Source: an uncultured Actinomycetes bacterium
GTDB taxonomy: Bacteria; Actinomycetota; Thermoleophilia; Gaiellales; Gaiellaceae
DNA length: 64,000 nt
Direction of reading: 5' to 3'
NCBI GenBank assembly: GCA_963718355.1
Contig: CAVQZA010000005.1
Location: 122,110-186,109, forward strand
The position numbers and the translations under genes are program-made. Of this stretch, positions 1 through 64,000 are shown in pieces. Within the stretch, counting starts at the first letter, position 1; every line of letters starts with the position of its first letter. The notes under the pieces are model-generated. The model was not told the DNA's origin. It searched no databases and worked only from the letters and a program-made list of their open reading frames with translations.

Positions 1-728
1 TGATCTGCGTTGACGGAGTGAACAGCATGACGGGGAACGCCATCGATCTTCCCGCGTTTGCTCGGTTGGCGCGCGAGTACAACGCACTCTTGTACGTGGA
101 CGATGCTCACGGGTTCGGGATCATCGGCGAGCGAAGCGACGACGAGCTCAGTCCCTATGGGAATCGGGGGAACGGCATCGTGCGCTACGCCGGTGAGACG
201 TACGAGAACGTCGTTCTCGTGTCGGGGTTGTCGAAGGCCTATTCGTCGCTGGCCGCGTTCCTCACCTGTCCCCCAGAATTGAAGCGACTGCTGAAGACGG
301 CTGCTCCGCCGTACCTCTATTCCGGACCGTCCCCTGTTGCTTCACTAGCAACTGTTCTCGCAGGCCTGGAGGTGAACGAACAGCGTGGCGATGCTGTCCG
401 CGCCGATCTCTGGCGCAAAACCAGCGTGGTGCTCAATTGCCTGGACAGTATGGGAGTCCACACGCCGAATCGATCCGGGTTCCCGATCATCGAGGTGCCG
501 CTCGCACGCGACAAGGACATCGACGCAGTGGGTCGGTTCCTATTTGAAAACGGCATCTACGTGACGCTTGCGGCGTATCCCCTAGTGCCGCGCGACGAGG
601 TCGGCTTTCGGATTCAGGTGACGGCAGCAAATACCGATGCCGAGCTCGACTTGCTCGTCGATGTCCTCGGTCGCCTCACTGACCGGTTCGATCTTCAACC
701 GATTCGCTCGTCGAAGCAGCTGGCGTGA
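1..728 (+). CDS. PLP-dependent alpha-oxoamine synthase family enzyme (8-amino-7-oxononanoate synthase / serine palmitoyltransferase-like); 5' end lies outside the window
   Basis: The frame is open from the window edge. ORF 18..728 carries LYVDDAHGFG and SGLSKAYSS (PLP-lysine context). Confidence 0.8.
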   Translation, partial: ICVDGVNSMTGNAIDLPAFARLAREYNALLYVDDAHGFGIIGERSDDELSPYGNRGNGIVRYAGETYENVVLVSGLSKAYSSLAAFLTCPPELKRLLKTAAPPYLYSGPSPVASLATVLAGLEVNEQRGDAVRADLWRKTSVVLNCLDSMGVHTPNRSGFPIIEVPLARDKDIDAVGRFLFENGIYVTLAAYPLVPRDEVGFRIQVTAANTDAELDLLVDVLGRLTDRFDLQPIRSSKQLA

Positions 729-3700
729 CCGCTTTGCCGGTTCTGGGGAGCTGGCGCAGCCGGCTCTGGGTGTGGTATTTGGTCTCGACCTGCGCTCTGA
801 TGGGGCTGTATCTCTTCGCTCCGGGCCTTGCCGGCAGTGGGCCCCTGTTCAACGCGCTGGGCCTTTCCGGTGTGATCGCGATCGTTGTCGGGATTCGGTT
901 GAACAAGCCGAGGGCTCGTGCGGCATGGTGGCTCTTCGCGGCGGGGCAGTTCCTCTTCTTCTGTGGCGATCTCTACACGTACAGCTACCCAAAGCTGTTC
1001 GGGGCCGACGTCGGGTTCCCCTCGATCGGTGACGCCCTATACCTGGCGGTGTATCCCGTATTGATGGCGGGTTTCGTACTTCTGATCAGACGGCGCAATC
1101 CGCGACCCGACCGGGCCGCGCTCATCGATGCGCTGATCCTGACGATCGGGTTCGCTCTGCTCTCGTGGGTGTTCCTCATCGCACCGAACGTCCACCTGTC
1201 AGGGCTTTCTTGGCTGGCCAAGGGGGTCTCGGTCGCATATCCGCTCGGCGATGTTCTGCTTCTCGCGGCCGTCATCCGCCTCGCCGTCGATGCCGGAAAG
1301 CGCACACCCGCGTTCTGGCTTCTCGTCAGCAGTGTCGTCTGTCTGATGGCTACGGACTCCGCGTACAACTACGCGCTCCTGAAAAACACGTTCCACCACC
1401 AGCTGAGTTTCGACGCTGGGTGGATTCTCTATTACCTACTATGGGGCGCAGCGGCGCTTCATCCGTCAATGCGTACTTTGGAAGAGCCGGCGTCGAACCC
1501 CCGTGCACGTCTCACACCGGTTCGCTTGGTCCTGCTCGCGGGCGCCTGTCTGATAGCGCCGGGGATCCACTTTGCCCAGTCGTTGAACAACCCCGACGTC
1601 ATGGTGCTGGTCGTCGCATCTGCCGTGCTCTTCCTGCTCGTCGTCGCGAGAATGGCCGGACTCGTTCGGCAGGAGGAGCGTGCCGTTTCGCGTGAGCGTG
1701 CCCTTCGCAGCGCCGGGATCGATCTCGTGGCAGCGGCCGATCAGGACCAGGTGGCGGCAGCCGCGATCCTTGGCGTGAGGCGTCTGCTCGGCCCAGGGAC
1801 GGCGGCAAGGCTCGTTCTCGTCCGAGACGGCGAGGCGGTCGTGGCGGCGGCGTCCGACGGCGCCGTCGGACAGCCAATAAGTGACAGAACTCGAGCCTGG
1901 CTCCGCCAGAACCCATCGGACTCGATTCGGATCGTCGAGACCGAGCTGCCGGCGCATGTGCAGGCCGAGTTGAGACTGAGCGGAGAACAGGCGACGTGCG
2001 TGTCACCTTTGATCGTCCGGGACGAGGTACGTGGGACGCTCGTCGTCTCGGCGCCCAGCTCTGTTATACGCAACCTCACGGATGCCCTAAGTGCGCTCGC
2101 GACGCAGGTATCGCTCGCCGTCGAGGCGGCATCCTTGTCGGCAGATCTCCACCGTCGGCAGAGTGAGGTGCGGTTCCGCTCCCTCGTGGCTCATTCGAGC
2201 GACCTCATCACGGTCCTCGATGCGCAGGGCGTGATCACCTATCAGAGTCCTTCGATCGAGGGCGTGCTCGGCTATCGTGTCGACGAGGTCGAGGGCACGC
2301 GCTTCGACCGGCTGCTCAGCGCGAGTGATCGTCCACTCCTCGATCAGCTCTTGGCCGCCGACACCCCGAGACACAGCGAAGGGCATACGATCGAGTGCTC
2401 CGTCCTCCATCGCGACGGCGCAGTTCTCAGGTTTGAGGTGCAGCACACCGATCTGCTGCACGACGAGCACGTTCGCGGCTTGGTGCTGAACAGTCGTGAC
2501 ATCAGCGAACGCAAGGCGTTCGAGGACCAGCTCGCACACCAGGCCTTCCACGATCCTGTGACAAAGCTCGCGAATCGCGCACTCTTCTCCGATCGCGTGG
2601 AGCACGCGCTGATGCGATCGACTCGGGGTATCCCGGAGATCGCCGTGATGTTCGTCGACCTTGACGACTTCAAGACGGTCAACGACAGCCTCGGGCACGC
2701 GGCCGGCGACGAGGTGCTGCGCGAGGTCGGTGAGAGGCTAAGGTCAGCAGTCAGGCCGACCGACACGGTCGCGCGGTTCGGTGGCGACGAGTTCGCTGTG
2801 CTCTTGGACGGCGTCACCGGCTCGGAGGACGCCGCCGATGCTGCAGCACGGATCCTCCGGGCACTCGACCTGCCGGTGGAGATCGAAGGCAAGAACGTGT
2901 TCCCGCGGGCGAGTATCGGGATCTGTCTCGTCGGCGAGGATCTCGAGACACCCGCTGCAGCGGATCTGTTGCGGAACGCCGACGTCGCGATGTACATGGC
3001 GAAGCGCGACAGCAAGGGCAGTTACCGCGTGTTCGAGGCGACGATGCATGAGCGCGTCGTTGAGCGGCTCGAACTTCGATCCGACCTACAGCATGCGATG
3101 GCGCTCGACCAGCTCGAACTGCACTACCAGCCCGTGGTACGGCTTGCGGGTCGTGAAATCATCGGCGTTGAAGCGTTGCTTCGCTGGAACCATCCCGTTC
3201 GGGGGACAATCCCGCCGAACCACTTCATCCCGGTCGCTGAGGAAACCGGCTTGATCATTCCGATCGGTCGCTGGGTGCTCGAGTTGGCGTGCCGTGAGGG
3301 CGTCCGCCTCCACCAGCGATTCCCACGCGCCGAGCCGCTGACTATGAGCGTCAATCTGTCTGTGAGGCAGCTTCAATCTGAGTCGATCGTCTCAGACGTG
3401 CGTGAGGCGCTCGCTGTCACCGGGCTACCCGCAGCCTGCCTCGTGCTCGAGATCACCGAGTCGCTCATGTTGGTCGACACCGATTTTGGGATACAGCAGT
3501 TGCACGACCTGAAGTCGCTGGGCGTCCGCCTCGCGATGGACGACTTCGGGACGGGCTACTCGTCGCTGAGCTACTTGAGCCGGTTCCCGGTAGACATCCT
3601 GAAGATGGACCGATCGTTCGTCGGTTCTGGGGACAACGAGGCTTTGACATCGGCGATCATCGCTCTCGGCGAGAGCCTTTCCCTCGAAGTTGTAGCGGAG

Positions 3701-3871
3701 GGGATTGAGCTGCAGGAGCAGGCGTCGTCTCTGCAGGCCCGTGGATGCAAGATCGGCCAGGGATTCCTGTTCGCCCGCCCTATGGGGTCGGGCGCCCTGA
3801 CCGACTTCCTTACGCTTGCAGCTGCGACCCCCGGAGACGTCGAGTCTTCGGCGTCGTTCAATGCAGCATAG
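725..3871 (+). CDS. Polytopic membrane sensor with GAF-like, PAS, GGDEF and EAL domains (c-di-GMP turnover protein)
   Basis: About 300 aa of N-terminal TM helices, a PAS-like FRSLVAHSSDLITVLD, RFGGDEFAVLL (GGDEF) and EALLRWNHP (EAL). GTGA overlap with the upstream gene. Confidence 0.9.
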   Translation: MTALPVLGSWRSRLWVWYLVSTCALMGLYLFAPGLAGSGPLFNALGLSGVIAIVVGIRLNKPRARAAWWLFAAGQFLFFCGDLYTYSYPKLFGADVGFPSIGDALYLAVYPVLMAGFVLLIRRRNPRPDRAALIDALILTIGFALLSWVFLIAPNVHLSGLSWLAKGVSVAYPLGDVLLLAAVIRLAVDAGKRTPAFWLLVSSVVCLMATDSAYNYALLKNTFHHQLSFDAGWILYYLLWGAAALHPSMRTLEEPASNPRARLTPVRLVLLAGACLIAPGIHFAQSLNNPDVMVLVVASAVLFLLVVARMAGLVRQEERAVSRERALRSAGIDLVAAADQDQVAAAAILGVRRLLGPGTAARLVLVRDGEAVVAAASDGAVGQPISDRTRAWLRQNPSDSIRIVETELPAHVQAELRLSGEQATCVSPLIVRDEVRGTLVVSAPSSVIRNLTDALSALATQVSLAVEAASLSADLHRRQSEVRFRSLVAHSSDLITVLDAQGVITYQSPSIEGVLGYRVDEVEGTRFDRLLSASDRPLLDQLLAADTPRHSEGHTIECSVLHRDGAVLRFEVQHTDLLHDEHVRGLVLNSRDISERKAFEDQLAHQAFHDPVTKLANRALFSDRVEHALMRSTRGIPEIAVMFVDLDDFKTVNDSLGHAAGDEVLREVGERLRSAVRPTDTVARFGGDEFAVLLDGVTGSEDAADAAARILRALDLPVEIEGKNVFPRASIGICLVGEDLETPAAADLLRNADVAMYMAKRDSKGSYRVFEATMHERVVERLELRSDLQHAMALDQLELHYQPVVRLAGREIIGVEALLRWNHPVRGTIPPNHFIPVAEETGLIIPIGRWVLELACREGVRLHQRFPRAEPLTMSVNLSVRQLQSESIVSDVREALAVTGLPAACLVLEITESLMLVDTDFGIQQLHDLKSLGVRLAMDDFGTGYSSLSYLSRFPVDILKMDRSFVGSGDNEALTSAIIALGESLSLEVVAEGIELQEQASSLQARGCKIGQGFLFARPMGSGALTDFLTLAAATPGDVESSASFNAA

Positions 3872-5297
3872 TTACGAGGGGCTCGATCGCCCGGGCGGGC
3901 TAGACCGCAACAACCTCCTCTCGCCGTTGAGGCACCGAGACTTTCGCGTTCTGTGGGCGGGCATGGCGGTGTCCCTCATCGGCGACGGAGTCTTTCTCGT
4001 GGCGGTGGCCTGGGAAAGCTACGCCTTATGGAACTCCCCGGCTTCCCTCGCGATCGTCGGGATCGGGATGACCGTCCCGACGATCGCGTTCCTGCTCGTC
4101 GGCGGCGTCATCAGCGATCGTTACGACCGACGACGCGTGATGATCTGCGCTGACGGTCTTCGCGCCATCTCTGTTGGGGTACTCGCCATTCTCGCGCTGG
4201 CCGGTAGCCTCAGCTATTGGGAGTTAGTCGTTCTCGTCGCGATCTATGGGGTCGGCACCGCGTTCTTCATGCCCGCCTTCGAGGCCATGGTCCCGCAATT
4301 GCTGCCCTCCGCACAGCTACCGTCCGCCAACTCGCTCGATCAGTTCGTGCGGCCGGTCGGACTTCGGCTGGTCGGTCCGGTGGTCGGCGGCATTCTCGTC
4401 GCGGTGTCTTCGGGGCTCGCGTTCACGGTCGACGCAGTCTCTTTCATCGCGTCGCTCGTGGCGGTGATGGCGATGAAGCAACGTCACGGAACGCCCACAA
4501 CGCCGGACGGCTCCCACCGGGACGCGCTCAAGGAGGGCATGCTCTTCGTTCGTCGACGTGTCTGGCTCTGGGGGACGCTCCTTTCCGCCGCGATCGCATA
4601 CCTGGTGTTCCTCGGCCCCGTCGAGGTGCTCCTGCCGTACCTCGTCAAGAACGACCTCCACGCGTCTGCGAGGACGCTGGGGTTCATCCTCGCAGCCGGA
4701 GGCGTCGGTGCCATCGGTGCCGCGATCTACATGGGCCAGCACGGACACCCGCGCCGCGACGTGACCGTGATGTATCTCACCTGGACCAGCGCGACTCTCG
4801 CGATCGTCGGCTATGGGATAGCGACTGCGGCCTGGCAACTCATGCTGGTCTGCCTGGTCTTCAACGCGCTCGAAGCGGCGGGGACGATCATCTGGGCGAC
4901 GATCAAGCAACGCCATGTCCCTGGGTCGATGCTGGGTCGGGTATCCAGCCTCGACTGGCTCATTTCGATTGCCCTTCTGCCCCTTTCGTTCGCGTTGACG
5001 GCACCGGTCGCCGCCGCGCTTGGGGCGCGGACAACCCTAGTTTGCGCAGGCGTAATCGGCACCGCGGTCACATTGAGCGCGTATTTCCTGCCCGGCATGC
5101 GAGACATAGAGGAGCGACTGGGGGGCGACGGATCGCCAGCTGCCCATTTCCAACGGTTGGCGACATCGTTACCCGTCGCGCCTCACGCGTCGACCCTGAG
5201 CAAGCCAGGCGCCCGCCTCTCGGCCGACGGCTCCGCTGGGCTCGCCGGCACTACGGCCTTGGATCCCGCCAAAGCCGGAATGTGGCTCGATCAGTAG
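3861..5297 (+). CDS. MFS transporter (EntS/MFS_3-like)
   Basis: RHRDFRVLWAGMAVSLIGDG N-terminus, about 12 hydrophobic segments and DRYDRRRVM in loop 2-3. Start chosen at ATG 3861; ORF-track start 3816 is also possible. Confidence 0.75.
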   Translation: MQHSYEGLDRPGGLDRNNLLSPLRHRDFRVLWAGMAVSLIGDGVFLVAVAWESYALWNSPASLAIVGIGMTVPTIAFLLVGGVISDRYDRRRVMICADGLRAISVGVLAILALAGSLSYWELVVLVAIYGVGTAFFMPAFEAMVPQLLPSAQLPSANSLDQFVRPVGLRLVGPVVGGILVAVSSGLAFTVDAVSFIASLVAVMAMKQRHGTPTTPDGSHRDALKEGMLFVRRRVWLWGTLLSAAIAYLVFLGPVEVLLPYLVKNDLHASARTLGFILAAGGVGAIGAAIYMGQHGHPRRDVTVMYLTWTSATLAIVGYGIATAAWQLMLVCLVFNALEAAGTIIWATIKQRHVPGSMLGRVSSLDWLISIALLPLSFALTAPVAAALGARTTLVCAGVIGTAVTLSAYFLPGMRDIEERLGGDGSPAAHFQRLATSLPVAPHASTLSKPGARLSADGSAGLAGTTALDPAKAGMWLDQ

Positions 5298-5326
5298 GTC
5301 GCGTGAACAGCCTACTTAGGAACTAC

Positions 5327-5722
5327 CTAGGCGGCATGTCTCGTACCAGCGAGTAGCGCCTCGGCCACGCGAGCATCGGCTGACTTGACGAGTCGACCGC
5401 TCTCCTCGCTGGCGTCGAGCAAGGCGGCCGCGAGGGCTCCCGTCTTGTCCCCTGGTCGTAGTTCGAGGAACTCGTCCCAAGACTGAGCCACGACTCGTTC
5501 GACGGCCCACAGCGCCTCGTCGATCAGGGAAGCGAAGATCGCCTCGGCGGCATCCGCCAGCATCTCGATCGAACGGGTGTCGCGCGCATCGATCGAGGCG
5601 ACTTGCCAAGCCATGCCGCGGACGACTCCTTCCCAGCTGCCGCCGCGACACATCTCACCCAGGGCGCCGCGAAGAGCGTCCTCCGCGATCTTCTCGCTCA
5701 TCCCAGCAGGTATGTGCGCCAT
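5327..5722 (-). CDS. Hypothetical all-alpha protein (about 131 aa), no family recognised
   Basis: ORF 5327..5809 has GC3-rich codon usage. Start is uncertain (5809, 5722 or 5701). It lies directly downstream of the deacetylase gene on the same strand. Confidence 0.35.
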   Translation of the reverse strand: MAHIPAGMSEKIAEDALRGALGEMCRGGSWEGVVRGMAWQVASIDARDTRSIEMLADAAEAIFASLIDEALWAVERVVAQSWDEFLELRPGDKTGALAAALLDASEESGRLVKSADARVAEALLAGTRHAA

Positions 5723-5836
5723 CGAGTGGATGTTCCGCTTTCGACCGGACGATGCGGTCCGGAGGCAGAGCAGCGTCAACGTCTCCCTACACGGAGCGAA
5801 CGAGCGCATTCCGTTGTGGCGCTGGCCGGAGCTCGC

Positions 5837-7288
5837 TCAGCGGGCGAAGCCAGGGTCGGCGAGTGCTGCTGCGAACTGGGTGATGGTGGTGTCGGTGTGT
5901 ACCTCGAAGCGGTAGCGCCGGTTGAATCCGTTTAGTGCTCCGACGGTCCCGGATGCGAGTGCGTAAGTGACCGGGTTGGTCTGGGTGAAGATGACCGGGA
6001 ACTTCGATGCCATGAAGCCCGGCAACCATCCTTGGAGGGTGCCGGAGGGGTCGTTGTAGAGGTTCGTCCACTGACCGGCGTCGTTGAACGGGAGTGCCCA
6101 GCTGACCATCGATGCCGTCGGGATCTTGGTATTGATCTCGGTCATGCCGGCAGTGACCTCGCTGGTGATCCGCACTTCTGCCTGTGCCGGCGTCTCGGTC
6201 GTGGTGGTGGTCGTTCTGGTGCTCCCCGTTCCGGTGATCGTCCTGATCGTCCCAAGACAGCTGTAGAAGTACGGGCAGGTGGTGGGGAACGACTCGGTGA
6301 CACCAGTGCCGAGAGTGATCCTCGCCGGTGGTTTGTCGGCGTAGGAGTCGCCGTGGCCGTACTGGCCGGCGTGGAAGGCGACCTGCCAGCGACCCGTCGC
6401 CACCAGCGCCTGGATGTTCGCCCAGGTCATGTTGTTCGGGTCGGCATCACCCGGGGTCAGGTTGTCGGCAAAACCCGTGACCACGAACAGCACCGCCGTG
6501 AAGCCGTACTTCTGCAGGATCGGATCCCACGCCTGCTCGTCCTTGATCCCGTCGTCGACGGTGATCAGCACCGGCTTGGCGACACCGATGTTCGCGCCAC
6601 CCAGCCACTGCTGGTACTGCTCGAGCGTGACCGATTGGTAGCCGTTCGTCTTCAGATAGGAGAGCTGCGCATCCGCCTCGGCCGGCGTCTCGTCATAGAT
6701 CGAGTAGCCACCCGGCGGATTGATCTCATGGTAGTTGAGCACCGGTAGATAGGTGATCGTCCCCGTCGTGATCGTGACCGGCGACGCACTGGCGATGTTG
6801 CCGGCCTGATCGGTCACCGCGGCGGAGATCGCATGTTGCCCTGCCGTCAGCGTCGAGGTGTCGAAGGTGATCGTGTACAGGTAGGACTGACCTGCGTCAG
6901 GCGCGGTCTGCCGGCGACCGAGGACGGCTCCGATGATGATGGCGGCCGCGACGGCGAGCACCGGATACCGCGCTTGAGAGGCGAACCCGCGACCGCCGGC
7001 GGCGAGACCGGACGCTGTCAGCAGCACGAGCGTCGCGATCCCGACCAGGGTCGAGACGAGCAGCACGAATGCCGCAACAGGCCGCCGGACCGAGTATCGC
7101 CTCAGTTGCTCGTACCAGTAGATCGTGGAAATGGCCTGCCCGCCGGGTATCGAGTTGATCATCGCGATACCGATCACCGTGAGCGAGAAGAGCGCGCGGA
7201 ACGGGACCGTGACCGAGCCGAGCCTTAGCAGCACCCGGACGAGCGCCGCATAGCAGGCGAGTGACGCGAGCTCGGCCACGGCGGCCAC
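5837..7288 (-). CDS. Membrane-anchored polysaccharide deacetylase (NodB domain) with an Ig-like segment; its N-terminal TM part resembles the distal half of a flippase-like (UPF0104 / LPG-synthase TM) domain
   Basis: LITVDDGIKDEQAWDPILQKYGFTAVLFVVTGF (NodB motif 1 context), an Ig-like LTAGQHAISAAVTDQAGNIASASPVTI, and TM segments with INSIPGGQAIS. Confidence 0.75.
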   Translation of the reverse strand: MAAVAELASLACYAALVRVLLRLGSVTVPFRALFSLTVIGIAMINSIPGGQAISTIYWYEQLRRYSVRRPVAAFVLLVSTLVGIATLVLLTASGLAAGGRGFASQARYPVLAVAAAIIIGAVLGRRQTAPDAGQSYLYTITFDTSTLTAGQHAISAAVTDQAGNIASASPVTITTGTITYLPVLNYHEINPPGGYSIYDETPAEADAQLSYLKTNGYQSVTLEQYQQWLGGANIGVAKPVLITVDDGIKDEQAWDPILQKYGFTAVLFVVTGFADNLTPGDADPNNMTWANIQALVATGRWQVAFHAGQYGHGDSYADKPPARITLGTGVTESFPTTCPYFYSCLGTIRTITGTGSTRTTTTTTETPAQAEVRITSEVTAGMTEINTKIPTASMVSWALPFNDAGQWTNLYNDPSGTLQGWLPGFMASKFPVIFTQTNPVTYALASGTVGALNGFNRRYRFEVHTDTTITQFAAALADPGFAR

Positions 7289-7294
7289 CGCGAT

Positions 7295-7561
7295 TCAGCC
7301 CGGTTGCGCGCTTCCGAGCCTCGAGAGTGAATGCTCGATCGAGCCACGGCGAGCAGCGATCAGGTAGACGGCGGCACCGAGGAGGGCCAGGGTGAAGCCG
7401 ATCCTGATCTCGCGCAACGGCAGTCGTGCCCAGAAGGCATGAAGAGCTCGGTCGAGCCGATGCAGCCCGCACACCGCTCGCTCTCGGGCTCGCAGCTCGC
7501 GCACGCTCGCGGGGCAATCCCGCAGCCGCGGCCTCGTGGCGCCGGAACCAGGTGAGGTCAT
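7295..7561 (-). CDS. 88-aa fragment: cytoplasmic N-terminus plus the first TM helix of a flippase-like membrane domain; in frame with ORF 5837..7288 across a TGA
   Basis: IRIGFTLALLGAAVYLIAA TM helix. Stop TGA at 7295-7297 is in the same frame as GTG 7288, 9 nt downstream. Confidence 0.5.
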   Translation of the reverse strand: MTSPGSGATRPRLRDCPASVRELRARERAVCGLHRLDRALHAFWARLPLREIRIGFTLALLGAAVYLIAARRGSIEHSLSRLGSAQPG

Positions 7562-7705
7562 TTCCCGAACTCCGCCAACGGTATCGGAGCGACGATCGGG
7601 GTTGGCGCATCTACCACCTCGACTCCGCTCGACGGCTCCAGACCGCAGTGGTCGGACAGACCCAAACGGTCACACTGCACGCGCAGCCCCTGCGAAGATG
7701 ACCCG

Positions 7706-8092
7706 GTGGAGCGGATTCGGATCGACAAGTGGCTCTGGGCGGCGCGCTTCTTCAAGACGCGCGGCGAGGCGACCCAGGCGGTCCTGGGCGGCCACGTCCA
7801 CGTGGGCGGCGAGCGCGTCAAGCCTGCCCGGGAGGTCCGGGTCGGCGACATCCTCGAGATCTGTCGTCGTGAGGTCGGCTGGACGGTCGTCGTCACCGGC
7901 GTCGCGGGCCGGCGCGGGCCCGCGAGCGTCGCCGCGACGCTGTACGAGGAGACGCCCGAGTCGCTTGCAGCCCGCGAGCAGCAGCGGCTCGAGTGGCGTA
8001 TGGCCCGGCCGCTCGGCGCCGACCTCGGCTCGCGGCCGACGAAGCAGGCGCGCCGTCTGATCGAGGCGCTGCGGCGCGGCGAGCGGGCCTAG
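7706..8092 (+). CDS. hslR: S4-domain RNA-binding heat-shock protein 15-like
   Basis: IRIDKWLWAARFFKTRGEATQAVLGGHVHVGGERVKPAREVRVGD is the typical Hsp15 S4 motif. Confidence 0.8.
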   Translation: MERIRIDKWLWAARFFKTRGEATQAVLGGHVHVGGERVKPAREVRVGDILEICRREVGWTVVVTGVAGRRGPASVAATLYEETPESLAAREQQRLEWRMARPLGADLGSRPTKQARRLIEALRRGERA

Positions 8093-8745
8093 ATCACGCC
8101 GTAGGCCCGGAATGCCTCGGCGACCGGCATCCCCTCGGCGAGCATTTCCCGCACGAGGTTCTCGCCCGCGACCTTCTCCTCTGCCAGGCCCAGCACCTTT
8201 TCGGCGCGTGCCGCCGGGATCACGACGACACCGTCGTGATCGCCCAGCACGAGGTCGCCGGGCGCGATCTCTACGCCGCCGCACTCGATCGGGGCTCCGA
8301 CCGCGTCGACGTCGATTCGGCCCAGCGAGTCGGCGCAGTGGATGCCCGCGGCGAAGGTCGGGAAGCCCATCTCGACCAGGGCCAGCGTGTCTCGCGTGTA
8401 CGCGTCCGCCACGATCCCTCGCGCGCCGCGAAACGTGGCGGCTGTCGCCAGGAGCTCGCCCCAGAACGAGCCTCGGCAGGTCGAGACGACCATCACGTCG
8501 CCGGGCTGGAGTGCGTCGACCGCGCCGAGCTCGCCGCGGTACCAGTCGTCGCGGCTCTCCGGGACGGCGTCGACCTGCACGCAGTGGACGGTCGCGGCGA
8601 ACCCGGCGACTTTCATCCCGGGCGCGAGCGGGCGGATCCCTGGGTCGAGCACCTGTGAACGGACGCCGAGCCCGTCGAGGACGTCGGCGACGACTGCTGG
8701 ATGCAGGCGCTCGAGCCGGTCGATCAGCGTGAGGTCGCGGTCCAC
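8089..8745 (-). CDS. RraA family protein (putative 4-hydroxy-4-methyl-2-oxoglutarate aldolase / oxaloacetate decarboxylase-like)
   Basis: VVADVLDGLG ... GDVMVVS ... FWGELLATAATFRGARGIVADAYTRD ... GDHDGVVVIP, the RraA/MenG-like pattern. Confidence 0.8.
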   Translation of the reverse strand: MDRDLTLIDRLERLHPAVVADVLDGLGVRSQVLDPGIRPLAPGMKVAGFAATVHCVQVDAVPESRDDWYRGELGAVDALQPGDVMVVSTCRGSFWGELLATAATFRGARGIVADAYTRDTLALVEMGFPTFAAGIHCADSLGRIDVDAVGAPIECGGVEIAPGDLVLGDHDGVVVIPAARAEKVLGLAEEKVAGENLVREMLAEGMPVAEAFRAYGVI

Positions 8746-8771
8746 GGGAGGCTCCTCTCGGTCAGTGTGGA

Positions 8772-10526
8772 ATGCTCAGTGCGATGACGAGGCTTCGCAG
8801 CGAGCAGTGGTTCGGGGCACGGGACATCTCGGGCTTCATCCACCGCTCGTCGATCCACGCCGAGGGCATCTCGCGCGCCGCGCTCGTGGGACGGCCGGTG
8901 GTCGGGATCTGCAACTCGTGGTCCGAGCTCGTCAGCTGCAACCTCCATTTCCGCGGGCTCGCCGAGGCGGTGAAGCGCGGCGTCCTGCTCGCCGGCGGGC
9001 TGCCGCTCGAGTTCCCGGCGATCGCACTCGGCGAGAACCTGATGAAGCCCACGGCGATGCTCTTTCGGAACCTGATGGCGATGGACGTCGAGGAGTGCAT
9101 CCGCGCCTACCCGTTCGACTCGGTCGTGCTGCTCGGCGGCTGCGACAAGACCGTGCCCGGGCAGCTGATGGGCGCGGCCAGCGCGGGCGTCCCGGCGATC
9201 ATGGTCACGGGCGGCCCGTCCGAAGCGGCCTGGTTCAGAAATCAGGAGCTCGGCGCCGGCACCGATCTGTGGCACTACGCCGACGAGCTGCGCGCCGGCC
9301 GGATGACCGAGGCGGAGTTCGACGAGCTCGAGGCGGCGATGACGCCGGGTGTCGGCCACTGCAACTCGATGGGCACGGCCTCGACGCTGACCTCGCTCGT
9401 CGAGGCGCTCGGCATGTGCCTGCCCGGCACGGCGTCGATTCCCGCTGTCGACGCCGCCCGCGCCCGCGCCGCCGAGGCGACCGGCGCCCGCGCGGTCGAG
9501 CTCGCGCGCGAGGGGCTCGCGCCCGCCGCGATCCTCACCGCCAAGGCGTTCGACAACGCGATCACGACGCTGATGGCGATCGGCGGCAGCACGAACGCGG
9601 TGATCCACCTGATCGCGCTCGCGGGCCGAGTCGGCGTGCCGCTGACGCTCGACCGTTTCCACGAGCTTTCGCAGCGGACGCCGTTGCTCACGAATATCCG
9701 CCCCTCGGGCGAGCACCTCGTCGAGCAGCTGCACCGCGCCGGCGGGATTCGCGCCGTGCTGAACGAGCTCGCGCCGCTGCTCCACGGCGAGGCCCTGACC
9801 GTCACCGGTCGCTCGCTCGCGGAGGGCTTTGCCGGCGCCGCGGTGCTCGACCGCGACGTGATCGCCTCGCTCGACTCGCCGCGCGCCGCGGCGGGCGGGA
9901 TCGCGGTCATCCGCGGCAGCCTCGCCCCCGACGGCGCGCTCGTGAAGCGGAGTGCGGCCTCTCCGGAGCTGCTGAAGCACCGCGGCCCCGCGCTCGTGTT
10001 CGAGGACATCTACGACGTCGCCGCGCGGATCGACGACCCGGATCTCGACGTCACCGCCGACTCGGTGCTCGTCCTGCGCAACGCGGGCCCGAAGGGCGGG
10101 CCGGGGATGCCGGAGTGGGGCGCGCTGCCGATCCCGAAGAAGCTGCTCGAGCAAGGCGTCACGGACCTCGTGCGAGTCTCGGACGCGCGCATGAGCGGCA
10201 CCGCCTTCGGCACCGTCGTGCTCCACGTTGCGCCCGAGTCGGCAGCCGGCGGGCCCCTGCGCGCGGTGCGCGACGGCGATCCGATCGTGCTCGACGTCGA
10301 CGTCCAGCGCCTCGACCTCGACGTGCCGGCCGACGAGATCGCGCGCCGCCTCGCCGAGCTCGGGCCCGCCGAGCCGAAGTACCGGCGCGGCTACGGTGCG
10401 CTCTACCTCGAGCATGTGCTCCAGGCCAACGAGGGCTGCGACTTCGACTTCCTGCGCGCGCGAGAGGGCGAGCCACCCGAGTCGGAGCCGCTCGGGCTCC
10501 TCAGCGGCTGGATCGGCGGCTGGTAG
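8772..10526 (+). CDS. IlvD/Edd family dehydratase (sugar-acid dehydratase-like)
   Basis: LRSEQWFG N-terminus, GGCDKTVPG, GHCNSMGTAST and SDARMSGTAFG motifs. Confidence 0.9.
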   Translation: MLSAMTRLRSEQWFGARDISGFIHRSSIHAEGISRAALVGRPVVGICNSWSELVSCNLHFRGLAEAVKRGVLLAGGLPLEFPAIALGENLMKPTAMLFRNLMAMDVEECIRAYPFDSVVLLGGCDKTVPGQLMGAASAGVPAIMVTGGPSEAAWFRNQELGAGTDLWHYADELRAGRMTEAEFDELEAAMTPGVGHCNSMGTASTLTSLVEALGMCLPGTASIPAVDAARARAAEATGARAVELAREGLAPAAILTAKAFDNAITTLMAIGGSTNAVIHLIALAGRVGVPLTLDRFHELSQRTPLLTNIRPSGEHLVEQLHRAGGIRAVLNELAPLLHGEALTVTGRSLAEGFAGAAVLDRDVIASLDSPRAAAGGIAVIRGSLAPDGALVKRSAASPELLKHRGPALVFEDIYDVAARIDDPDLDVTADSVLVLRNAGPKGGPGMPEWGALPIPKKLLEQGVTDLVRVSDARMSGTAFGTVVLHVAPESAAGGPLRAVRDGDPIVLDVDVQRLDLDVPADEIARRLAELGPAEPKYRRGYGALYLEHVLQANEGCDFDFLRAREGEPPESEPLGLLSGWIGGW

Positions 10527-10527
10527 C

Positions 10528-11695
<1,168 letters not shown>

Positions 11696-11703
<8 letters not shown>

Positions 11704-12700
11704 CGGCCACCTCCAGCATCACCTTGCCGCGAGCGCCAGTCGGCTCGGCAAGCTCGTCGAACGCGTCCTGAAACCGGTCGAGCGGGAAGCGGTGCGTCAC
11801 GAGGCGCGAAGGCTGGACGCGCCGGGCGTTGAGCAGCTCGACGACGTGTGCCCAGCCCGCGGAGGTGTAGCCGAAGCTGGCGGCGAGCGTCAGGTCGTTG
11901 TTGACGAGCAGGTCGCCGGGCAGCTCGAGGGTCGAGCCGGCGGGCGCGAGGCCGAGATTCAGGACGATGCCGCCGCGGCGCACCGAGCTCAACGCCGTGA
12001 GGACGGCCTCCGTCGCGCCGGCGGCCTCGATCGCGAGGTCGAAGCCGCCGGGCGGCGGGTCGGTCGTGAAGCCGTTCGCGCCGAGGCCGAGCGCGAGCTC
12101 ACGCTGAGCCTCGCGGAGCCCGGCGACCTGGATCTCCGCAGGCGACATCAGGCCGATGAGCATCACCGTGAGCATCGCGATCGTCCCATCGCCGACGACG
12201 AGCACGCGCAGTCCGGGGCGGGGCCGCACCTTCTCGAGCCCGGTCAGCACCACTGCGGCCGGCTCGACGAGCGCCGCGTCGAGCAGCGGCACCGCGTCGT
12301 CGAGCACGTGGACGATGCGAGCCGGCACGAGGATCTGGTCACCGGCGCCGCCCTCGCGCGTGAAGCCGACCTCGTCGTAGGTGTCGCAGACGTTCGTGGC
12401 GCCGATGCGGCAACTCGCGCAGTGGCCGCACGGGATGATGCCCTCGGCCACACAACGGGCGCCCGGCTCGAGCTCGACGCCCGGGCCGACCGACTCGATC
12501 GTGCCCGACCACTCGTGGCCGAGCGTCAGCGGGTAATTGACGAATGCGGGGTCGACCTCCCCGCGGAGCAGCTCGAGATCGGTGCCGCAGAGTCCGCAGT
12601 AGGCAACGCGCACGACGACTTCGCCGGGGCCGGGCATGAGCTCGTCGCGCTCCTCGATCGCGATCGAGCCGGGCTTGTCGACGACGAGCGCGCGCCTCAT
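11696..12700 (-). CDS. Zinc-dependent medium-chain alcohol / polyol dehydrogenase
   Basis: GHEWSGTIESVG, CGHCASCRIG and VVGDGTIA motifs. True start is ATG 12700 (ATGA overlap with the IclR stop). The upstream 500 aa of ORF 11696..14200 is an artefact. Confidence 0.85.
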
Positions 12701-13503
12701 ACGACGGCTCCGAGCAGCGTGGAGATCCGGCCTGCATGCTCGCCGACGATCTGCCCGAGCTGCTCGATCCGCCACGCGGGCAGGTCGAGCTTGAGCCCCG
12801 TGACGCTGACCGCGCCGACGCAGCCGGCGGAGCGGTCGAAGACGGCCGAGCCGACGCAGAACACGCCCTCGGCATCCTCCTCGTCGTCGATCGCGTACCC
12901 GTGGCGCGCGACGCCTTCGAGCTCGGCGAGGAGCGCGGCCTCGTCGGTGATCGTGTGTGACGTCTTGCCGGGCATCCCGGCGGTCGCGAGGATCCGGCGG
13001 ACGGTCTCGGCGGGCAGTGCCGCGAGCATCGCCTTGCCGACGGCCGAGCAGTGGAGGTGCTCGCGCTTGCCGAGGTTCGCGGTGAAGCGCACCGTGCTGC
13101 TCGGCTCGTCGACGCGCCCGATCACGATCGCGTAGGACTCCTCGAGCACGGCGACCCGCGAGGTCTGCCCGGTCGCGGCGGTCAGGTCGCGGAGCACCGG
13201 CATCGCCACGTCGCGCAGGGCGATCTGCGAGACGACGACATCGCCGAGACGCGCGAGCGCCATCCCGAGGCGGTAGCGGCGCGACATCCCGGTGCCCGCG
13301 TCGGCGACGAAGCCGCCTGCGAGGAGGGTCTGGAGGATCGCGTAGGCGGTGCTCTTCGAGACGCCCAGCCCGCGCCCGAGCTCGGACAGCGTCATTCCCT
13401 CGGGCCCGGCTCCGGCCAGCGCCTCGAGCAGGAGGAACGCGCGCTCGACGCTCTGGACGCGATAGCGGTCTTCGTTCATAGGTGTTCTGTCGTCCCGAAC
13501 CAC
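12697..13503 (-). CDS. IclR family transcriptional regulator
   Basis: N-terminal HTH VQSVERAFLLLEALA...LSELGRGLGVSKSTAYAILQTL and a C-terminal IclR effector domain. Alternative start at ATG 13479. Confidence 0.85.
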   Translation of the reverse strand: MVRDDRTPMNEDRYRVQSVERAFLLLEALAGAGPEGMTLSELGRGLGVSKSTAYAILQTLLAGGFVADAGTGMSRRYRLGMALARLGDVVVSQIALRDVAMPVLRDLTAATGQTSRVAVLEESYAIVIGRVDEPSSTVRFTANLGKREHLHCSAVGKAMLAALPAETVRRILATAGMPGKTSHTITDEAALLAELEGVARHGYAIDDEEDAEGVFCVGSAVFDRSAGCVGAVSVTGLKLDLPAWRIEQLGQIVGEHAGRISTLLGAVV

Positions 13504-13604
13504 GGTTCTGAGGAGCGAACACTAACGGCCGCAGCCCGCCATTGACAGGGCGCTGCCGCCGTGAGAGCGTTTTGGATACCAGACACTGTTCGGTAGAGCC
13601 GAAC
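13497..13604. promoter_or_regulatory. Candidate IclR operator region in the divergent intergenic space
   Basis: Palindromes GAACCACGGTTC (13497-13508) and GTTCGGTAGAGCCGAAC (13588-13604). Direct repeats CGAACACTAAC and CGAACGCTAAC. Confidence 0.35.
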
Positions 13605-13614
13605 GCTAACCATC

Positions 13615-14715
13615 TTGCCCACAGCCTCCCGCATCGACGAGGTCGACTCCAAGCTCGCGCTGCTGCGCGGGCTCCTCGAGCGGCGCGGTCTCGATGCGGT
13701 GGTGCTCTCGGGCGCCGACTCGGTCGCCTGGCTGACCGGCGGTGTGACGAACCGCATCGAGCCCGGCAATCCCTCGAGTCCCCTCTGGCTCGTCGTGACC
13801 CGCGACTCGGCCGCCGCGGTGACGACCAACGTCGAGCGGCCGCGACTCGAGGTCGAGGCGGGCCTCGGCATGGAGCTGCACGAGGCGCCGTGGTTCGAGC
13901 CCGGCGGCCTCGAGCGGAAGGCCGCGGAGCTGGCCGGCTCCGACCGGGTCGGCGGCGCCGAGCTCGACGACGACCTGATCGCGCTGCGGCTGGCGCTGCT
14001 CCCGGCCGAGCGCGAGCGGCTCGCCGCGCTCGCGGTCGACGCGGCCGCAGCGCTCGAGGACGCGCTCCGTGCCTGGGAGCCGGGCGAGCGCGACTTCGAC
14101 GTCCAGGCGCGCGTCGCGTCGAACCTCGAGCGCGTCGGTGCGTTCGGCGCCTGCCTGATCGTCGGCGGCGACACCCGGGTCGAGCAGTTTCGGCATCCAC
14201 TGGCGGCCGGCGAGGCGATGAGCCGCCTCGTGATGGCCGTCGTCGTCGCCGAGCGGCACGGGCTCCATGCGGCAGCTACGCGCTTCGCCTGTGCGGGCGG
14301 GCTCGCGGACGGAGTCAGGCGCGCGCGCGAATCGGCGCTTGCGGTCGAGCGCGCGATGCTCGAGGCCTGCGCCGCCGGCACGACCTACGGCGAGGCGCTC
14401 GAGGCGCTCGCCCGGGCCTACGCGGGCTCCGGGAACCCGGGCGCCTGGCGGGAGCACTACCAGGGCGGACCCGTCGGCTACCGCCAGCGCGAGTTCGAGA
14501 TCGTGCCGGCTCAGACCGAAAGCCGCTGGTACGACACCGCGATCGAGGAAAGCCACGCGCTCGCGTGGAACCCGAGCATCGCCGGCGGCGGCAAGGTCGA
14601 GGACACATACCTCGTCGAGCCCACAGGCCTCCGGCGGCTCACCGACACCGGCTCCTGGCCGCTCGAAGACGACCGGCCCGCAGTGCTCGACATCGTCACG
14701 GGAGCAGCGGCGTGA
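13615..14715 (+). CDS. M24 family (creatinase / Xaa-Pro peptidase fold) protein
   Basis: Creatinase_N-like N-terminus (LLRGLLERRGLDAVVLSGADSVAWLTGG) and a pita-bread-like C-terminal half. TTG start. Confidence 0.65.
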   Translation: MPTASRIDEVDSKLALLRGLLERRGLDAVVLSGADSVAWLTGGVTNRIEPGNPSSPLWLVVTRDSAAAVTTNVERPRLEVEAGLGMELHEAPWFEPGGLERKAAELAGSDRVGGAELDDDLIALRLALLPAERERLAALAVDAAAALEDALRAWEPGERDFDVQARVASNLERVGAFGACLIVGGDTRVEQFRHPLAAGEAMSRLVMAVVVAERHGLHAAATRFACAGGLADGVRRARESALAVERAMLEACAAGTTYGEALEALARAYAGSGNPGAWREHYQGGPVGYRQREFEIVPAQTESRWYDTAIEESHALAWNPSIAGGGKVEDTYLVEPTGLRRLTDTGSWPLEDDRPAVLDIVTGAAA

Positions 14716-15623
14716 AGGCCGACGCGGCACTGGCGCGGCTCCACGCGGACGCGGCCACGGCGGCGCGCTTCCCCGACGGAGCCGACTTCCGGATCGAGAT
14801 CCCGAGCGTCGAGGGCCCACAGGTGCTCGATGCGGTGATCAACGCCGCGGCGGCCGAGGGCATCGTCGTCAACCGCGTCTCGCAGGGCAGCGGCGCGATG
14901 CTGCTGCGCGAGTCGGAGTTGCGCGAGATGGCCGCGCTCGGGACCGGCGCGGGAATGGAGGTCTCGCTCTTCGTCGGCCCGCGCGAGGGCTACGACATCG
15001 GCGCCCACGCGCGCACGGCGGACGGCTCCGCGCACGCGGGACAGCTGCGCGGGCTGCGCGGGCTCGCCTACGCGGCCGAGGACGTCGCCCGCGCGGCCGA
15101 GTGCGGGATCCGCAGCTTCCTGATCGCGGACCTCGGGCTCCTCGCACTCGTCACCGAGATGCAGCGCGCCGGCGAGCTGCCCACGGAGATCGTCTGGAAG
15201 ATCTCCGTGATGATGGCGCCGTCGAACCCGCTGGCGCTGCGCGAGCTCGAGCGGCTCGGTGCGACCACCGCGAACATCCCGTCCGACGTCACCCTCGACC
15301 AGCTGCGTGAGCTGCGCGCCGCGTCGTCGCTGCCGCTAGACCTCTACGTGGAGTCGCCCGACTCTCTCGGCGGCGTCGTCCGCGGCAACCAGCTCGGCGA
15401 CCTCGTCGCCGCCGGAGCCCCGCTCTACGCGAAGTTCGGGCTCAGGAACGCGCGCATGATCTATCCGGCGGGCGCGCACCTCGTCAAAGATGCATGTGAG
15501 ATCGCACGCGAGAAGGTGCACAGAGCGGCGGCCGCGCTGGAGTGGCTCGCCCGCCTGTCGCCGGAGCTGACCCAGTCTGAAGCGGGAGCGCCGGGTCTCG
15601 GCATCCCTGTGGGCAAAGCATGA
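14712..15623 (+). CDS. Conserved hypothetical protein, weakly U32-peptidase / TIM-barrel-like, translationally coupled to the M24 gene
   Basis: GTGA overlap at 14712. The segment IRSFLIADLGLLALVTEMQRAGELPTEIVWKISVMMAPSNPLALRELERLGATTANIPSDVTLDQLRELR resembles the core of U32-family proteins from memory. The Cys-rich U32 motif is absent. Confidence 0.5.
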   Translation: MKADAALARLHADAATAARFPDGADFRIEIPSVEGPQVLDAVINAAAAEGIVVNRVSQGSGAMLLRESELREMAALGTGAGMEVSLFVGPREGYDIGAHARTADGSAHAGQLRGLRGLAYAAEDVARAAECGIRSFLIADLGLLALVTEMQRAGELPTEIVWKISVMMAPSNPLALRELERLGATTANIPSDVTLDQLRELRAASSLPLDLYVESPDSLGGVVRGNQLGDLVAAGAPLYAKFGLRNARMIYPAGAHLVKDACEIAREKVHRAAAALEWLARLSPELTQSEAGAPGLGIPVGKA

Positions 15624-15655
15624 GAATCGATCCAACGAGGTCAAGAGGAGGCACG

Positions 15656-16945
15656 ATGCGCAAGGTCATGATCGGAATCGCGGCGGTGGCCGCGGTCGTT
15701 GTGCTCGCCGGAGCGGCGCTCGCTGCCACCGGCGGGAAGAGCGCCAACGTCACGCTGACGCTGTGGCACAACTACGGCACCGAGGGGAACGCGGTCGCGA
15801 CGAAGAACCTCGTCGCCGCGTTCGAGAAGGCAAACCCGAACATCACGATCAAGGTCGTCAGCCAGCCCGCGGACAACTACTTCGCGCTGCTACAGGCCGC
15901 CTCGATCTCCCACACCGGACCTGATCTCGCCGTCCAGTGGACGGGCCTGTTCGACCTCAAGTACCAGAAGTACCTGCTGAACCTGAAGCCGTACTTCTCG
16001 GCGGCCGAGCTCGCGAAGATCAACGGCGTGGCGTACATGAGCGCCGACTTCAACCCGGCCAAGGGCCTGCTCGTGATGCCGCTCGAGAACCAGTTCTACA
16101 TCGGCTTCTACAACAAGGCCCTGTTCAAGAAGGCCGGCATCGCGAAGGCGCCGCTGAGCTGGTCGGAGCTGCAGACCGACTGCACGAAGCTGAAGGCGAA
16201 GGGGATCACCCCGATGATCTACGGGGCCGACACCCAGGCGCTCGGGGCGCAGTTCTATCCGTTCTACGACTTCAGCTATCAGATGACGGGCCTCTATACA
16301 CCGGCGCAGTGGAAGAACCTCTACACCGGCAAGACGCCGTGGAACTCGCCGGCGATCGTCTCGCAGATGAACAAGTGGGTCGCCCTGCCGAAGGACGGCT
16401 GCACGAACAAGGACGTGCTGACGAAGACGAACATCCTCGGCGCGTTCGTGAAGGGCCAGGCGGCGATGCTCGTCGACGGGAACTGGGACACCGCGACCCT
16501 CCAGCAGGGCCTCGGCAAGAACCTCTCTGCGTTCGTGCCGCCGTATGCGGTCGGCAAGCAGAAGGGCGTCATCCAGTACCCGGGCGACGGCTTCTCGGTG
16601 ACGAGCTACTCGAAGCACCAGCCCGAGGCCGTGAAGTTCCTCAAGTTCCTGATGACGGCGCAGGCGGCGAAGATCATCTCCGCAGCCGGCCTGATTCCGG
16701 ACATCAAGGGCTTCCGCACCGCGAATCCGGTCTCGAACCAGATGCTCGACTTCGCGGCGAAGGACGGCTTCACGCCCTACCCGATGCTCGACAACGTGAT
16801 CCAGGGCGAGGTGGTGACGACAGCGCAGAAGCAGCTCGTTGCTGCGTTCGGCGGCGACATCTCGGTCAGCACGGCGCTCGGCAGCATGAAGTCCACGCTC
16901 GACGGGCTGCCTGCGAGCCGAAAGGGCCCGAGCTATAGCGGTTAG
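15656..16945 (+). CDS. ABC transporter extracellular solute-binding protein (family 1, carbohydrate type)
   Basis: Signal/TM MRKVMIGIAAVAAVVVLAGAALA preceded by AGAGGAGG, followed by TLTLWHNYG... Confidence 0.85.
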   Translation: MRKVMIGIAAVAAVVVLAGAALAATGGKSANVTLTLWHNYGTEGNAVATKNLVAAFEKANPNITIKVVSQPADNYFALLQAASISHTGPDLAVQWTGLFDLKYQKYLLNLKPYFSAAELAKINGVAYMSADFNPAKGLLVMPLENQFYIGFYNKALFKKAGIAKAPLSWSELQTDCTKLKAKGITPMIYGADTQALGAQFYPFYDFSYQMTGLYTPAQWKNLYTGKTPWNSPAIVSQMNKWVALPKDGCTNKDVLTKTNILGAFVKGQAAMLVDGNWDTATLQQGLGKNLSAFVPPYAVGKQKGVIQYPGDGFSVTSYSKHQPEAVKFLKFLMTAQAAKIISAAGLIPDIKGFRTANPVSNQMLDFAAKDGFTPYPMLDNVIQGEVVTTAQKQLVAAFGGDISVSTALGSMKSTLDGLPASRKGPSYSG

Positions 16946-16976
16946 CACGGCTTCCCAGCCTCGGCGGCGAAAGAAG

Positions 16977-16998
16977 GGCGGGCCGCTTGCGGCCCGCC
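16977..16998 (+). other. Intercistronic GC stem-loop (9 bp stem, CTTG loop) between the solute-binding and permease genes
   Basis: GGCGGGCCG-CTTG-CGGCCCGCC read directly. Confidence 0.5.
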
Positions 16999-17030
16999 GC
17001 CGCCGGGCCGGGATCCTCTTCTCGATCCCG

Positions 17031-17846
17031 GTGGTGGCGCTCGTCGCCTCGCTTCTGCTGCTGCCGATCGGGCAGACGTTCTACTACAGCTTCACGACCT
17101 GGGACGGGCTCAGCTCCCAGTGGGTCGGCACCGCGACGTACTCGCGGCTGTTCCACAACTCGGCGTTCATCCAGGTGCTGGAGAACAACGCGCTGATGAT
17201 CCTCGCGATCCCCGTAGCGATCGCGATTCCTTTGGGCGTTGCGTTCCTGATCAACACGCAGGTGCGCGGCTGGCGGACGTTCCGCTCGGTCTACTTCCTG
17301 CCGACCGCCGTCTCGTGGGTGGTGATCGGCTTCATCTCCGTCCGCTTCTTCCAGGACAACGGGATCCTCCAGAGCCTGCTCGACAACGTCGGGCTCGGCT
17401 TCCTGCACCCGAACATGCTCTCGCACGAGCGGTCCGCCTTGGTCGCCGTGATGATCACCTTCATCTGGTCGATGTTCGGGACGAACCTGATCATCTTCCT
17501 CGCCGGGATGGCCACGATCGACCAGGAGCTCTACGACGCGGCGAAGGTCGACGGCGCGGGCACGTTCGCGACGATGTTCAAGATCACGTTCCCGCTGCTG
17601 AAGCGGTTCGTCCAGTTCGCGTTCGTGATCAGCCTGATCACGGCGTTCAGCGCGTTGTTCAGCCTGATCTACGTGATGACCGGCGGCGGGCCGGGCTACG
17701 GGACGACGACCCTCGAGTTCTTCGTCTACCAGCAGGCGTTCTCGGCGGGCGACTTCGGCACCGGCGCGACGGCCGGGGTGATCCTCTTCGCCGCGGTCTT
17801 CGTCGTGAGCATGATCCAGCTTCGGCTGCTGCGGAGCGACGATTGA
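17031..17846 (+). CDS. Sugar ABC transporter permease (MalF/UgpA type); true start is probably upstream and non-canonical
   Basis: The TM profile and EAA-loop context (DQELYDAAKVDGAGTFATMFKITFPLL) fit. The in-frame upstream sequence RRRKKGGPLAARRRRAGILFSIP looks like the genuine N-terminus. Confidence 0.8.
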   Translation: MVALVASLLLLPIGQTFYYSFTTWDGLSSQWVGTATYSRLFHNSAFIQVLENNALMILAIPVAIAIPLGVAFLINTQVRGWRTFRSVYFLPTAVSWVVIGFISVRFFQDNGILQSLLDNVGLGFLHPNMLSHERSALVAVMITFIWSMFGTNLIIFLAGMATIDQELYDAAKVDGAGTFATMFKITFPLLKRFVQFAFVISLITAFSALFSLIYVMTGGGPGYGTTTLEFFVYQQAFSAGDFGTGATAGVILFAAVFVVSMIQLRLLRSDD

Positions 17847-17863
17847 CCGTCCGCCGGCGCACC

Positions 17864-18655
17864 ATGCAGCTCTCGATCTACGCGGCGCTGCTGCTGATCA
17901 CGCTCGTGATGCTCTACCCGTTCTGGACGATGGGGACGGCGTCGTTCCGGTCGCTGACCCAGTTCCAGCTCGGCCACGGCTGGTCGTTCACGAGCTGGCG
18001 CGAGCTGTTCCACACGCTGCCGGTATGGCGTGAGCTCGGCAACTCGACGATTCTCACCGTCGGCGCGATCTCGCTGATCCTCGCGGTCTCGACCACGGCG
18101 GGCTACGCGCTCGGAACGCTTCGTTACCGCTTCTCGGCGGTGGTCTTCCTCGTCGTGATCAGCGCGATGATGGTGCCGATGCAGTCGATGATCGTGCCGG
18201 AGTACGTGAACCTGGCCCGGCTCGGCTTCATCAACCACTACTACGGCGCGATCCTGGTCTACGCGGCGCTCGGCGCGCCGTTCTCGACCTTCCTGATGAC
18301 GGTCTACTTCCGGAGGCTGCCCGAGGACGTGATCGAGGCCTCGCTGATCGACGGGCTCGGCTACGGGAAGATCTTCTTCCGGATCATGCTGCCGCTCGCG
18401 CTGCCGGCGATCGCGACGGTGGTCGTGCTGCAGTTCATCCAGATCTGGGACGACCTGCTCGTCGGGCTGCTCTTCCTCCAGACTCCGCAGCTGCGACCGA
18501 TCACGGTCGGCCTCGCGACGGTGCCCGCGCAGCATCTCCTCAACGTGCCGGTGCTGATGGCAGGCTCGCTGATGAGCGCGCTACCGGCGATCGCCGTCTA
18601 CCTCCTCTTCCAGCGCTACCTGATCACCGGGCTGACGATGGGGATGAGCAAGTGA
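17864..18655 (+). CDS. Sugar ABC transporter permease (MalG/UgpE type)
   Basis: LYPFWTMGTASFRS N-terminus and EAA loop EDVIEASLIDGLGYGKIFFRIMLPLALP. Confidence 0.85.
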   Translation: MQLSIYAALLLITLVMLYPFWTMGTASFRSLTQFQLGHGWSFTSWRELFHTLPVWRELGNSTILTVGAISLILAVSTTAGYALGTLRYRFSAVVFLVVISAMMVPMQSMIVPEYVNLARLGFINHYYGAILVYAALGAPFSTFLMTVYFRRLPEDVIEASLIDGLGYGKIFFRIMLPLALPAIATVVVLQFIQIWDDLLVGLLFLQTPQLRPITVGLATVPAQHLLNVPVLMAGSLMSALPAIAVYLLFQRYLITGLTMGMSK

Positions 18656-19275
18656 GCGCAGTGCTCGAAGCGCTGGCGCGGGCTCGCGTGCTGCCGGTCA
18701 TGAGCGCGCCGGATGCCGACGGCGCCGAGGCTGCGTGCCGGGCTCTGCTTGCGGGCGGCGTCTCGTGCGTCGAGATCACGTTTCGCACCGAGGCCGCGGC
18801 CGAGTCGATCCGGCGGGCGAGCGCGATCGAAGGGCTGCTCGTCGGCGCCGGCACCGTGCTGTCGCCGGAGCAGGCCGAGGCTGCGGCGGCTGCAGGGGCA
18901 CGCTTCGCCGTCGCGCCGGGGACGAACGAGTCGGTCGTCGATGCCTGTCGTGAGCTCGACCTGCCGTTCTTCCCGGGTATCGCGACGCCGTCCGAGATCG
19001 AGCGCGCCCGCTCGCTCGGCTGCCGCGTCCTGAAGGTCTTCCCCGCGGCGATCGTCGGGGGCGTAGCGTTCCTCAAAGCGATGTCGGCGCCCTATCAGGA
19101 CGTTCAGTTCATCCCGACCGGCGGGATCGACCCGTCGAACCTCGCCGCGTACCTCGCCGTCCCGGCGGTGCTCGCGTGCGGCGGCACCTGGCTCTGCGAC
19201 GCCGCCCTGATCCGCGAGGGTCGCTTCGACGAGATCGAGCGCCTCGCGCGTGAAGCAGTGGAGATCGCGGCGTGA
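18652..19275 (+). CDS. eda: 2-dehydro-3-deoxyphosphogluconate / 4-hydroxy-2-oxoglutarate aldolase
   Basis: VEITFRT, GAGTVL, PGIATPSEI and the VLKVFPA Schiff-base lysine context. GTGA overlap with the permease gene. Confidence 0.85.
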   Translation: MSAVLEALARARVLPVMSAPDADGAEAACRALLAGGVSCVEITFRTEAAAESIRRASAIEGLLVGAGTVLSPEQAEAAAAAGARFAVAPGTNESVVDACRELDLPFFPGIATPSEIERARSLGCRVLKVFPAAIVGGVAFLKAMSAPYQDVQFIPTGGIDPSNLAAYLAVPAVLACGGTWLCDAALIREGRFDEIERLAREAVEIAA

Positions 19276-20360
19276 GTCTGCTCGACCTCCGCCCCGCCGA
19301 GGAATGCCGCTACGACCTCGTCTCGCTCGGCGAGGTGATGCTCCGCCTCGACCCGGGCGACGGACGCGTCGCGACCACGCGCACCTTCGCAGCGTCCGAG
19401 GGCGGCGGCGAGTACAACGTCGCGCGCGGTCTGAAGCGCTGCTTCGGCCTGCGCACCGGCGTCGTCACGGCACTCGCCGACAACGCGATAGGCCGGCTGA
19501 TCGAGGACCTGATCTACCAGGGCGGCGTCGAGCAGACGCACCTCGACTGGCGCCCGTACGACGGGATCGGCCGCGAGGTGCGGAACGGGCTCAACTTCAC
19601 CGAGCGCGGCTTCGGCGTCCGCGGCGCAGTCGGCTGCTCGGATCGCGCCAACTCGGCCGCGTCGCAGATGGCCCCGGGCGATGTCGACTGGGAGCGGATC
19701 TTCGGCGCGGAGGGCGTGCGCTGGTTCCACTGCGGCGGCGTCTTCGCTGCGCTCTCGTCCACGACCGCGGAACTGGCACTCGAGGCGATGACCGCGGCGC
19801 GCGCGCACGGAACCGTCGTCTCGTACGACCTCAACTACCGCCCTTCGCTGTGGAAGCCGGAAGCGGCGGCACAGGTCAACAAGAGACTCGTCGATCACGT
19901 GCAGGTCCTGTTCGGCAACGAGGAGGACTTCGCTGTCGGCCTCGGCTACGCGCTCGACGGCGCCGACGAGCACCTGCTCGAGCTCGAGACCGCGACGTAC
20001 GAGCGGCTGCTCGCCGAGGTGATGGCCGACAACCCGCAGCTCGCGCTCACGGCGACGACGCTCCGCCAGGCGCGCAGCGCGTCCGTCAACGACTGGAGCG
20101 GGGTCTGCCGGACGCAGACGGCCTTCCACGTCGGCCCGTCGTTGCCCGGGCTGGAGATCTTCGACCGCGTCGGCGGCGGCGACTCGTTCGCCTCAGGCCT
20201 GATCTACGGCCTGCTGAGCGGCTTTGACGTCGACAAGGCGCTTGCCTACGGCATCGCCCACGGCGCACTTGCGATGACCACTCCGGGCGACACCTCGATG
20301 GCGACCCTAGCCGAGGTGGAACGTGTCGTCGCGGGCGGCTCGGCCCGCGTGATCCGCTGA
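19272..20360 (+). CDS. kdgK: PfkB family sugar kinase (2-dehydro-3-deoxygluconokinase-like)
   Basis: GGGEYNVARGL and a C-terminal DRVGGGDSFASGLIYG (PfkB signature 2). GTGA overlap with eda. Confidence 0.8.
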   Translation: MSLLDLRPAEECRYDLVSLGEVMLRLDPGDGRVATTRTFAASEGGGEYNVARGLKRCFGLRTGVVTALADNAIGRLIEDLIYQGGVEQTHLDWRPYDGIGREVRNGLNFTERGFGVRGAVGCSDRANSAASQMAPGDVDWERIFGAEGVRWFHCGGVFAALSSTTAELALEAMTAARAHGTVVSYDLNYRPSLWKPEAAAQVNKRLVDHVQVLFGNEEDFAVGLGYALDGADEHLLELETATYERLLAEVMADNPQLALTATTLRQARSASVNDWSGVCRTQTAFHVGPSLPGLEIFDRVGGGDSFASGLIYGLLSGFDVDKALAYGIAHGALAMTTPGDTSMATLAEVERVVAGGSARVIR

Positions 20361-20385
20361 CTCAGCGGCCGGCGACGACCTGGCC

Positions 20386-20715
20386 CTAGGCGCTGGCCGC
20401 GGCGAGCGCGGTGCGCAGCGAGGCGAGGCTGAACGGCTTCATCACGTAGGCGGCCGGGTCGAGCTCGAGCCACGAGGGCTCGGGCGGCTCGATGCTCACG
20501 CAGACGAACCGAAGGTCGGGCCGCTCGCCGCGCAGCGCCTGCGCGTGGCGCAGGCACTCCGTCTCGGCCGGCTCGAACAGGAGCACCGACGCGTCGGACG
20601 GCATCGCGCCTTGGACTTCGTGGACGGCGAGCGGCTGGTAGCCGAGCCTCGTGGCCATCTGGACGAGCAGCGCCCGGACATCGTGATGCGGCTCGTTGAT
20701 CAGGATCTTCGACAT
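20386..20715 (-). CDS. Stand-alone atypical receiver (pseudo-receiver) domain protein, 109 aa
   Basis: REC-like layout ILINEPHH...VLLFEP...VCVS...VMKPF. The acidic pair is replaced by N-E and the phospho-acceptor Asp by Glu. Confidence 0.6.
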   Translation of the reverse strand: MSKILINEPHHDVRALLVQMATRLGYQPLAVHEVQGAMPSDASVLLFEPAETECLRHAQALRGERPDLRFVCVSIEPPEPSWLELDPAAYVMKPFSLASLRTALAAASA

Positions 20716-20777
20716 CAGATACCCGAGTATCGGCCGCGCGAGTAGGGAAATCGCCCGGGTGATGGTATGAAGACGGT

Positions 20778-21467
20778 ATGAGCGTCGCCACGATCCTCGT
20801 GGTGGACGACGACGCAGACACCCGGGGGCTGGTACGACGCCTGCTGGAGCGCGCCGGCTATGTCGTGCGCGAGGCAGAGGATGGGCTTGCCGGGCTTCGC
20901 GAGCTGTTCGCCGCGCCGCCGGATCTCGTCCTCCTCGACGTGATGATGCCCGGGCTCGACGGCTGGACGACACTGGAGCGGATCCGCGAGGTCAGCGACG
21001 TACCCGTGGTGATGCTGACCGCGCGCGACACCGAGCTCGAGCGGGTCCACGGCCTCTCGCACGGCGCGGACGACTACATCTCGAAGCCGTTCGGCCGACA
21101 GGAGCTCGTCGCGCGGGTCCAGGCACTCCTGCGCCGCGCCTCGGCCGGCGGGATCGAGACGGCCGACGCGTACGCTGACTCGTACCTGGAGATCGACTTC
21201 AAGCAGCGCGTGGCCAGGGTCGCCGGAGCCGACGTCGCGCTGACCCCGCTCGAGTTCAAGCTGCTCGCCGTCTTCGTCCGGCACCCGAATCAGGTGCTCT
21301 CGCACGACCAGCTGCTGGAGCTCGTCTGGGGCGACAGCTTCGGAGTCGCGCGCGACCAGGTCAAGCTCTACGTCGGCTACCTGCGGCGAAAGCTCGACCC
21401 CGACGATCCGGGCTCGGTGCCGATCGAGACGATGCGGGGGTTCGGCTACCGCTACCGGCGAACCTAG
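20778..21467 (+). CDS. OmpR/PhoB family response regulator
   Basis: ILVVDDD, LVLLDVMMPGLDG, MLTA, DDYISKPF and a winged-helix C-terminus LTPLEFKLLAVF...RGFGYRY. Confidence 0.9.
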   Translation: MSVATILVVDDDADTRGLVRRLLERAGYVVREAEDGLAGLRELFAAPPDLVLLDVMMPGLDGWTTLERIREVSDVPVVMLTARDTELERVHGLSHGADDYISKPFGRQELVARVQALLRRASAGGIETADAYADSYLEIDFKQRVARVAGADVALTPLEFKLLAVFVRHPNQVLSHDQLLELVWGDSFGVARDQVKLYVGYLRRKLDPDDPGSVPIETMRGFGYRYRRT

Positions 21468-23197
21468 CTCGGGCCGGTGAGTGGCAGGTCGACCTGGAAG
21501 GTCGTGCCGCCGTCGATCGTGCTCTCGACCTCGATCGAGCCACCGTGGGCCTCCGCGATCGCCTTCGCGATGTAGAGGCCGAGCCCGGTGCCGGGCGCCT
21601 GCCGGCTGACTGCGCTCGAGGCGCGGAAGAAGCGCTCGAACAGCCGGCCGAGCTCCTCCTCCGGGATTCCGATCCCCGAGTCGGTGACGCGGAGCCGCGC
21701 AAGTCCGTTTCGCCGGTCGAGCCGCGCCTCGACGCTGCCGCCGCTCGGAGTGAACTTGACGGCGTTCGAGACGAGGTTGTCGAGCAGCTGCGCGAGCCGG
21801 TCGGCGTCGCCGACGACCACCATCGGCCCGTGGATCTCGCTGCTGAGCGCGACGCCGCGATCGGAGGCGCGGGGCCGCGCCGAGTCGATCGCGTGGACGA
21901 TCACATCCGCGAGGTCGACCTCGTCGAGGTGCATGTCGAGGCGCCCCGCCTCGAGCCTCGCGACGAAGAGCAGGTCGTTGACGAGGGTGAGGAGCCTGCG
22001 TGCGTTGCGGCCGACGATCGCAAGGAACTCGCTCTGCTCGTCGTTGAGCGGGCCTGTCTCCGGATCGTCGAGGAGCTCGAGGTACCCCGTGATCGACGTC
22101 AACGGCGTACGGAGCTCGTGCGAGACGAGCCCCACGAACTCGTCCTTGAGGCCGTCGAGCTCCTGCAGCCTCGCGTTCTGCTCGGCGAGCTGCCGCTGGG
22201 CCGTCTCGGCGAAGTAGCGCGCCTCACGCTCGTCCTCGGCCAGGCCGTCCATCGCGCGGACGAGCACGATGATCCGGGTGAGCACGAGAAGCGAAGCAAT
22301 GGCGCCGCCGATCGCAATCACGTACTCGCCGAGGTCCGCGCCCCGCGTCGCCTGGACCACGAGGATCACGGGCGCGGCCAGCAGCCCGACACCCAGCATC
22401 ACGATCCGCGGCCAGCCGAGGCGGGGCTCGACGGCTCGCTCGCCGAGAGTCAGCGGCTTCATCGACGGCGACAGCGCGGCGACGCCCCAGGCCACGTAGG
22501 ACAGCAGCCAGAGCGAGTCGAGCCACGACCCGGCTGCGTAGCCCGACGGATCGACGGCATACACCTCGTCGCCGGCCATCATCAGCACGATCGCCGCGAC
22601 GAGCAGGAGATACGACTGGTTGCGCCAGGCAGGAGTGATCATCGACCGCGCGAGCGGTACGAAGAGGAGCAGGTCCATGGCCGGATACGCCAGCAGGACG
22701 GCCAGGCTGTAGTTGTCGTAGCCCTGTGAGGTCAGCGGCGCCATCACGAACACCCACTGCGCCGTCGCGAACGCAGTGGCCAGGATCGTGGCGTCGAGCG
22801 CGGCGAGCCGGCTCTGGACGGGCCCGAGACGCTGGGCGAGCTCCCACATGCCGACGAAGAGGAACGGATAGCCGGCGAGGTAGAGCACGTCGCTCGCCGA
22901 GATCGTCGGCTCGGCTCCACCGGAGACGCTGTAGTAGGCGCTGAACGCGTCGCCGGCTGCGAAGAGGAGCAGCGCGGCGGACAGGAAGTACCACGGCAGC
23001 CGCCGACCCGTCCGGAGGTGCGCCCGCGCCCCGATCGCCACCGCTGCGGCGGCGGAGAGCGCGACCGCCACATAGAGCACCGACTGCGCCTTGCCGCCCT
23101 GCGGGAGCAGGAAGTAGAGCCCGATCGCCACGACTCCGCCGGCCAGGTAGAGCACGGCCGGAAGTTGACGCCTCTCGGCGGGAGTCATGGTTCGCAC
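21464..23197 (-). CDS. Sensor histidine kinase with a polytopic membrane N-terminal sensor domain
   Basis: H-box LVSHELRTPLTSITGY, N-box and G-boxes DSGIGIP...GTGLGLYIAKAI, and about 290 aa of N-terminal TM helices. Alternative start at 23188. Confidence 0.9.
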   Translation of the reverse strand: MRTMTPAERRQLPAVLYLAGGVVAIGLYFLLPQGGKAQSVLYVAVALSAAAAVAIGARAHLRTGRRLPWYFLSAALLLFAAGDAFSAYYSVSGGAEPTISASDVLYLAGYPFLFVGMWELAQRLGPVQSRLAALDATILATAFATAQWVFVMAPLTSQGYDNYSLAVLLAYPAMDLLLFVPLARSMITPAWRNQSYLLLVAAIVLMMAGDEVYAVDPSGYAAGSWLDSLWLLSYVAWGVAALSPSMKPLTLGERAVEPRLGWPRIVMLGVGLLAAPVILVVQATRGADLGEYVIAIGGAIASLLVLTRIIVLVRAMDGLAEDEREARYFAETAQRQLAEQNARLQELDGLKDEFVGLVSHELRTPLTSITGYLELLDDPETGPLNDEQSEFLAIVGRNARRLLTLVNDLLFVARLEAGRLDMHLDEVDLADVIVHAIDSARPRASDRGVALSSEIHGPMVVVGDADRLAQLLDNLVSNAVKFTPSGGSVEARLDRRNGLARLRVTDSGIGIPEEELGRLFERFFRASSAVSRQAPGTGLGLYIAKAIAEAHGGSIEVESTIDGGTTFQVDLPLTGPS

Positions 23198-23225
23198 CGC
23201 TCGCCCAAGGATAGGACGGCGGGTC

Positions 23226-24608
23226 TTACTTCGTGGTCGTTCCGCTCAATGTCGCGGTGCCGCTCGTGTTGCCGGCCGGATCGGTGGCGCTGACCGAGAA
23301 CGAGACTGCCTTGTTCTTCTGGCTGCTGACCGTGATCGAGAACGAGCCGCCGGAGCAGGCGCCCGTGAAGGTTCCCGCCCCAGACGGAGCAGTCTGGACG
23401 ACCTTGACGGTCGAGCCCGATTCGCAGGACCCGCTGACGGTGTCGCCGGACGGGCTCGTGCGATCGGTGAACGAAAGGCTGCCGGGGGTGGTCGGGGCGA
23501 CCGTGTCCTTGGTTGCGGTGATCGAGCGCTGGTTCGAGACGTTGCCGGCGAGGTCTGTGGACGTCGCGGTCACGGTCACGTTTCCGTCGGAGAGGCTCGA
23601 GGCGTTGAGGCCCGACACCGACACCGTCCCGGCGCCGGCGCTTGCCGCGGTCGTCCCGGTGACCGTGTGGGTGCCGTCGCTCAGCGTCACCGTGACGGTG
23701 TCGCTCGCGAGCGAGCCCGAGGGCAGGGTGACGTTGACCGAGACGGCCGACGCCGTGATGTACGTGCTCGTCGAGACGGCGCTCGGCTGGGCCGGCGGCG
23801 TCGCGTCGGCCGTCTGCACCGCGGCCGGGCTGTCGAGGCTCGTCAGAGGCGTCGTGTCGGTCGAGACGGCGTTCACCTTGTAGGTGTACGTCGTCCCGTC
23901 CGTCGTCGTCGTGTCCGAATACGTCAGGACGGTGAGCGGGGTGGAGTTGAGCTTGGCGTAGGAGCCCGCGCCCGACTTGCGGTAGACGTCGTAGCCCTTG
24001 AGGTTGGTGACGGTCGTCGACGCGCCCCAGGCGAGGTCGATACGGCCAGCCGGGCGCTGGGTCGCGGTCAGCGAGGGCGGCGCCTCGGGCGCCTCGTCGA
24101 GCGTCAGCGAGTAGGTGCGGTACATCCAGCTCAGCGTCGACAGGCCCAACTTGATCGAGCCGACCCCGTGGCCGGCGATCGTGTTGGAGGTCGTCACGGT
24201 GACGGTGGTCGAGGCGCCGGCTGCGAGTGTGGCGGTCGTCGTGCCCGTGCTCGCGAAGACGGCGGAGACGACCTGGGCCGGGCCGTTCAGCGTCAGCACC
24301 GCCGTGCGGCTCGCGGTCGACACGTTCTTGACCGTGTAGACGCTCGTGTAGATGCGCGCGGAGGGCACGAGGCCGAACGCAAGCGCGAGGTTGTTGACGG
24401 AGCCGGTCGCGACCGGGGTCGAGGTGTTCGCCACGACCGCGGTGCCGGGGGTCACCTGAAAGTAGTTGCCGAGCGTGTCGACGGTGACCGTGTTCCCGGT
24501 CACCGCCGTCTGCGCGGTGAACGCGGCGCTCGTCAGACGCGCCGTGAGGCCGGCGGCGATCGCCGCCACCGAGGCGGCGAGGAGGATGATCGCGAGGAGG
24601 CGCCTCAT
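23226..24608 (-). CDS. Secreted protein with a SipW-type signal peptide, a TasA/camelysin-like N-domain, an FN3 domain and Ig-like repeats
   Basis: MRRLLAIILLAASVAAIAAGLTARLTSAAFTAQT signal, FN3-like LAWGASTTVTNLKGYDVYRK...YTYKVNAV, and Ig-like TVTATSTDLAGNVS and SVSATDPAGNTS. True start is ATG 24608, 1 nt after the sipW stop. Confidence 0.7.
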   Translation of the reverse strand: MRRLLAIILLAASVAAIAAGLTARLTSAAFTAQTAVTGNTVTVDTLGNYFQVTPGTAVVANTSTPVATGSVNNLALAFGLVPSARIYTSVYTVKNVSTASRTAVLTLNGPAQVVSAVFASTGTTTATLAAGASTTVTVTTSNTIAGHGVGSIKLGLSTLSWMYRTYSLTLDEAPEAPPSLTATQRPAGRIDLAWGASTTVTNLKGYDVYRKSGAGSYAKLNSTPLTVLTYSDTTTTDGTTYTYKVNAVSTDTTPLTSLDSPAAVQTADATPPAQPSAVSTSTYITASAVSVNVTLPSGSLASDTVTVTLSDGTHTVTGTTAASAGAGTVSVSGLNASSLSDGNVTVTATSTDLAGNVSNQRSITATKDTVAPTTPGSLSFTDRTSPSGDTVSGSCESGSTVKVVQTAPSGAGTFTGACSGGSFSITVSSQKNKAVSFSVSATDPAGNTSGTATLSGTTTK

Positions 24609-24609
24609 C

Positions 24610-25137
24610 TCAGCTCGTCGCTCCGGACGCGCTGGGCTTCGGCTCGCGCCAGATCGACAGGAGCAGCACGGCGAGCATGGTCGCGACCGAGAAGAGGATG
24701 AGCACCATCCGCACCTCGCGCGTTCCCGCATAGACGAGCGCGTAGCCCGCGTAGGGCACGTCGAACGAGAGCCGGCCGACCTGGTTCGGAAGCGCGATCG
24801 TCCAGGGGTCGCGCGACGGGTTGGCGTCGCCCTTCGTCCAGTAGGCCCGCGTGCCGTCCTGCTTCACCGCGATCCGGATGACCCGGTGTGTGACGCGGCG
24901 GTTGTGGACGAACGGGTCGTTGAAAGTGATCACATCGCCGACACGGACGGAGCTCGCCGCGACAGGCTTGACGACCGCGAGGGAGCCGACACCGAGCGTC
25001 GGCACCATCGAGCCGGAGTAGACCGCCACCGGCCGGTAGCCGGCGCCGATCAGTCCCCCGTAGGCGAGGACGAGGAGGACGGCCAGCCCAGCGATCAGGC
25101 CGGCCGTCCAACCCGCGATTCGGCTTAGATGCCGCAT
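24610..25137 (-). CDS. Signal peptidase I, ER/archaeal (SipW) type
   Basis: N-terminal TM, catalytic box VYSGSMVPTL, THRV, KGDANPSRDP, and the C-terminal TM typical of SipW-type S26 peptidases. Confidence 0.8.
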   Translation of the reverse strand: MRHLSRIAGWTAGLIAGLAVLLVLAYGGLIGAGYRPVAVYSGSMVPTLGVGSLAVVKPVAASSVRVGDVITFNDPFVHNRRVTHRVIRIAVKQDGTRAYWTKGDANPSRDPWTIALPNQVGRLSFDVPYAGYALVYAGTREVRMVLILFSVATMLAVLLLSIWREPKPSASGATS

Positions 25138-25156
25138 TCGCTCAGTCCCCTGTCCC

Positions 25157-25687
25157 TTACGCCTGCGTCGCGGACCAGTTGAAGGTCGCGGTCGAGGTCA
25201 GGCCCTGGAAGACGTTGTCGCCGGGGTCCGTACCGGTGGTGGGCAGGTCGATGTGGAAGTAGTACACATGCGATCCCGAAGTCGCCGGGAAGGTGCCGAG
25301 GGCGAGGGAGCTCAGCCCGGCAAGAGTGCCGTCGTAGATCTTCGAGCCCACCAGGTTGTCGGTGTCCTTGTAGATCACGAGGTGGAGCTGGCCGGCGAGC
25401 GGTGCGCTGCCGGTGGTGGAGCTCGTGAGCGTGTAGATCGCGGCGAGCGAGCCGGTGTTGGTGATCGTCACCGAGCCGGTCGCGGTGTCGCTGATCTTCA
25501 TGTTCGCGGCTGTGAAGATGGCCCCCGAGCCGGACCGGCTCATGGTGAGCGTGCCGCTCGTGAAGGCGTTGCTGGAGATCGACGTGGGCGTCGCCGTGAA
25601 GTTGGCGTACGTGCCGCCGATCGCCGCGACGGATGCGACGCCGATGGCGCCGACCGTTGCGATGAGCTTCCAGGTCTTGCTCTTCAT
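25157..25687 (-). CDS. TasA / camelysin-like secreted protein with a SipW-type signal peptide
   Basis: MKSKTWKLIATVGAIGVASVAAIGGTYANFTA signal, NAFTSGTLTM, and a beta-rich Thr/Ser-rich body. RBS GAAAGGA lies 8 nt upstream. Confidence 0.7.
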   Translation of the reverse strand: MKSKTWKLIATVGAIGVASVAAIGGTYANFTATPTSISSNAFTSGTLTMSRSGSGAIFTAANMKISDTATGSVTITNTGSLAAIYTLTSSTTGSAPLAGQLHLVIYKDTDNLVGSKIYDGTLAGLSSLALGTFPATSGSHVYYFHIDLPTTGTDPGDNVFQGLTSTATFNWSATQA

Positions 25688-25869
25688 CCGTATGTCCTTT
25701 CAATTGGTTTCTGCGCTTGCGGACACACCCTCGGCGACGCCGGAAGGGGAAGAGGGGTCGGTTCGGGATGAATCCCGTATGACCCGAGGACAGCCGGGGT
25801 CGCCGTCGCTCCGGAAATCGCCCGGAGCAGTGGTACGATCGTCGGGCTCGGTGCCCAAGTCCTCGGCGT

Positions 25870-25945
25870 CGTGAATCACCAGCGGATCTCAGAGCCCCGG
25901 TCTCGCGGAGAGTCTTCTTCCAGCCCAGGAGGGGCGTGATTCACG
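25870..25945. repeat. Perfect 10-bp inverted repeat CGTGAATCAC / GTGATTCACG flanking 56 nt in the tasA-like / MMPL divergent region
   Basis: Read directly at 25870-25879 and 25936-25945. The loop contains AGGAGG. Confidence 0.6.
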
Positions 25946-25961
25946 TGAGCGCGAGGAATCG

Positions 25962-28133
25962 TTGGCAGAAGGGTCGGTGCTCGTGACCGAGCGACTCGCT
26001 CGTTTCTGCTCCGCGCACCCGCGTCGCGTTCTGGCCGGGTGGGGTGTCGCGATCCTTGCGGCGATCGTCCTCGCCGCGACCTCGCTGCACGGGCTCAGCT
26101 CCGACGCGACCGTGACCGGGAACCCGGAGTCGGCGCGCGCCGCCGCCGCGATCGCAGCGGCGTTTCCGCCGTCGGCGGCCGAGCTGCGGCGCCAGTCGAG
26201 CGACATCGTGGTCGTGTCCTCTGCGCAGTACGCGGCGGGGAGCCCGCAGTTTCAGGCCTTTGTGACGAGGCTCAGCGGCGACCTCCACGCGACCGGGAAG
26301 GTGCAGAACATCGTCACGCCTCCCGTCGTCTCGAAGGACGGCCACGCTGTGCTGCTTCCGATCCTCGTGGGCAGCGACGCCGCGATCAAGCCGGTGGTCG
26401 CGCTGGTGCAGAAGGATGGCCTGACGCCGGGCTTCGAGGTCGCGATCACCGGCGCCCACTCCTCCGCAAACGACTTCAACCTCATCTCGCAGAGCGACCT
26501 GAAGAGCGGCGAGCTCGAGTTCGGGCTCCCGGCGGCCCTCCTGATCCTCGTGCTCGTCTTCGGAGCGGTCGTCGCCGGGCTGATCCCGGTGCTGATGGCG
26601 CTCGTGTCGATCATCGTCGGGATCGGGCTCGTCACGCTGCTCTCGCTCGAGTTCAGCCTCTCGGTCTTCATCGTGAACATGCTGACGGGGATGGGGCTGG
26701 CGCTCGGGATCGACTACTCGCTGTTCGTGATCTCCCGGTATCGCGAGGAGCGCGCGGGCGGCGCCGCCGAGGAGCAGGCGATTGCGCGCTCAGGGGCGAC
26801 GGCGAGCCGCGCCGTGCTTTTCAGCGGCAGCATCTTCGTGGTCGCGCTGCTCGGACTGCTGATCGTGCCGACGACGATCCTGCGCAGCCTGGCCGCTGGC
26901 GCGATCGTTGTCGGCGTCGTCTCGGTGGCGGCCGCGCTGACGCTCCTGCCTGCACTGCTCGGACTCTTCGGCGACGGGATCAACCGACTGCGGGTGCCGC
27001 TGTTCGGCGGCGGCGGCGGTGGCGGGGAATCGCGCTTCTGGCGCTGGATCGTCCATACGGTCCTCCGCCGCCCGGCCCTCAGTCTCGTCCTCAGCGCCGG
27101 GGCGATGCTAGCGCTCGCAGTGCCGCTGCTCGGGTTGCACATCGGCTCGAGCGGTATCGCCTCGCTCCCGGACAGCTCGCCTTCGAAGCACGGCTTCCTC
27201 GTCCTCGAGCGCGAGTTCCCGGCCCAGAGCCCGTACCCGACGCAGATCGTCGTGCAGAACGGCAACGCGTCGGTGGGCGCGGCCGTCGCGGCTCTGGAGC
27301 GGACTCTCGCGGGCGATTCCCGCTTTGGAGCCGGCCAGATCCAGGCAGCTCCTGCGCGCCACGTGATCGTCCTCACGGTCCCGGTGCGGGGCGACCCGGT
27401 GCGCGGCACGGCGATCGACGCCGTGCGCGACCTCCGCGCGAACCTCGCGCCGGCCGCGCTCGCGGGCACCGGCGCTCAGATCCTCATCGGGGGCAAGACC
27501 GCGGAGAACGCCGAGTACTTCGACGCGGTGACAAACCCGACGCCGTACGTGCTCGCCTTCGTGCTCGGCCTCAGCCTGATCTTGCTGATGATCGCATTCC
27601 GCTCGCTCGTGATCGCGGTCGTCTCGATCCTGCTCAACCTCCTCTCGGTGGGAGCGGCCTACGGGCTGCTCACCCTCGTGTTCATCCACGGCTACGGCGC
27701 GAGCTTCTTCGGCTTCGAGCACGCGGCAGCGATCGACGCCTGGGTGCCGCTCTTCCTGTTCGCGGTGCTCTTCGGCCTCTCGATGGACTACCAGGTGTTC
27801 CTGACCAGCCGGATCAAGGAGCGCTACGACCGGGGCGGCACCACGCGCGAGGCCGTCGAGACCGGCGTCGCCTCGACCGCGCGCATCATCACGGGCGCCG
27901 CGCTGATCATCATCGTCGTCTTCACCGGCTTCGCGCGCGGGCAGCTCGTCCAGTTCCAGGAGATGGGCTTCGGCGTCGCGGTCGCGCTCCTGCTCGACGC
28001 GACCATCATCCGCTGCGTCGTGCTGCCGAGCACACTCGTTTTGCTGGGACGGTGGACGTGGTACCTGCCGAGCTGGCTCCAGTGGCTGCCCCACATCGAG
28101 GTCGAGGGCAAGACGCCGCCGGCTACGTCGTAG
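25962..28133 (+). CDS. MMPL family (RND superfamily) membrane transporter
   Basis: Two 6-TM bundles with GIDYSLFVISRYREE and GLSMDYQVFLTSRIKE motifs. Start uncertain: TTG 25962 or GTG 25983. Confidence 0.85.
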   Translation: MAEGSVLVTERLARFCSAHPRRVLAGWGVAILAAIVLAATSLHGLSSDATVTGNPESARAAAAIAAAFPPSAAELRRQSSDIVVVSSAQYAAGSPQFQAFVTRLSGDLHATGKVQNIVTPPVVSKDGHAVLLPILVGSDAAIKPVVALVQKDGLTPGFEVAITGAHSSANDFNLISQSDLKSGELEFGLPAALLILVLVFGAVVAGLIPVLMALVSIIVGIGLVTLLSLEFSLSVFIVNMLTGMGLALGIDYSLFVISRYREERAGGAAEEQAIARSGATASRAVLFSGSIFVVALLGLLIVPTTILRSLAAGAIVVGVVSVAAALTLLPALLGLFGDGINRLRVPLFGGGGGGGESRFWRWIVHTVLRRPALSLVLSAGAMLALAVPLLGLHIGSSGIASLPDSSPSKHGFLVLEREFPAQSPYPTQIVVQNGNASVGAAVAALERTLAGDSRFGAGQIQAAPARHVIVLTVPVRGDPVRGTAIDAVRDLRANLAPAALAGTGAQILIGGKTAENAEYFDAVTNPTPYVLAFVLGLSLILLMIAFRSLVIAVVSILLNLLSVGAAYGLLTLVFIHGYGASFFGFEHAAAIDAWVPLFLFAVLFGLSMDYQVFLTSRIKERYDRGGTTREAVETGVASTARIITGAALIIIVVFTGFARGQLVQFQEMGFGVAVALLLDATIIRCVVLPSTLVLLGRWTWYLPSWLQWLPHIEVEGKTPPATS

Positions 28134-29676
28134 CGGTTCGCTCCGCCAGCCTGCTGTGCACGAACTGCACGGCCATGGCTCCTTCGCCGACGGCAGTTGC
28201 GCAGCGCTTCGTCGAGCCGGAGCGAACGTCCCCCGCAGCGAACACGCCCGGGAGACTGGTCTCCAGCAGGTGGTCGCTACCCGCGTCGGCGCCAGTGAGG
28301 ATGAACCCGTTCTCGTCGCGTGCGACGACGTCGCCGAGCCACTCGGTGCACGGCAGCGCGCCGAGGAAGAGGAACAGGAACGAGAACGGCAGGCGCTCGC
28401 CGCTCTTCAGCGTGACCGCCTCGATCCGGCCGTCCTCGCCGTGCAGCTCGGCGACCTCGCTCCGGTCGCGCACCGCGACTCCGTACCGCTCGAGCTCCCG
28501 GACGAGGTAGTCGGACATCGTCTCGCGCAGGTCGCCGCGACGATGCAGCAACGTTACGAGCGCCCCGCCGCGCGCAAGCCAGACAGCGGCCTGACCGGCG
28601 GAGTTGCCACCGCCGACCACGCCGACGCGCGCTGCGCCGCAGAGCTGACGCTCCGGAGGCCCGGCCGCGTAGAACACGCTCACGCCCTCGTAGTCCGACA
28701 GGTTGTCGACCGGCAGTCGCCGGTACTGCGCCCCTGTCGCGAGCAGGACCGTGCGCGCCGCGATCACGTGATCCTCTTCGAGCCGTACCAGATAGCCGCC
28801 GTCGGCAGGCTCGAGCGACAGCGCCCGGTACGGCGTCGCGGTCCGCGCCTCGAACTTGCGGGCCTGCGTGATCGCGCGGCTCGTCAGCTCGGCGCCGCTG
28901 ATTCCGGCGGGGAAGCCGAGGTAGTTCTCGATCCGGCGTGATGTGCCCGCCTGTCCGCCGAGCGCACTCCCCTCGACGACCAGGGTTTCCAGCCCCTCCG
29001 AGGCGCCGTAGACCGCAGCCGCGAGACCGGCTGGCCCGCCTCCGACCACGACCAGGTCGACCTCCTCGCGCGGCGCGAGCTCGCGGCCGATCCCCAGCGC
29101 GCGGGACACCTGGGCGGTCGAGGGGCCGCGCAACTCGAGACCGCCCGGCAGCCGCACGAGCGGCAGGCTCCCCTCGTCCGGCGGCGTCGAGTCGAGCCAC
29201 GTGTAGGGCAGCCGGTTGCTGCTCGCGAACTCGACCATCCGCATCGTCGCCTCGGACGAGCGCGGGCCCACGATCTCGAGACCGATCCCGGCGATCTGCT
29301 GCAGCGCCTCGCGCCGCGCGATGAAACTCGTGAGCAACAGGTCGCTGAGGAGGCCGTCCTCGAACAGCAACGGCCGGAGCGCATCGCGATCGACGGCGAT
29401 GTACCGCAACGCCTTCGTCACGACCGCCGTCAGGAAGACCGTCTGGCCCGACAGCAGGCTCACCTCGCCCAGGAAGCCCGAGGTGCCGTGACGGATGATC
29501 TCGTTGCCTTCGCCGTCGCGGATCGCCACTTCGCCCTCGATGATCGCGATGAACGGATACCGCCTGTCGCCGACCTGGAACAGCACGTCGCCGACCGCCG
29601 CGCTGCGCTCCTCACCGAGCTCGGCGAGTGATGCGAGCTGGGACGCGGACAAAACCGGGCTGGCAGGAGCGGCCAC
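28123..29676 (-). CDS. Cyclic-nucleotide-binding domain fused to a thioredoxin-reductase-like FAD/NAD(P) oxidoreductase
   Basis: CAP_ED-like FLGEVSLLSGQ, VVVGGGPAGLAAAVYGASEGL, VGVVGGGNSAGQAA and GVFAAGDV motifs. No CxxC is present. Confidence 0.85.
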   Translation of the reverse strand: MAAPASPVLSASQLASLAELGEERSAAVGDVLFQVGDRRYPFIAIIEGEVAIRDGEGNEIIRHGTSGFLGEVSLLSGQTVFLTAVVTKALRYIAVDRDALRPLLFEDGLLSDLLLTSFIARREALQQIAGIGLEIVGPRSSEATMRMVEFASSNRLPYTWLDSTPPDEGSLPLVRLPGGLELRGPSTAQVSRALGIGRELAPREEVDLVVVGGGPAGLAAAVYGASEGLETLVVEGSALGGQAGTSRRIENYLGFPAGISGAELTSRAITQARKFEARTATPYRALSLEPADGGYLVRLEEDHVIAARTVLLATGAQYRRLPVDNLSDYEGVSVFYAAGPPERQLCGAARVGVVGGGNSAGQAAVWLARGGALVTLLHRRGDLRETMSDYLVRELERYGVAVRDRSEVAELHGEDGRIEAVTLKSGERLPFSFLFLFLGALPCTEWLGDVVARDENGFILTGADAGSDHLLETSLPGVFAAGDVRSGSTKRCATAVGEGAMAVQFVHSRLAERTATT

Positions 29677-29699
29677 CTTCTGAGATTACCGAGACGGAC

Positions 29700-30395
29700 C
29701 TAGAAGGCGATCAGCTTCTCCATCTGCGGCGAGGGCTCGAGCCCGAGCTCGTCGTGCAGGAGCGCGCGGAAGCGCCGGTACTGGGTCAGTGCCTCGTTGC
29801 GGTTTCCCTCGGCGAGATGCGCCCGCACGAGCGCGCGGTGGGCGCTCTCGCGCAGCGGCTCGCTCCGCATCGCGGAGAGGCCGGCCTCGATCGCCTCGCC
29901 AAATCGATTTGCCTCGACGAGCCGGTCACAGAGGCGCTCGAGCGCATGGACGCGGAGCTGGCGGAAGCGCTCGCGCTCGACCGCGACCCAGTCGTCGTAC
30001 CAGTCCGGAAGCAGGTCGTGCGAGAGCAGGAGGCAGTCGGGGCTCGGGCACTCCGACTCCGCCGGATCGAGCAGGCGCCGCGCCTGGGCCGCCGCGTCGT
30101 CGACGTCGACCGCGACGTCGGCCGCGAGGCAGAGTCGCTCGCCGTTCGTCTCGATGAAGCGGTAGCGCCTGTTCAGACGCCACAGCGCCGACCGGAGACT
30201 GCCGGCGGCGCGATCCTCCGGCGAGTCGAGCCACAAAGAGCCGGCGACGAACGGCCGTAACAGCGAGCGGCCGTGCAGCGCGAGGAAGACGAGCACGCGC
30301 TGGCCGTTCATCGGCAGCGTGATCGACTCGCCGCCGACCGAGAGATCGAACGCGCCGAGCAGCCTGAGCCGCGGAGCCTGATCGGCTAGCGGCAT
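29700..30395 (-). CDS. Small SARP-type regulator (OmpR-like winged helix plus BTAD domain)
   Basis: LRLLGAFDLSVGG...RVLVFLALHG..., DLLPDWYDDWVAVERERFRQLRVHALERL and ALTQYRRFRALLHDELGLEPSPQM. Confidence 0.8.
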   Translation of the reverse strand: MPLADQAPRLRLLGAFDLSVGGESITLPMNGQRVLVFLALHGRSLLRPFVAGSLWLDSPEDRAAGSLRSALWRLNRRYRFIETNGERLCLAADVAVDVDDAAAQARRLLDPAESECPSPDCLLLSHDLLPDWYDDWVAVERERFRQLRVHALERLCDRLVEANRFGEAIEAGLSAMRSEPLRESAHRALVRAHLAEGNRNEALTQYRRFRALLHDELGLEPSPQMEKLIAF

Positions 30396-30491
30396 CGCAC
30401 CGCCGTCCCAGGCTCAAGGGTGGGAGTACCGCCGCAGCAACGGTTCGGCGAACAAACCACCCGACCCCCCGTCGCTCTCGCCCGCTCGACA

Positions 30492-30520
30492 AGAATAGGA
30501 CGGAGCGGTCAGTCGGTCAA
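30492..30520 (-). promoter_or_regulatory. Near-consensus sigma-70 promoter candidate (TTGACC-17 nt-TATTCT) for the SARP gene
   Basis: On the minus strand, TTGACC (30520-30515), a 17-nt spacer and TATTCT (30497-30492). It sits immediately after the marR stop and about 95 nt upstream of the SARP ATG. Confidence 0.4.
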
Positions 30521-31003
30521 TCAGCGCTTGACGTGCCAGTCGTAGCGGGTGGCGATCAACTCGAGTGACTCGCGCAGCGACTTGCGTGCGCTCGCGTCGA
30601 GCGGCTCGAGCACGCTCTCCTCGAGCCGCATCGCGATCCCGCGAAGCTTGACGAGCTGGCGCTTGCCGTCCGCGGTGAGGCTCACGCCGTGGCGGCGCCG
30701 GTCATTCGGATCGCGCCGGCGCTCGACCAGCCCTTGCTCCTCGAGCGAGTCGAGCACGCCGACGAGCTGGCTGCTGTCGAGGGCGAGCATCTGCGCGATC
30801 GTGGACTGCGCCGAGCAGTCGCCCTCGGCGAGGAGCGCGAGGACGCTGTAGTGGTACATGCTCGAGCCGGCCTGCTCGAAGTCCTCGAGGGCCTGGGCCT
30901 TGATCGCCGTGCCGACGCGGGCCAGGAGGACGGCAGTGTTGTCGAGCAGCTCCTGCGGCGGGGCCGCCGGACGGTGCTCGAGCTCGGGGGCGGGTGTGCT
31001 CAT
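30521..31003 (-). CDS. MarR family transcriptional regulator
   Basis: YHYSVLALLAEGDCSAQSTIAQMLALDSSQLVGVLDSLEEQGLVERRRDPNDRR winged-helix pattern. Confidence 0.85.
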   Translation of the reverse strand: MSTPAPELEHRPAAPPQELLDNTAVLLARVGTAIKAQALEDFEQAGSSMYHYSVLALLAEGDCSAQSTIAQMLALDSSQLVGVLDSLEEQGLVERRRDPNDRRRHGVSLTADGKRQLVKLRGIAMRLEESVLEPLDASARKSLRESLELIATRYDWHVKR

Positions 31004-31025
31004 CGGGAATAAGCGTAGCTGCGCA

Positions 31026-31064
31026 GATCGTTGATAGGGTTCATCATCGACTTGTTCAACGATC
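31026..31064. promoter_or_regulatory. Candidate MarR operator: 9-bp perfect inverted repeat GATCGTTGA-N21-TCAACGATC in the marR/MFS divergent region
   Basis: Read directly at 31026-31034 and 31056-31064. It ends 4 nt before the MFS start region. Confidence 0.4.
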
Positions 31065-31068
31065 GGAG

Positions 31069-32532
31069 ATGCAAATGACTTCCCTCGATACTCGCAAACG
31101 ATGGTTCGCGCTGGCTGTGATCGTGGCTGCTCAGTTCATGGTCGTGCTCGATGTGGCGATCGTGAACGTTGCGCTGCCGTCGATCAAGGTCGACCTCAAC
31201 TTCAGCCAGGACAGCCTCCAGTGGGTGATCACCGCCTACGCGATCTTCTTCGGCGGCCTGCTCCTGCTCGGCGGCCGGCTCGCCGACCTGCTCGGACGCC
31301 GCCGCATCTTCATCGCGGGCGTGGTGATCTTCACCACCGCGTCGCTCCTGAACGGGCTCGCCTGGTCAGAAGGGTCGCTGATCGCGTTCCGCTCGCTCCA
31401 GGGGATCGGCGCAGCACTGCTCTCGCCCGCCGCCCTCTCGATCCTGATGACCATGTTCGCCGAGGGCCGCGAGCGCAACCTCGCCCTGGGAATCTGGGGA
31501 GCCGCCTCGGGTAGCGGCGCCGCCGCCGGCGTCCTGCTCGGCGGAATACTCACCAGCGCCTTCAGCTGGTCGTGGATCTTCTTCATCAACGTCCCGGCCG
31601 GCCTGGCCGTGCTCGCGCTGGCGCCGTTTCTCCTGCCCGAGAGTCGCGCCAACCTCGCGCACCGCCACTTCGATGCCGCGGGCGCCGTCTCGATCACGAG
31701 CGGCCTGATGCTCCTCGTGTACGCAATGTCGCGTGCGACCCAGCACGGCTGGGGGACCCCGGAGACGATCGGCCTCCTCGTCGCTTCCGCGGCGCTGATC
31801 CTCGCGTTCGTCGGGATCGAGTTCCGCTCCAAGGCGCCGCTGCTGCCGCTCGGGATCTTCAAGCTGCGGACGCTCACGGCCTCGAACATCAGCGGGCTCC
31901 TGCTCGCCGCCTCGTTGTTCTCGCAGTTCTTCCTGCTGACGCTCTACATGCAGCAGGTGCTGCACTACTCGGCGCTGAAGACCGGCGTCGCCTACATCGC
32001 GCTCACGCTCACGATCATCCTGTGCTCCGGGGCGGCGCAGGCGCTCACGACCCGGTACGGCGTTCGGCGCACGCTGCCCGCCGGGATGATCATCGCCGCC
32101 GCCGGGTTGGTGCTCTTCGCCCGCCTGCCGGTGCACGGGCACTACTTCTGGGATCTCTTCCCGGCCTTCCTGCTCAGCGGCGTCGGCCTCGCGTTCGCCT
32201 TCGTGCCGATGTCGATCGGCGGGCTCACCGGAGTCCGGCAGTCCGAGGCAGGCATCGCCTCGGGGCTGATCAACACCAGCCAGCAGATCGGCGGGGCGAT
32301 CGGCGTCGCGGCTGCGACCACCATCGCGATCACGTTCACGGATCACTACGTGAACTCGCACCCCGGCGCGACCGCGCTCAGCCCGGCTGCGCTCACGTAC
32401 GGCTTCCAGATCACGTTCTACGCGCTCGCCGCGATCGCGGCGGCCGGAGCGGTCATTGCGCTCGTGCTCACCGATCCGCGTGAGGCCCAGGTCGCAGTGT
32501 CCGAGGACGAGGTCGTCCTGGAGGCAGCGTGA
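31069..32532 (+). CDS. MFS drug:H+ antiporter, DHA2 (EmrB/QacA, 14-TMS) family
   Basis: RKRWFALAVIVAAQFMVVLDVAIVNVALPSI and GRLADLLGRRR motifs with about 14 hydrophobic segments. Start at ATG 31069 or 31075. Confidence 0.85.
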   Translation: MQMTSLDTRKRWFALAVIVAAQFMVVLDVAIVNVALPSIKVDLNFSQDSLQWVITAYAIFFGGLLLLGGRLADLLGRRRIFIAGVVIFTTASLLNGLAWSEGSLIAFRSLQGIGAALLSPAALSILMTMFAEGRERNLALGIWGAASGSGAAAGVLLGGILTSAFSWSWIFFINVPAGLAVLALAPFLLPESRANLAHRHFDAAGAVSITSGLMLLVYAMSRATQHGWGTPETIGLLVASAALILAFVGIEFRSKAPLLPLGIFKLRTLTASNISGLLLAASLFSQFFLLTLYMQQVLHYSALKTGVAYIALTLTIILCSGAAQALTTRYGVRRTLPAGMIIAAAGLVLFARLPVHGHYFWDLFPAFLLSGVGLAFAFVPMSIGGLTGVRQSEAGIASGLINTSQQIGGAIGVAAATTIAITFTDHYVNSHPGATALSPAALTYGFQITFYALAAIAAAGAVIALVLTDPREAQVAVSEDEVVLEAA

Positions 32533-32744
32533 TCAGCGCACGCGACTACGAGCGGAGCTTCCGCGAGGTCGACGACCTCCTGCTCCGCCTCAAGGGGCTC
32601 GTCCTCGTGAAGGCGCTGCTCCCCGAGCGCGGCGCGAGTGAACCGGAGCTCCGTGCGCACGGCCGGGAGATCGAGCGGGTGCGGGCGAGTCTCGCCACGC
32701 TCGTGCAGAAGAAGGGCGGCGGCGCGTTCAGCGCCGCCGCCTGA
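32529..32744 (+). CDS. Small hypothetical protein (71 aa), translationally coupled to the MFS gene
   Basis: GTGA overlap at 32529. Predicted helical; no family recognised. Confidence 0.35.
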   Translation: MISARDYERSFREVDDLLLRLKGLVLVKALLPERGASEPELRAHGREIERVRASLATLVQKKGGGAFSAAA

Positions 32745-32751
32745 ACCTCTT

Positions 32752-33408
32752 CTAGGTGGTGGTGGCGAGCCCGATCGGGCACGCGACGCCGGTGCCGCCC
32801 AGGCCGCAGTAGCCGTTCGGGTTCTTCGCGAGGTACTGCTGGTGGTACGGCTCCGCGTAGTAGAACTCGCCGGCGGGCGCGAGCTCCGTGGTGATCGGGC
32901 CGTAGCCCTCCGCGGTGAGCATCTGCTGGTAGGCGTCGCGCGAGCGCTCGGCGATCGCCTTCTGCTCGTCGGTCGTCCAGTAGAGCGCCGAGCGGTACGT
33001 CGTGCCGACGTCGTTGCCCTGGCGCGCGCCCTGGGTCGGGTCGTGACCCTCCCAGAAGAGGCGCAGGATCTCCTCGTAGCTCGTCACGGACGGGTCGAAG
33101 ACGACGAGCACGACCTCGGCATGACCGGTGCGGCCGGTGCAGGTCTCCTCGTAGGTCGGGTTCGGCGTGTAGCCGCCGGAGTAGCCGACGGCAGTGGTGT
33201 AGACGCCGGGAGCGCGCCAGAAGATGCGCTCGGCGCCCCAGAAACAGCCCATCCCGACGATCGCCTGCTCGAAGCCGTCGGGGAACGGCGGCCGAAGCGG
33301 ATTCCCGAGCACCTCGTGGCGCTCCGGCACCTGCATCGGCTCCTCGCGACCGGCCAGCGCCTCTTCAGGCGTGACCATCGCGGACTTGTCACGGAATAGA
33401 GAGAACAT
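32752..33408 (-). CDS. msrA: Peptide-methionine (S)-S-oxide reductase
   Basis: GMGCFWGAE active-site motif, [14 protein letters not shown] and HAEVV. Confidence 0.9.
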
Positions 33409-33410
33409 GC

Positions 33411-34271
33411 TTACAGGGTAGCCAGCTGAAGTGAGGTGAGGCCGGGATCCGGGGCCACGTCCGGGTGGAAGAGGTGTGCGAGCTGGCGGACGCCGTCAGC
33501 GAGCCGCGGGGCCGGTCGCGAGTAGTAGCTGTCGCCGTCCACAGCGACCGCGGGGCAGGGGAGGCGCAGGTCGACGGCGCGCTCGGCGGCCTCCTCGGCG
33601 CCGAACCCGCACGGCGCGATCACGACGAGCTCCGGCGCCTCGGCGATCACCTCCTCCCAGGTCACCGCATAGGACGGGCGGCCCGGGCGGCCGAGGATGT
33701 CCGTGCCGCCGGCGAGGTGGATCATCTCAGGCAGCCAGTGGCCGGCGCAGAACGGCGGGTCGATCCACTCCGCGAAGAAGACGCGGCGGCGCGGCAGGCC
33801 CTTCACCGCGGCCGAGGCGAGCTCGATCGCCGCCCACATCTCGGCCACGATCTCCTCGCCGCACTCGACCCGGTCGAGCTTTGTCGCGAGGATGCGAACG
33901 GTCTCGGCGACGTCGGCGAGCGAGCGTGGGTCGAGCGAGAGCACCTCGGCTCCGACGGGGGCTAGCTGGCCGCTCGAAACGGCGCACACCGCGCAGAGGT
34001 CCTGGGTCACGATTAGATCCGGCGCGAGCTTCTCGATCAGATCCGCGTCGACCGAGTAGAGCGAGCGGCCGTCTCGCACCGAGTCGCGCACGGCCTGGTC
34101 GATCTCGAGGCTCGTCAGCGACGCAGGGTCGATTCGTGCCGCCGTTACGACCGGCTTGCCAACCACCTCGGGGGGCCAGCGGCACTCGGCTGAGACGCCG
34201 ACGAGCGAGTCGATCAGCCCGAGTTGCGCGATCATCTCCGTCGCACTCGGTAAGAGTGAGCAGATGCGCAT
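33411..34271 (-). CDS. BtuF/TroA-fold (periplasmic-binding-protein class 8) protein without an obvious signal peptide
   Basis: [27 protein letters not shown] and DLIVTQDLC are typical of cobalamin/siderophore-binding-like proteins. Start ATG 34271. Confidence 0.65.
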
Positions 34272-34431
34272 GCCCGTCGACTCTAGCCTGTGCCGGTCCT
34301 GCCGCTTCGCACGCGAGGTCAAAGGCCGCCTCGGCCAGCGCTACCTACTCTGCCGCAACGAGGCGATCGCCGCGAAGTACCCGCCGCAGCCGGTGCGCGA
34401 GTGCGCGGGTTACGCGCGCCGCGACGCGTAG
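34264..34431 (+). CDS. Small 4-Cys (zinc-ribbon-like) protein, about 55 aa
   Basis: [15 protein letters not shown]...LLCRNE...RECAGY. Its start overlaps the divergent gene start within the palindrome ATGCGCAT. Confidence 0.4.
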   Translation: MRMPVDSSLCRSCRFAREVKGRLGQRYLLCRNEAIAAKYPPQPVRECAGYARRDA

Positions 34432-34442
34432 GATCGGGCCGC

Positions 34443-35107
34443 ATGGGCCAGGCGATCGGACAGATTCTCCCGCTCGCGGTCGCCGTCGGGATCAGCCCGA
34501 TCCCGATCATCGCCGTGATCCTGATGCTCACGAGCAAACGTGGCGCTGTGAACGGGCCCGCGTTCCTCGTCGGTTGGATCGCCGGCATCGGGATCGTCGG
34601 TGCGCTCGTGCTCCTCGTCATCAAGCCGCTCAGGGCAAGCTCCGAAGGCGAGCCGGCGACGTGGGTCAGCTCGTGCAACTCGTGCTTGGCCTCCTGCTTC
34701 TCCTGCTCGCGCTACGCCAGTGGCAAGGGCGCGCCGAGACGGCGGAGCCGGCCTGGATGGCCGCTGTCGAGGACTTCTCCCCGGCGAAGGGACTCGGCAC
34801 GGGCGTCGTGCTCGCCGCCGTGAATCCCAAGAACCTGCTGCTCTCGGTCGCCGCAGCGGAGACGATCGCCGGCGCCGGGCTCAGTTCCGGCGAGGAGACG
34901 ATCGCCTATTCAGTGTTCGCGGTGATCGCGACGATCGGCGTGGCCGTCCCGATCGTCATCCACTTCGTGATGACCGACCGGGACGACTCGCTGCTCGAGA
35001 GCATCCACAAGTGGATGGCCCGGAACAATGCCGTGATCATGGCCGTGCTGTTCGTCGTGATCGGCGCGAAACTGATCGGCGACGCGATCAGCAGCCTGTC
35101 GGGCTAG
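34443..35107 (+). pseudogene. GAP family (Sap-like) membrane protein, apparently frameshifted near 34660-34675
   Basis: The N-terminal 70 aa (MGQAIGQILPLAVAVGISPIPIIAVILML...) are in frame 0. The C-terminal 150 aa (LVQLVLGLLLLLLALRQWQGR...NPKNLLL...) are in frame 2. Confidence 0.6.
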
Positions 35108-36105
35108 GCCGCGTCGGCCAGCCGGGCGAGCGCGTCCCGCTCGAGCTGGCGCACCCGCTCGCGCGAGATCTTGAGCTCACGCCCGATCGCCTCGAGCGAG
35201 GCCTGCTGCCCGTCGAAGCCGAAGCGCAGCTCGAGGATCCGCCGCTCGGTCTCGGGCAGCTTGCTGAGCGCCGTCCGCATCTCCTGGCGCCGCAGCGCGT
35301 CGCCCGCCTCCTCGGCGGGATCAGCTGCGAACGGATCGGCGAACAGGTCGCCGAGCTCGCCGTCGCCGTCGCTCCCGACCGCCTGGTTGAGCGAGGCAGA
35401 CACCGAGACTGCGCTGAGCGCCTCCTCGGCGTGGACGAGCTCGAGCCCGGCCGCCTCGGCCAGCTCCTCGATCGTCGGCTCGCGCCCGAGCTCCAGCTCG
35501 AGGCGCCGGCGTGCGCGCCCCAGCTTCACCTGGCGCTCGTTGACGTGGGCGGGAACCCGGATCGTGCGCGACTGGTTCGAGATCGCACGCTGACAGGCCT
35601 GGCGAATCCACCAGGTCGCGTACGTCGAGAACTTGTAGCCGCGCCGCCAGTCGAACTTCTCGACCGCGCGATTGAGCCCGATCACACCCTCCTGGACGAG
35701 GTCCAGCAGCGGCAGGTCGTGCCCCTGGTAGCGCTTCGCGATCGAGACGACGAGGCGCAGGTTGGAGTTGATCATCCGCTCCTTGGCCGCGCGGTCGCCG
35801 CGCTCGACGCGCTTCGCCAGCGCGACCTCCTCCGCGGCGGTGAGCAGCTGGTGACGGCCGATCTGGTTCATGAACATGGTCAGGGCGTCCGAGGTCGCGC
35901 CCGCTCCGGGCTCGATGCTCAGCTCGAGCTCGGCCTCCTCGGCCTGGATCTCGACGCCGCGGGTCTCGAGCTCGACGCGCAGGGCGGCCAGGTCCTCGTC
36001 GTCGAGGTCGTGCTCGACCGCGAGTGCGGCGAGCTCGGGCTCGGCAACGAAGCCGGCCTCTTCGGCCTGCTCGAGAAATCCATTCAGTTCGTCAGTTGGA
36101 AACAC
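35104..36105 (-). CDS. Sigma-70 family RNA polymerase sigma factor (group 1/2, RpoD-like)
   Basis: Region 2 [55 protein letters not shown], region 3, and region 4 [10 protein letters not shown]...[16 protein letters not shown]. Confidence 0.9.
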
Positions 36106-36135
36106 TGTGTTCTTGATTCTCCTCTACTTCTCGGC

Positions 36136-36345
36136 TTACGCGACGGTGCTGCGGGCACGGCGCCTCTCGAAGCGCTCCGTGCGGCTTCCTTGCGAAACGG
36201 CCCGTTGCACCCCGGTGTAGACGGGATGACAGTTCGAGCAGGCATCGACCACAATCTCACGTTTCGTGGAGCGAGTCTCGAAGACGGTGTCACAGCTGCT
36301 GCAACGGACGGTCGCAAGTGTCAATTCAGGGTGGTTGCCCCTCAT
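36136..36345 (-). CDS. rpmE: 50S ribosomal protein L31 (Zn-ribbon type A)
   Basis: HPEL...CSSCDTVFETRST...VDACSNCHPVYTG. Confidence 0.9.
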   Translation of the reverse strand: MRGNHPELTLATVRCSSCDTVFETRSTKREIVVDACSNCHPVYTGVQRAVSQGSRTERFERRRARSTVA

Positions 36346-36441
36346 TGTCGTTCTCCTTTCGCAGGACGCAATGCGCGCCGAGACTTCTCCTCAAAGTCTG
36401 TCTCTGCGCGCGTACCACTTAGAACGACGCGGGACCGGCGT

Positions 36442-37299
36442 TTATTTCGCTTCCAGAGCCGGATCCCAGCCCGCTGCACGGTACGTGGATTCGAGGAAGT
36501 CGAGGAGTGTGCGGCGCGGGTCGGCGGCAGTGCGAACGGCTTCGTAGGGAAGAACGAACTCGCCGAGGGCGGTGTTCCAGCCGTCGGCGCGAGCCTCGAT
36601 TCCGGGCGGCGCCGGATACGCGTACGAGAAGAACGCGGGCTCGGACAGGCGCTCGTCGCCGGGCCAGAAGCCGGAGCAGGTCTCCTCGGCGTTCGCAGCG
36701 GTGCGCATGATCACGTCGGCGTTCGGCGGCGGGTCTGCGGGCCGGCCCGAGAAGCGCGTGTAGGCCAGGTCGAACGTGCCCCAGAAGAACTGCACCGGCG
36801 AGACGCGGCCGAGGAAGCGCGCACGGTGCTCCTTCATCACGGCGTCCACCGAGGTCAGCGCTCGCCAGAAGCGGTGCGCCGGCTCCGGCTCGTAGCTCGA
36901 GTGCTCGATGTCCTCGGGGAACGGGATCGGGTTCGACACCTCCGAAGGTCGCTCGGTGATCGTCGTCGGCACCCCGGCCCGGTCGAGTGCGGCCATCAGG
37001 AGCGCATAGAAGTCGGCCACGCTGCGCGGCTCGAGGCTGACGCGCTCGAGCGCGCCCGCGACCGTTCGCACCGAGACGGCGTGCTCGGTGAAGTCGACAT
37101 CGATGTCGAAGACGCCATTCGGATGCGGGATCGGCGAGGTGTTCAGCCCGCGCGCGGTGACGTAGAGCGGCACCTGGCCCCACTGCGGCTCCATCGGCGC
37201 CAGGGCGAGACGCACCTTGCCGATGATCTGGAGATACATGTGCAGCGTCTCGCGGGTGTCCCGCCACGCCTCGTACGGGAGCTCGGGCCAATCGCTCAC
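36442..37299 (-). CDS. DUF5996-like conserved hypothetical protein
   Basis: WPELPYEAWRDTRETLHMYLQIIGKVRLALAP...QWGQVPLYVTARGL. GTG start 37299 overlaps (GTGA) the upstream stop. Confidence 0.55.
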   Translation of the reverse strand: MSDWPELPYEAWRDTRETLHMYLQIIGKVRLALAPMEPQWGQVPLYVTARGLNTSPIPHPNGVFDIDVDFTEHAVSVRTVAGALERVSLEPRSVADFYALLMAALDRAGVPTTITERPSEVSNPIPFPEDIEHSSYEPEPAHRFWRALTSVDAVMKEHRARFLGRVSPVQFFWGTFDLAYTRFSGRPADPPPNADVIMRTAANAEETCSGFWPGDERLSEPAFFSYAYPAPPGIEARADGWNTALGEFVLPYEAVRTAADPRRTLLDFLESTYRAAGWDPALEAK

Positions 37300-37556
37300 A
37301 GGAACTCTTCGTCGACGTAGCACCACCGCCAGTCCTCGCCCGGCTCGGCGGAGCGGATCAGCGGGTGCCCGGTCTCGTGGAAGTGCGCGGTCGCGTGCTT
37401 GTGCGGCGAGTTGTCGCAGCAGCCGACCTTGCCGCACTCCATGCACATGCGGAGGTGGACCCACCAGGCGCCCGGGATCTTCAGGCACTCCTCGCAGCCG
37501 AGCAGCGGGTCGGGCAGGTCGGTGAACTTGACGGTATCGAGGTGGGTGCAGGCCAT
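37296..37556 (-). CDS. UBP-type zinc-finger protein (86 aa)
   Basis: CEECLKIPGAWWVHLRMCMECGKVGCCDNSPHKHATAHFHETGHPL...WRWCYVDE. ATGA overlap with the upstream gene. Confidence 0.75.
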   Translation of the reverse strand: MACTHLDTVKFTDLPDPLLGCEECLKIPGAWWVHLRMCMECGKVGCCDNSPHKHATAHFHETGHPLIRSAEPGEDWRWCYVDEEFL

Positions 37557-38545
37557 CAGCTCTCTCCGATCCGGTAGATCCTGCCAGTCTGCCAGTCGCC
37601 GACGAGGACGGCGCCGTCCGGGGCGACGAGCAGCGGCAGCGGATTCTTCAGCCCCGTGAGGTACGGCTCGACACTGCCCTTCGGCAGGGCGAGGCGCTGC
37701 ACCTTGCCGAACTGCCATTCGCTGACGAGCGCGGCGCCGTCGAGGATGGCAACTCCTCCCGCCGCGGCATGCGGGTCGAGGACGGCGACCGGTGTCGGAA
37801 AGAGCTTGCACTGGCCGTAGCAGGCGGGGAAGCCCCAGTTCTGGCCCTTGCGGACGAGCGCGAGCCAGTCGCCGGGCGTCTTCGCGCCGAGGTCGTCGCG
37901 CTGGTTCATGGTCGCGTAGAGGTCACTCGTGCCCGGGTAGAACGCGAGCCCGTACGCGGCGCGGATCCGGCTAGCGAAGACCTGAAGGCCGCTGCCGTCG
38001 GGCCGGAACGTGACGATCGAGGCCGACCACCTCGAGGCGGGAACGCAGTGGTCGCGGGAGGCCGAGACGCCCATCACGAGGCGGCCGTTCGGAGCCTGGA
38101 TCACGTTGTTGTTCTCTCCGCCGGCCACCGGCCCGTTCACCATCGTCTCGCGCCGCGTGAAGTGCGTGGCGACGAGCCCGCCGAAGGCGGTGACCTTGCC
38201 CAGCGAGCTGACGATCAGCGTCGAGCCGACCCAGACGAGGCCGAGCGGGCCGCGAATCGATGCGACGCGCACGGGCTTTGCCCCCGGCGCCGAGACGAGG
38301 AAGACCCCGTCGGTGCCGTGCGTCGTCGCGCCCGACGTGGTCACCCACAGGCGGCCGCGTGCGTCGAAGGCAAAGGCCGACTGCAGCGGCAGCCCGCTCG
38401 CGTAGAGAGTCGCTTTCGTCCCCGGCGGGCCCTGGAGCCCCTCGCCGATCGACACCAACTTGGTGCTCTTGCCGCCGCAGGCAGCGAGGCACAAGACGGC
38501 CAGTGCGACTGACAGGCTCTTAACGAACTCTTCGCTGCGTCTCAC
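37556..38545 (-). CDS. Lipoprotein with a beta-propeller, PQQ-dependent sugar (sorbosone/glucose) dehydrogenase-like
   Basis: Lipobox LCLAACGG, repeated propeller blades, and C-terminal GLKNPLPLLVAPDGAVLVGDWQTGRIYRI. Confidence 0.65.
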   Translation of the reverse strand: MRRSEEFVKSLSVALAVLCLAACGGKSTKLVSIGEGLQGPPGTKATLYASGLPLQSAFAFDARGRLWVTTSGATTHGTDGVFLVSAPGAKPVRVASIRGPLGLVWVGSTLIVSSLGKVTAFGGLVATHFTRRETMVNGPVAGGENNNVIQAPNGRLVMGVSASRDHCVPASRWSASIVTFRPDGSGLQVFASRIRAAYGLAFYPGTSDLYATMNQRDDLGAKTPGDWLALVRKGQNWGFPACYGQCKLFPTPVAVLDPHAAAGGVAILDGAALVSEWQFGKVQRLALPKGSVEPYLTGLKNPLPLLVAPDGAVLVGDWQTGRIYRIGES

Positions 38546-38613
38546 GGCATTCCCAGGCAGCGGCTGTCTACTGAGGGCAGTCGAATCAACGAGGAAAGGA
38601 GGTTAGTCAGAAG

Positions 38614-38805
38614 ATGCCCAATCGTGTACGCAATCTGCTCGTCGCTCTCGCCGCGACCGGTGTGATCGCCGGCGGCGGGGCCGCAATCGCCAACGCGGCC
38701 TCCAGTTCGACGTCGACCACGACCACGACGCCCGCAGCGACGACCACGACCCCGACCGCCCCGGCGGCGGGATCCGGGACGCACGTCAACTGTCCCAACA
38801 TGTGA
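38614..38805 (+). CDS. Small secreted peptide (63 aa): Sec signal, Ser/Thr/Pro-rich linker and C-terminal GTHVNCPNM
   Basis: GGAAAGGAGG lies upstream. Signal LLVALAATGVIAGGGAAIANA-AS. GC3-rich codons. Followed by a strong hairpin. Confidence 0.5.
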   Translation: MPNRVRNLLVALAATGVIAGGGAAIANAASSSTSTTTTTPAATTTTPTAPAAGSGTHVNCPNM

Positions 38806-38819
38806 TCTCCCGCAGCTAC

Positions 38820-38856
38820 GGGTCGCGGCTCCCTCCACGAGCGGGAGTCGCGGCCC
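38820..38856 (+). terminator. 14-bp stem hairpin (two G-U pairs, 9-nt loop) just downstream of the small peptide gene; possible terminator or attenuator
   Basis: GGGTCGCGGCTCCC-tccacgagc-GGGAGTCGCGGCCC read directly. No U-tract. Confidence 0.4.
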
Positions 38857-38911
38857 GTTGCACTGAATCGGGGGTCGAGCGATCGGGCCCGTCGGCCGAC
38901 AATCGGGATGC

Positions 38912-39787
38912 GTGTTGCGGCGAGCTCTTCTCCTGACGGCCTGCGTCCTCGTGCCCCTGGGCGGCGTCGCGGCGTACGCGGCGGGCTCGAAATCGCTGCC
39001 GCTCGGTGACGGCAAGATCTCGGCCGGGCCGAAGGTCGGTTACATCTACAGCTGCGGAATCGGCGGTGGCGGTGGCGGCGCGTTCACCGACGGGCCATGG
39101 ATCCACGGCAACACGTGGGATCCGAGCCAGAAGACCAGCGTCCAAGGCGCGGTCTCCTGGCCGGCGCACAAGCTCACGATCACCGCGGCCGGCGGCGTGA
39201 TCCACATCACGACGAACGATCTGCCCTCGCATCCGACCGGCGTCTTCCCGATCGCGCAGCGCGATCCGGCCTTCCAGTACGACCGAAACCCGAACTCGAT
39301 CCGAGCCCAGGTCTTCGACGTGAAGCTGCCGCTGAGCCCGAAGCCCGCCGCGAGCGCCTCGTGCCTGCCGGGCGGGCCGATCGGGGTGCTGCTGAGCGGC
39401 GCCTACCTCTTCGACGGGCTGGATGCGCTCGGCCGCGACGCCGTCGCGCACGAGGTGCAGGACCGCTGCAGCGGCCATCCGCAGCCGCAGGGCGCCTACC
39501 ACTACCACGACGTCAGCCCGTGCATCTATTCGGGCCCGCCGGGCCAGCACTCCTCGCTCGTCGGCTATGCGCTCGACGGGTATCCGATCTACGGGCCGCT
39601 CGGTGACGGCGGCAGGGTGCTGACCAACGCCGATCTCGATGCGTGCCACGGGACGACCTGGCCGGTGATCCTGCGCGGGAAGAAGGTAACGATCTACCAC
39701 TACGTCGCGACAGCCGAGTACCCGTATGTGCTCGGCTGCTTCCACGGCAGGCCGGTCCACGCGGGCGGCGCCGTCGGCGGCCCCTAG
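38912..39787 (+). CDS. YHYH-domain secreted protein
   Basis: Signal peptide LLLTACVLVPLGGVAAYA, plus GAYHYHD and TIYHYVATAEYPYVLGCFHG motifs. Confidence 0.7.
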   Translation: MLRRALLLTACVLVPLGGVAAYAAGSKSLPLGDGKISAGPKVGYIYSCGIGGGGGGAFTDGPWIHGNTWDPSQKTSVQGAVSWPAHKLTITAAGGVIHITTNDLPSHPTGVFPIAQRDPAFQYDRNPNSIRAQVFDVKLPLSPKPAASASCLPGGPIGVLLSGAYLFDGLDALGRDAVAHEVQDRCSGHPQPQGAYHYHDVSPCIYSGPPGQHSSLVGYALDGYPIYGPLGDGGRVLTNADLDACHGTTWPVILRGKKVTIYHYVATAEYPYVLGCFHGRPVHAGGAVGGP

Positions 39788-39804
39788 CCGTTTACGATCC
39801 GCTC

Positions 39805-40671
39805 GTGGTCACGATCTGCGATGTCGGTCCGCGGGACGGTCTTCAGAACCTGCCCGAGACGTACGCGCCGGCGGTTCGCGCCGAGCTCTGTAACCGGCTC
39901 GCCGAGGCCGGTCTGCCTCGCGTCGAGGCGGTCAGCTTTGTCAGCGACGAGCGCGTGCCGCAGATGGCGGGCGCGGAGGAGGTCGTTGCTGCTCTCGAGC
40001 CCGGCACGACGGCCTTCGCGGGCCTCGTCCTCAACGAACGCGGCTACGAGCGGCTGGTCGCCGCGGGGTTGGGCGAGGCCCATCTCACCCTTGCCGTCTC
40101 GGAGAGCTTCAGCCGGGAGAACGCGAACGCGTCGGTTGAGGAGGCGGCGTCGGCGGCCGAGCGCACTTTCGCGCGCGCACGCGAGGACGGGGTTCGCGCC
40201 ACGGTCACCCTGAGCACGGCGTTCGGCTGTCCGTTCGAGGGGCCGGTCGAGCCCGCCTGCGTGCTCGCGCTGGCCGAGCGTCTCGCCGCGGCGGGCGCGG
40301 CCGAGATCGTCTACGCGGACACGATCGGCGTCGCGGTGCCGCGCCAGGTCAAGGAGCTCCTCGCGGCCGACGTCGGCGTTCCCGTCGGCGTCCACTTCCA
40401 CAACACGCGCAATACGGGCTTCGCGAACGCCTACGCGGCGCTCGAGGCGGGCGCGACCAGCTTCGACGCGTCGGTCGGCGGCATCGGCGGCTGCCCGTTC
40501 GCTCCACGCGCGACCGGCAACATCGCGACCGAGGATCTCGTCTACCTGCTCCACGGCGAGGGGACCGAGACGGGCATCGACCTCGACGCGCTGATCGGCG
40601 TCGCGGAGTGGCTCGAATCGGTGCTCGGCAGGCCGCTGGAAGGCCAGCTCTACCGGGCCGGACTTCCCTAA
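39805..40671 (+). CDS. Hydroxymethylglutaryl-CoA lyase family (HMGL-like) enzyme
   Basis: ICDVGPRDGLQN, SFVS, ADTIGVA and HFHNTRNTGFANAYAALEAG motifs. GTG start 39805. Confidence 0.85.
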   Translation: MVTICDVGPRDGLQNLPETYAPAVRAELCNRLAEAGLPRVEAVSFVSDERVPQMAGAEEVVAALEPGTTAFAGLVLNERGYERLVAAGLGEAHLTLAVSESFSRENANASVEEAASAAERTFARAREDGVRATVTLSTAFGCPFEGPVEPACVLALAERLAAAGAAEIVYADTIGVAVPRQVKELLAADVGVPVGVHFHNTRNTGFANAYAALEAGATSFDASVGGIGGCPFAPRATGNIATEDLVYLLHGEGTETGIDLDALIGVAEWLESVLGRPLEGQLYRAGLP

Positions 40672-40681
40672 GGAAAGTCAC

Positions 40682-40710
40682 TTTACTTTTTATACCTTTG
40701 TCGGTAGGGT
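40682..40710 (+). promoter_or_regulatory. Candidate promoter (TTTACT-17 nt-TAGGGT) in an AT-rich spacer; -10 ends 9 nt before the sulfite reductase ATG, so the mRNA may be leaderless
   Basis: This is the only AT-rich stretch in the area, and no Shine-Dalgarno sequence precedes ATG 40720. Confidence 0.35.
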
Positions 40711-40719
40711 CGCGAGTCC

Positions 40720-42357
40720 ATGGCCAGAGCAGCCAGAGCGTCACGCGCCCCCGAAACGCTCGACTGGGAGCTTGTCTACAAGCGCAATCCCGTCGAGCGG
40801 TTGAAGCGCGACAAGAGCCCGCTCGGCATCCTCGGCGAGCTGCCGGCGCTGATCGCGGCGGGCTACGACGCGATGCCCGAAGAGGACATGGTGCGACTGA
40901 AGTGGTGGGGCCTCTACCACGACAAGCCGAAGATCGGGACCTTCATGCTGCGGCTCAAGCTGCCGGGCGGCCGCGTCACCCCGGCGCAGCTGCGCACGAT
41001 CGGCGAGGTCTCGAACCGCTGGGGCCGCGGCGAGGGTGAGCTCTCGACTCGGCAGAACGTCCAGCTCCACTACCTCGAGCTCGCGGCGCTGCCGGACGTC
41101 TTCGCGACGCTCGAAGCGGCCGGGCTGACGACGGCAGGCGCGTGCGGCGACGCCGTGCGCAACATCACGGGCTGCCCGCTCACCGGCCTCGCGCACGACG
41201 AGCTGTTCGACACGACGCCGCTGCTCGAGGAGGCCGCCGATTTCTTCTACGGAAACCCGGACTACTCGGACCTGCCGCGCAAGCACAAGATCACGATCTC
41301 GGCGTGCGCGCATCGCTGCAACGCGCCCGAGATCAACTGCATCGCGCTGATCGGCGTGCTGCGCGACGGCGAGCCAGGCTTCGCGGTCACCGCGGGCGGC
41401 GGACTCGCGTCGGTGCCGCGCCTCGCACGCGACCTCGGCGTGTTCATCCGGCCCGACGAGGCGATGCCCGTGCTCCGCGCGCTGCTCGACGCGTGGAAGG
41501 AAGACCTCACCTACCGCGTCTCGCGCGTGAAGTCGCGCATGAAGTTCATGGTCGACGACTACGGCGCCGACGGCATGCGCGCCGAGCTCGAGCGCCGCCT
41601 CGGCTACAAGCTGCCCGACTACACGCTCGACCCGCCGGGCCCCGTCGCAGACCATCTCGGCATCCAGGCCCAGCGCGACGGCCGCTCCACGATCGGCGCA
41701 CCCGTCCACCTCGGCCTGATCACGGGCGACCAGATGATCGGGATCGCCGAGCTCGCCGAAGCCCACGGCGGCGACGTCGCGATCACGCGCCAGCAGAACT
41801 TCGTCGTCACCGGGATTCCGCAGGAGAGCGTCGAGGAGAGCGTCGCCACGCTCGCCGAGCTCGGCTTCCCGCTCGACGTGAACTCGATCCGGGGCTCCTC
41901 GATCGCCTGCACCGGCGAGCCACATTGCAACTTCTCGGTCACCGAGACGAAGACGCGGCTCGGCTCGTTGATCGAAGGGCTCGAGACCAAGTTCGGCGAC
42001 GGGGTCGCCGGCCTGCGCTTGCACCTCGACGGCTGCCCGCACGCCTGCGCGCAGCACTGGGTCGGCGACCTGGGCTTCCAGGGCACGACCGTGCGCGACG
42101 AAGAGGGCAAGCGCAGGCAGGCCTACGACATCTTCCTGCGCGGCGGCCTCGGCCCCGACGCGGCGATCGCGCGGCCGGTGTTCCGCCGCGTTCCGAGCGG
42201 GGAGCTCGACGAGGCGGTCGCCGGGCTCGTCGGCGGCTGGATCGCGCAGCGGAAGGCGGATGAGCAGTTCGCCTCATTCACACACCGCTTGTCCGACCTT
42301 GACCTGGGAGCCCTGGCTGGCCGGGAGCCCGCCAAAGCGAAAGAGGAGGTTGCATGA
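40720..42357 (+). CDS. sirA: Ferredoxin-dependent sulfite (nitrite/sulfite) reductase hemoprotein
   Basis: Duplicated NIR_SIR ferredoxin-like and 4Fe-4S/siroheme domains. Cys cluster CTGEPHCNF...GCPHACA. Confidence 0.9.
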   Translation: MARAARASRAPETLDWELVYKRNPVERLKRDKSPLGILGELPALIAAGYDAMPEEDMVRLKWWGLYHDKPKIGTFMLRLKLPGGRVTPAQLRTIGEVSNRWGRGEGELSTRQNVQLHYLELAALPDVFATLEAAGLTTAGACGDAVRNITGCPLTGLAHDELFDTTPLLEEAADFFYGNPDYSDLPRKHKITISACAHRCNAPEINCIALIGVLRDGEPGFAVTAGGGLASVPRLARDLGVFIRPDEAMPVLRALLDAWKEDLTYRVSRVKSRMKFMVDDYGADGMRAELERRLGYKLPDYTLDPPGPVADHLGIQAQRDGRSTIGAPVHLGLITGDQMIGIAELAEAHGGDVAITRQQNFVVTGIPQESVEESVATLAELGFPLDVNSIRGSSIACTGEPHCNFSVTETKTRLGSLIEGLETKFGDGVAGLRLHLDGCPHACAQHWVGDLGFQGTTVRDEEGKRRQAYDIFLRGGLGPDAAIARPVFRRVPSGELDEAVAGLVGGWIAQRKADEQFASFTHRLSDLDLGALAGREPAKAKEEVA

Positions 42358-43145
42358 GCGTCGAGCTCATCGACGAGTTGGAGGCGGGGGAGCTCTCCGT
42401 CGAGTTCGAGGGGCAGGACCCTGAGGAGCTGCTGGAGTGGGCGCTCGAGCGGTTCGCCCCGCGGATCGCGCTCTCGACGGCGTTCCAGATCGACGGCGTC
42501 GCGCTGATCGACATGCTCTACCGGATCGATCCGGAGATCACCGTCTTCTCGGTCGACACCGGCCGCCTTCCCAGCGAGACCTTCGAGCTGATCGAGCAGC
42601 TGCGTGCGCGCTATCCGGGCCTACGGCTCGAGCTCCTGTCGCCGGATGCGGGTCACGTGCAGCGCCTCGTCGGCAAGCACGGCCCGAACCTGTTCAAGAA
42701 CTCGGTCGAGCAGCGCCTCCTCTGCTGCAACATCCGCAAGGTGCAGCCGCTGACGCGCCACCTCGCGGGGCTCGACGCGTGGATCACGGGCCTGCGCCGC
42801 GACCAGTGGGCGAGCCGCACCGACATCCGCAAGATCGAGATCGACCACGACCACGGCGCGATCGTCAAGCTCAACCCGCTCGCCGAGTGGACGGAGGAAG
42901 AGGTCTGGGACTACGTCCGCGAGGAGGGCGTGCCGACCCATCCGCTCTACGCCAAGGGCTACACGTCGATCGGCTGCGCGCCGTGTACGCGCGCCATCGC
43001 GCCGGGCGAGGCCTCGCGCGCGGGACGCTGGTGGTGGGAGACGAACGCGCCGAAGGAGTGCGGGATCCACTGCGCGATCGAGACCGGCGGGATGGAGCAC
43101 GAGCTGCACGCGATTCTCGGAGAGGACTCGGATGACGACGATTAG
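42354..43145 (+). CDS. cysH: Adenylylsulfate (APS) / PAPS reductase with an Fe-S Cys motif
   Basis: CCNIRKVQPL, SIGCAPCT and KECGIH motifs. ATGA overlap with sirA. Confidence 0.9.
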   Translation: MSVELIDELEAGELSVEFEGQDPEELLEWALERFAPRIALSTAFQIDGVALIDMLYRIDPEITVFSVDTGRLPSETFELIEQLRARYPGLRLELLSPDAGHVQRLVGKHGPNLFKNSVEQRLLCCNIRKVQPLTRHLAGLDAWITGLRRDQWASRTDIRKIEIDHDHGAIVKLNPLAEWTEEEVWDYVREEGVPTHPLYAKGYTSIGCAPCTRAIAPGEASRAGRWWWETNAPKECGIHCAIETGGMEHELHAILGEDSDDDD

Positions 43146-43587
43146 CCTCGCCGGCGAGGAGCGTGAGGTCGCGCTCGCGGAGGCGCAGAGCGTGCTCGCG
43201 ATCGCGGGCGATCCGGACTACCGCGACGAGCTCGCGTTCCTGATCGCGGCGATCGAGGACGGCGAGGTGCCGGCCGAGAGCGAGGAGACGCTCGAGCAGC
43301 TCGTCGAGCTCGGGCTTCAGGCCGGCCGCATCCGCGCGCTGTACGGGCCGGGCGGCGAGCAGGCTGCACTTCGCCTCTACCGGAAGCTGCCGCGCGGGTC
43401 CGAGCTCGGCGCCAGCGCGCGCGAGGTGAGCAAGGCGCTGGGCGCGCTCGCCGGCCGCGAGCTCGAGTCGGTCTCGATCCAGGCGCTCGGGCCCGGCGCG
43501 TTCACGCTGGCGCTGGTGGCGGGCGGGACCGAGCTGACGGTGCGCCTCGATCGCCAGGGTGCACGGCTCGCGAGCGTCGGTCTTTGA
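43132..43587 (+). CDS. Conserved hypothetical protein (151 aa) embedded in the sulfur/siroheme operon
   Basis: Overlaps cysH by 14 nt and the next gene by 4 nt. Acidic, helical N-terminal half. Confidence 0.5.
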   Translation: MTTISLAGEEREVALAEAQSVLAIAGDPDYRDELAFLIAAIEDGEVPAESEETLEQLVELGLQAGRIRALYGPGGEQAALRLYRKLPRGSELGASAREVSKALGALAGRELESVSIQALGPGAFTLALVAGGTELTVRLDRQGARLASVGL

Positions 43588-44144
43588 GCAAGGACTGGTA
43601 CATGGCGTGCCTCGACCTCGAGGGCAAGAGCGTCCTCGTCGTCGGCGGCGGCACGGTCGCACTCGAGAAGGTGCACGGGCTGCTCGCGGTCGGGGCAAAG
43701 GTGACCGTCGTCTCGCCGCGGATCGACCCGGAGCTGCGTGAGCTCGCCGTCGAATGGCTGCCGCGCCGGTACCAGCGCGACGATCTCGCAGGCCGCTTCC
43801 TCGTGATCGCGGCGACCTCGGACACCGGCGTGAACACGAGCGTCCACCAGGACGCCGAGCGGCGCTACCTCTTCTGCAACGTCGTCGACGTGCCCGAGCT
43901 CTGCTCGCTGATCCTGCCCGCCGTGCATCGCCAGGGGCCGATCGCGGTCGCCGTCTCCACCGGCGGCGCTTCGCCTGCACTGGCCCAAAGGATCCGGACG
44001 CAGATCGGCGAGGAGATCGGGCCGGAGTACGCGGATCTCGCCCGACAGCTCCAGGAGCTACGGCCGTGGGCGAAGCAGAACCTGCCGACCTACGAGGACC
44101 GGCGCCAGTATTTCGAGCGGCTGGTAGAGGAAGCGCTCGCATGA
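43584..44144 (+). CDS. Precorrin-2 dehydrogenase / sirohydrochlorin ferrochelatase (CysG N-terminal / SirC-like)
   Basis: LEGKSVLVVGGGTVALEKV Rossmann motif and GPIAVAVSTGGASPALAQRIR. Confidence 0.8.
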   Translation: MSKDWYMACLDLEGKSVLVVGGGTVALEKVHGLLAVGAKVTVVSPRIDPELRELAVEWLPRRYQRDDLAGRFLVIAATSDTGVNTSVHQDAERRYLFCNVVDVPELCSLILPAVHRQGPIAVAVSTGGASPALAQRIRTQIGEEIGPEYADLARQLQELRPWAKQNLPTYEDRRQYFERLVEEALA

Positions 44145-44857
44145 CCGTGCGCCTCGTCGGCGCCGGGCCCGGCGACCCGGGGCTGATCACCGCGCGCGGG
44201 CTCGAGCGGATCCGCGCCTGCGATGTGCTCGTCCACGACCGGCTCGTCTCGTCGGAGCTCGTCGCCGAGGCGCCCGACGATGCGCTCGTGATCGACCGCG
44301 ACGCGCTCGACCAGGCGCGCGTGAACGAGCTGCTCGTCGCGTACGGGCGCGAGGGTCTCGACGTCGTACGCCTCAAGGGCGGCGACCCGTTCGTGTTCGG
44401 GCGAGGCGGCGAGGAGGCACTCGCGCTGCTTCGGGCCGGGGTCGAGGTCGAAGTCGTGCCTGGCGTCTCGTCGTTCGCTGCGGTGCCTTCTGCGGCAGGC
44501 ATTCCGATCACCCATCGCGGCGTCGCCTCGCAGGTCACGGTCGTCGCCGGCCACGAAGCCGAGTCGCTCGACTATCCCACGCTCGCCGCGGCACGCGGTA
44601 CCCTCGTGTTCTTCATGGCGCTCGCCCAGCTGCCCCGCATCGCCGGCCGTCTCCTCGAGCACGGCAAGGATCCCGCAACTCCCGCGGCCGTCGTCGCGGA
44701 GGGAACGCTTCCGGGCCAGCAGGTCGTCTACGCGCCGCTGTCAGAGATCGCCGCCGCTGCGGCCGAGCTGCCGTCGCCGGCGCTGATCGTGGTTGGCGAC
44801 GTCGTCTCGCTCGCCGCCGAGCTCGCGGCGCCGGTCTCGCTGCAGGGCGTCGCGTAG
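44141..44857 (+). CDS. cobA: Uroporphyrinogen-III C-methyltransferase
   Basis: VGAGPGDPGLITARG, VVRLKGGDPFVFGRGGEE and VPGVSS motifs. ATGA overlap. Confidence 0.85.
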   Translation: MTVRLVGAGPGDPGLITARGLERIRACDVLVHDRLVSSELVAEAPDDALVIDRDALDQARVNELLVAYGREGLDVVRLKGGDPFVFGRGGEEALALLRAGVEVEVVPGVSSFAAVPSAAGIPITHRGVASQVTVVAGHEAESLDYPTLAAARGTLVFFMALAQLPRIAGRLLEHGKDPATPAAVVAEGTLPGQQVVYAPLSEIAAAAAELPSPALIVVGDVVSLAAELAAPVSLQGVA

Positions 44858-44860
44858 CGG

Positions 44861-46042
44861 ATGGAGTTCCGTCGCATCTCGGCGCTGCCGCCCTATGCCT
44901 TCGCCGAGATAGACCGGCTCAAGCTCGAGCTTCGCCGCGCCGGCGAGGACGTGATCGACCTCGGCTTCGGCAATCCTGATCTTCCCTCGCCGCCCGAAGC
45001 GGTCGCGAAGCTCCAGGAGGCCGCGGGGAAGGAGAAGAACCATCGCTATTCGTCGAGCCGCGGGATTCCGCGCCTGCGCCATGCCGTCTGCGAGGTCTAC
45101 CGCCGCCGCTTCGGCGTGGAGCTCGATCCCGAGACGCAGGCACTGACGACGATCGGCGCCAAGGAGGGTCTCTCGCACCTGATGTGGGTGCTCGTCCAGC
45201 CCGGCGACGTCGCGGTCGTGCCGACGCCGACCTATCCGATCCACACCTACGCGCCGGTGCTCGCGGGCGCGACCGTCGTGCAGGCGCGCGTCGACGGCGG
45301 CTTCGACGCGTTCGAGGAGGCCTTTGCGAGCTCGCCGACGCGCCCGCGCGTGATCGTCCTCTCGTATCCGCACAATCCGACCACGATGGTCGCTGAGCCC
45401 GGCTTCTTCGAGCGCGCCGTCGCGTTCGCGCGTGAGAACGACGTCCTGATCGCCCACGACTTCGCCTACGCGGACATCGCTTTCGACGGCTACCGGCCGC
45501 CGTCGATTCTCGAGGTCGAGGGCGCCAGCGAGGTCGCCGTGGAGCTGTACACGCTGACGAAGGGCTTCTCGATGGCGGGCTGGCGCGTGGGCTTCCTGCT
45601 CGGGAACGCCGAGGTCGTCGGCGCGCTCGCGCGGCTGAAGTCGTACCTCGACTACGGGACGTTCCAGCCGATCCAGATCGCCGCGATCGTGGCGATGAAC
45701 GAGGCGCCCGACTATCCGCTCGAGATCACCGAGATCTACCGCGGCCGCCGCGACGCGCTCTGCCGTGGCCTCGCGCGGATCGGCTGGGAGATCGAGCCGC
45801 CGAAGGGGACGATGTTCGTCTGGGCGGAGATCCCCGAGCCGTACCGGGCCGAGGGCTCACAGGCCTTCGCGGTGCGACTCGCGCGCGAGGCGCACGTCGC
45901 GGTCAGTCCGGGCGCCGGCTTCGGGCCAGGCGGCGAGGGCTATGTCCGCTTCGCGCTCGTCGAGAACGAGCAGCGCATCGGGCAGGCGACGCGCGGGATC
46001 AAGCGCGCGCTCTCGGAGCTCGAAGCCCCGACTCGGGCCTAG
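44861..46042 (+). CDS. Class I/II PLP-dependent aminotransferase (alanine/aspartate transaminase-like)
   Basis: YSSSRGIP, HNPTT, and LTKGFSMAGWRVGF (PLP Lys). Confidence 0.85.
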   Translation: MEFRRISALPPYAFAEIDRLKLELRRAGEDVIDLGFGNPDLPSPPEAVAKLQEAAGKEKNHRYSSSRGIPRLRHAVCEVYRRRFGVELDPETQALTTIGAKEGLSHLMWVLVQPGDVAVVPTPTYPIHTYAPVLAGATVVQARVDGGFDAFEEAFASSPTRPRVIVLSYPHNPTTMVAEPGFFERAVAFARENDVLIAHDFAYADIAFDGYRPPSILEVEGASEVAVELYTLTKGFSMAGWRVGFLLGNAEVVGALARLKSYLDYGTFQPIQIAAIVAMNEAPDYPLEITEIYRGRRDALCRGLARIGWEIEPPKGTMFVWAEIPEPYRAEGSQAFAVRLAREAHVAVSPGAGFGPGGEGYVRFALVENEQRIGQATRGIKRALSELEAPTRA

Positions 46043-46506
46043 TTGCCGTACCCGGGGCCCGGCCCGGGCGTCGGCTTCGGTGCGGGACTGCCCGTCCCGG
46101 TCGTGACGACCACCTGCCACGTCCCGCCGCCCTTCAGCCCGTTGCCGTTGACCTGGCCGGTCGCCTTGTCGCGCACGTAGGTGTAGAGCGGGCCGCCCTT
46201 GTAGGTGACCTGGATCCGTCCGTCGGGGCGCGTCAGCGTGCCGAGGTGCTTCGCGCCGATCGGCGTGGTGCCGGGAGCGATCCAGAGCGGCCGCCAGATT
46301 GCGAAGCAGGCCGGAGTCGCGCAGCTCAGGTTCGTCTTGGTCTCCCCGCTCAGCCGGTAGAGCGTCGTCCCATTCGTGGTCACGAGGATCGTCTCGCCGA
46401 GGATCCTGCTGTGCGCGCTCTTGACCACGGCCTGGTTCCCGGCGGCGGCGGTTCCCGCGAGGACTAGGGCGAGTGCGACTCCGGCGAGTGGGCGGCTGAT
46501 TCGCAT
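46039..46506 (-). CDS. Secreted protein with lipoprotein_15-type repeats (Yx[FWY]xxD motif family)
   Basis: Signal peptide, then TTLYRLSGE and GGPLYTYVRDKATGQVNGNGL. Confidence 0.6.
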   Translation of the reverse strand: MRISRPLAGVALALVLAGTAAAGNQAVVKSAHSRILGETILVTTNGTTLYRLSGETKTNLSCATPACFAIWRPLWIAPGTTPIGAKHLGTLTRPDGRIQVTYKGGPLYTYVRDKATGQVNGNGLKGGGTWQVVVTTGTGSPAPKPTPGPGPGYGN

Positions 46507-46540
46507 CGGTCCTTCTACGGTAGCTCGCCCTGAACCGGAT

Positions 46541-47110
46541 TTACCTGCCCAGTTCGTAAAACTCGGGATTCGGCACCCAGCCGAGACCGCTCGCCATCCG
46601 GTTCGCGGCGTTGAACAGCGCGGTGATCTCGGCTATGTCCATCACGTCCTCGTCGCTCCAGCCCGCGGTGCGGAGCGTCTCGACGTCGGCCTCCTGCATC
46701 TCGGCGGGCCGCAGCGTGAGCTTCAGCGCGTAGTCGAGCATCGCGCCGATGCGGGGCTCGACGGGCGCCGTGCGGTGATCCGCGGCGATCGCATCGGCGA
46801 GCGCCGGATCCTTGGTGAGCTTCCGCAGCGCCGCGGAGTGGGCGACCGTGCAGTACGTGCAGTGGTTCGCGACGGAGACGACGACGGCGATCATCTCGCG
46901 CTCGGACTTCGTCAGACCCGAGTCGCCCTTCATAGCCTCCTCGTAGTGCCGATTCCAGGCGACGAGATGCGTCGGCCGAAGTGCGTAGAGCCGCAAGACG
47001 TTGGGGACGAAGCCCAGCTTCTCCTGCGACGGGCGCCAAAGTTCGCGGACTTCCGCCGGCACCTCGTCGTTCGCCGGGACGCGAAGCCAGCTCAGCGGTT
47101 CCTCGTCCAT
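46541..47110 (-). CDS. Carboxymuconolactone decarboxylase / AhpD-like peroxidase-related protein
   Basis: ANHCTYCTVAH (CxxC) and the peroxidase-related enzyme pattern. Start ATG 47110. Confidence 0.8.
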   Translation of the reverse strand: MDEEPLSWLRVPANDEVPAEVRELWRPSQEKLGFVPNVLRLYALRPTHLVAWNRHYEEAMKGDSGLTKSEREMIAVVVSVANHCTYCTVAHSAALRKLTKDPALADAIAADHRTAPVEPRIGAMLDYALKLTLRPAEMQEADVETLRTAGWSDEDVMDIAEITALFNAANRMASGLGWVPNPEFYELGR

Positions 47111-47153
47111 CGCCGTGAGTTTAGAGCCGGGATGCGCTAGTGTCCCCGGGTCG

Positions 47154-48380
47154 ATGAGTGCCGCAGCACCCACCGCCGGGACGACGCCGGCCAAGAAGCA
47201 CCGGTTCTGGGTCTGGGCGATCATCGTCATCGCAGCGATCGTCACGCTGGTCTCCTCGCTGACGATCTTCGTCAAGCGCGAAGCGTTGAATTCGCAGTCG
47301 TTCTCGGAGACCAGCGTCAAGATGCTGCAGGACCAGCAGGTGCGGGATGCGCTCGCGGTCTACCTGACTGACCAGCTCTTCGCCAACGTCGACGTGAAGG
47401 CTCAGCTCGAGAACATCCTGCCGAACCAGACGAAGGGGCTTGCGGGCCCGGCCTCGGGACTGCTGCGCGAGTTCGCTCCGCGCGCCGCCAGCGACATCCT
47501 CGCCCAGCCTGCCGTTCAGAACCAGTTCCAGACGCTGACCTATAACGCCCACAAGCGCTTCCTGACGATCATCGACGGGAAGAACCAGGGGCCTGTTCAG
47601 ACCCAGAACGGCGAGGTCGTGCTCGACCTGCACCCGATCGTCGAGCAGCTCGCCGACCGGCTCGGGCTCGGTGCGCAGATCAAGCCGGACGCGGGGCGGC
47701 TCGTCGTCTTCAGCTCGAGCCAGCTCAAGCTCGTGCAGGACTCGGTGAAGGCGATCAAGGTGCTCAACGTCTTCCTCATCGTCGTCGTCCTGCTGCTCTA
47801 CGCGCTTGCCATCTGGCTCGCGGCCGGCTGGCGGCGCCAGGCGCTCCGGGCCAGCGGCTGGAGTCTCCTGATCGTCGGGGTCCTGCTGCTCCTCGTGCGG
47901 CGCGTCGTCGGCAATCAGATCGTCGGCTCGCTCGTCAACGCGCAGTCCGACAAGACCGCGGCGCGCCATGCGTGGCTGATCGGCAGCTCGCTGCTCGCGG
48001 CCGTGGCCTGGGCGATCGTCTTCTACGGGATCGTGATCCTGATCTCGGCGTGGATTGCCGGCAGGACGCGTCCCGCGGTCGCGGTTCGGCGCTGGCTCGC
48101 TCCGGCGCTTGCGGGTCACCTGGGTGTCGTCGTCACCTGCGCGATCTTCCTCTACCTCATGCTGATCCTCTGGGGCCCGACGGCGGCGCTGCAGCAGTGG
48201 TGGGGAATCCTGCTGGCCGCTGCGTTCTTCTCGCTCGGCTTCTGGGCGCTGCGGCGGGAAACGCTGCGGGAGTTTCCGAACGCAGGCGTCACGACCGAGT
48301 GGCCCAACTTCCGCGCCAGCTGGAACAAGATGCGCGGCGGCGGGTCGCAGGGTGGCGGCCCCGAGCCGCCGCCCGCCTGA
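47154..48380 (+). CDS. Hypothetical integral membrane protein
   Basis: N-terminal TM WVWAIIVIAAIVTLV, a soluble segment, then about 5 C-terminal TM helices. Confidence 0.55.
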   Translation: MSAAAPTAGTTPAKKHRFWVWAIIVIAAIVTLVSSLTIFVKREALNSQSFSETSVKMLQDQQVRDALAVYLTDQLFANVDVKAQLENILPNQTKGLAGPASGLLREFAPRAASDILAQPAVQNQFQTLTYNAHKRFLTIIDGKNQGPVQTQNGEVVLDLHPIVEQLADRLGLGAQIKPDAGRLVVFSSSQLKLVQDSVKAIKVLNVFLIVVVLLLYALAIWLAAGWRRQALRASGWSLLIVGVLLLLVRRVVGNQIVGSLVNAQSDKTAARHAWLIGSSLLAAVAWAIVFYGIVILISAWIAGRTRPAVAVRRWLAPALAGHLGVVVTCAIFLYLMLILWGPTAALQQWWGILLAAAFFSLGFWALRRETLREFPNAGVTTEWPNFRASWNKMRGGGSQGGGPEPPPA

Positions 48381-48383
48381 CGT

Positions 48384-49418
48384 TTGACTCGTCTACTCGC
48401 CGCCCTGGCCTTGGCCTGCGCGGTGGTCGCCTTCGCCCCGTCGGCCGGCGCTCGTCCGCACGCGGCCGGCACGTTCACCTTCGCCGACGTCGGCGACATC
48501 GTGATGGGCTCGACGCCCAACCTGCCACCAAACAACGGCGCGACGTTCTTCAAGGCCGTCGCCCCGAAGCTTCCGGCCGACGTGGTGATGGGGAATCTCG
48601 AAGGCACGCTCTCGACCACGAGCTCCGCCGCGAAATGCGGCGCGAACAGCACCAATTGCTTCGCGTTCCACACGCCGCCGTTGTACGCGCGCTGGCTTAG
48701 GCGGGCGGGCTTCACGGTGATGAACGTCGCCAACAACCACGCGCTCGACTTCGGCCCGATCGGCCAGGAGCAGACCCTCGCCGCGCTGAAGAGCGTCGGG
48801 CTTGCGTGGACGGGACGGCCCGGCGAGATCGACTACCAGCAGAGCGGCGCGGTCAAGGTCGCGCTGCTCGGGTTCGCGCCGTACCGATGGGCGGCGAGCC
48901 TCACGGACATCCCCGCTGCGCAGCAGCTCGTGCGCCAGGCTGCCGCGAACGCCGACGTCGTGATCGTGACGATGCACGCCGGCGCCGAAGGCGTCGACCA
49001 CCAGCACGTGACGCCCGGGATGGAGACCTACCTCGGCGAGCCGCGCGGCAATCCGATCGCCTTCTCCCACGCCGTCGTGAACGCGGGCGCCGACCTCGTC
49101 GTCGGCAGCGGCCCACACGTGCTGCGCGGGATGGAGTGGTACAAGGGCCGGCTGATCGCCTACAGCATGGGCAACTTCGGCGGGTTCAGGGTGTTCGGGC
49201 TCGGCGGGCCGCTGTCGATGAGCGCGATCCTCCATGTGACGCTCCGTTCGGACGGCACGTTCGTGAAGGGCAACCTCGTGCCGACGCGGCTCACCTCAGA
49301 CGGGATGCCGGCGCTCGATCCCTCCGGCGCGGCGCTCGGAGTGATCCGGACGCTCTCGCGCGAGGACCTCGGCTCGCGCGCCGTGAAGATCTCGTCGACG
49401 GGCCGCCTCTCGCGCTAG
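48384..49418 (+). CDS. CapA family (poly-gamma-glutamate capsule synthesis / metallophosphatase-like) secreted protein
   Basis: Signal peptide, GNLEG, NVANNHALDFG, VIVTMHAGAEG and GSGPHVLRGME. Confidence 0.8.
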   Translation: MTRLLAALALACAVVAFAPSAGARPHAAGTFTFADVGDIVMGSTPNLPPNNGATFFKAVAPKLPADVVMGNLEGTLSTTSSAAKCGANSTNCFAFHTPPLYARWLRRAGFTVMNVANNHALDFGPIGQEQTLAALKSVGLAWTGRPGEIDYQQSGAVKVALLGFAPYRWAASLTDIPAAQQLVRQAAANADVVIVTMHAGAEGVDHQHVTPGMETYLGEPRGNPIAFSHAVVNAGADLVVGSGPHVLRGMEWYKGRLIAYSMGNFGGFRVFGLGGPLSMSAILHVTLRSDGTFVKGNLVPTRLTSDGMPALDPSGAALGVIRTLSREDLGSRAVKISSTGRLSR

Positions 49419-49705
49419 CGCGTTCTGGCGAAGCGCTGCACGGCCGCCAGCAGCTCCTGTGTCTTCTCCGCGGCGGCCTCGCTGTCGCCCGAGGCGAACG
49501 CATCGGCGACGCAGTGGTTCACGTGCGCATCGAGGATCTGGAACGCGAGGCTCTCCAGCGCCGTCGAGACTGCGCCGATCTGCGTGAGGATGTCGATGCA
49601 GTAGCGCTCGTCCTCGACCATGCGCTCGACGCCGCGCACCTGCCCCTCGATCCGGTGCAGTCGCTTCACGAGCGCGTCCTTCTGATCGACGTAGCCGTGG
49701 GTCAT
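49415..49705 (-). CDS. csoR: CsoR family copper-sensing transcriptional repressor
   Basis: [32 protein letters not shown]...HVNHC (C-H-C ligand pattern). ATGA overlap with the copA stop. Confidence 0.85.
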
Positions 49706-51762
49706 GCGAACCGGCGCAGCCGCAGGCTGTTTGTGAGGACGAAGACGCTCGAGAAGGCCATCGCTCCGGCCGCGACGATCGGATTCAGCAGTCCGGCGAC
49801 GGCGAGCGGGATCGCGGCGACGTTGTAGGCGAAGGCCCAGAAGAGGTTGCCCTTGATCGTTCGCAGCGTGCTGCGGGAGAGGCGGATCGCGTCGGCGGCC
49901 GCGCGCAGGTCGCCCGAGACGAGCGTGATGTCGGAGGCCTCGATCGCGACGTCGGTGCCGGTGCCGAGCGCGACGCCGAGGTCTGCCTGGGCGAGTGCGG
50001 GTGCGTCGTTGACGCCGTCGCCGACCATCGCGACGACCTCGCCGGCCGCCTGCAGTCGTCGAATCTCGGTGGCCTTGCCGTCGGGGAGCACCTCGGCGAG
50101 GACCCGCTCGATCCCGACCTCCGCGGCGATCCGCTCGGCGGCCTCGCGGGTGTCGCCGGTGAGGAGCACCGGGGTGAGCCCGAGAGCCTCGAGCTGGCGG
50201 ATGGCCTCGGCGCTCGTCGGCTTCACCGTGTCACGAACCGCGAGAGTGGCCCGGTCGACGCCGTCCCACGAGACGACGCTCTGCTCGATTCGCACGGCGT
50301 GGCCTTCGACGACGCCCTCGACGCCGAGCCCCGGCAGGTTGCGGAAGCCACTCGCCGCGGGCAGGGCGCCGAGCTCGGCGCGCGCAGCGTCGGCGACTGC
50401 GCGCGCAACGGGATGCTCGCTCGCGTCTTCGAGCGCGCCGGCGAGCCGCAGAACCTCGGCCCGCGTGGCGCCGTTCAGAAGCGTGATCCCCGCGAGCTCG
50501 ATCTTCCCCTCGGTGATGGTGCCGGTCTTGTCGAGCACGATCGTGCCGATCCGCCGGGTCTGCTCGAGCACCTCGGGCCCCTTGATGAGGATCCCGAGCT
50601 GCGCGCCACGGCCGGTGCCGACGAGGAGCGCGGTCGGCGTCGCAAGGCCGAGCGCACAGGGGCACGCGATGATCAGGACCGCAACCGCCGCGCTGAACGC
50701 TGCGGTCGCTCCGCCGCCGAAGGCGAGCCAGCCGATGAGCGTCGCGAGGGACACGGCGAGGACGATCGGCACGAACACGGCCGAGAACCGGTCGACGAGT
50801 CTCTGGATCGGCGCCTTGCCGGCCTGCGCGTCAGCGACGAGCCGCGTGATCTGGGCGAGTGCGGTATCGGCTCCGACGCGCGTCGCGCAGACGATGAGCC
50901 GCCCGTAGGTATTGAGCGTCGCACCGGCCACTTCGGCTCCAGGCCTGACCTCGACGGGGACAGGCTCGCCGGTGAGCAGCGAGCGGTCGACCGCCGACTC
51001 GCCGAGCTCGACGACGCCGTCGGTCGCGATCTTCTCTCCCGGCCGGACCACGAACAGGTCGCCGGGGCGCAGCTCGGAAACAGGGACGAGCACTTCCTCG
51101 CCGTCGCGCAGCACGCGCGCCTCCTTCGCTCCGAGCTCGAGCAGCGAGCGGATCGCCGCGCCCGACCGGTAGCGCGCACGTAGCTCCAGGTAGCGTCCGA
51201 GCACGATCAGCGTCGTGATCACCGCGCCGACCTCGAAGTACGTGTCGGTGTCGATCCCGCCGACCAGCACGACGACCGACCACGACCATGCGGCGAGCGT
51301 GCCGAGCGAGATGAGCGTGTCCATCCCCGTGGCGCCGTGGCGGAGGCTCAGAGCCGCAGAGCGGTGGAACGGCCAGCCGCCCCAGAGCACGACCGGTGTC
51401 GCCAGCGCGAACGCGACCCATTCCCAGCGGCGGAATTCGAGCGGCGGCGCCATAGCGAGGACGATGAGCGGCACCGTGAGGACGGCCGAGACGACGAGCC
51501 GCACTCTCCAGCCGCGGCTCGCGTCCTCCGACGGCGTCTCGCCGACCGGGGCCGCGTGGTAGCCGATCGCCTCGACCGCGGCGAGCAGATCGTCGAGCTG
51601 CGCCTCGGCCGGGTCGAAGCTGACCGCGGCCTCCTCGGTCGCGAAGTTCACCGTCGCCTCGACGCCGTCGAGCTCGTTCAGCCGCTTCTCGATCCGAGCC
51701 GCGCACGAGGCGCAGGTCATTCCTTCGAGGTCGAGGCGGATGTGCTCGGCGGCGACGGGCAT
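49702..51762 (-). CDS. copA: Copper-translocating P1B-type ATPase
   Basis: HMA domain [29 protein letters not shown] and [10 protein letters not shown] motifs. True start ATG 51762; the rest of ORF 49702..52677 is an artefact. Confidence 0.9.
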
Positions 51763-51770
51763 GGTCCCAG

Positions 51771-51789
51771 TATACCCGGCAGGGGTATA
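51771..51789 (-). promoter_or_regulatory. CsoR-type operator pseudo-palindrome TATACCC-GGCAG-GGGTATA, 9 nt upstream of the copA start
   Basis: Read directly. Resembles the GC-core, AT-flanked CsoR boxes described for Streptomyces and Bacillus cop operons (from memory). Confidence 0.6.
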
Positions 51790-51893
51790 GGCCTCCCTAC
51801 GGCTTGGATAGATCTCGGCTGGATTGTCGTTCCGCACAGGATCCCGGCAATCGGGGTGCGCGCCGATACCGGGCCTGGGTAAGTACTGACTCG

Positions 51894-53126
51894 CTAGATC
51901 TGCCAGAGACCGCCGCTGATCAGCGGCACCGTGTCGCCGTTCGCCGCGGTACCGGTCACCTCGAGGTTGTCGGTGCCGATCATCACGTCGACGTGGATGT
52001 TCGCTCGGTTCACCCCGCGGCGTGCCTCGGGGCGGCGGGTGAGCCCGAAGCCGGCGCCGAACGCGATATGGGCGGCGGCGTTCTCGTCGAGCAGCGTATT
52101 GAAGTAGACGCGCTTGCTCTGCCCGATTCGCGAGCTCGCGTCGACGAGCGCGACCTCGCCGAGCCGGCGCGCGTTCGGCTCGCTGTCGAGGAAGGCGGCG
52201 AGGAAGTCCCGATCGGTCTCGTCGTCGGCCTCGAGCCGAACGAGGCGCCCGCTGCGGAACTCGCCGGCGATTCCCTCGATCAGACGGCCGCGGAACGAGA
52301 GCGGCAACGAGCAGTGGAACGTGCCGGACGCGGAGCCCGCCTGCGGGCTCGTGTAGCACTCCTCGGTGGGCACGTTCGCCGAGATCACGTGGCCGTAGGC
52401 GTCGGTACGGCGGCCGCCGACGAAGACGGTGCCGGGCGAGATGCCGACTTCGAGGTCGGTGCCGGGCCCGTGGTAGCGGAGCCGCTTCAGTCCCAGCCCG
52501 GTGAGGACGCGGGCGCGGTCGGCCAGCATCGTCGCGTGGGTGATCCAGCCCGAGCCGTCCTCCGGATCGCCGGGCCCGAGGCGGCAGAACCAGAGGATGT
52601 CCTCCGCCAGCCGGTGCTTCGCCTCGTTCACCTCGAGGCCGGGGTAGACCTGCCCCGCCCAGTGGGCCGTCGGCCATGCGCAGCCCGTCCAGCGGATCCG
52701 GCCGTCGAGGCTCGCCACGGCGACGTCGCGGATCTTCTGCATCCGGCGCGCCGCGTCGGCGGCGACGCGCTCGGGCGGCAGGCCGTCGAAGACCCCGGGA
52801 TCGGCCTCGCCGACGACGAACAGCGACGCGCGGTCGGCGCCCTTGCTCGCCCGCACCCTGCGCGCCTGCCAGTCGGGTAGCAGCCCGAGATTCTCATCGG
52901 CCGCGTACCGGACACGCGCGGCGGCGGCGCGCGGCTCGTCGTAGGCGATGTCGACGAGCCGGGCGCCGGCACGGTAGGCGGCCTCGGTCAGCGCGACGAT
53001 CAGCTCCCGGTGCTCGGTGTGCGCGGCCAGGAACAGGATGTCGTCCCGCTCGAGCGCGAGGCACGTGACGGCGAGGAGATCGGCGTAGCGGGCAAGCGCC
53101 GCGGGTTCCAGCACTGGCTCCGGCAT
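51894..53126 (-). CDS. M29 family aminopeptidase (AmpS/PepS-like)
   Basis: LARYADLLV-type N-terminus, EVALVD and HIAFG motifs. Confidence 0.8.
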
Positions 53127-53181
53127 GGCGGCAACCTACCGGGTTTGAACTTCGGAGCCGAAAAAGCCAACCTGTACCGCC

Positions 53182-53976
53182 ATGGATCCGACAGCCGTCC
53201 AGGAGCGCGCAAGGGGTGAGAACTTCCCCGTCGCGTCTCTGCTCTTCCCGCGCGCACTGCGCCCGCACCTGCGCGCGGTGTACGGCTACTGCCGGCTCGT
53301 GGACATCCTCGGCGACGAGATCGAGGGCGACCGTCTCGCGGCGCTCGACGAGCTCGAGGGCGAGGTGGCCGCGTGTTACGGCGGCGGGCCGAGCTGGCCC
53401 GTGCTCGTCGAGCTGCAGCCGACGATCGCAGAGTTCGACCTTCCGCCCGAGCCGTTCCTGCGGCTGATCGAGGCGAACCGGATGGATCAGCGGGTCACCG
53501 AGTACGCGAGCTGGGAGGACCTGCGCTGGTACTGCGTCCACTCCGCGGATCCGGTCGGCCGGATCGTGCTCGGGCTCTTGCGGCGCTCGCGGGAGGCCGA
53601 GCTCGTCGCCGCCTCCGACCGCGTCTGTACCGGGCTCCAGCTCGTGAACTTCCTTCAGGACGTGCCGCGCGACCTCGAGCTCGGGCGGATCTATCTCCCC
53701 GCCGAGGAGCGGCGCCGATTCGGCGTCGAGCGCCTCGACCGGCCGAGTGCCGAGCTCACCGCGTTGCTCGCGTTCGAGGGAGAGCGCGCCCGCGAGTTGC
53801 TCGGCGCGGGGACGGTGCTCAAGGAGCGGCTCGGCGGCCGGACGGGTCGTGGCGTCGCGCTGTTCGCGCGCGGCGGGCTCGCTGCGCTGGCCGCGCTCGA
53901 GCGCGCGAACTGGGACATCTTCAGCGGCCGGCCCAGGCCCTCGCGCGCGCGGCTCGCGTGGGAGGCGCTGCGGTGA
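53182..53976 (+). CDS. hpnC: Squalene synthase HpnC (hydroxysqualene synthase)
   Basis: ENFPVASLLFP, YGYCRLVDILGDE and LQLVNFLQDV. First gene of the hpn cluster. Confidence 0.85.
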   Translation: MDPTAVQERARGENFPVASLLFPRALRPHLRAVYGYCRLVDILGDEIEGDRLAALDELEGEVAACYGGGPSWPVLVELQPTIAEFDLPPEPFLRLIEANRMDQRVTEYASWEDLRWYCVHSADPVGRIVLGLLRRSREAELVAASDRVCTGLQLVNFLQDVPRDLELGRIYLPAEERRRFGVERLDRPSAELTALLAFEGERARELLGAGTVLKERLGGRTGRGVALFARGGLAALAALERANWDIFSGRPRPSRARLAWEALR

Positions 53977-54797
53977 CGACGACCGCGGAGGCATACGCCG
54001 AGGTCGAGCGGCTCACCCGCCGTCGGGCGCGGAACTTCGCCTACGGGATCATGGTGCTGCCGCGGCCGAAGCGTCGCGCGATCGCGGCGATCTACGCCTT
54101 CGCCCGCCGGGTCGACGACATCGCCGACGGCGAGCTTCCCACGACGGAGAAGCGCGCCCGGCTCGAGGAGCTGCACGGGCAACTCGACGGCTCGCCCGGC
54201 GACGACTACGCGCTCGTCGCGCTCGCCGACGCGCGCGGGCGATACCCGATCCCCGACACGGCGCTGCACTCGTTCGTCGACGGCGGTCTCCAGGACCTCG
54301 AGACGACGCGCTATGCGAGCTTCGAGGATCTCCGCGGCTACTGCCGGCTCGTCGCGGGCGCGGTCGGCGTCGCCTGCCTCCCGGTCTACGGCGGGGGCGA
54401 CCCCGAGTTGGCCGAGACGCTCGGCGTCGCGCTTCAGCTGATCAACATCATCCGCGACGTCGCCGAGGACTGGTCGCTCGGCCGGGTCTATCTGCCCGGG
54501 GACGAGCTCGAGGCGTACGGCGTCGCGGAGAGCGACATCGCCGAAGCGCGGCTGACCCCGGAGCTCCAGGCGTTGCTCGGCTTCCAGGCCGGGCGCGCGC
54601 GGGCCCATCTCGCCGAGGGAGTGCGCCTGCTCGACGAGCTCGACCGCCGCAGCGCGCTCTGCGTCGGTGCGTTCGCCGGGTTGTACCGCACGACCCTCGA
54701 CCGGATCGAGGCGTCGGGCTACGACGTCTTTGCCAGCCCGCCGCACCTCTCGCCGCTCGAGAAGCTGCGCATCGTCGGCGGAGGTCTCCGGCGATGA
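53973..54797 (+). CDS. hpnD: Presqualene diphosphate synthase HpnD
   Basis: NFAYGIMVLPRPKRRAIAAIYAFARRVDDIAD and LQLINIIRDVAED. GTGA overlap. Confidence 0.85.
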   Translation: MTTTAEAYAEVERLTRRRARNFAYGIMVLPRPKRRAIAAIYAFARRVDDIADGELPTTEKRARLEELHGQLDGSPGDDYALVALADARGRYPIPDTALHSFVDGGLQDLETTRYASFEDLRGYCRLVAGAVGVACLPVYGGGDPELAETLGVALQLINIIRDVAEDWSLGRVYLPGDELEAYGVAESDIAEARLTPELQALLGFQAGRARAHLAEGVRLLDELDRRSALCVGAFAGLYRTTLDRIEASGYDVFASPPHLSPLEKLRIVGGGLRR

Positions 54798-56035
54798 GAA
54801 GCGTCGTGATCGGCGGCGGCCTCGCGGGGCTCGCCGCCGCGCTGCGACTCGTCGAAGCCGGGCACGAGGTGACCGTGCTCGAGGCTCGGCCGACGCTCGG
54901 CGGCGCGGTGCAGACGCTGCCCGAGCGCGAGGGCGATCCCTCGCCGCCGCCGGACAACGGCCAGCACATCGGCCTTGCGTGCTTCACCGCGTGGCAGGAG
55001 TTCCTCGGGCTCGCGGGCTCGGCAGGCTCGCTCGACAGGCGTGCGCTCGAGCTGACGGTGCTCGACGAGCAGGGGCGCGTGGCGGTGATCTCCGACCGGC
55101 CGCTCGACCTGCTCCGGTACGGGCACCTGAGCCTGCGCAACCGACTCGGCATCATTCGCACGCTCGCGCGGCTGCGCCGGCTCGAGCCCGCCGACCACGA
55201 CGACGAGACCTTCGCCGCCGCGCTCCGCTGCCCGGATCGCGTCGTCGATCGCTTCTGGGATGTCTTCATCCGCCCCGCGCTGAACCTGCGCAGCGCCGAG
55301 GCGAGCGCCGCGCTCGGGCTCTTCACCGTTCAGACCGCGCTGCTCGGAGCGAAGGGCGCGGGCGATCTGCTCCTCCCGACCGCGCCGCTCGGGGCGATGC
55401 ACGGCGACGCCGCCGGCGAGACGCTTCGCGCGCGCGGCGCGGAGGTTCGGCTCGGCGCGCGGGTCGTCACCCTCGAGCCGGGCGCCGCGGTTCTCGCCGA
55501 CGGAGAGCGCGTCGAGGCGGACTCGTTCATCATCGCGCTGCCTCCCTCCGAGAGCGCGCGCCTGCTTGAGGAGGACGATCCGGAGCTCGAGAGCTCTCCG
55601 ATCGTGAGCGTGCACCTGCTCTTCGACCGCGAGCTGCTGCCCTATCCGCTCGCCGCGCTGCTCTCGAGCCCGGCGCACTGGGTCTTCGACCGTGGCGCGC
55701 TCACCGGGCACCGGCCCGAGCGCGGCCAGTATCTGACCGTTGTCTCGAGCGGAGCGCCCGAGCTGCTCGAGGTGCGAGGGCGGGAGCTAGTGGAGCTGAT
55801 CGCGGGCGAGCTGACCTCGCGGCTCGGCCCGGCCGAGGTGCTCTGGTCGCGGGTCAGCCGCGAGCCGGAGGCGACGGTCGCCGGCCGGCCGGGCCAGGCC
55901 GCGAAGCGCCGTGGCACGGGCACCGCCCGGGCGAATGTCTTCCGCGCCGGCGCGTGGACGGACACGGGTTGGCCGGCGACGATGGAGAGCGCGGTCCGCA
56001 GCGGCTTCGCAGCGGCGCAGATGGTGGCGGCGTGA
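54794..56035 (+). CDS. hpnE: Hydroxysqualene dehydroxylase HpnE (FAD amine-oxidase fold)
   Basis: VVIGGGLAGLAAALRLVEAGHEVTVLEARPTLGG. ATGA overlap. Confidence 0.85.
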   Translation: MRSVVIGGGLAGLAAALRLVEAGHEVTVLEARPTLGGAVQTLPEREGDPSPPPDNGQHIGLACFTAWQEFLGLAGSAGSLDRRALELTVLDEQGRVAVISDRPLDLLRYGHLSLRNRLGIIRTLARLRRLEPADHDDETFAAALRCPDRVVDRFWDVFIRPALNLRSAEASAALGLFTVQTALLGAKGAGDLLLPTAPLGAMHGDAAGETLRARGAEVRLGARVVTLEPGAAVLADGERVEADSFIIALPPSESARLLEEDDPELESSPIVSVHLLFDRELLPYPLAALLSSPAHWVFDRGALTGHRPERGQYLTVVSSGAPELLEVRGRELVELIAGELTSRLGPAEVLWSRVSREPEATVAGRPGQAAKRRGTGTARANVFRAGAWTDTGWPATMESAVRSGFAAAQMVAA

Positions 56036-57813
56036 CGGCGACCGAATCCACGACTGCGCTCGACAGCGTGCTCGCGCGCGGCGCCGAGCGCCTGTTCGAG
56101 CTCCAGCACGCGGACGGCTACTGGGTCGGGGAGCTCGAGTCGAACGCGACGATGGTCGCCGAGCACCTCTTCATGCTCCACTTCCTCGGGCTGCGCGACC
56201 CCGAGACGGATCGCAAGCTCGCGAACGAGCTGCTCGCGCGGCGCCGCGACGACGGCACCTGGGCGATCTGGTGGAACGGGCCGGCAGACCTCTCGGTCAC
56301 CGTCGAGGCATACGTCGCGCTGAAGCTCGCGGGCATCGACGCGGGCGACGCGACCCGTGCGTACATCCGCCGCGAGGGCGGAATCGCGAAGACGCGGATC
56401 TTCACCAAGGCGTTCCTCGCGCTGCTCGGCCAGTGGCCGTGGCACCGGATGGTGAACGTGCCGGTCGAGCTGATCCTCGCGCCGCCGGGCGCACTGCTCT
56501 CGGTCTACGACTTCGCCTGCTGGGCGCGGCAGACGCTCGTGCCGCTCTCGGTGGTGATGGCGCTGAAGCCGGTGCGCGAGACGGGAATCGACCTCGGCGA
56601 GATCGGCGCGCGGCCCGGTCGAAACCGCCGGCCGCTCGTCAACTCGGTGCGGCGGCGTGCGATCCGGGTCGCCGAGCGGTGGGTACGCGAACGGCAGGAG
56701 GCCGACGGCTCCTGGGCCGGGATCCAGCCGCCGTGGGTCTGGTCGCTCCTGATGCTCGCCTCGCTCGGCCACGGCCGCGAGGACGAGTGCTTCCGCCGCG
56801 GGATCGACGGCTGGGCCGGCTTCCTGATCGACGAGGGCGACCGCCTACGCCCCGAGGCCTGCCAGTCGCCCGTGTGGGACACGGCGCTCGCGGTGCTCGC
56901 CTTGCGTGCGGCCGGCGTTCCCTCCGACGATCCGCGGCTCGCGAAGGCCGGCGCCTGGCTGCTGGCCGAGGAGATCACGGTGCGCGGCGACTGGGCCGTC
57001 CGCCGCCCCGAGCTCGCGCCCGGCGGCTGGGCGTTCGAGTTCCAGAACGACCTGTATCCGGACATCGACGACACCGTGGTCGTCGCGCTCGCGCTGCGCG
57101 AGCTTCGGATCGGCGACGACGCGGTGCGCCGCGGCCTCGACTGGACGGCCGGGATGCAGTCCGAAAACGGCGGCTGGGGCGCGTTCGACGCCGACAACAC
57201 CAAGGACTGGATCCCCAGGATCCCGTTCTGCGACTTCGGCGCCGTGATCGATCCACCGAGCGAGGACGTCACCGCCCACGCGCTCGAGGCGCTCGCGCCG
57301 GAGCACGGCTACGGCGACGCGGTGCGGCGCGGGCTCGACTACCTCCTCGCCGAGCAGCAGCCCGACGGCTCGTGGTGGGGGCGCTGGGGCGTCAACCACC
57401 TCTACGGAACGGGCGCCGCGCTTCCCGCGCTCGAGGCGTGCGGAATCCCACCCTCACACCCGGCGGTGGTCGACGCGCTCGCCTGGCTCGACTCGGTGCA
57501 GCAGGGCGACGGCGGTTTCGGCGAGGACGTTCTCTCCTACTCCGATCCGGAGCTGCGTGGCCGGGGCTCGGCCACGCCGTCGCAGACCGCCTGGGCGCTG
57601 ATCGGCTACATCGCCGGCGCCGCCGCCGGCTCCGCCCCCGCGCAGGCGGCCGCGGACTACCTCTGCCGCGCCCAGAAGCCGGACGGCGACTGGGATGAGG
57701 TTGCCTATACAGGCACAGGGTTCCCGCTTGATTTTATGATTAGGTACCACTACTACCGCATCACGTTCCCGATGCTGGCGCTGGGCAGATTTCGCGAAAA
57801 GGGGGCTAGATGA
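56032..57813 (+). CDS. shc: Squalene-hopene cyclase
   Basis: QW repeats (DGSWWGRWG, DGGF), the DxDDT-type motif YPDIDDTVVV, and GTGFPLDFMIRYHYYR. GTGA overlap. Confidence 0.9.
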   Translation: MTATESTTALDSVLARGAERLFELQHADGYWVGELESNATMVAEHLFMLHFLGLRDPETDRKLANELLARRRDDGTWAIWWNGPADLSVTVEAYVALKLAGIDAGDATRAYIRREGGIAKTRIFTKAFLALLGQWPWHRMVNVPVELILAPPGALLSVYDFACWARQTLVPLSVVMALKPVRETGIDLGEIGARPGRNRRPLVNSVRRRAIRVAERWVRERQEADGSWAGIQPPWVWSLLMLASLGHGREDECFRRGIDGWAGFLIDEGDRLRPEACQSPVWDTALAVLALRAAGVPSDDPRLAKAGAWLLAEEITVRGDWAVRRPELAPGGWAFEFQNDLYPDIDDTVVVALALRELRIGDDAVRRGLDWTAGMQSENGGWGAFDADNTKDWIPRIPFCDFGAVIDPPSEDVTAHALEALAPEHGYGDAVRRGLDYLLAEQQPDGSWWGRWGVNHLYGTGAALPALEACGIPPSHPAVVDALAWLDSVQQGDGGFGEDVLSYSDPELRGRGSATPSQTAWALIGYIAGAAAGSAPAQAAADYLCRAQKPDGDWDEVAYTGTGFPLDFMIRYHYYRITFPMLALGRFREKGAR

Positions 57814-58814
57814 AGTTTCCGCTCCGCTCAACGGTGGAGATCGGTAGGTACGTCGCATCGCAGCAGCGCAAGGGTGAGCGCTATCCGCTCGTCCTCATGC
57901 TCGAGCCGACACTTGCCTGCAACATCGCCTGCATCGGCTGCGGAAAGATCCGCGAGTACGAGTCGAATCGCGCGCGGCTGAGCGTCGAGGAGTGCGTCGA
58001 CGCGGGCGCCCAGTGCCCCGCGCCGGTCGTCTCGATCTGCGGCGGCGAGCCGCTCGTCTACAAGGGGATCGAAGAGGTCGTCAGCGGAATGCTCGAGCTG
58101 CGCAAGACGATCGAGCTCTGCACCAACGCGCTGCGCCTCGAGGAGTTCCTCGACGTCTTCGAGCCGAGCCCGCGCCTGACCTTCGTCGTCCACCTCGACG
58201 GGATGCGCGAGATCCACGACTACGTCTGCGACTACCCGGGCCTCTGGGAGATCGCGGTCGAGTCGATCCGCAAGGCGCGCGCCGCGGGCTTCCGCGTCAC
58301 CACGAACACGACCGTGTTCAAGGAGACGCAGGTCGACGACATCGTCGAGATGATGGGCTACCTCACGAACGAGGTCGGGATCGACGGGATGCTGATCGCG
58401 CCCGGCTACCAGTACTCGCAGATCGACCCGGCGCTGACGATGACGCGTGAGGAGCACGAGGTGAAGTTCCGGCAGATTCGCGCCGCGACGCGCGAGCACG
58501 GCTACCGCTGGCTCGCGACTCCGCTGTACCAGGACTTCCTCACGGGCGAGCGCAAGCTCGCGTGCGCTCCGTGGGGGTCGATCACGCGGAACCCGTACGG
58601 GTGGAAGGGGCCGTGCTACCTGCTCACGGACGGCATCTTCCCGACGTACGACGCACTACTCGAAGGGATCGAGTGGGAGGAGTACGGGCCCGGCAATGAC
58701 CCGCGCTGCGAGCACTGCGGGATCCATTCGGGGTTCGAGCCCTCCGCCGCCTTCGAGGCGGCGCAAAGCGTCAAGCAGGGGGCCCGGAGCATGGCATGGA
58801 CCCTCACGGGCTGA
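57810..58814 (+). CDS. hpnH: Adenosyl-hopene transferase HpnH (radical SAM)
   Basis: LMLEPTLACNIACIGCGKIREY (CxxxCxxC). ATGA overlap with shc. Confidence 0.9.
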   Translation: MKFPLRSTVEIGRYVASQQRKGERYPLVLMLEPTLACNIACIGCGKIREYESNRARLSVEECVDAGAQCPAPVVSICGGEPLVYKGIEEVVSGMLELRKTIELCTNALRLEEFLDVFEPSPRLTFVVHLDGMREIHDYVCDYPGLWEIAVESIRKARAAGFRVTTNTTVFKETQVDDIVEMMGYLTNEVGIDGMLIAPGYQYSQIDPALTMTREEHEVKFRQIRAATREHGYRWLATPLYQDFLTGERKLACAPWGSITRNPYGWKGPCYLLTDGIFPTYDALLEGIEWEEYGPGNDPRCEHCGIHSGFEPSAAFEAAQSVKQGARSMAWTLTG

Positions 58815-59371
58815 TCTTCGCCGTCGCGACCACGGCGGAGGAGCGCGCTGCCCGGCGGGCGGGCGCGACCACCGCTCTGGTCGGCCTCGGCGCGGCGAAC
58901 GGGATCCCGGAGGGACGGCTCGTCTCGTTCGGGCTCGCGGGCGCGCTGCACGACGGGCTCGCGTGCGGTGACCTGATCGACGCGACGCGTGTCGTCGACG
59001 AGGCGGGCGCTGTGCTCTGGGAAGGGGCGCCGCTCGGCGTCTCCGGCGCGCGGGGCGGGACGATCCTGGCGATGGACGTGCTCGTCGACGATCCGGCGGC
59101 GCGGCGTCGTCTGCACGAGCGGACGGGCGCGGACGCGGTCGACATGGAGAGTGGCGCGCTCGCGCGCACGGGTCGCCTCGCGGGCGTTCTGCGCGCGGTC
59201 AGCGACACGCCCGAGCGCGGGCTGAGCGGAATCGCGGGCGCGGTCGGGCCGGAGGGTCGCACCGCGTGGGGCGGGCTGGCGCTCGCGTTCGCGCGCGCGC
59301 CGCGTGGGTTCGCGCGGGCCGCTGCGGATGCGCGGCGCGCGCTGAAGCGGCTCGAGGGTGCGTCAGCGTGA
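58796..59371 (+). CDS. hpnG: Hopanoid-associated phosphorylase / nucleosidase HpnG (short form)
   Basis: PNP/UDP-like GLAGAL...DMESGALA, and position after hpnH. Confidence 0.65.
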   Translation: MDPHGLIFAVATTAEERAARRAGATTALVGLGAANGIPEGRLVSFGLAGALHDGLACGDLIDATRVVDEAGAVLWEGAPLGVSGARGGTILAMDVLVDDPAARRRLHERTGADAVDMESGALARTGRLAGVLRAVSDTPERGLSGIAGAVGPEGRTAWGGLALAFARAPRGFARAAADARRALKRLEGASA

Positions 59372-60294
59372 GCGGCGGCCGCGTCCTTCTGGCCTCGCCG
59401 CGCTCGTTCTGCGCGGGCGTCGACCGCGCGATCGAGATCGTGGAGCGGTTGCTCGCCGAGCACGGGCCGCCCGTCTACGTCCGGCACCAGATCGTCCACA
59501 ACGACCACGTGGTCGGGCGGCTCGAGCGGCTCGGCGCGGTCTTCGTCGATCACGAGGACGACATTCCGGCGGGCGAGATCTGCGTCCTCTCCGCCCACGG
59601 CGTCGCTCCGGAGGTCAAGGAGCGCTGCGAGGAGCGGGGCCTGCGCGTGGTGGATGCCGTGTGCCCGCTCGTGTCGAAGGTCCACGCCGAGGCTCGTCAT
59701 TACGCCGACTCGGGCCACCTCGTCGCGCTGGTCGGCCATGCCGATCACGTCGAGGTGATCGGGACCCTCGGCGAGCGGCCGGGCTCGACGGTCGTCGTCG
59801 AAACACCGGAGGACGCACTCGCCCTCGAGACGAACGGCAAGCCCGTGGCGGTGATCACCCAGACCACGCTCTCACTGGACGACGTCGCTCCGATCGTGGT
59901 CGCGCTCGAGACTCGCCTCGGGAAGCTCACGCGCCCGGCCGCCGACGACATCTGTTACGCGACCCAGAATCGCCAGGACGCCGTCAAGCGCCTCGTCGAG
60001 GAGGCGACGCTGATCATCGTGATCGGATCGATGACCAGCTCGAACGCGCGGCGGCTCGTCGAGGTCGCCCAGGCCGCAGGGGCAGAGGCCGCGCTGATCG
60101 ACAACGCGAGCGAGCTCGACCTAGCGATCCTCGAGGGACACACGACCGTCGGCGTCACCGGCGGTGCCTCGACCCCCGAGGAGCTCGTCGACGGTGTGAT
60201 CGAGCGCCTCGCCGAGGCGGGCTACGACGACCTCCGCGAGATCACCGTCGCGCGCGAAGACGTGCATTTCCGTCTCCCCAGGGAGGTCGCGTGA
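59368..60294 (+). CDS. ispH: 4-hydroxy-3-methylbut-2-enyl diphosphate reductase
   Basis: SPRSFCAGVDRAI, HQIVHN, DAVCPLVSKVH and ICYATQNRQ motifs. GTGA overlap. Confidence 0.9.
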   Translation: MSGGRVLLASPRSFCAGVDRAIEIVERLLAEHGPPVYVRHQIVHNDHVVGRLERLGAVFVDHEDDIPAGEICVLSAHGVAPEVKERCEERGLRVVDAVCPLVSKVHAEARHYADSGHLVALVGHADHVEVIGTLGERPGSTVVVETPEDALALETNGKPVAVITQTTLSLDDVAPIVVALETRLGKLTRPAADDICYATQNRQDAVKRLVEEATLIIVIGSMTSSNARRLVEVAQAAGAEAALIDNASELDLAILEGHTTVGVTGGASTPEELVDGVIERLAEAGYDDLREITVAREDVHFRLPREVA

Positions 60295-60674
60295 CCAGCG
60301 TCGAGGTGCCGTACTCGATCGCCTGCGCGCTTCCGACGCTGCAGGTGCTCGACATCACGAACGACGTCTCGCGCGAGGTCGCGGCGCAGGCGGCCGAGGA
60401 CGGGATCGTCTACGTGACAGCGACTTCGAGCCCGTGGCTCGTCCGGGTCAATGAGCGCGAAACGGGCTTCTTCCACGATCTCGAGGAGATGCTCGGCCGG
60501 CTCGTGCCGCTGACGACACCCGAGCGCGAGCGGCTTCTGCTCGCCCTGCTCGGCCCCCGCACCGAGCAGCTGCCGTTCGTCGGCCGTCGGCTCAGCCTCG
60601 GCCAGTGGCAGCGGATCCTGCTCGTCGGCTTCAACGGCACGCCCGGCGAGTACGAGATCACCGTCGTCGGCTAG
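60291..60674 (+). CDS. Degenerate YjbQ/UPF0047-like protein coupled to ispH
   Basis: LQVLDITNDV, VYVTATSSPWLVRVNERE...HDLEEMLGRLVP and LSLGQWQRILLVGFNG parallel the YjbQ pattern, but the conserved His residues are missing. GTGA overlap. Confidence 0.5.
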   Translation: MTSVEVPYSIACALPTLQVLDITNDVSREVAAQAAEDGIVYVTATSSPWLVRVNERETGFFHDLEEMLGRLVPLTTPERERLLLALLGPRTEQLPFVGRRLSLGQWQRILLVGFNGTPGEYEITVVG

Positions 60675-60717
60675 CCGAACGTTGACCAGCCTGCCCTAAA
60701 AAGCGCACACTTGAGCT

Positions 60718-61356
60718 GTGACCCGTGCGCGTCGTCACCGGCGGCTCTCAGCCGCGTTTGCATTCGGCCTTCTGGCCTTCGTGGCGGAGCTCGTCGGGCG
60801 GAGCCTGACCCACCGCCTCGACGTCGGCAGGCACGTCGGCGCGGGGAGCTACGCGACCACTGACTACTACCCGATCCTCCTGATCGTGGTGAAGGTGATC
60901 TGCGCGCTGGCCGTCGCCGCGGTCGGCTGGCGCATCGCACGGGCGATGATCGCGGCGCGGTCGGCCCGGCTGCGACTCGGCGCCGGGCGTGCGCCGCGGC
61001 TGCGCGTCGAGCTCTCGCCCCGGCTCTGGCTGCTCTCGTTCTCGCTGACCGCGCTGATCTATCTGGTGCAGACCGATGCGGAGCGGCTTGCCGGCGGCCA
61101 GTGGCCACTGCTCGCGCCCTGGATGCACTCGTCGGCACTGCCGATCTTCTCGCTGCTCGCGATTCTGGTTGCGCTCGTCTTCGGCGCTGTCACGCGCTGG
61201 CTTTCGGAGCTCGACCAGTTCGTCGAGCGTGCGCGCAATGCGATGCGTGCGCGCGTCGGCCCTGAGTTGCAGCTCCGCCCGTACACCTTCCTCGCACCGC
61301 CACGGCGGCTCTTCGGGCTCGCGTTCGAGTCGCGCCCGCCGCCCACGCCGGCCTGA
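60718..61356 (+). CDS. Hypothetical membrane protein (about 4 TM)
   Basis: Hydrophobic segments FAFGLLAFVAELV, YYPILLIVVKVICALAVAAVGW, LWLLSFSLTALIYLV and ALPIFSLLAILVALVFGAV. Confidence 0.5.
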   Translation: MTRARRHRRLSAAFAFGLLAFVAELVGRSLTHRLDVGRHVGAGSYATTDYYPILLIVVKVICALAVAAVGWRIARAMIAARSARLRLGAGRAPRLRVELSPRLWLLSFSLTALIYLVQTDAERLAGGQWPLLAPWMHSSALPIFSLLAILVALVFGAVTRWLSELDQFVERARNAMRARVGPELQLRPYTFLAPPRRLFGLAFESRPPPTPA

Positions 61357-61422
61357 GCCCCGCGGGCCTACTCGTCCGCCCGCGGGCTGTTCGGCTAACC
61401 CGATTCACCGTGGGAGGACTCG

Positions 61423-61686
61423 ATGAACGCAGAGATCGCACAACCGTATGCAACACGACGCTCGGCGCGCGCCCGTGCTCTGCGGGTGCTCGGGCCGCTG
61501 ACTGTCCTCGCGGGTGTCGTCTGGGCGATCGTGCAACCCTGGCGCGTCACGCTGCTCCACCCGATGGGACAGGGCTTCTACTGGCTCCTGATCGAGCCGC
61601 CGCTGATCGTGATCGCGGTTGGCGTCGGCTTCTGGCTCTTGGTCGGCAACGCGCTCCTGGAGGATCTCGATGCAGCCTCAGGCTGA
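61423..61686 (+). CDS. Small membrane protein (87 aa, 2 TM)
   Basis: LGPLTVLAGVVWAIV and WLLIEPPLIVIAVGVGFWLLV. Confidence 0.45.
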   Translation: MNAEIAQPYATRRSARARALRVLGPLTVLAGVVWAIVQPWRVTLLHPMGQGFYWLLIEPPLIVIAVGVGFWLLVGNALLEDLDAASG

Positions 61687-62254
61687 GATGGTGCACTGGC
61701 TGTTCGCCGGGGGGATTCTGCTGCTCGGGCTGGCCCTGCTGGCCGAGGCGATCGTCGGCGAGGAGGTGTGGCGCGTCAGGACGTGGCGCGTGTACCTCTT
61801 TCCGGGGCTCGTCTTCACGATCGGCCTGCTGCTCTGGCCGGTGATGGTGCTCTACACGAATTCGGCGATCCACACGCTCGCGCACGGGTCGTGGGCCGAG
61901 GTGATGATGCTCGCGGGGGCGGCCGAGCTCGGGCTCGCGCGCGGGAAGCTCAAGAGCCAGTACTGGCGGCTGACGATGGCGCTCGCCCTGTTTGTCTCGG
62001 GCTCCGCGTTCCTGATCCACGAGGCGAACCCGTGGTTCTTCCAGCGCTCGGCCTTTCTCCACCATCTGAACGGCTGGGTGCTGATCGCGGCGACTCCGAT
62101 CGCGATCGGGCGCGCGATCCGACCGCGGTCAGTGGTGTTCGGCGGTGGCTTCGCGATCGTCTTCGTCGTGATCGCGGTGCTGCTCTTCTCCGACCGCGAT
62201 CTCGCGCCGGTCTTCGGCCACCTCTCGCCACTCGCAGGAGCTCCGCACCGGTGA
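61670..62254 (+). CDS. His-rich 6-TM membrane protein of unknown function, coupled to the CopC-CopD gene
   Basis: HWLFAGGILLLGL, HTLAHGSWAE, LIHEANPWFF and FLHHLNGW. The GTGA overlap at 62251 links it to the next gene. Alternative start at 61688. Confidence 0.5.
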   Translation: MQPQAEMVHWLFAGGILLLGLALLAEAIVGEEVWRVRTWRVYLFPGLVFTIGLLLWPVMVLYTNSAIHTLAHGSWAEVMMLAGAAELGLARGKLKSQYWRLTMALALFVSGSAFLIHEANPWFFQRSAFLHHLNGWVLIAATPIAIGRAIRPRSVVFGGGFAIVFVVIAVLLFSDRDLAPVFGHLSPLAGAPHR

Positions 62255-63561
62255 GACGCGCACTCGTCGCGGCGGTGCTCGGGGCGCTCGCTCTCCCGGG
62301 CGCTGCGTTCGGGCACGCGAGCCTGATCTCCGGCGTGCCGTCGTACGGCGAGCGGTTGGCCGTCTCGCCCGCAGCGATTCGGCTCCACTTCGACCAGGGC
62401 GTGAAGGCCTTCCCGCGGTCGATCCGAGTGCTGAGCGCCGACGGGACCGTTCTCTCCGGGCCGGCGCGAAACGGGGCGGATTCCCGCAACATGGTCGCGC
62501 GGCTCCGGCGCTTGCCGAAGGGCGGTTACACGATCCGCTGGTTCGCGCTCTCGAATGACGGCCACACCGTGTCCGGGGTCTACACCTTCGGCGTGCGAGT
62601 TTCGGCGCCGCCGATCCTCCAGGCGTACGGCTCGTCGGGGCCGACTCGCACCGAGGATGTGGTCCGTTGGGTCTACTTCCTCTCGCTGGCGCTGCTGATC
62701 GGCGGGCTGACGTTCCGGCTCGGGATCCTGCCGCGTGTCGTGCCGCCGGCCGCGGAGCGGCGCTCCTTCATCGTGATCGGGATCGGGGTCGTGCTCGTCC
62801 TCCAGGTGGGGATCGCTGCTTTTCTCTTACGAGCCGAGGATGCGCTGCAGTTGCCGTTCTCGAAGCTGCTCTACGGCGACCTGTCCCCGATCGCCAAGGG
62901 GACGCGCTTCGGGCTGGCCTTCATGGCGATGACCCTCGGCTATGCGGTCGTTGCGGCGCTCGTGTTCCTCGCCTGGCTCACCGATCGGATCCGGCTTCTG
63001 TGGCCGGCGCTCGTACTTGCGCTCGTATTCGAGTCCGGGCTCAGCCTGTCGGGGCACTCGGCGGTGGATGCGGGCGCCTCGTGGCTCTCGGAGCTCGCGG
63101 ATTTCGTTCACCTCGCCGCTGCATCGATCTGGGTCGGCGGGTTGGTGATGCTCGCCGTCGTCGTCTGGCCGACGGCGAAGGCTCTGCGACGCGACGCGTT
63201 CCTGCGTTTTTCGCGGCTCGCCACGGTCTGCATCGCTGCGATCCTCGCGGCGGGGGTCTACCTCAGCATTCTGCGGCTGCCGCACGTCCACGACCTGTGG
63301 ACGCAGAGCTACGGGCGGGTGCTGCTCGTGAAGCTGTCGCTCGTGGCGGTCGCACTGCTCTGGGGCGCCGTGCACCACTTCATCGCGAGGCCGGCGCTCG
63401 AGCGTGGCCAGGACAGCATGCTGCAGCGGCTCCCTCGGAGCCTGATCGGAGAAAGTCTCGTCGGGATCACGATCCTGTTGCTCGCCGCCGTGCTCGTGAA
63501 CTCGAAGCCGCCACCGCAGCCCGTAAAGGCACCGGTACAGGCGGCTCGGGTTGGGCGCTGA
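62251..63561 (+). CDS. Copper resistance CopC-CopD fusion protein (YcnJ-like)
   Basis: Signal plus mature N-terminal His (AFGHASLISGVP), CopC fold WFALSNDGHTVSGVYTFGV, then an 8-TM CopD domain. Confidence 0.8.
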   Translation: MRRALVAAVLGALALPGAAFGHASLISGVPSYGERLAVSPAAIRLHFDQGVKAFPRSIRVLSADGTVLSGPARNGADSRNMVARLRRLPKGGYTIRWFALSNDGHTVSGVYTFGVRVSAPPILQAYGSSGPTRTEDVVRWVYFLSLALLIGGLTFRLGILPRVVPPAAERRSFIVIGIGVVLVLQVGIAAFLLRAEDALQLPFSKLLYGDLSPIAKGTRFGLAFMAMTLGYAVVAALVFLAWLTDRIRLLWPALVLALVFESGLSLSGHSAVDAGASWLSELADFVHLAAASIWVGGLVMLAVVVWPTAKALRRDAFLRFSRLATVCIAAILAAGVYLSILRLPHVHDLWTQSYGRVLLVKLSLVAVALLWGAVHHFIARPALERGQDSMLQRLPRSLIGESLVGITILLLAAVLVNSKPPPQPVKAPVQAARVGR

Positions 63562-63713
63562 GGTCGGGGCAGGTCCCATCCCAAACCCCCGCCCACCCAC
63601 GGGGGAAGTGACTGTAGCGAGGCGGGGCGCGCGTGTCTGTGACGGGTTTGTGCCAATTCGCGCCTCGCGGGTCGGTGCGCAGCCGGGTGCGCCTGCCAGC
63701 TAGCGTACGCCCG

Positions 63714-64000
63714 ATGCTTTACGCGATCTCCGGCGGCGCGGGATTCCTCGGCTTGCATCTCGCGAGGCGGCTCCTCGCCGACGGCCACAACGTCCGCACG
63801 CTCGACGTGGCGCCGCTGGACGACGCCGAGCTCGAGAGCTCCGTCGACGAGCTTCGCGGCGATATCCGCGATATCGACGCCGTGCGCAGGCTCGTCACCG
63901 GCGCCGACGTCGTCGTGCATGCCGCCGCGGCGCTGCCGATCCAGGCCTCGCGCGCACAGATCCGCTCGGTCAACGTCGGTGGCACCGAGAACGTCCTCGT
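63714..64000 (+). CDS. NAD-dependent epimerase/dehydratase family protein; 3' end lies outside the window
   Basis: Own translation from ATG 63714: MLYAISGGAGFLGLHLARRLLADGHNVRTLDV... (GxxGxxG Rossmann motif). Not in the ORF track because no stop falls inside the window. Confidence 0.7.
   Translation, partial: MLYAISGGAGFLGLHLARRLLADGHNVRTLDVAPLDDAELESSVDELRGDIRDIDAVRRLVTGADVVVHAAAALPIQASRAQIRSVNVGGTENVL

Follow-up and report, generated by a model that had tools for sequence, protein, structure and literature searches.

Probable TasA-type extracellular protein fibres encoded by a conserved gene module in uncultured soil actinobacteria

The window analysed here, a 64-kb stretch of DNA from an uncultured, Gaiellales-like actinobacterium (class Thermoleophilia), holds four consecutive minus-strand genes, A (25157-25687), B (24610-25137), C (23226-24608) and D (21464-23197). 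The gaps between them are only 19, 1 and 28 nt, and our check of the open reading frames agrees with the boundaries originally proposed. Beyond D lie the convergent gene E (20778-21467, plus strand), which shares a CTAG stop codon overlap with D, and gene F (20386-20715, minus strand). The predicted conservation of the first three genes in relatives was borne out in 80 soil-metagenome loci: counting testable cases only, B follows A in 65/65 loci and C comes next after B in 39/39.

Gene A encodes a 176-aa protein that was predicted to be TasA/camelysin-like and that we assign to the TasA family, as the predicted major fibre subunit. It scores 30.9 bits against the Pfam family PF12389 (Peptidase_M73; cut-off 22.5), with the match covering only model positions 14-77 of 196, the N-terminal third. 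The A family aligns with Bacillus subtilis TasA at 94% probability (hhalign; E 1.4e-7) in an alignment that takes in the signal peptide, the cleavage site and the first strands with the donor-strand segment. A profile search of the PDB returned TasA (5OF1/8AUR) as the top matches of A (E 0.003), and the C-terminal motif DNxFQG..F.W.ATQ resembles QNKYQGNSIKLQFSFEATQ of TasA. Against the TasA equivalog model A reaches 20.6 bits, below the cut-off of 450. SipW-type cleavage of A is predicted at GGTYA28/N29FT, which would leave a mature protein of 148 aa whose putative donor strand comprises about residues 29-50. The AlphaFold2 (AF2) model of A is a beta-sandwich (pLDDT 74), confident in the core and not in residues 24-60. 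In the structural comparison suggested in the original prediction, Foldseek returned generic jelly-roll or carbohydrate-binding module (CBM) matches at a TM of about 0.4, with the archaeal thread 7PNB at rank 21, the archaeal bundling pilus (ABP) 7UEG at rank 26 and TasA itself absent from the top 50.

Gene B encodes a 175-aa archaeal/ER-type (SipW-like) signal peptidase I, in keeping with its earlier description. It scores 94.8 bits against TIGR02228 (cut-off 51.85), carries the motifs SGSM at residue 41, THRV at 83 and GDAN at 103, and has hydrophobic segments near both termini (12-30 and 144-162), the second being the expected C-terminal transmembrane (TM) segment. Its score against the SipW equivalog is 71.6 bits, below the cut-off of 190. 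The SipW-type signal-peptide ends that had been pointed out, GGTYANFTA in A and LTSAAFTAQT in C, are both present. TIGR04088, the model of SipW-cognate signals, gives A 13.8 bits (cut-off 19) over residues 13-47, across the predicted cleavage site, and finds no match in C; TIGR04087 is likewise absent from the NCBIfam table of C.

These results could also be read to mean that A is secreted and does not polymerize, as a camelysin-like protease or as a soluble or cell-surface protein, and that C is an independent adhesin using the same export route. The Pfam family does carry the name 'camelysin metallo-endopeptidase', the likeness of A to TasA is limited to the N-terminal ~80 residues and the short C-terminal motif, the fold search does not point to filament subunits in particular, and the N-terminal motif common to A and C could be only a recognition element for SipW, with TIGR04088 spanning the predicted cleavage site. 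However, the sequence of A contains no HExxH-type metal site, and the characterized relatives examined form filaments or polymers. Moreover, the N-terminus of the A family past the cleavage site is conserved to the same degree as the core, as expected of a structural strand and not of a discarded or recognition-only segment. The N-terminus of the third gene also follows that of its cognate TasA-like protein across lineages: in more distant Thermoleophilia loci this strand matches the TasA-like partner (9/15 identical residues, counted from translations) while the remainder of the protein is replaced by DUF7483 or CBM96. In light of this evidence we regard a non-polymerizing A as unlikely, and a fibre subunit remains our preferred assignment.

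Gene C encodes a 460-aa secreted accessory protein with a SipW-type signal, its start backed by an independent gene call, an identical NCBI protein and the N-termini of homologues, and its cleavage predicted at TSA28/A29FT. The protein has a single hydrophobic segment (4-22), and it contains no LPXTG motif, C-terminal TM segment or recognizable wall- or membrane-anchoring signal. Domain searches place an Ig-like domain of the ASH/choice-of-anchor-D type at ~45-170, followed by an FN3-like module (~172-259), Big_13 (299-369) and Big_6 (371-454). Of the FN3 and two Ig-like modules anticipated for this region, Big_6 stands above its Pfam cut-off, Big_13 is marginal (26.9 vs 27) and FN3 is weak (E 0.69 in Pfam; E 0.003 against an Fn3-like chain in the PDB). 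The N-terminal domain had been taken to be TasA-like, and this assignment we reject. BLASTP detected no similarity between A and this domain, the hhalign alignment of A with C extended over no more than 21 columns at the N-terminus (probability 1.3%, E 0.041), and the domain family is of the ASH/HYDIN-type Ig kind and not PF12389, with members matching HYDIN/CFA65/VesB-like Ig (17/33), ASH (16/33) and choice-of-anchor D (26/33). The part of C that does resemble A consists of the signal-peptide end and the first ~20 mature residues only, with the consensus SAA/AFTGSTAxPSNxVTVDxL in C vs FA/NFTATPTTIxSNAFASGSL in A, and this short likeness could be just a common peptidase recognition site.

The notion of C as a large paralogue of TasA that has a jelly-roll as its N-domain and co-polymerizes as a second subunit draws on the signal-peptide end and N-terminal motif common to both proteins, on a 'G/S..t.tvtvtNtG/S'-like strand motif found in A and C alike, on weak matches to choice-of-anchor D in 7/62 members of the A family, and on the true second TasA-like gene seen in some related loci. 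One such gene (locus L002, 10214-10777) has a C-terminal end that fits the family motif by eye and gives no Pfam match, and another (L028, 2869-3237) is 31% identical to A; no second TasA-family paralogue was found elsewhere in the 64-kb window. Set against this are the search results above and the structural model of the domain (pLDDT 70-94), for which Foldseek returned tandem Ig, PapD-like or macroglobulin-type proteins. The domain appears as a complete Ig-type sandwich without an open groove for a strand, the same argument that has been made for TapA (PMC10151520). We consider co-polymerization of C as a paralogue very unlikely. The order of its parts, a signal end and putative donor strand followed by a complete Ig-like domain and FN3/Big modules, suggests instead a TapA-type initiator, anchor or tip protein, which keeps the anchor or tip role of the original prediction while dropping its TasA paralogy.

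The remaining genes of the module would provide its regulation. Gene D encodes the predicted multi-TM histidine kinase, in which a polytopic membrane sensor region of ~330 aa that matches no Pfam family is joined to HisKA and HATPase_c domains. At least six hydrophobic segments exceed a strict threshold, the start is possibly ATG 23188 instead of GTG 23197, and 194 homologues share the architecture. Gene E, described beforehand as an OmpR-type regulator converging on the kinase, indeed encodes an OmpR-family response regulator (Pfam Response_reg 1.4e-31, Trans_reg_C 8.8e-23), and its position is conserved across related loci. The atypical receiver noticed beside it is also real, its correct coordinates being those given above for F. 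This protein of 109 aa is a stand-alone pseudo-receiver in which Glu (in LFEPA) takes the phospho-acceptor position, EP replaces the acidic pair and KPF is kept. A profile of nine orthologues matches Spo0F/CheY (E 4.4e-6), with LEP aligned to LLD and the Glu invariant; F is kept after E in at least 13 loci, and the exact protein is present in NCBI.

A predicted regulator-binding site, TCATACGGGATTCAT (25768-25782, minus strand), ends 80 nt before the ATG of A and consists of the half-sites TCATAC and TCATCC with an 11-bp period. The motif TCATAC-N5-TCATCC has exactly two matches in the 64 kb vs 0.19 expected, a number reached in 0/100 shuffles. The second copy, TCATACCGTCTTCAT (20767-20781, minus strand), stops 51 nt short of the ATG of F and overlaps that of the divergent gene E. 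In related loci the motif lies at the same place upstream of A in 67/75 cases, within conserved alignment blocks, and it occupies its place in the E/F spacer in all loci that include the start of F (13/13), with four further matches in the same spacer; across 485 kb of these loci it is almost confined to the two places. Alignment of 53 distinct upstream regions of A revealed a near-invariant CCGAKGGT block, here CCGAGGGT (25727-25734, minus strand), exactly 33 nt downstream of the motif, and CCGATACT (20726-20733) likewise lies 33 nt downstream of the copy in the E/F spacer. The block is possibly a -10 region or other promoter element. A sigma-70-type promoter scan found nothing; the Shine-Dalgarno sequence of A, GAAAGGA, is at 25695-25701.

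Whether D, E and F belong to the fibre genes functionally deserves scrutiny, as they could be mere neighbors with an unrelated regulon, and the motif could be recognized as a promoter element by a general sigma factor and not be a site for E. A D-type polytopic kinase follows C in 14/21 testable loci and is missing beside C in the other 7, the sensor region of D has no known ligand or family, and half of the motif in the E/F spacer overlaps the start codon of E, such that its conservation there could be due in part to coding. However, loci without D keep a directly adjacent OmpR regulator (L043, L049, L058, L059, L011, L013, L063 and L064), and in the Solirubrobacterales locus L002 genes for a kinase, a receiver and an OmpR regulator lie directly upstream of the TasA-like gene in another arrangement. 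The near confinement of the motif to two places argues in the same direction, as does its direct-repeat geometry, since an 11-bp period fits OmpR/PhoB-type binding. In addition, the kinase homologues sampled (3/3) lie within the same six-gene module, flanked there by uvrB and uvrA and in the window by MMPL and PfkB genes, such that A, B, C, D, the convergent regulator E and the Glu-substituted pseudo-receiver F recur jointly in differing genomic contexts. We therefore judge unrelated regulators to be quite unlikely, and the most likely sites of action of E are the two boxes, one upstream of A and one in the E/F spacer.

The HMM thresholds, the profile homology to TasA and the very strong synteny uphold the core of the original prediction, a conserved unit linked to a two-component system in which a SipW-type peptidase accompanies a TasA-like protein and another protein with a SipW-type signal. 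We consider it probable that these genes make up a self-contained module for TasA-type extracellular fibres, with its own peptidase, a TapA-like accessory protein and its own regulators. In the mechanism we propose, A and C would be exported through Sec with their unusual signal peptides, and B, the operon's own ER/archaeal-type peptidase, would cut at GGTYA/NFT in A and TSA/AFT in C. Mature A would then polymerize outside the cell as the major subunit by donor-strand complementation, the N-terminal strand of each subunit completing the beta-sandwich of the next. As C would offer a matching strand and has a complete Ig-like domain in place of an acceptor jelly-roll, only one end of the fibre would be open to it; there it may prime assembly as TapA does, with its Ig/FN3/Big modules anchoring the fibre or serving as a terminal adhesin. 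Expression would be governed by the module's own two-component system, comprising D, a polytopic membrane kinase probably transcribed with the structural genes, the OmpR-type regulator E and the pseudo-receiver F. Precedents exist for these steps. TasA, BsaA, AbpA and AbpX are each reported to form extracellular filaments or polymers, and donor-strand complementation was demonstrated for TasA, AbpA and AbpX (PMC9674648; PMC9245690; PMC7395162; 2026 AbpX preprint). TapA combines a SipW signal and a complete Ig fold with an N-terminus that is homologous to the TasA one and is donated to start filaments (PMC10151520), and in Clostridium perfringens the operon-encoded kinase and regulator are needed for sipW-bsaA expression (PMC7395162).

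In the literature searched we found no experimental study of such a system in an actinobacterium, in line with the original statement. The system is nonetheless less unprecedented than was implied, as PF12389 homologues in Actinobacteriota have been reported (Wang et al. 2022, PMC9245690), NCBI already labels close relatives of A, among the 433 homologues we found, 'TasA family protein [Gaiellaceae]', and the C. perfringens operon with its two-component system has been characterized. What is new here is the direct-repeat motif at two conserved positions of the module.

Comparison with tapA-sipW-tasA of B. subtilis reveals the same three components: a major subunit of the TasA family, a dedicated signal peptidase of the ER/archaeal type, and a secreted accessory protein that imitates the subunit at its mature N-terminus and has a complete Ig-type domain as its body. 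The Bacillus operon is under the control of SinR/SinI and related regulators, whereas the module in the window includes its own kinase, regulator and pseudo-receiver. The gene order also differs (accessory-peptidase-subunit vs subunit-peptidase-accessory), mature TasA has 234 aa vs 148 aa for A, which falls below the TasA equivalog, and C, with its ASH-type Ig, FN3 and Big modules, is unrelated to TapA in sequence. The cleavage contexts are nearly identical, GGTWA/AFN in TasA vs GGTYA/NFT in A and TSA/AFH in TapA vs TSA/AFT in C (positions checked against PMC10151520). The sipW-bsaABCRSD operon of C. perfringens encodes BsaA polymers and the BsaRS two-component system, of which BsaR binds the operon's own promoter (PMC7395162). 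The BsaA model TIGR04090 is weakly matched by 19/62 members of the A family, although A itself scores below it; gene order and regulator orientation differ, the regulator in the window being convergent, the polytopic sensor region of the kinase is of a different kind, a pseudo-receiver is added and nothing points to a link with type IV pili. The BsaA polymers reportedly contain intermolecular isopeptide bonds (PMC11580942). Archaeal bundling pili and AbpX loci resemble the module in having short TasA-superfamily subunits (~160-180 aa mature), which polymerize by the N-terminal donor-strand complementation proposed for A. Their genes often lie beside one for a signal peptidase I and beside those for accessory or 'tip' proteins, which vary in fold between lineages, and 7UEG and 7PNB are among the Foldseek matches to A; in bacteria, AbpX loci often have histidine kinases linked to them. 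Unlike these, A groups by sequence with bacterial TasA (PF12389; hhalign), B has two TM segments where the AbpX-associated peptidase has ten, and A, with a pI of 5.2 and 7 Asp+Glu among its 148 mature residues, does not qualify as acidic, so a calcium-dependent mechanism such as that proposed for AbpX is not expected. In Bacillus cereus the camelysins of sipW-calY1-calY2, TasA-family proteins of the same Pfam family as A, are encoded beside sipW without tapA (PMC10151520), as two TasA paralogues in place of the single TasA-family gene and Ig-type accessory protein found here. In summary, the module is an uncharacterized version of a known biofilm-fibre system and not a new kind of system.

The genes at the centre of this analysis form a real and strongly conserved module. 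The original prediction of a TasA/SipW-type fibre operon, made from the sequence alone, holds up overall, save that the large secreted protein is not a TasA paralogue and that the novelty of the system is lower than had been claimed. Four minus-strand open reading frames lie at the coordinates first proposed, namely the TasA-family protein A (25157-25687, 176 aa), the signal peptidase B (24610-25137, 175 aa), the large secreted protein C (23226-24608, 460 aa) and the polytopic histidine kinase D (21464-23197). The short gaps described for them were confirmed as well (A-B 19 nt, B-C 1 nt, C-D 28 nt); at the B-C junction the TGA stop of B is followed by a single base and then the ATG of C, and purine-rich ribosome-binding sites precede A and B. 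For C, a start that gives 460 aa is preferred over the 501-aa maximum of the open reading frame on three supports: an independent gene call on another assembly, an identical NCBI protein of 460 aa, and concordant N-termini among the homologues. The start of D is ambiguous between the GTG at 23197 chosen originally and an ATG at 23188, 9 nt further in, which is implied by the gene call of another assembly; the D protein with the GTG start is absent from the protein collection. As proposed, the OmpR-type regulator E (20778-21467, plus strand) converges on D; the two genes end in overlapping stop codons within the palindrome CTAG (21464-21467), so that their transcripts must overlap at the 3' ends. 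The atypical receiver placed beside the kinase is also a genuine gene, F, a 109-aa open reading frame (20386-20715, minus strand) whose exact protein is present in NCBI. Scans of the window returned no promoters and no Rfam or tRNA matches, the sole terminator-like site lying on the opposite strand inside the flanking MMPL gene, and no further TasA-like, SipW-like or C-like genes were found within the window.

Membership of A in the TasA/camelysin family is established by its match to PF12389 (Peptidase_M73) at 30.9 bits, against a gathering score of 22.5, which aligns residues 14-82 with positions 14-77 of a 196-position model and leaves its C-terminal two thirds uncovered; the same Pfam family is present, in the precomputed Pfam column, for most of the listed A homologues. 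Comparison by hhalign of a 62-sequence alignment of the A family with Bacillus subtilis TasA gave 94% probability and an E-value of 1.4e-7 over 76 columns at 32% identity, in an alignment that spans the signal peptide, cleavage site and first strands and sets GGTYA/NF of A opposite GGTWA/AF of TasA (slashes here and below mark cleavage positions, which for A and C are predicted). The best sequence matches in a PDB profile search with the A family were TasA structures (5OF1 and 8AUR, E 0.003), and the C-terminal strand motif of A gave a sub-threshold match to TasA in the same search. Since A lies far under the cut-off of the TasA equivalog NF046066 (20.6 bits versus 450), we consider it a member of the TasA family and not a TasA orthologue. 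It is likewise below the SipW-cognate signal model TIGR04088 (13.8 bits versus 19), which has matches at E up to 1 in 25/62 members of the family (best 0.0015), and it has no match at E up to 1 to the BsaA model TIGR04090, for which weak matches occur in 19/62 members (best 5.2e-4). Mature A is very short (148 aa), its family comprises 812 clusters at 50% identity, and its N-terminus is strongly conserved, with the consensus AVGGTFA/NFTATPTTIxSNAFASGSLTM (n=82). The AF2 model is an all-beta sandwich (pLDDT 74) with a confident core and low confidence at residues 24-60, which is compatible with a donor-strand role for this segment but proves nothing. Foldseek searches with this model yielded generic jelly-roll matches at a TM-score of ~0.4, including 7PNB and 7UEG (archaeal thread, bundling pilus) at E ~5-8e-4, and TasA was absent from the top 50; the predicted fold is compatible with a TasA-like jelly-roll but not specific for one.

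The adjoining protein B belongs to the ER/archaeal-type signal peptidases, as originally proposed, scoring 94.8 bits against a threshold of 51.85 for TIGR02228, a class that includes SipW, and it falls below the SipW equivalog NF046067 (71.6 bits versus 190). It has two hydrophobic segments and the boxes SGSM41, THRV83 and GDAN103, which are putatively catalytic by analogy with SipW; Ser43 and His84 are the predicted catalytic residues.

The nature of the third protein has to be revised. C was thought to begin with a TasA-like domain, which would make it a second TasA paralogue, and this reading is rejected: BLASTP of A against C found no similarity, and hhalign was limited to an N-terminal motif of 21 extreme N-terminal columns (E 0.041, probability 1.3%), in which TYANFTATPTSISSNAFTSGTL of A is aligned with TSAAFTAQ-TAVTGNTVTVDTL of C. 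The N-domain itself (residues ~45-170, AF2 pLDDT 70-94) has as its family the ASH/HYDIN-type Ig, choice-of-anchor D domains, with HYDIN/CFA65/VesB-like Ig matches in 17 of 33 family members (best 5.4e-6), ASH in 16 of 33 and the NCBIfam choice-of-anchor D model in 26 of 33 (best 8.9e-8). Foldseek searches with the whole C model returned tandem Ig, PapD-like and macroglobulin-type structures, the tandem Ig matches being dominant and the N-domain not isolated. The FN3 and two Ig-like modules assigned to the rest of the protein stand in part, as Big_6 is above its threshold (37.8 versus 27.6), Big_13 is just short of it (26.9 versus 27) and the FN3-like module is weak (Pfam E 0.69; PDB Fn3-like chain E 0.003). 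No C-terminal TM segment and no LPXTG motif are present in C. Export by the Tat route was also considered and rejected, the RR at residues 2-3 not being kept in homologues, which have MRK, MKR or MKK.

What is common to A and C is the signal-peptide end and the first ~20 mature residues only, and these residues correspond to the donor-strand segment of TasA. The N-terminal consensus of C, xARLSAA/AFTGSTAxPSNxVTVDxL (n=41), is strongly conserved. TIGR04088 is absent from the NCBIfam table of the C family, and the TapA model TIGR04087 (YqxM_for_SipW) has no match in C or its family at E up to 1. In TapA a signal peptide (1-43) precedes a mature N-terminus that begins at A44 and is homologous to the TasA N-terminus; the protein has a complete Ig fold and starts filaments by donating its own N-terminus (PMC10151520). 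C combines a SipW-type signal, a subunit-like mature N-terminus, a complete Ig-type body and adjoining subunit and peptidase genes, the features of a TapA analogue. Judged by its sequence, C is organised like TapA, as a putative functional analogue and not a member of the TapA family.

The gene order is very strongly conserved. A genome-contig scan with a single protein found three loci; in a relative from an uncultured Actinomycetes MAG, 85% identical in A, the order A-B-C-D-E-F is kept. Among 80 further loci, all from metagenome collections and 60-71% identical in A, the gene neighbourhood is retained as the fibre-operon idea demands, with B after A in 65/65 loci whose downstream sequence is long enough and the C N-domain after B in 39/39 loci. 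Linkage to the kinase holds in part: in 14 of 21 loci C is followed by a D-type kinase whose sensor region is homologous, and most loci without it have an OmpR regulator directly adjoining, placed upstream of A or convergently after C. When the search began with the kinase, all of the homologues sampled (3/3, 43-44% identity) belonged to this six-gene module; in the Gaiellaceae MAGs concerned its flanking genes are uvrB and uvrA, as opposed to the MMPL and PfkB/KDPG-aldolase genes of the window, and the integrity of the module with other flanks indicates that it travels as a unit. The MMPL gene was weighed as a part of the system and rejected, as it adjoins the module only in the window; a 38%-identical MMPL-like gene lies ~3.3 kb upstream at locus L001, and none occurs at the Gaiellaceae loci. 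At distant loci from Solirubrobacterales and Thermoleophilaceae (39-44% identity) the order of TasA-like gene, peptidase and third secreted protein is retained. The body of the third protein in these distant Thermoleophilia loci is DUF7483 or CBM96 (L002 ~9200-10217; L003 ~9050-9704), and its N-terminal strand continues to match that of the TasA-like protein with which it is paired (for instance FSASSANPSNTFTSG versus FTASKSNPSNSFTAS). An additional downstream TasA-like gene is found at L002 (10214-10777) and L028 (2869-3237), and at the Solirubrobacterales locus, L002, genes for a kinase, a receiver and an OmpR regulator lie directly upstream of the TasA-like gene.

D is a polytopic histidine kinase, as first described, with HisKA (6.3e-20) and HATPase_c (3.9e-32) domains preceded by a multi-spanning sensor region of ~330 aa that matches no Pfam family; the sensor region has 194 homologues, all of identical architecture, and those with an organism name come from Gaiellaceae or 'Actinobacteria bacterium' MAGs. 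E is an ordinary regulator of the OmpR type (Response_reg 1.4e-31, Trans_reg_C 8.8e-23), and together the two proteins have the kinase domains, receiver and winged-helix Trans_reg_C domain of an OmpR-family two-component system, their conserved adjacency suggesting that they are a cognate pair. F has no match in Pfam, Response_reg included, and a profile of nine orthologues matches Spo0F/CheY (E 4.4e-6). An invariant Glu stands at the phospho-acceptor Asp position, Glu-Pro stands for the acidic pair, and the KPF lysine is kept; with homology to the receiver fold held and the acceptor Asp and acidic pair lost, F is best described as a pseudo-receiver. It is kept beside the convergent regulator in all full-length modules and could serve as a phosphomimetic adaptor or inhibitor. 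In many related modules the kinase gene and that of the convergent regulator are separated by one more gene, co-directional and encoding a receiver alone (L007 6243-6590; L008 10913-11260; L036 7857-8213; L056 12240-12587; L062 9341-9688; L081 4454-4801). This gene is missing from the window and from loci L084-L088 of Gaiellaceae MAGs, where the 3' end of the kinase gene overlaps that of the regulator gene.

When 53 distinct sequences upstream of A were aligned, conserved non-coding blocks emerged, the first of which, TC(A/C)TAC-N4-TTCAT, is readable as a pair of half-sites (TCATAC, TCATCC) repeating every 11 bp, a direct-repeat geometry typical of OmpR/PhoB-type regulators. There are exactly two matches to this motif in the 64-kb window, versus 0.19 expected, and two were reached in 0/100 shuffles. 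The first copy (25768-25782, minus strand) lies upstream of A and ends 80 nt before the ATG, and the second (20767-20781, minus strand) ends 51 nt before the ATG of F and overlaps the ATG of the divergent E, with the caveat that the CAT of its first half-site is the E start codon. Across 485 kb of related loci the motif has 86 matches: it stands 80-86 nt before the A start in 67/75 loci with enough upstream DNA and upstream of F in 13/13 loci having the F start, and of the remaining six matches four are in the E/F spacer and one is at a regulator start, in the Solirubrobacterales locus. A conserved CCGA-NNNT block follows exactly 33 nt after the motif at both window sites, and this equal spacing suggests a common promoter geometry. 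The motif at two conserved positions is new here. From these predicted boxes we infer that E would control both the structural operon and the E/F pair, and as D is inside the structural operon with no terminator detected, such control would feed back on the kinase. In most relatives an inverted repeat, GCGTGTCA...TGACACGC, flanks the SD of A (z -2.1 to -2.6; L086 4475-4507, L088 4485-4519 and most metagenome loci) and could act as a 5' stabiliser or translational hairpin. At L001 the hairpin is a different one and lies upstream of the SD, and the window leader (25688-25735) has no convincing fold (z -0.67), the SD-flanking repeat being missing.

Several other genes in the window deserve mention in their own right. 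A 1048-aa PAS-GGDEF-EAL protein of c-di-GMP turnover is encoded at 725-3871 (plus strand), ~20 kb from the module, and the surrounding DNA (1-8000) has a lower G+C content of 0.63-0.67, versus ~0.70. A 483-aa protein at 5837-7288 (minus strand) gives weak Pfam matches, none reaching its cut-off, to the lysyl-phosphatidylglycerol synthase TM region, polysaccharide deacetylase and Big_13, and may be an envelope-modifying enzyme. The protein encoded at 28123-29676 (minus strand) joins a cyclic-nucleotide-binding domain to a pyridine-nucleotide-disulphide (thioredoxin-reductase-like) oxidoreductase, and the adjoining gene (29700-30395, minus strand) encodes a BTAD-domain transcriptional activator.

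On the model of characterised relatives, B would cleave A at A28/N29 and C at A28/A29, and mature A would polymerise into a predicted fibre by donor-strand complementation. The strand of C would plug into a single terminal subunit, allowing C to prime, anchor or cap the fibre, and its Ig/FN3/Big modules, or CBM96 in relatives, would bind the cell's own envelope or external material. Comparative genomics further suggests that D, E and F would constitute a dedicated regulatory circuit, with binding of the boxes by E as its predicted step. A wider proposal, which we advance tentatively and consider rather doubtful as a whole, is that Thermoleophilia use TasA-type fibres as modular display scaffolds joined to a dedicated feedback circuit. 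On the display side, the gene after the peptidase may encode a 'strand-tagged' terminal protein that copies the cognate donor strand over ~20 mature residues, and its body may be freely swapped between lineages, as an ASH-Ig/FN3/Big adhesin in the window and as CBM96 or DUF7483 elsewhere. On the regulatory side, an uncharacterised ~10-TM kinase transcribed along with the structural genes, a convergent OmpR regulator on two boxes and a Glu-substituted pseudo-receiver may make up the circuit, which could report the export or assembly state at the membrane.

Gaiellales, and Thermoleophilia more broadly, are abundant soil actinobacteria that are almost uncultured, and we know of no information on attachment or matrix building in them. 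Should the module prove to build fibres, experimental knowledge of donor-strand assembly of the TasA type would reach a second large phylum of Gram-positive bacteria. The 148-aa subunit makes for a small test system in which the role of the accessory protein is approachable with a peptide, and the conserved operator pair is a concrete regulatory prediction. Our literature search found no experimental work on an actinobacterial TasA-type system. PF12389 homologues in Actinobacteriota have already been reported (PMC9245690), sequences from Actinomycetota fall into the central TasA cluster of a 2026 preprint, and close relatives of A carry the NCBI/JGI names 'TasA family protein' and 'spore coat-associated protein N'. 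Current views are not overturned: such homologues had been described before, and databases name the closest relatives as TasA family proteins.

The systems nearest to the module are tapA-sipW-tasA of B. subtilis and sipW-bsaABCRSD of Clostridium perfringens. In C. perfringens the operon-encoded BsaRS pair is needed for expression, and BsaR binds the promoter (PMC7395162). The archaeal AbpA/AbpX loci resemble the module in their short subunits, adjoining peptidases and variable tip proteins. Compared with its nearest systems, the module has another gene order, a much shorter subunit and an accessory protein of a different Ig family; on the regulatory side the sensor region of its kinase is new, its regulator is convergent and a pseudo-receiver is present.
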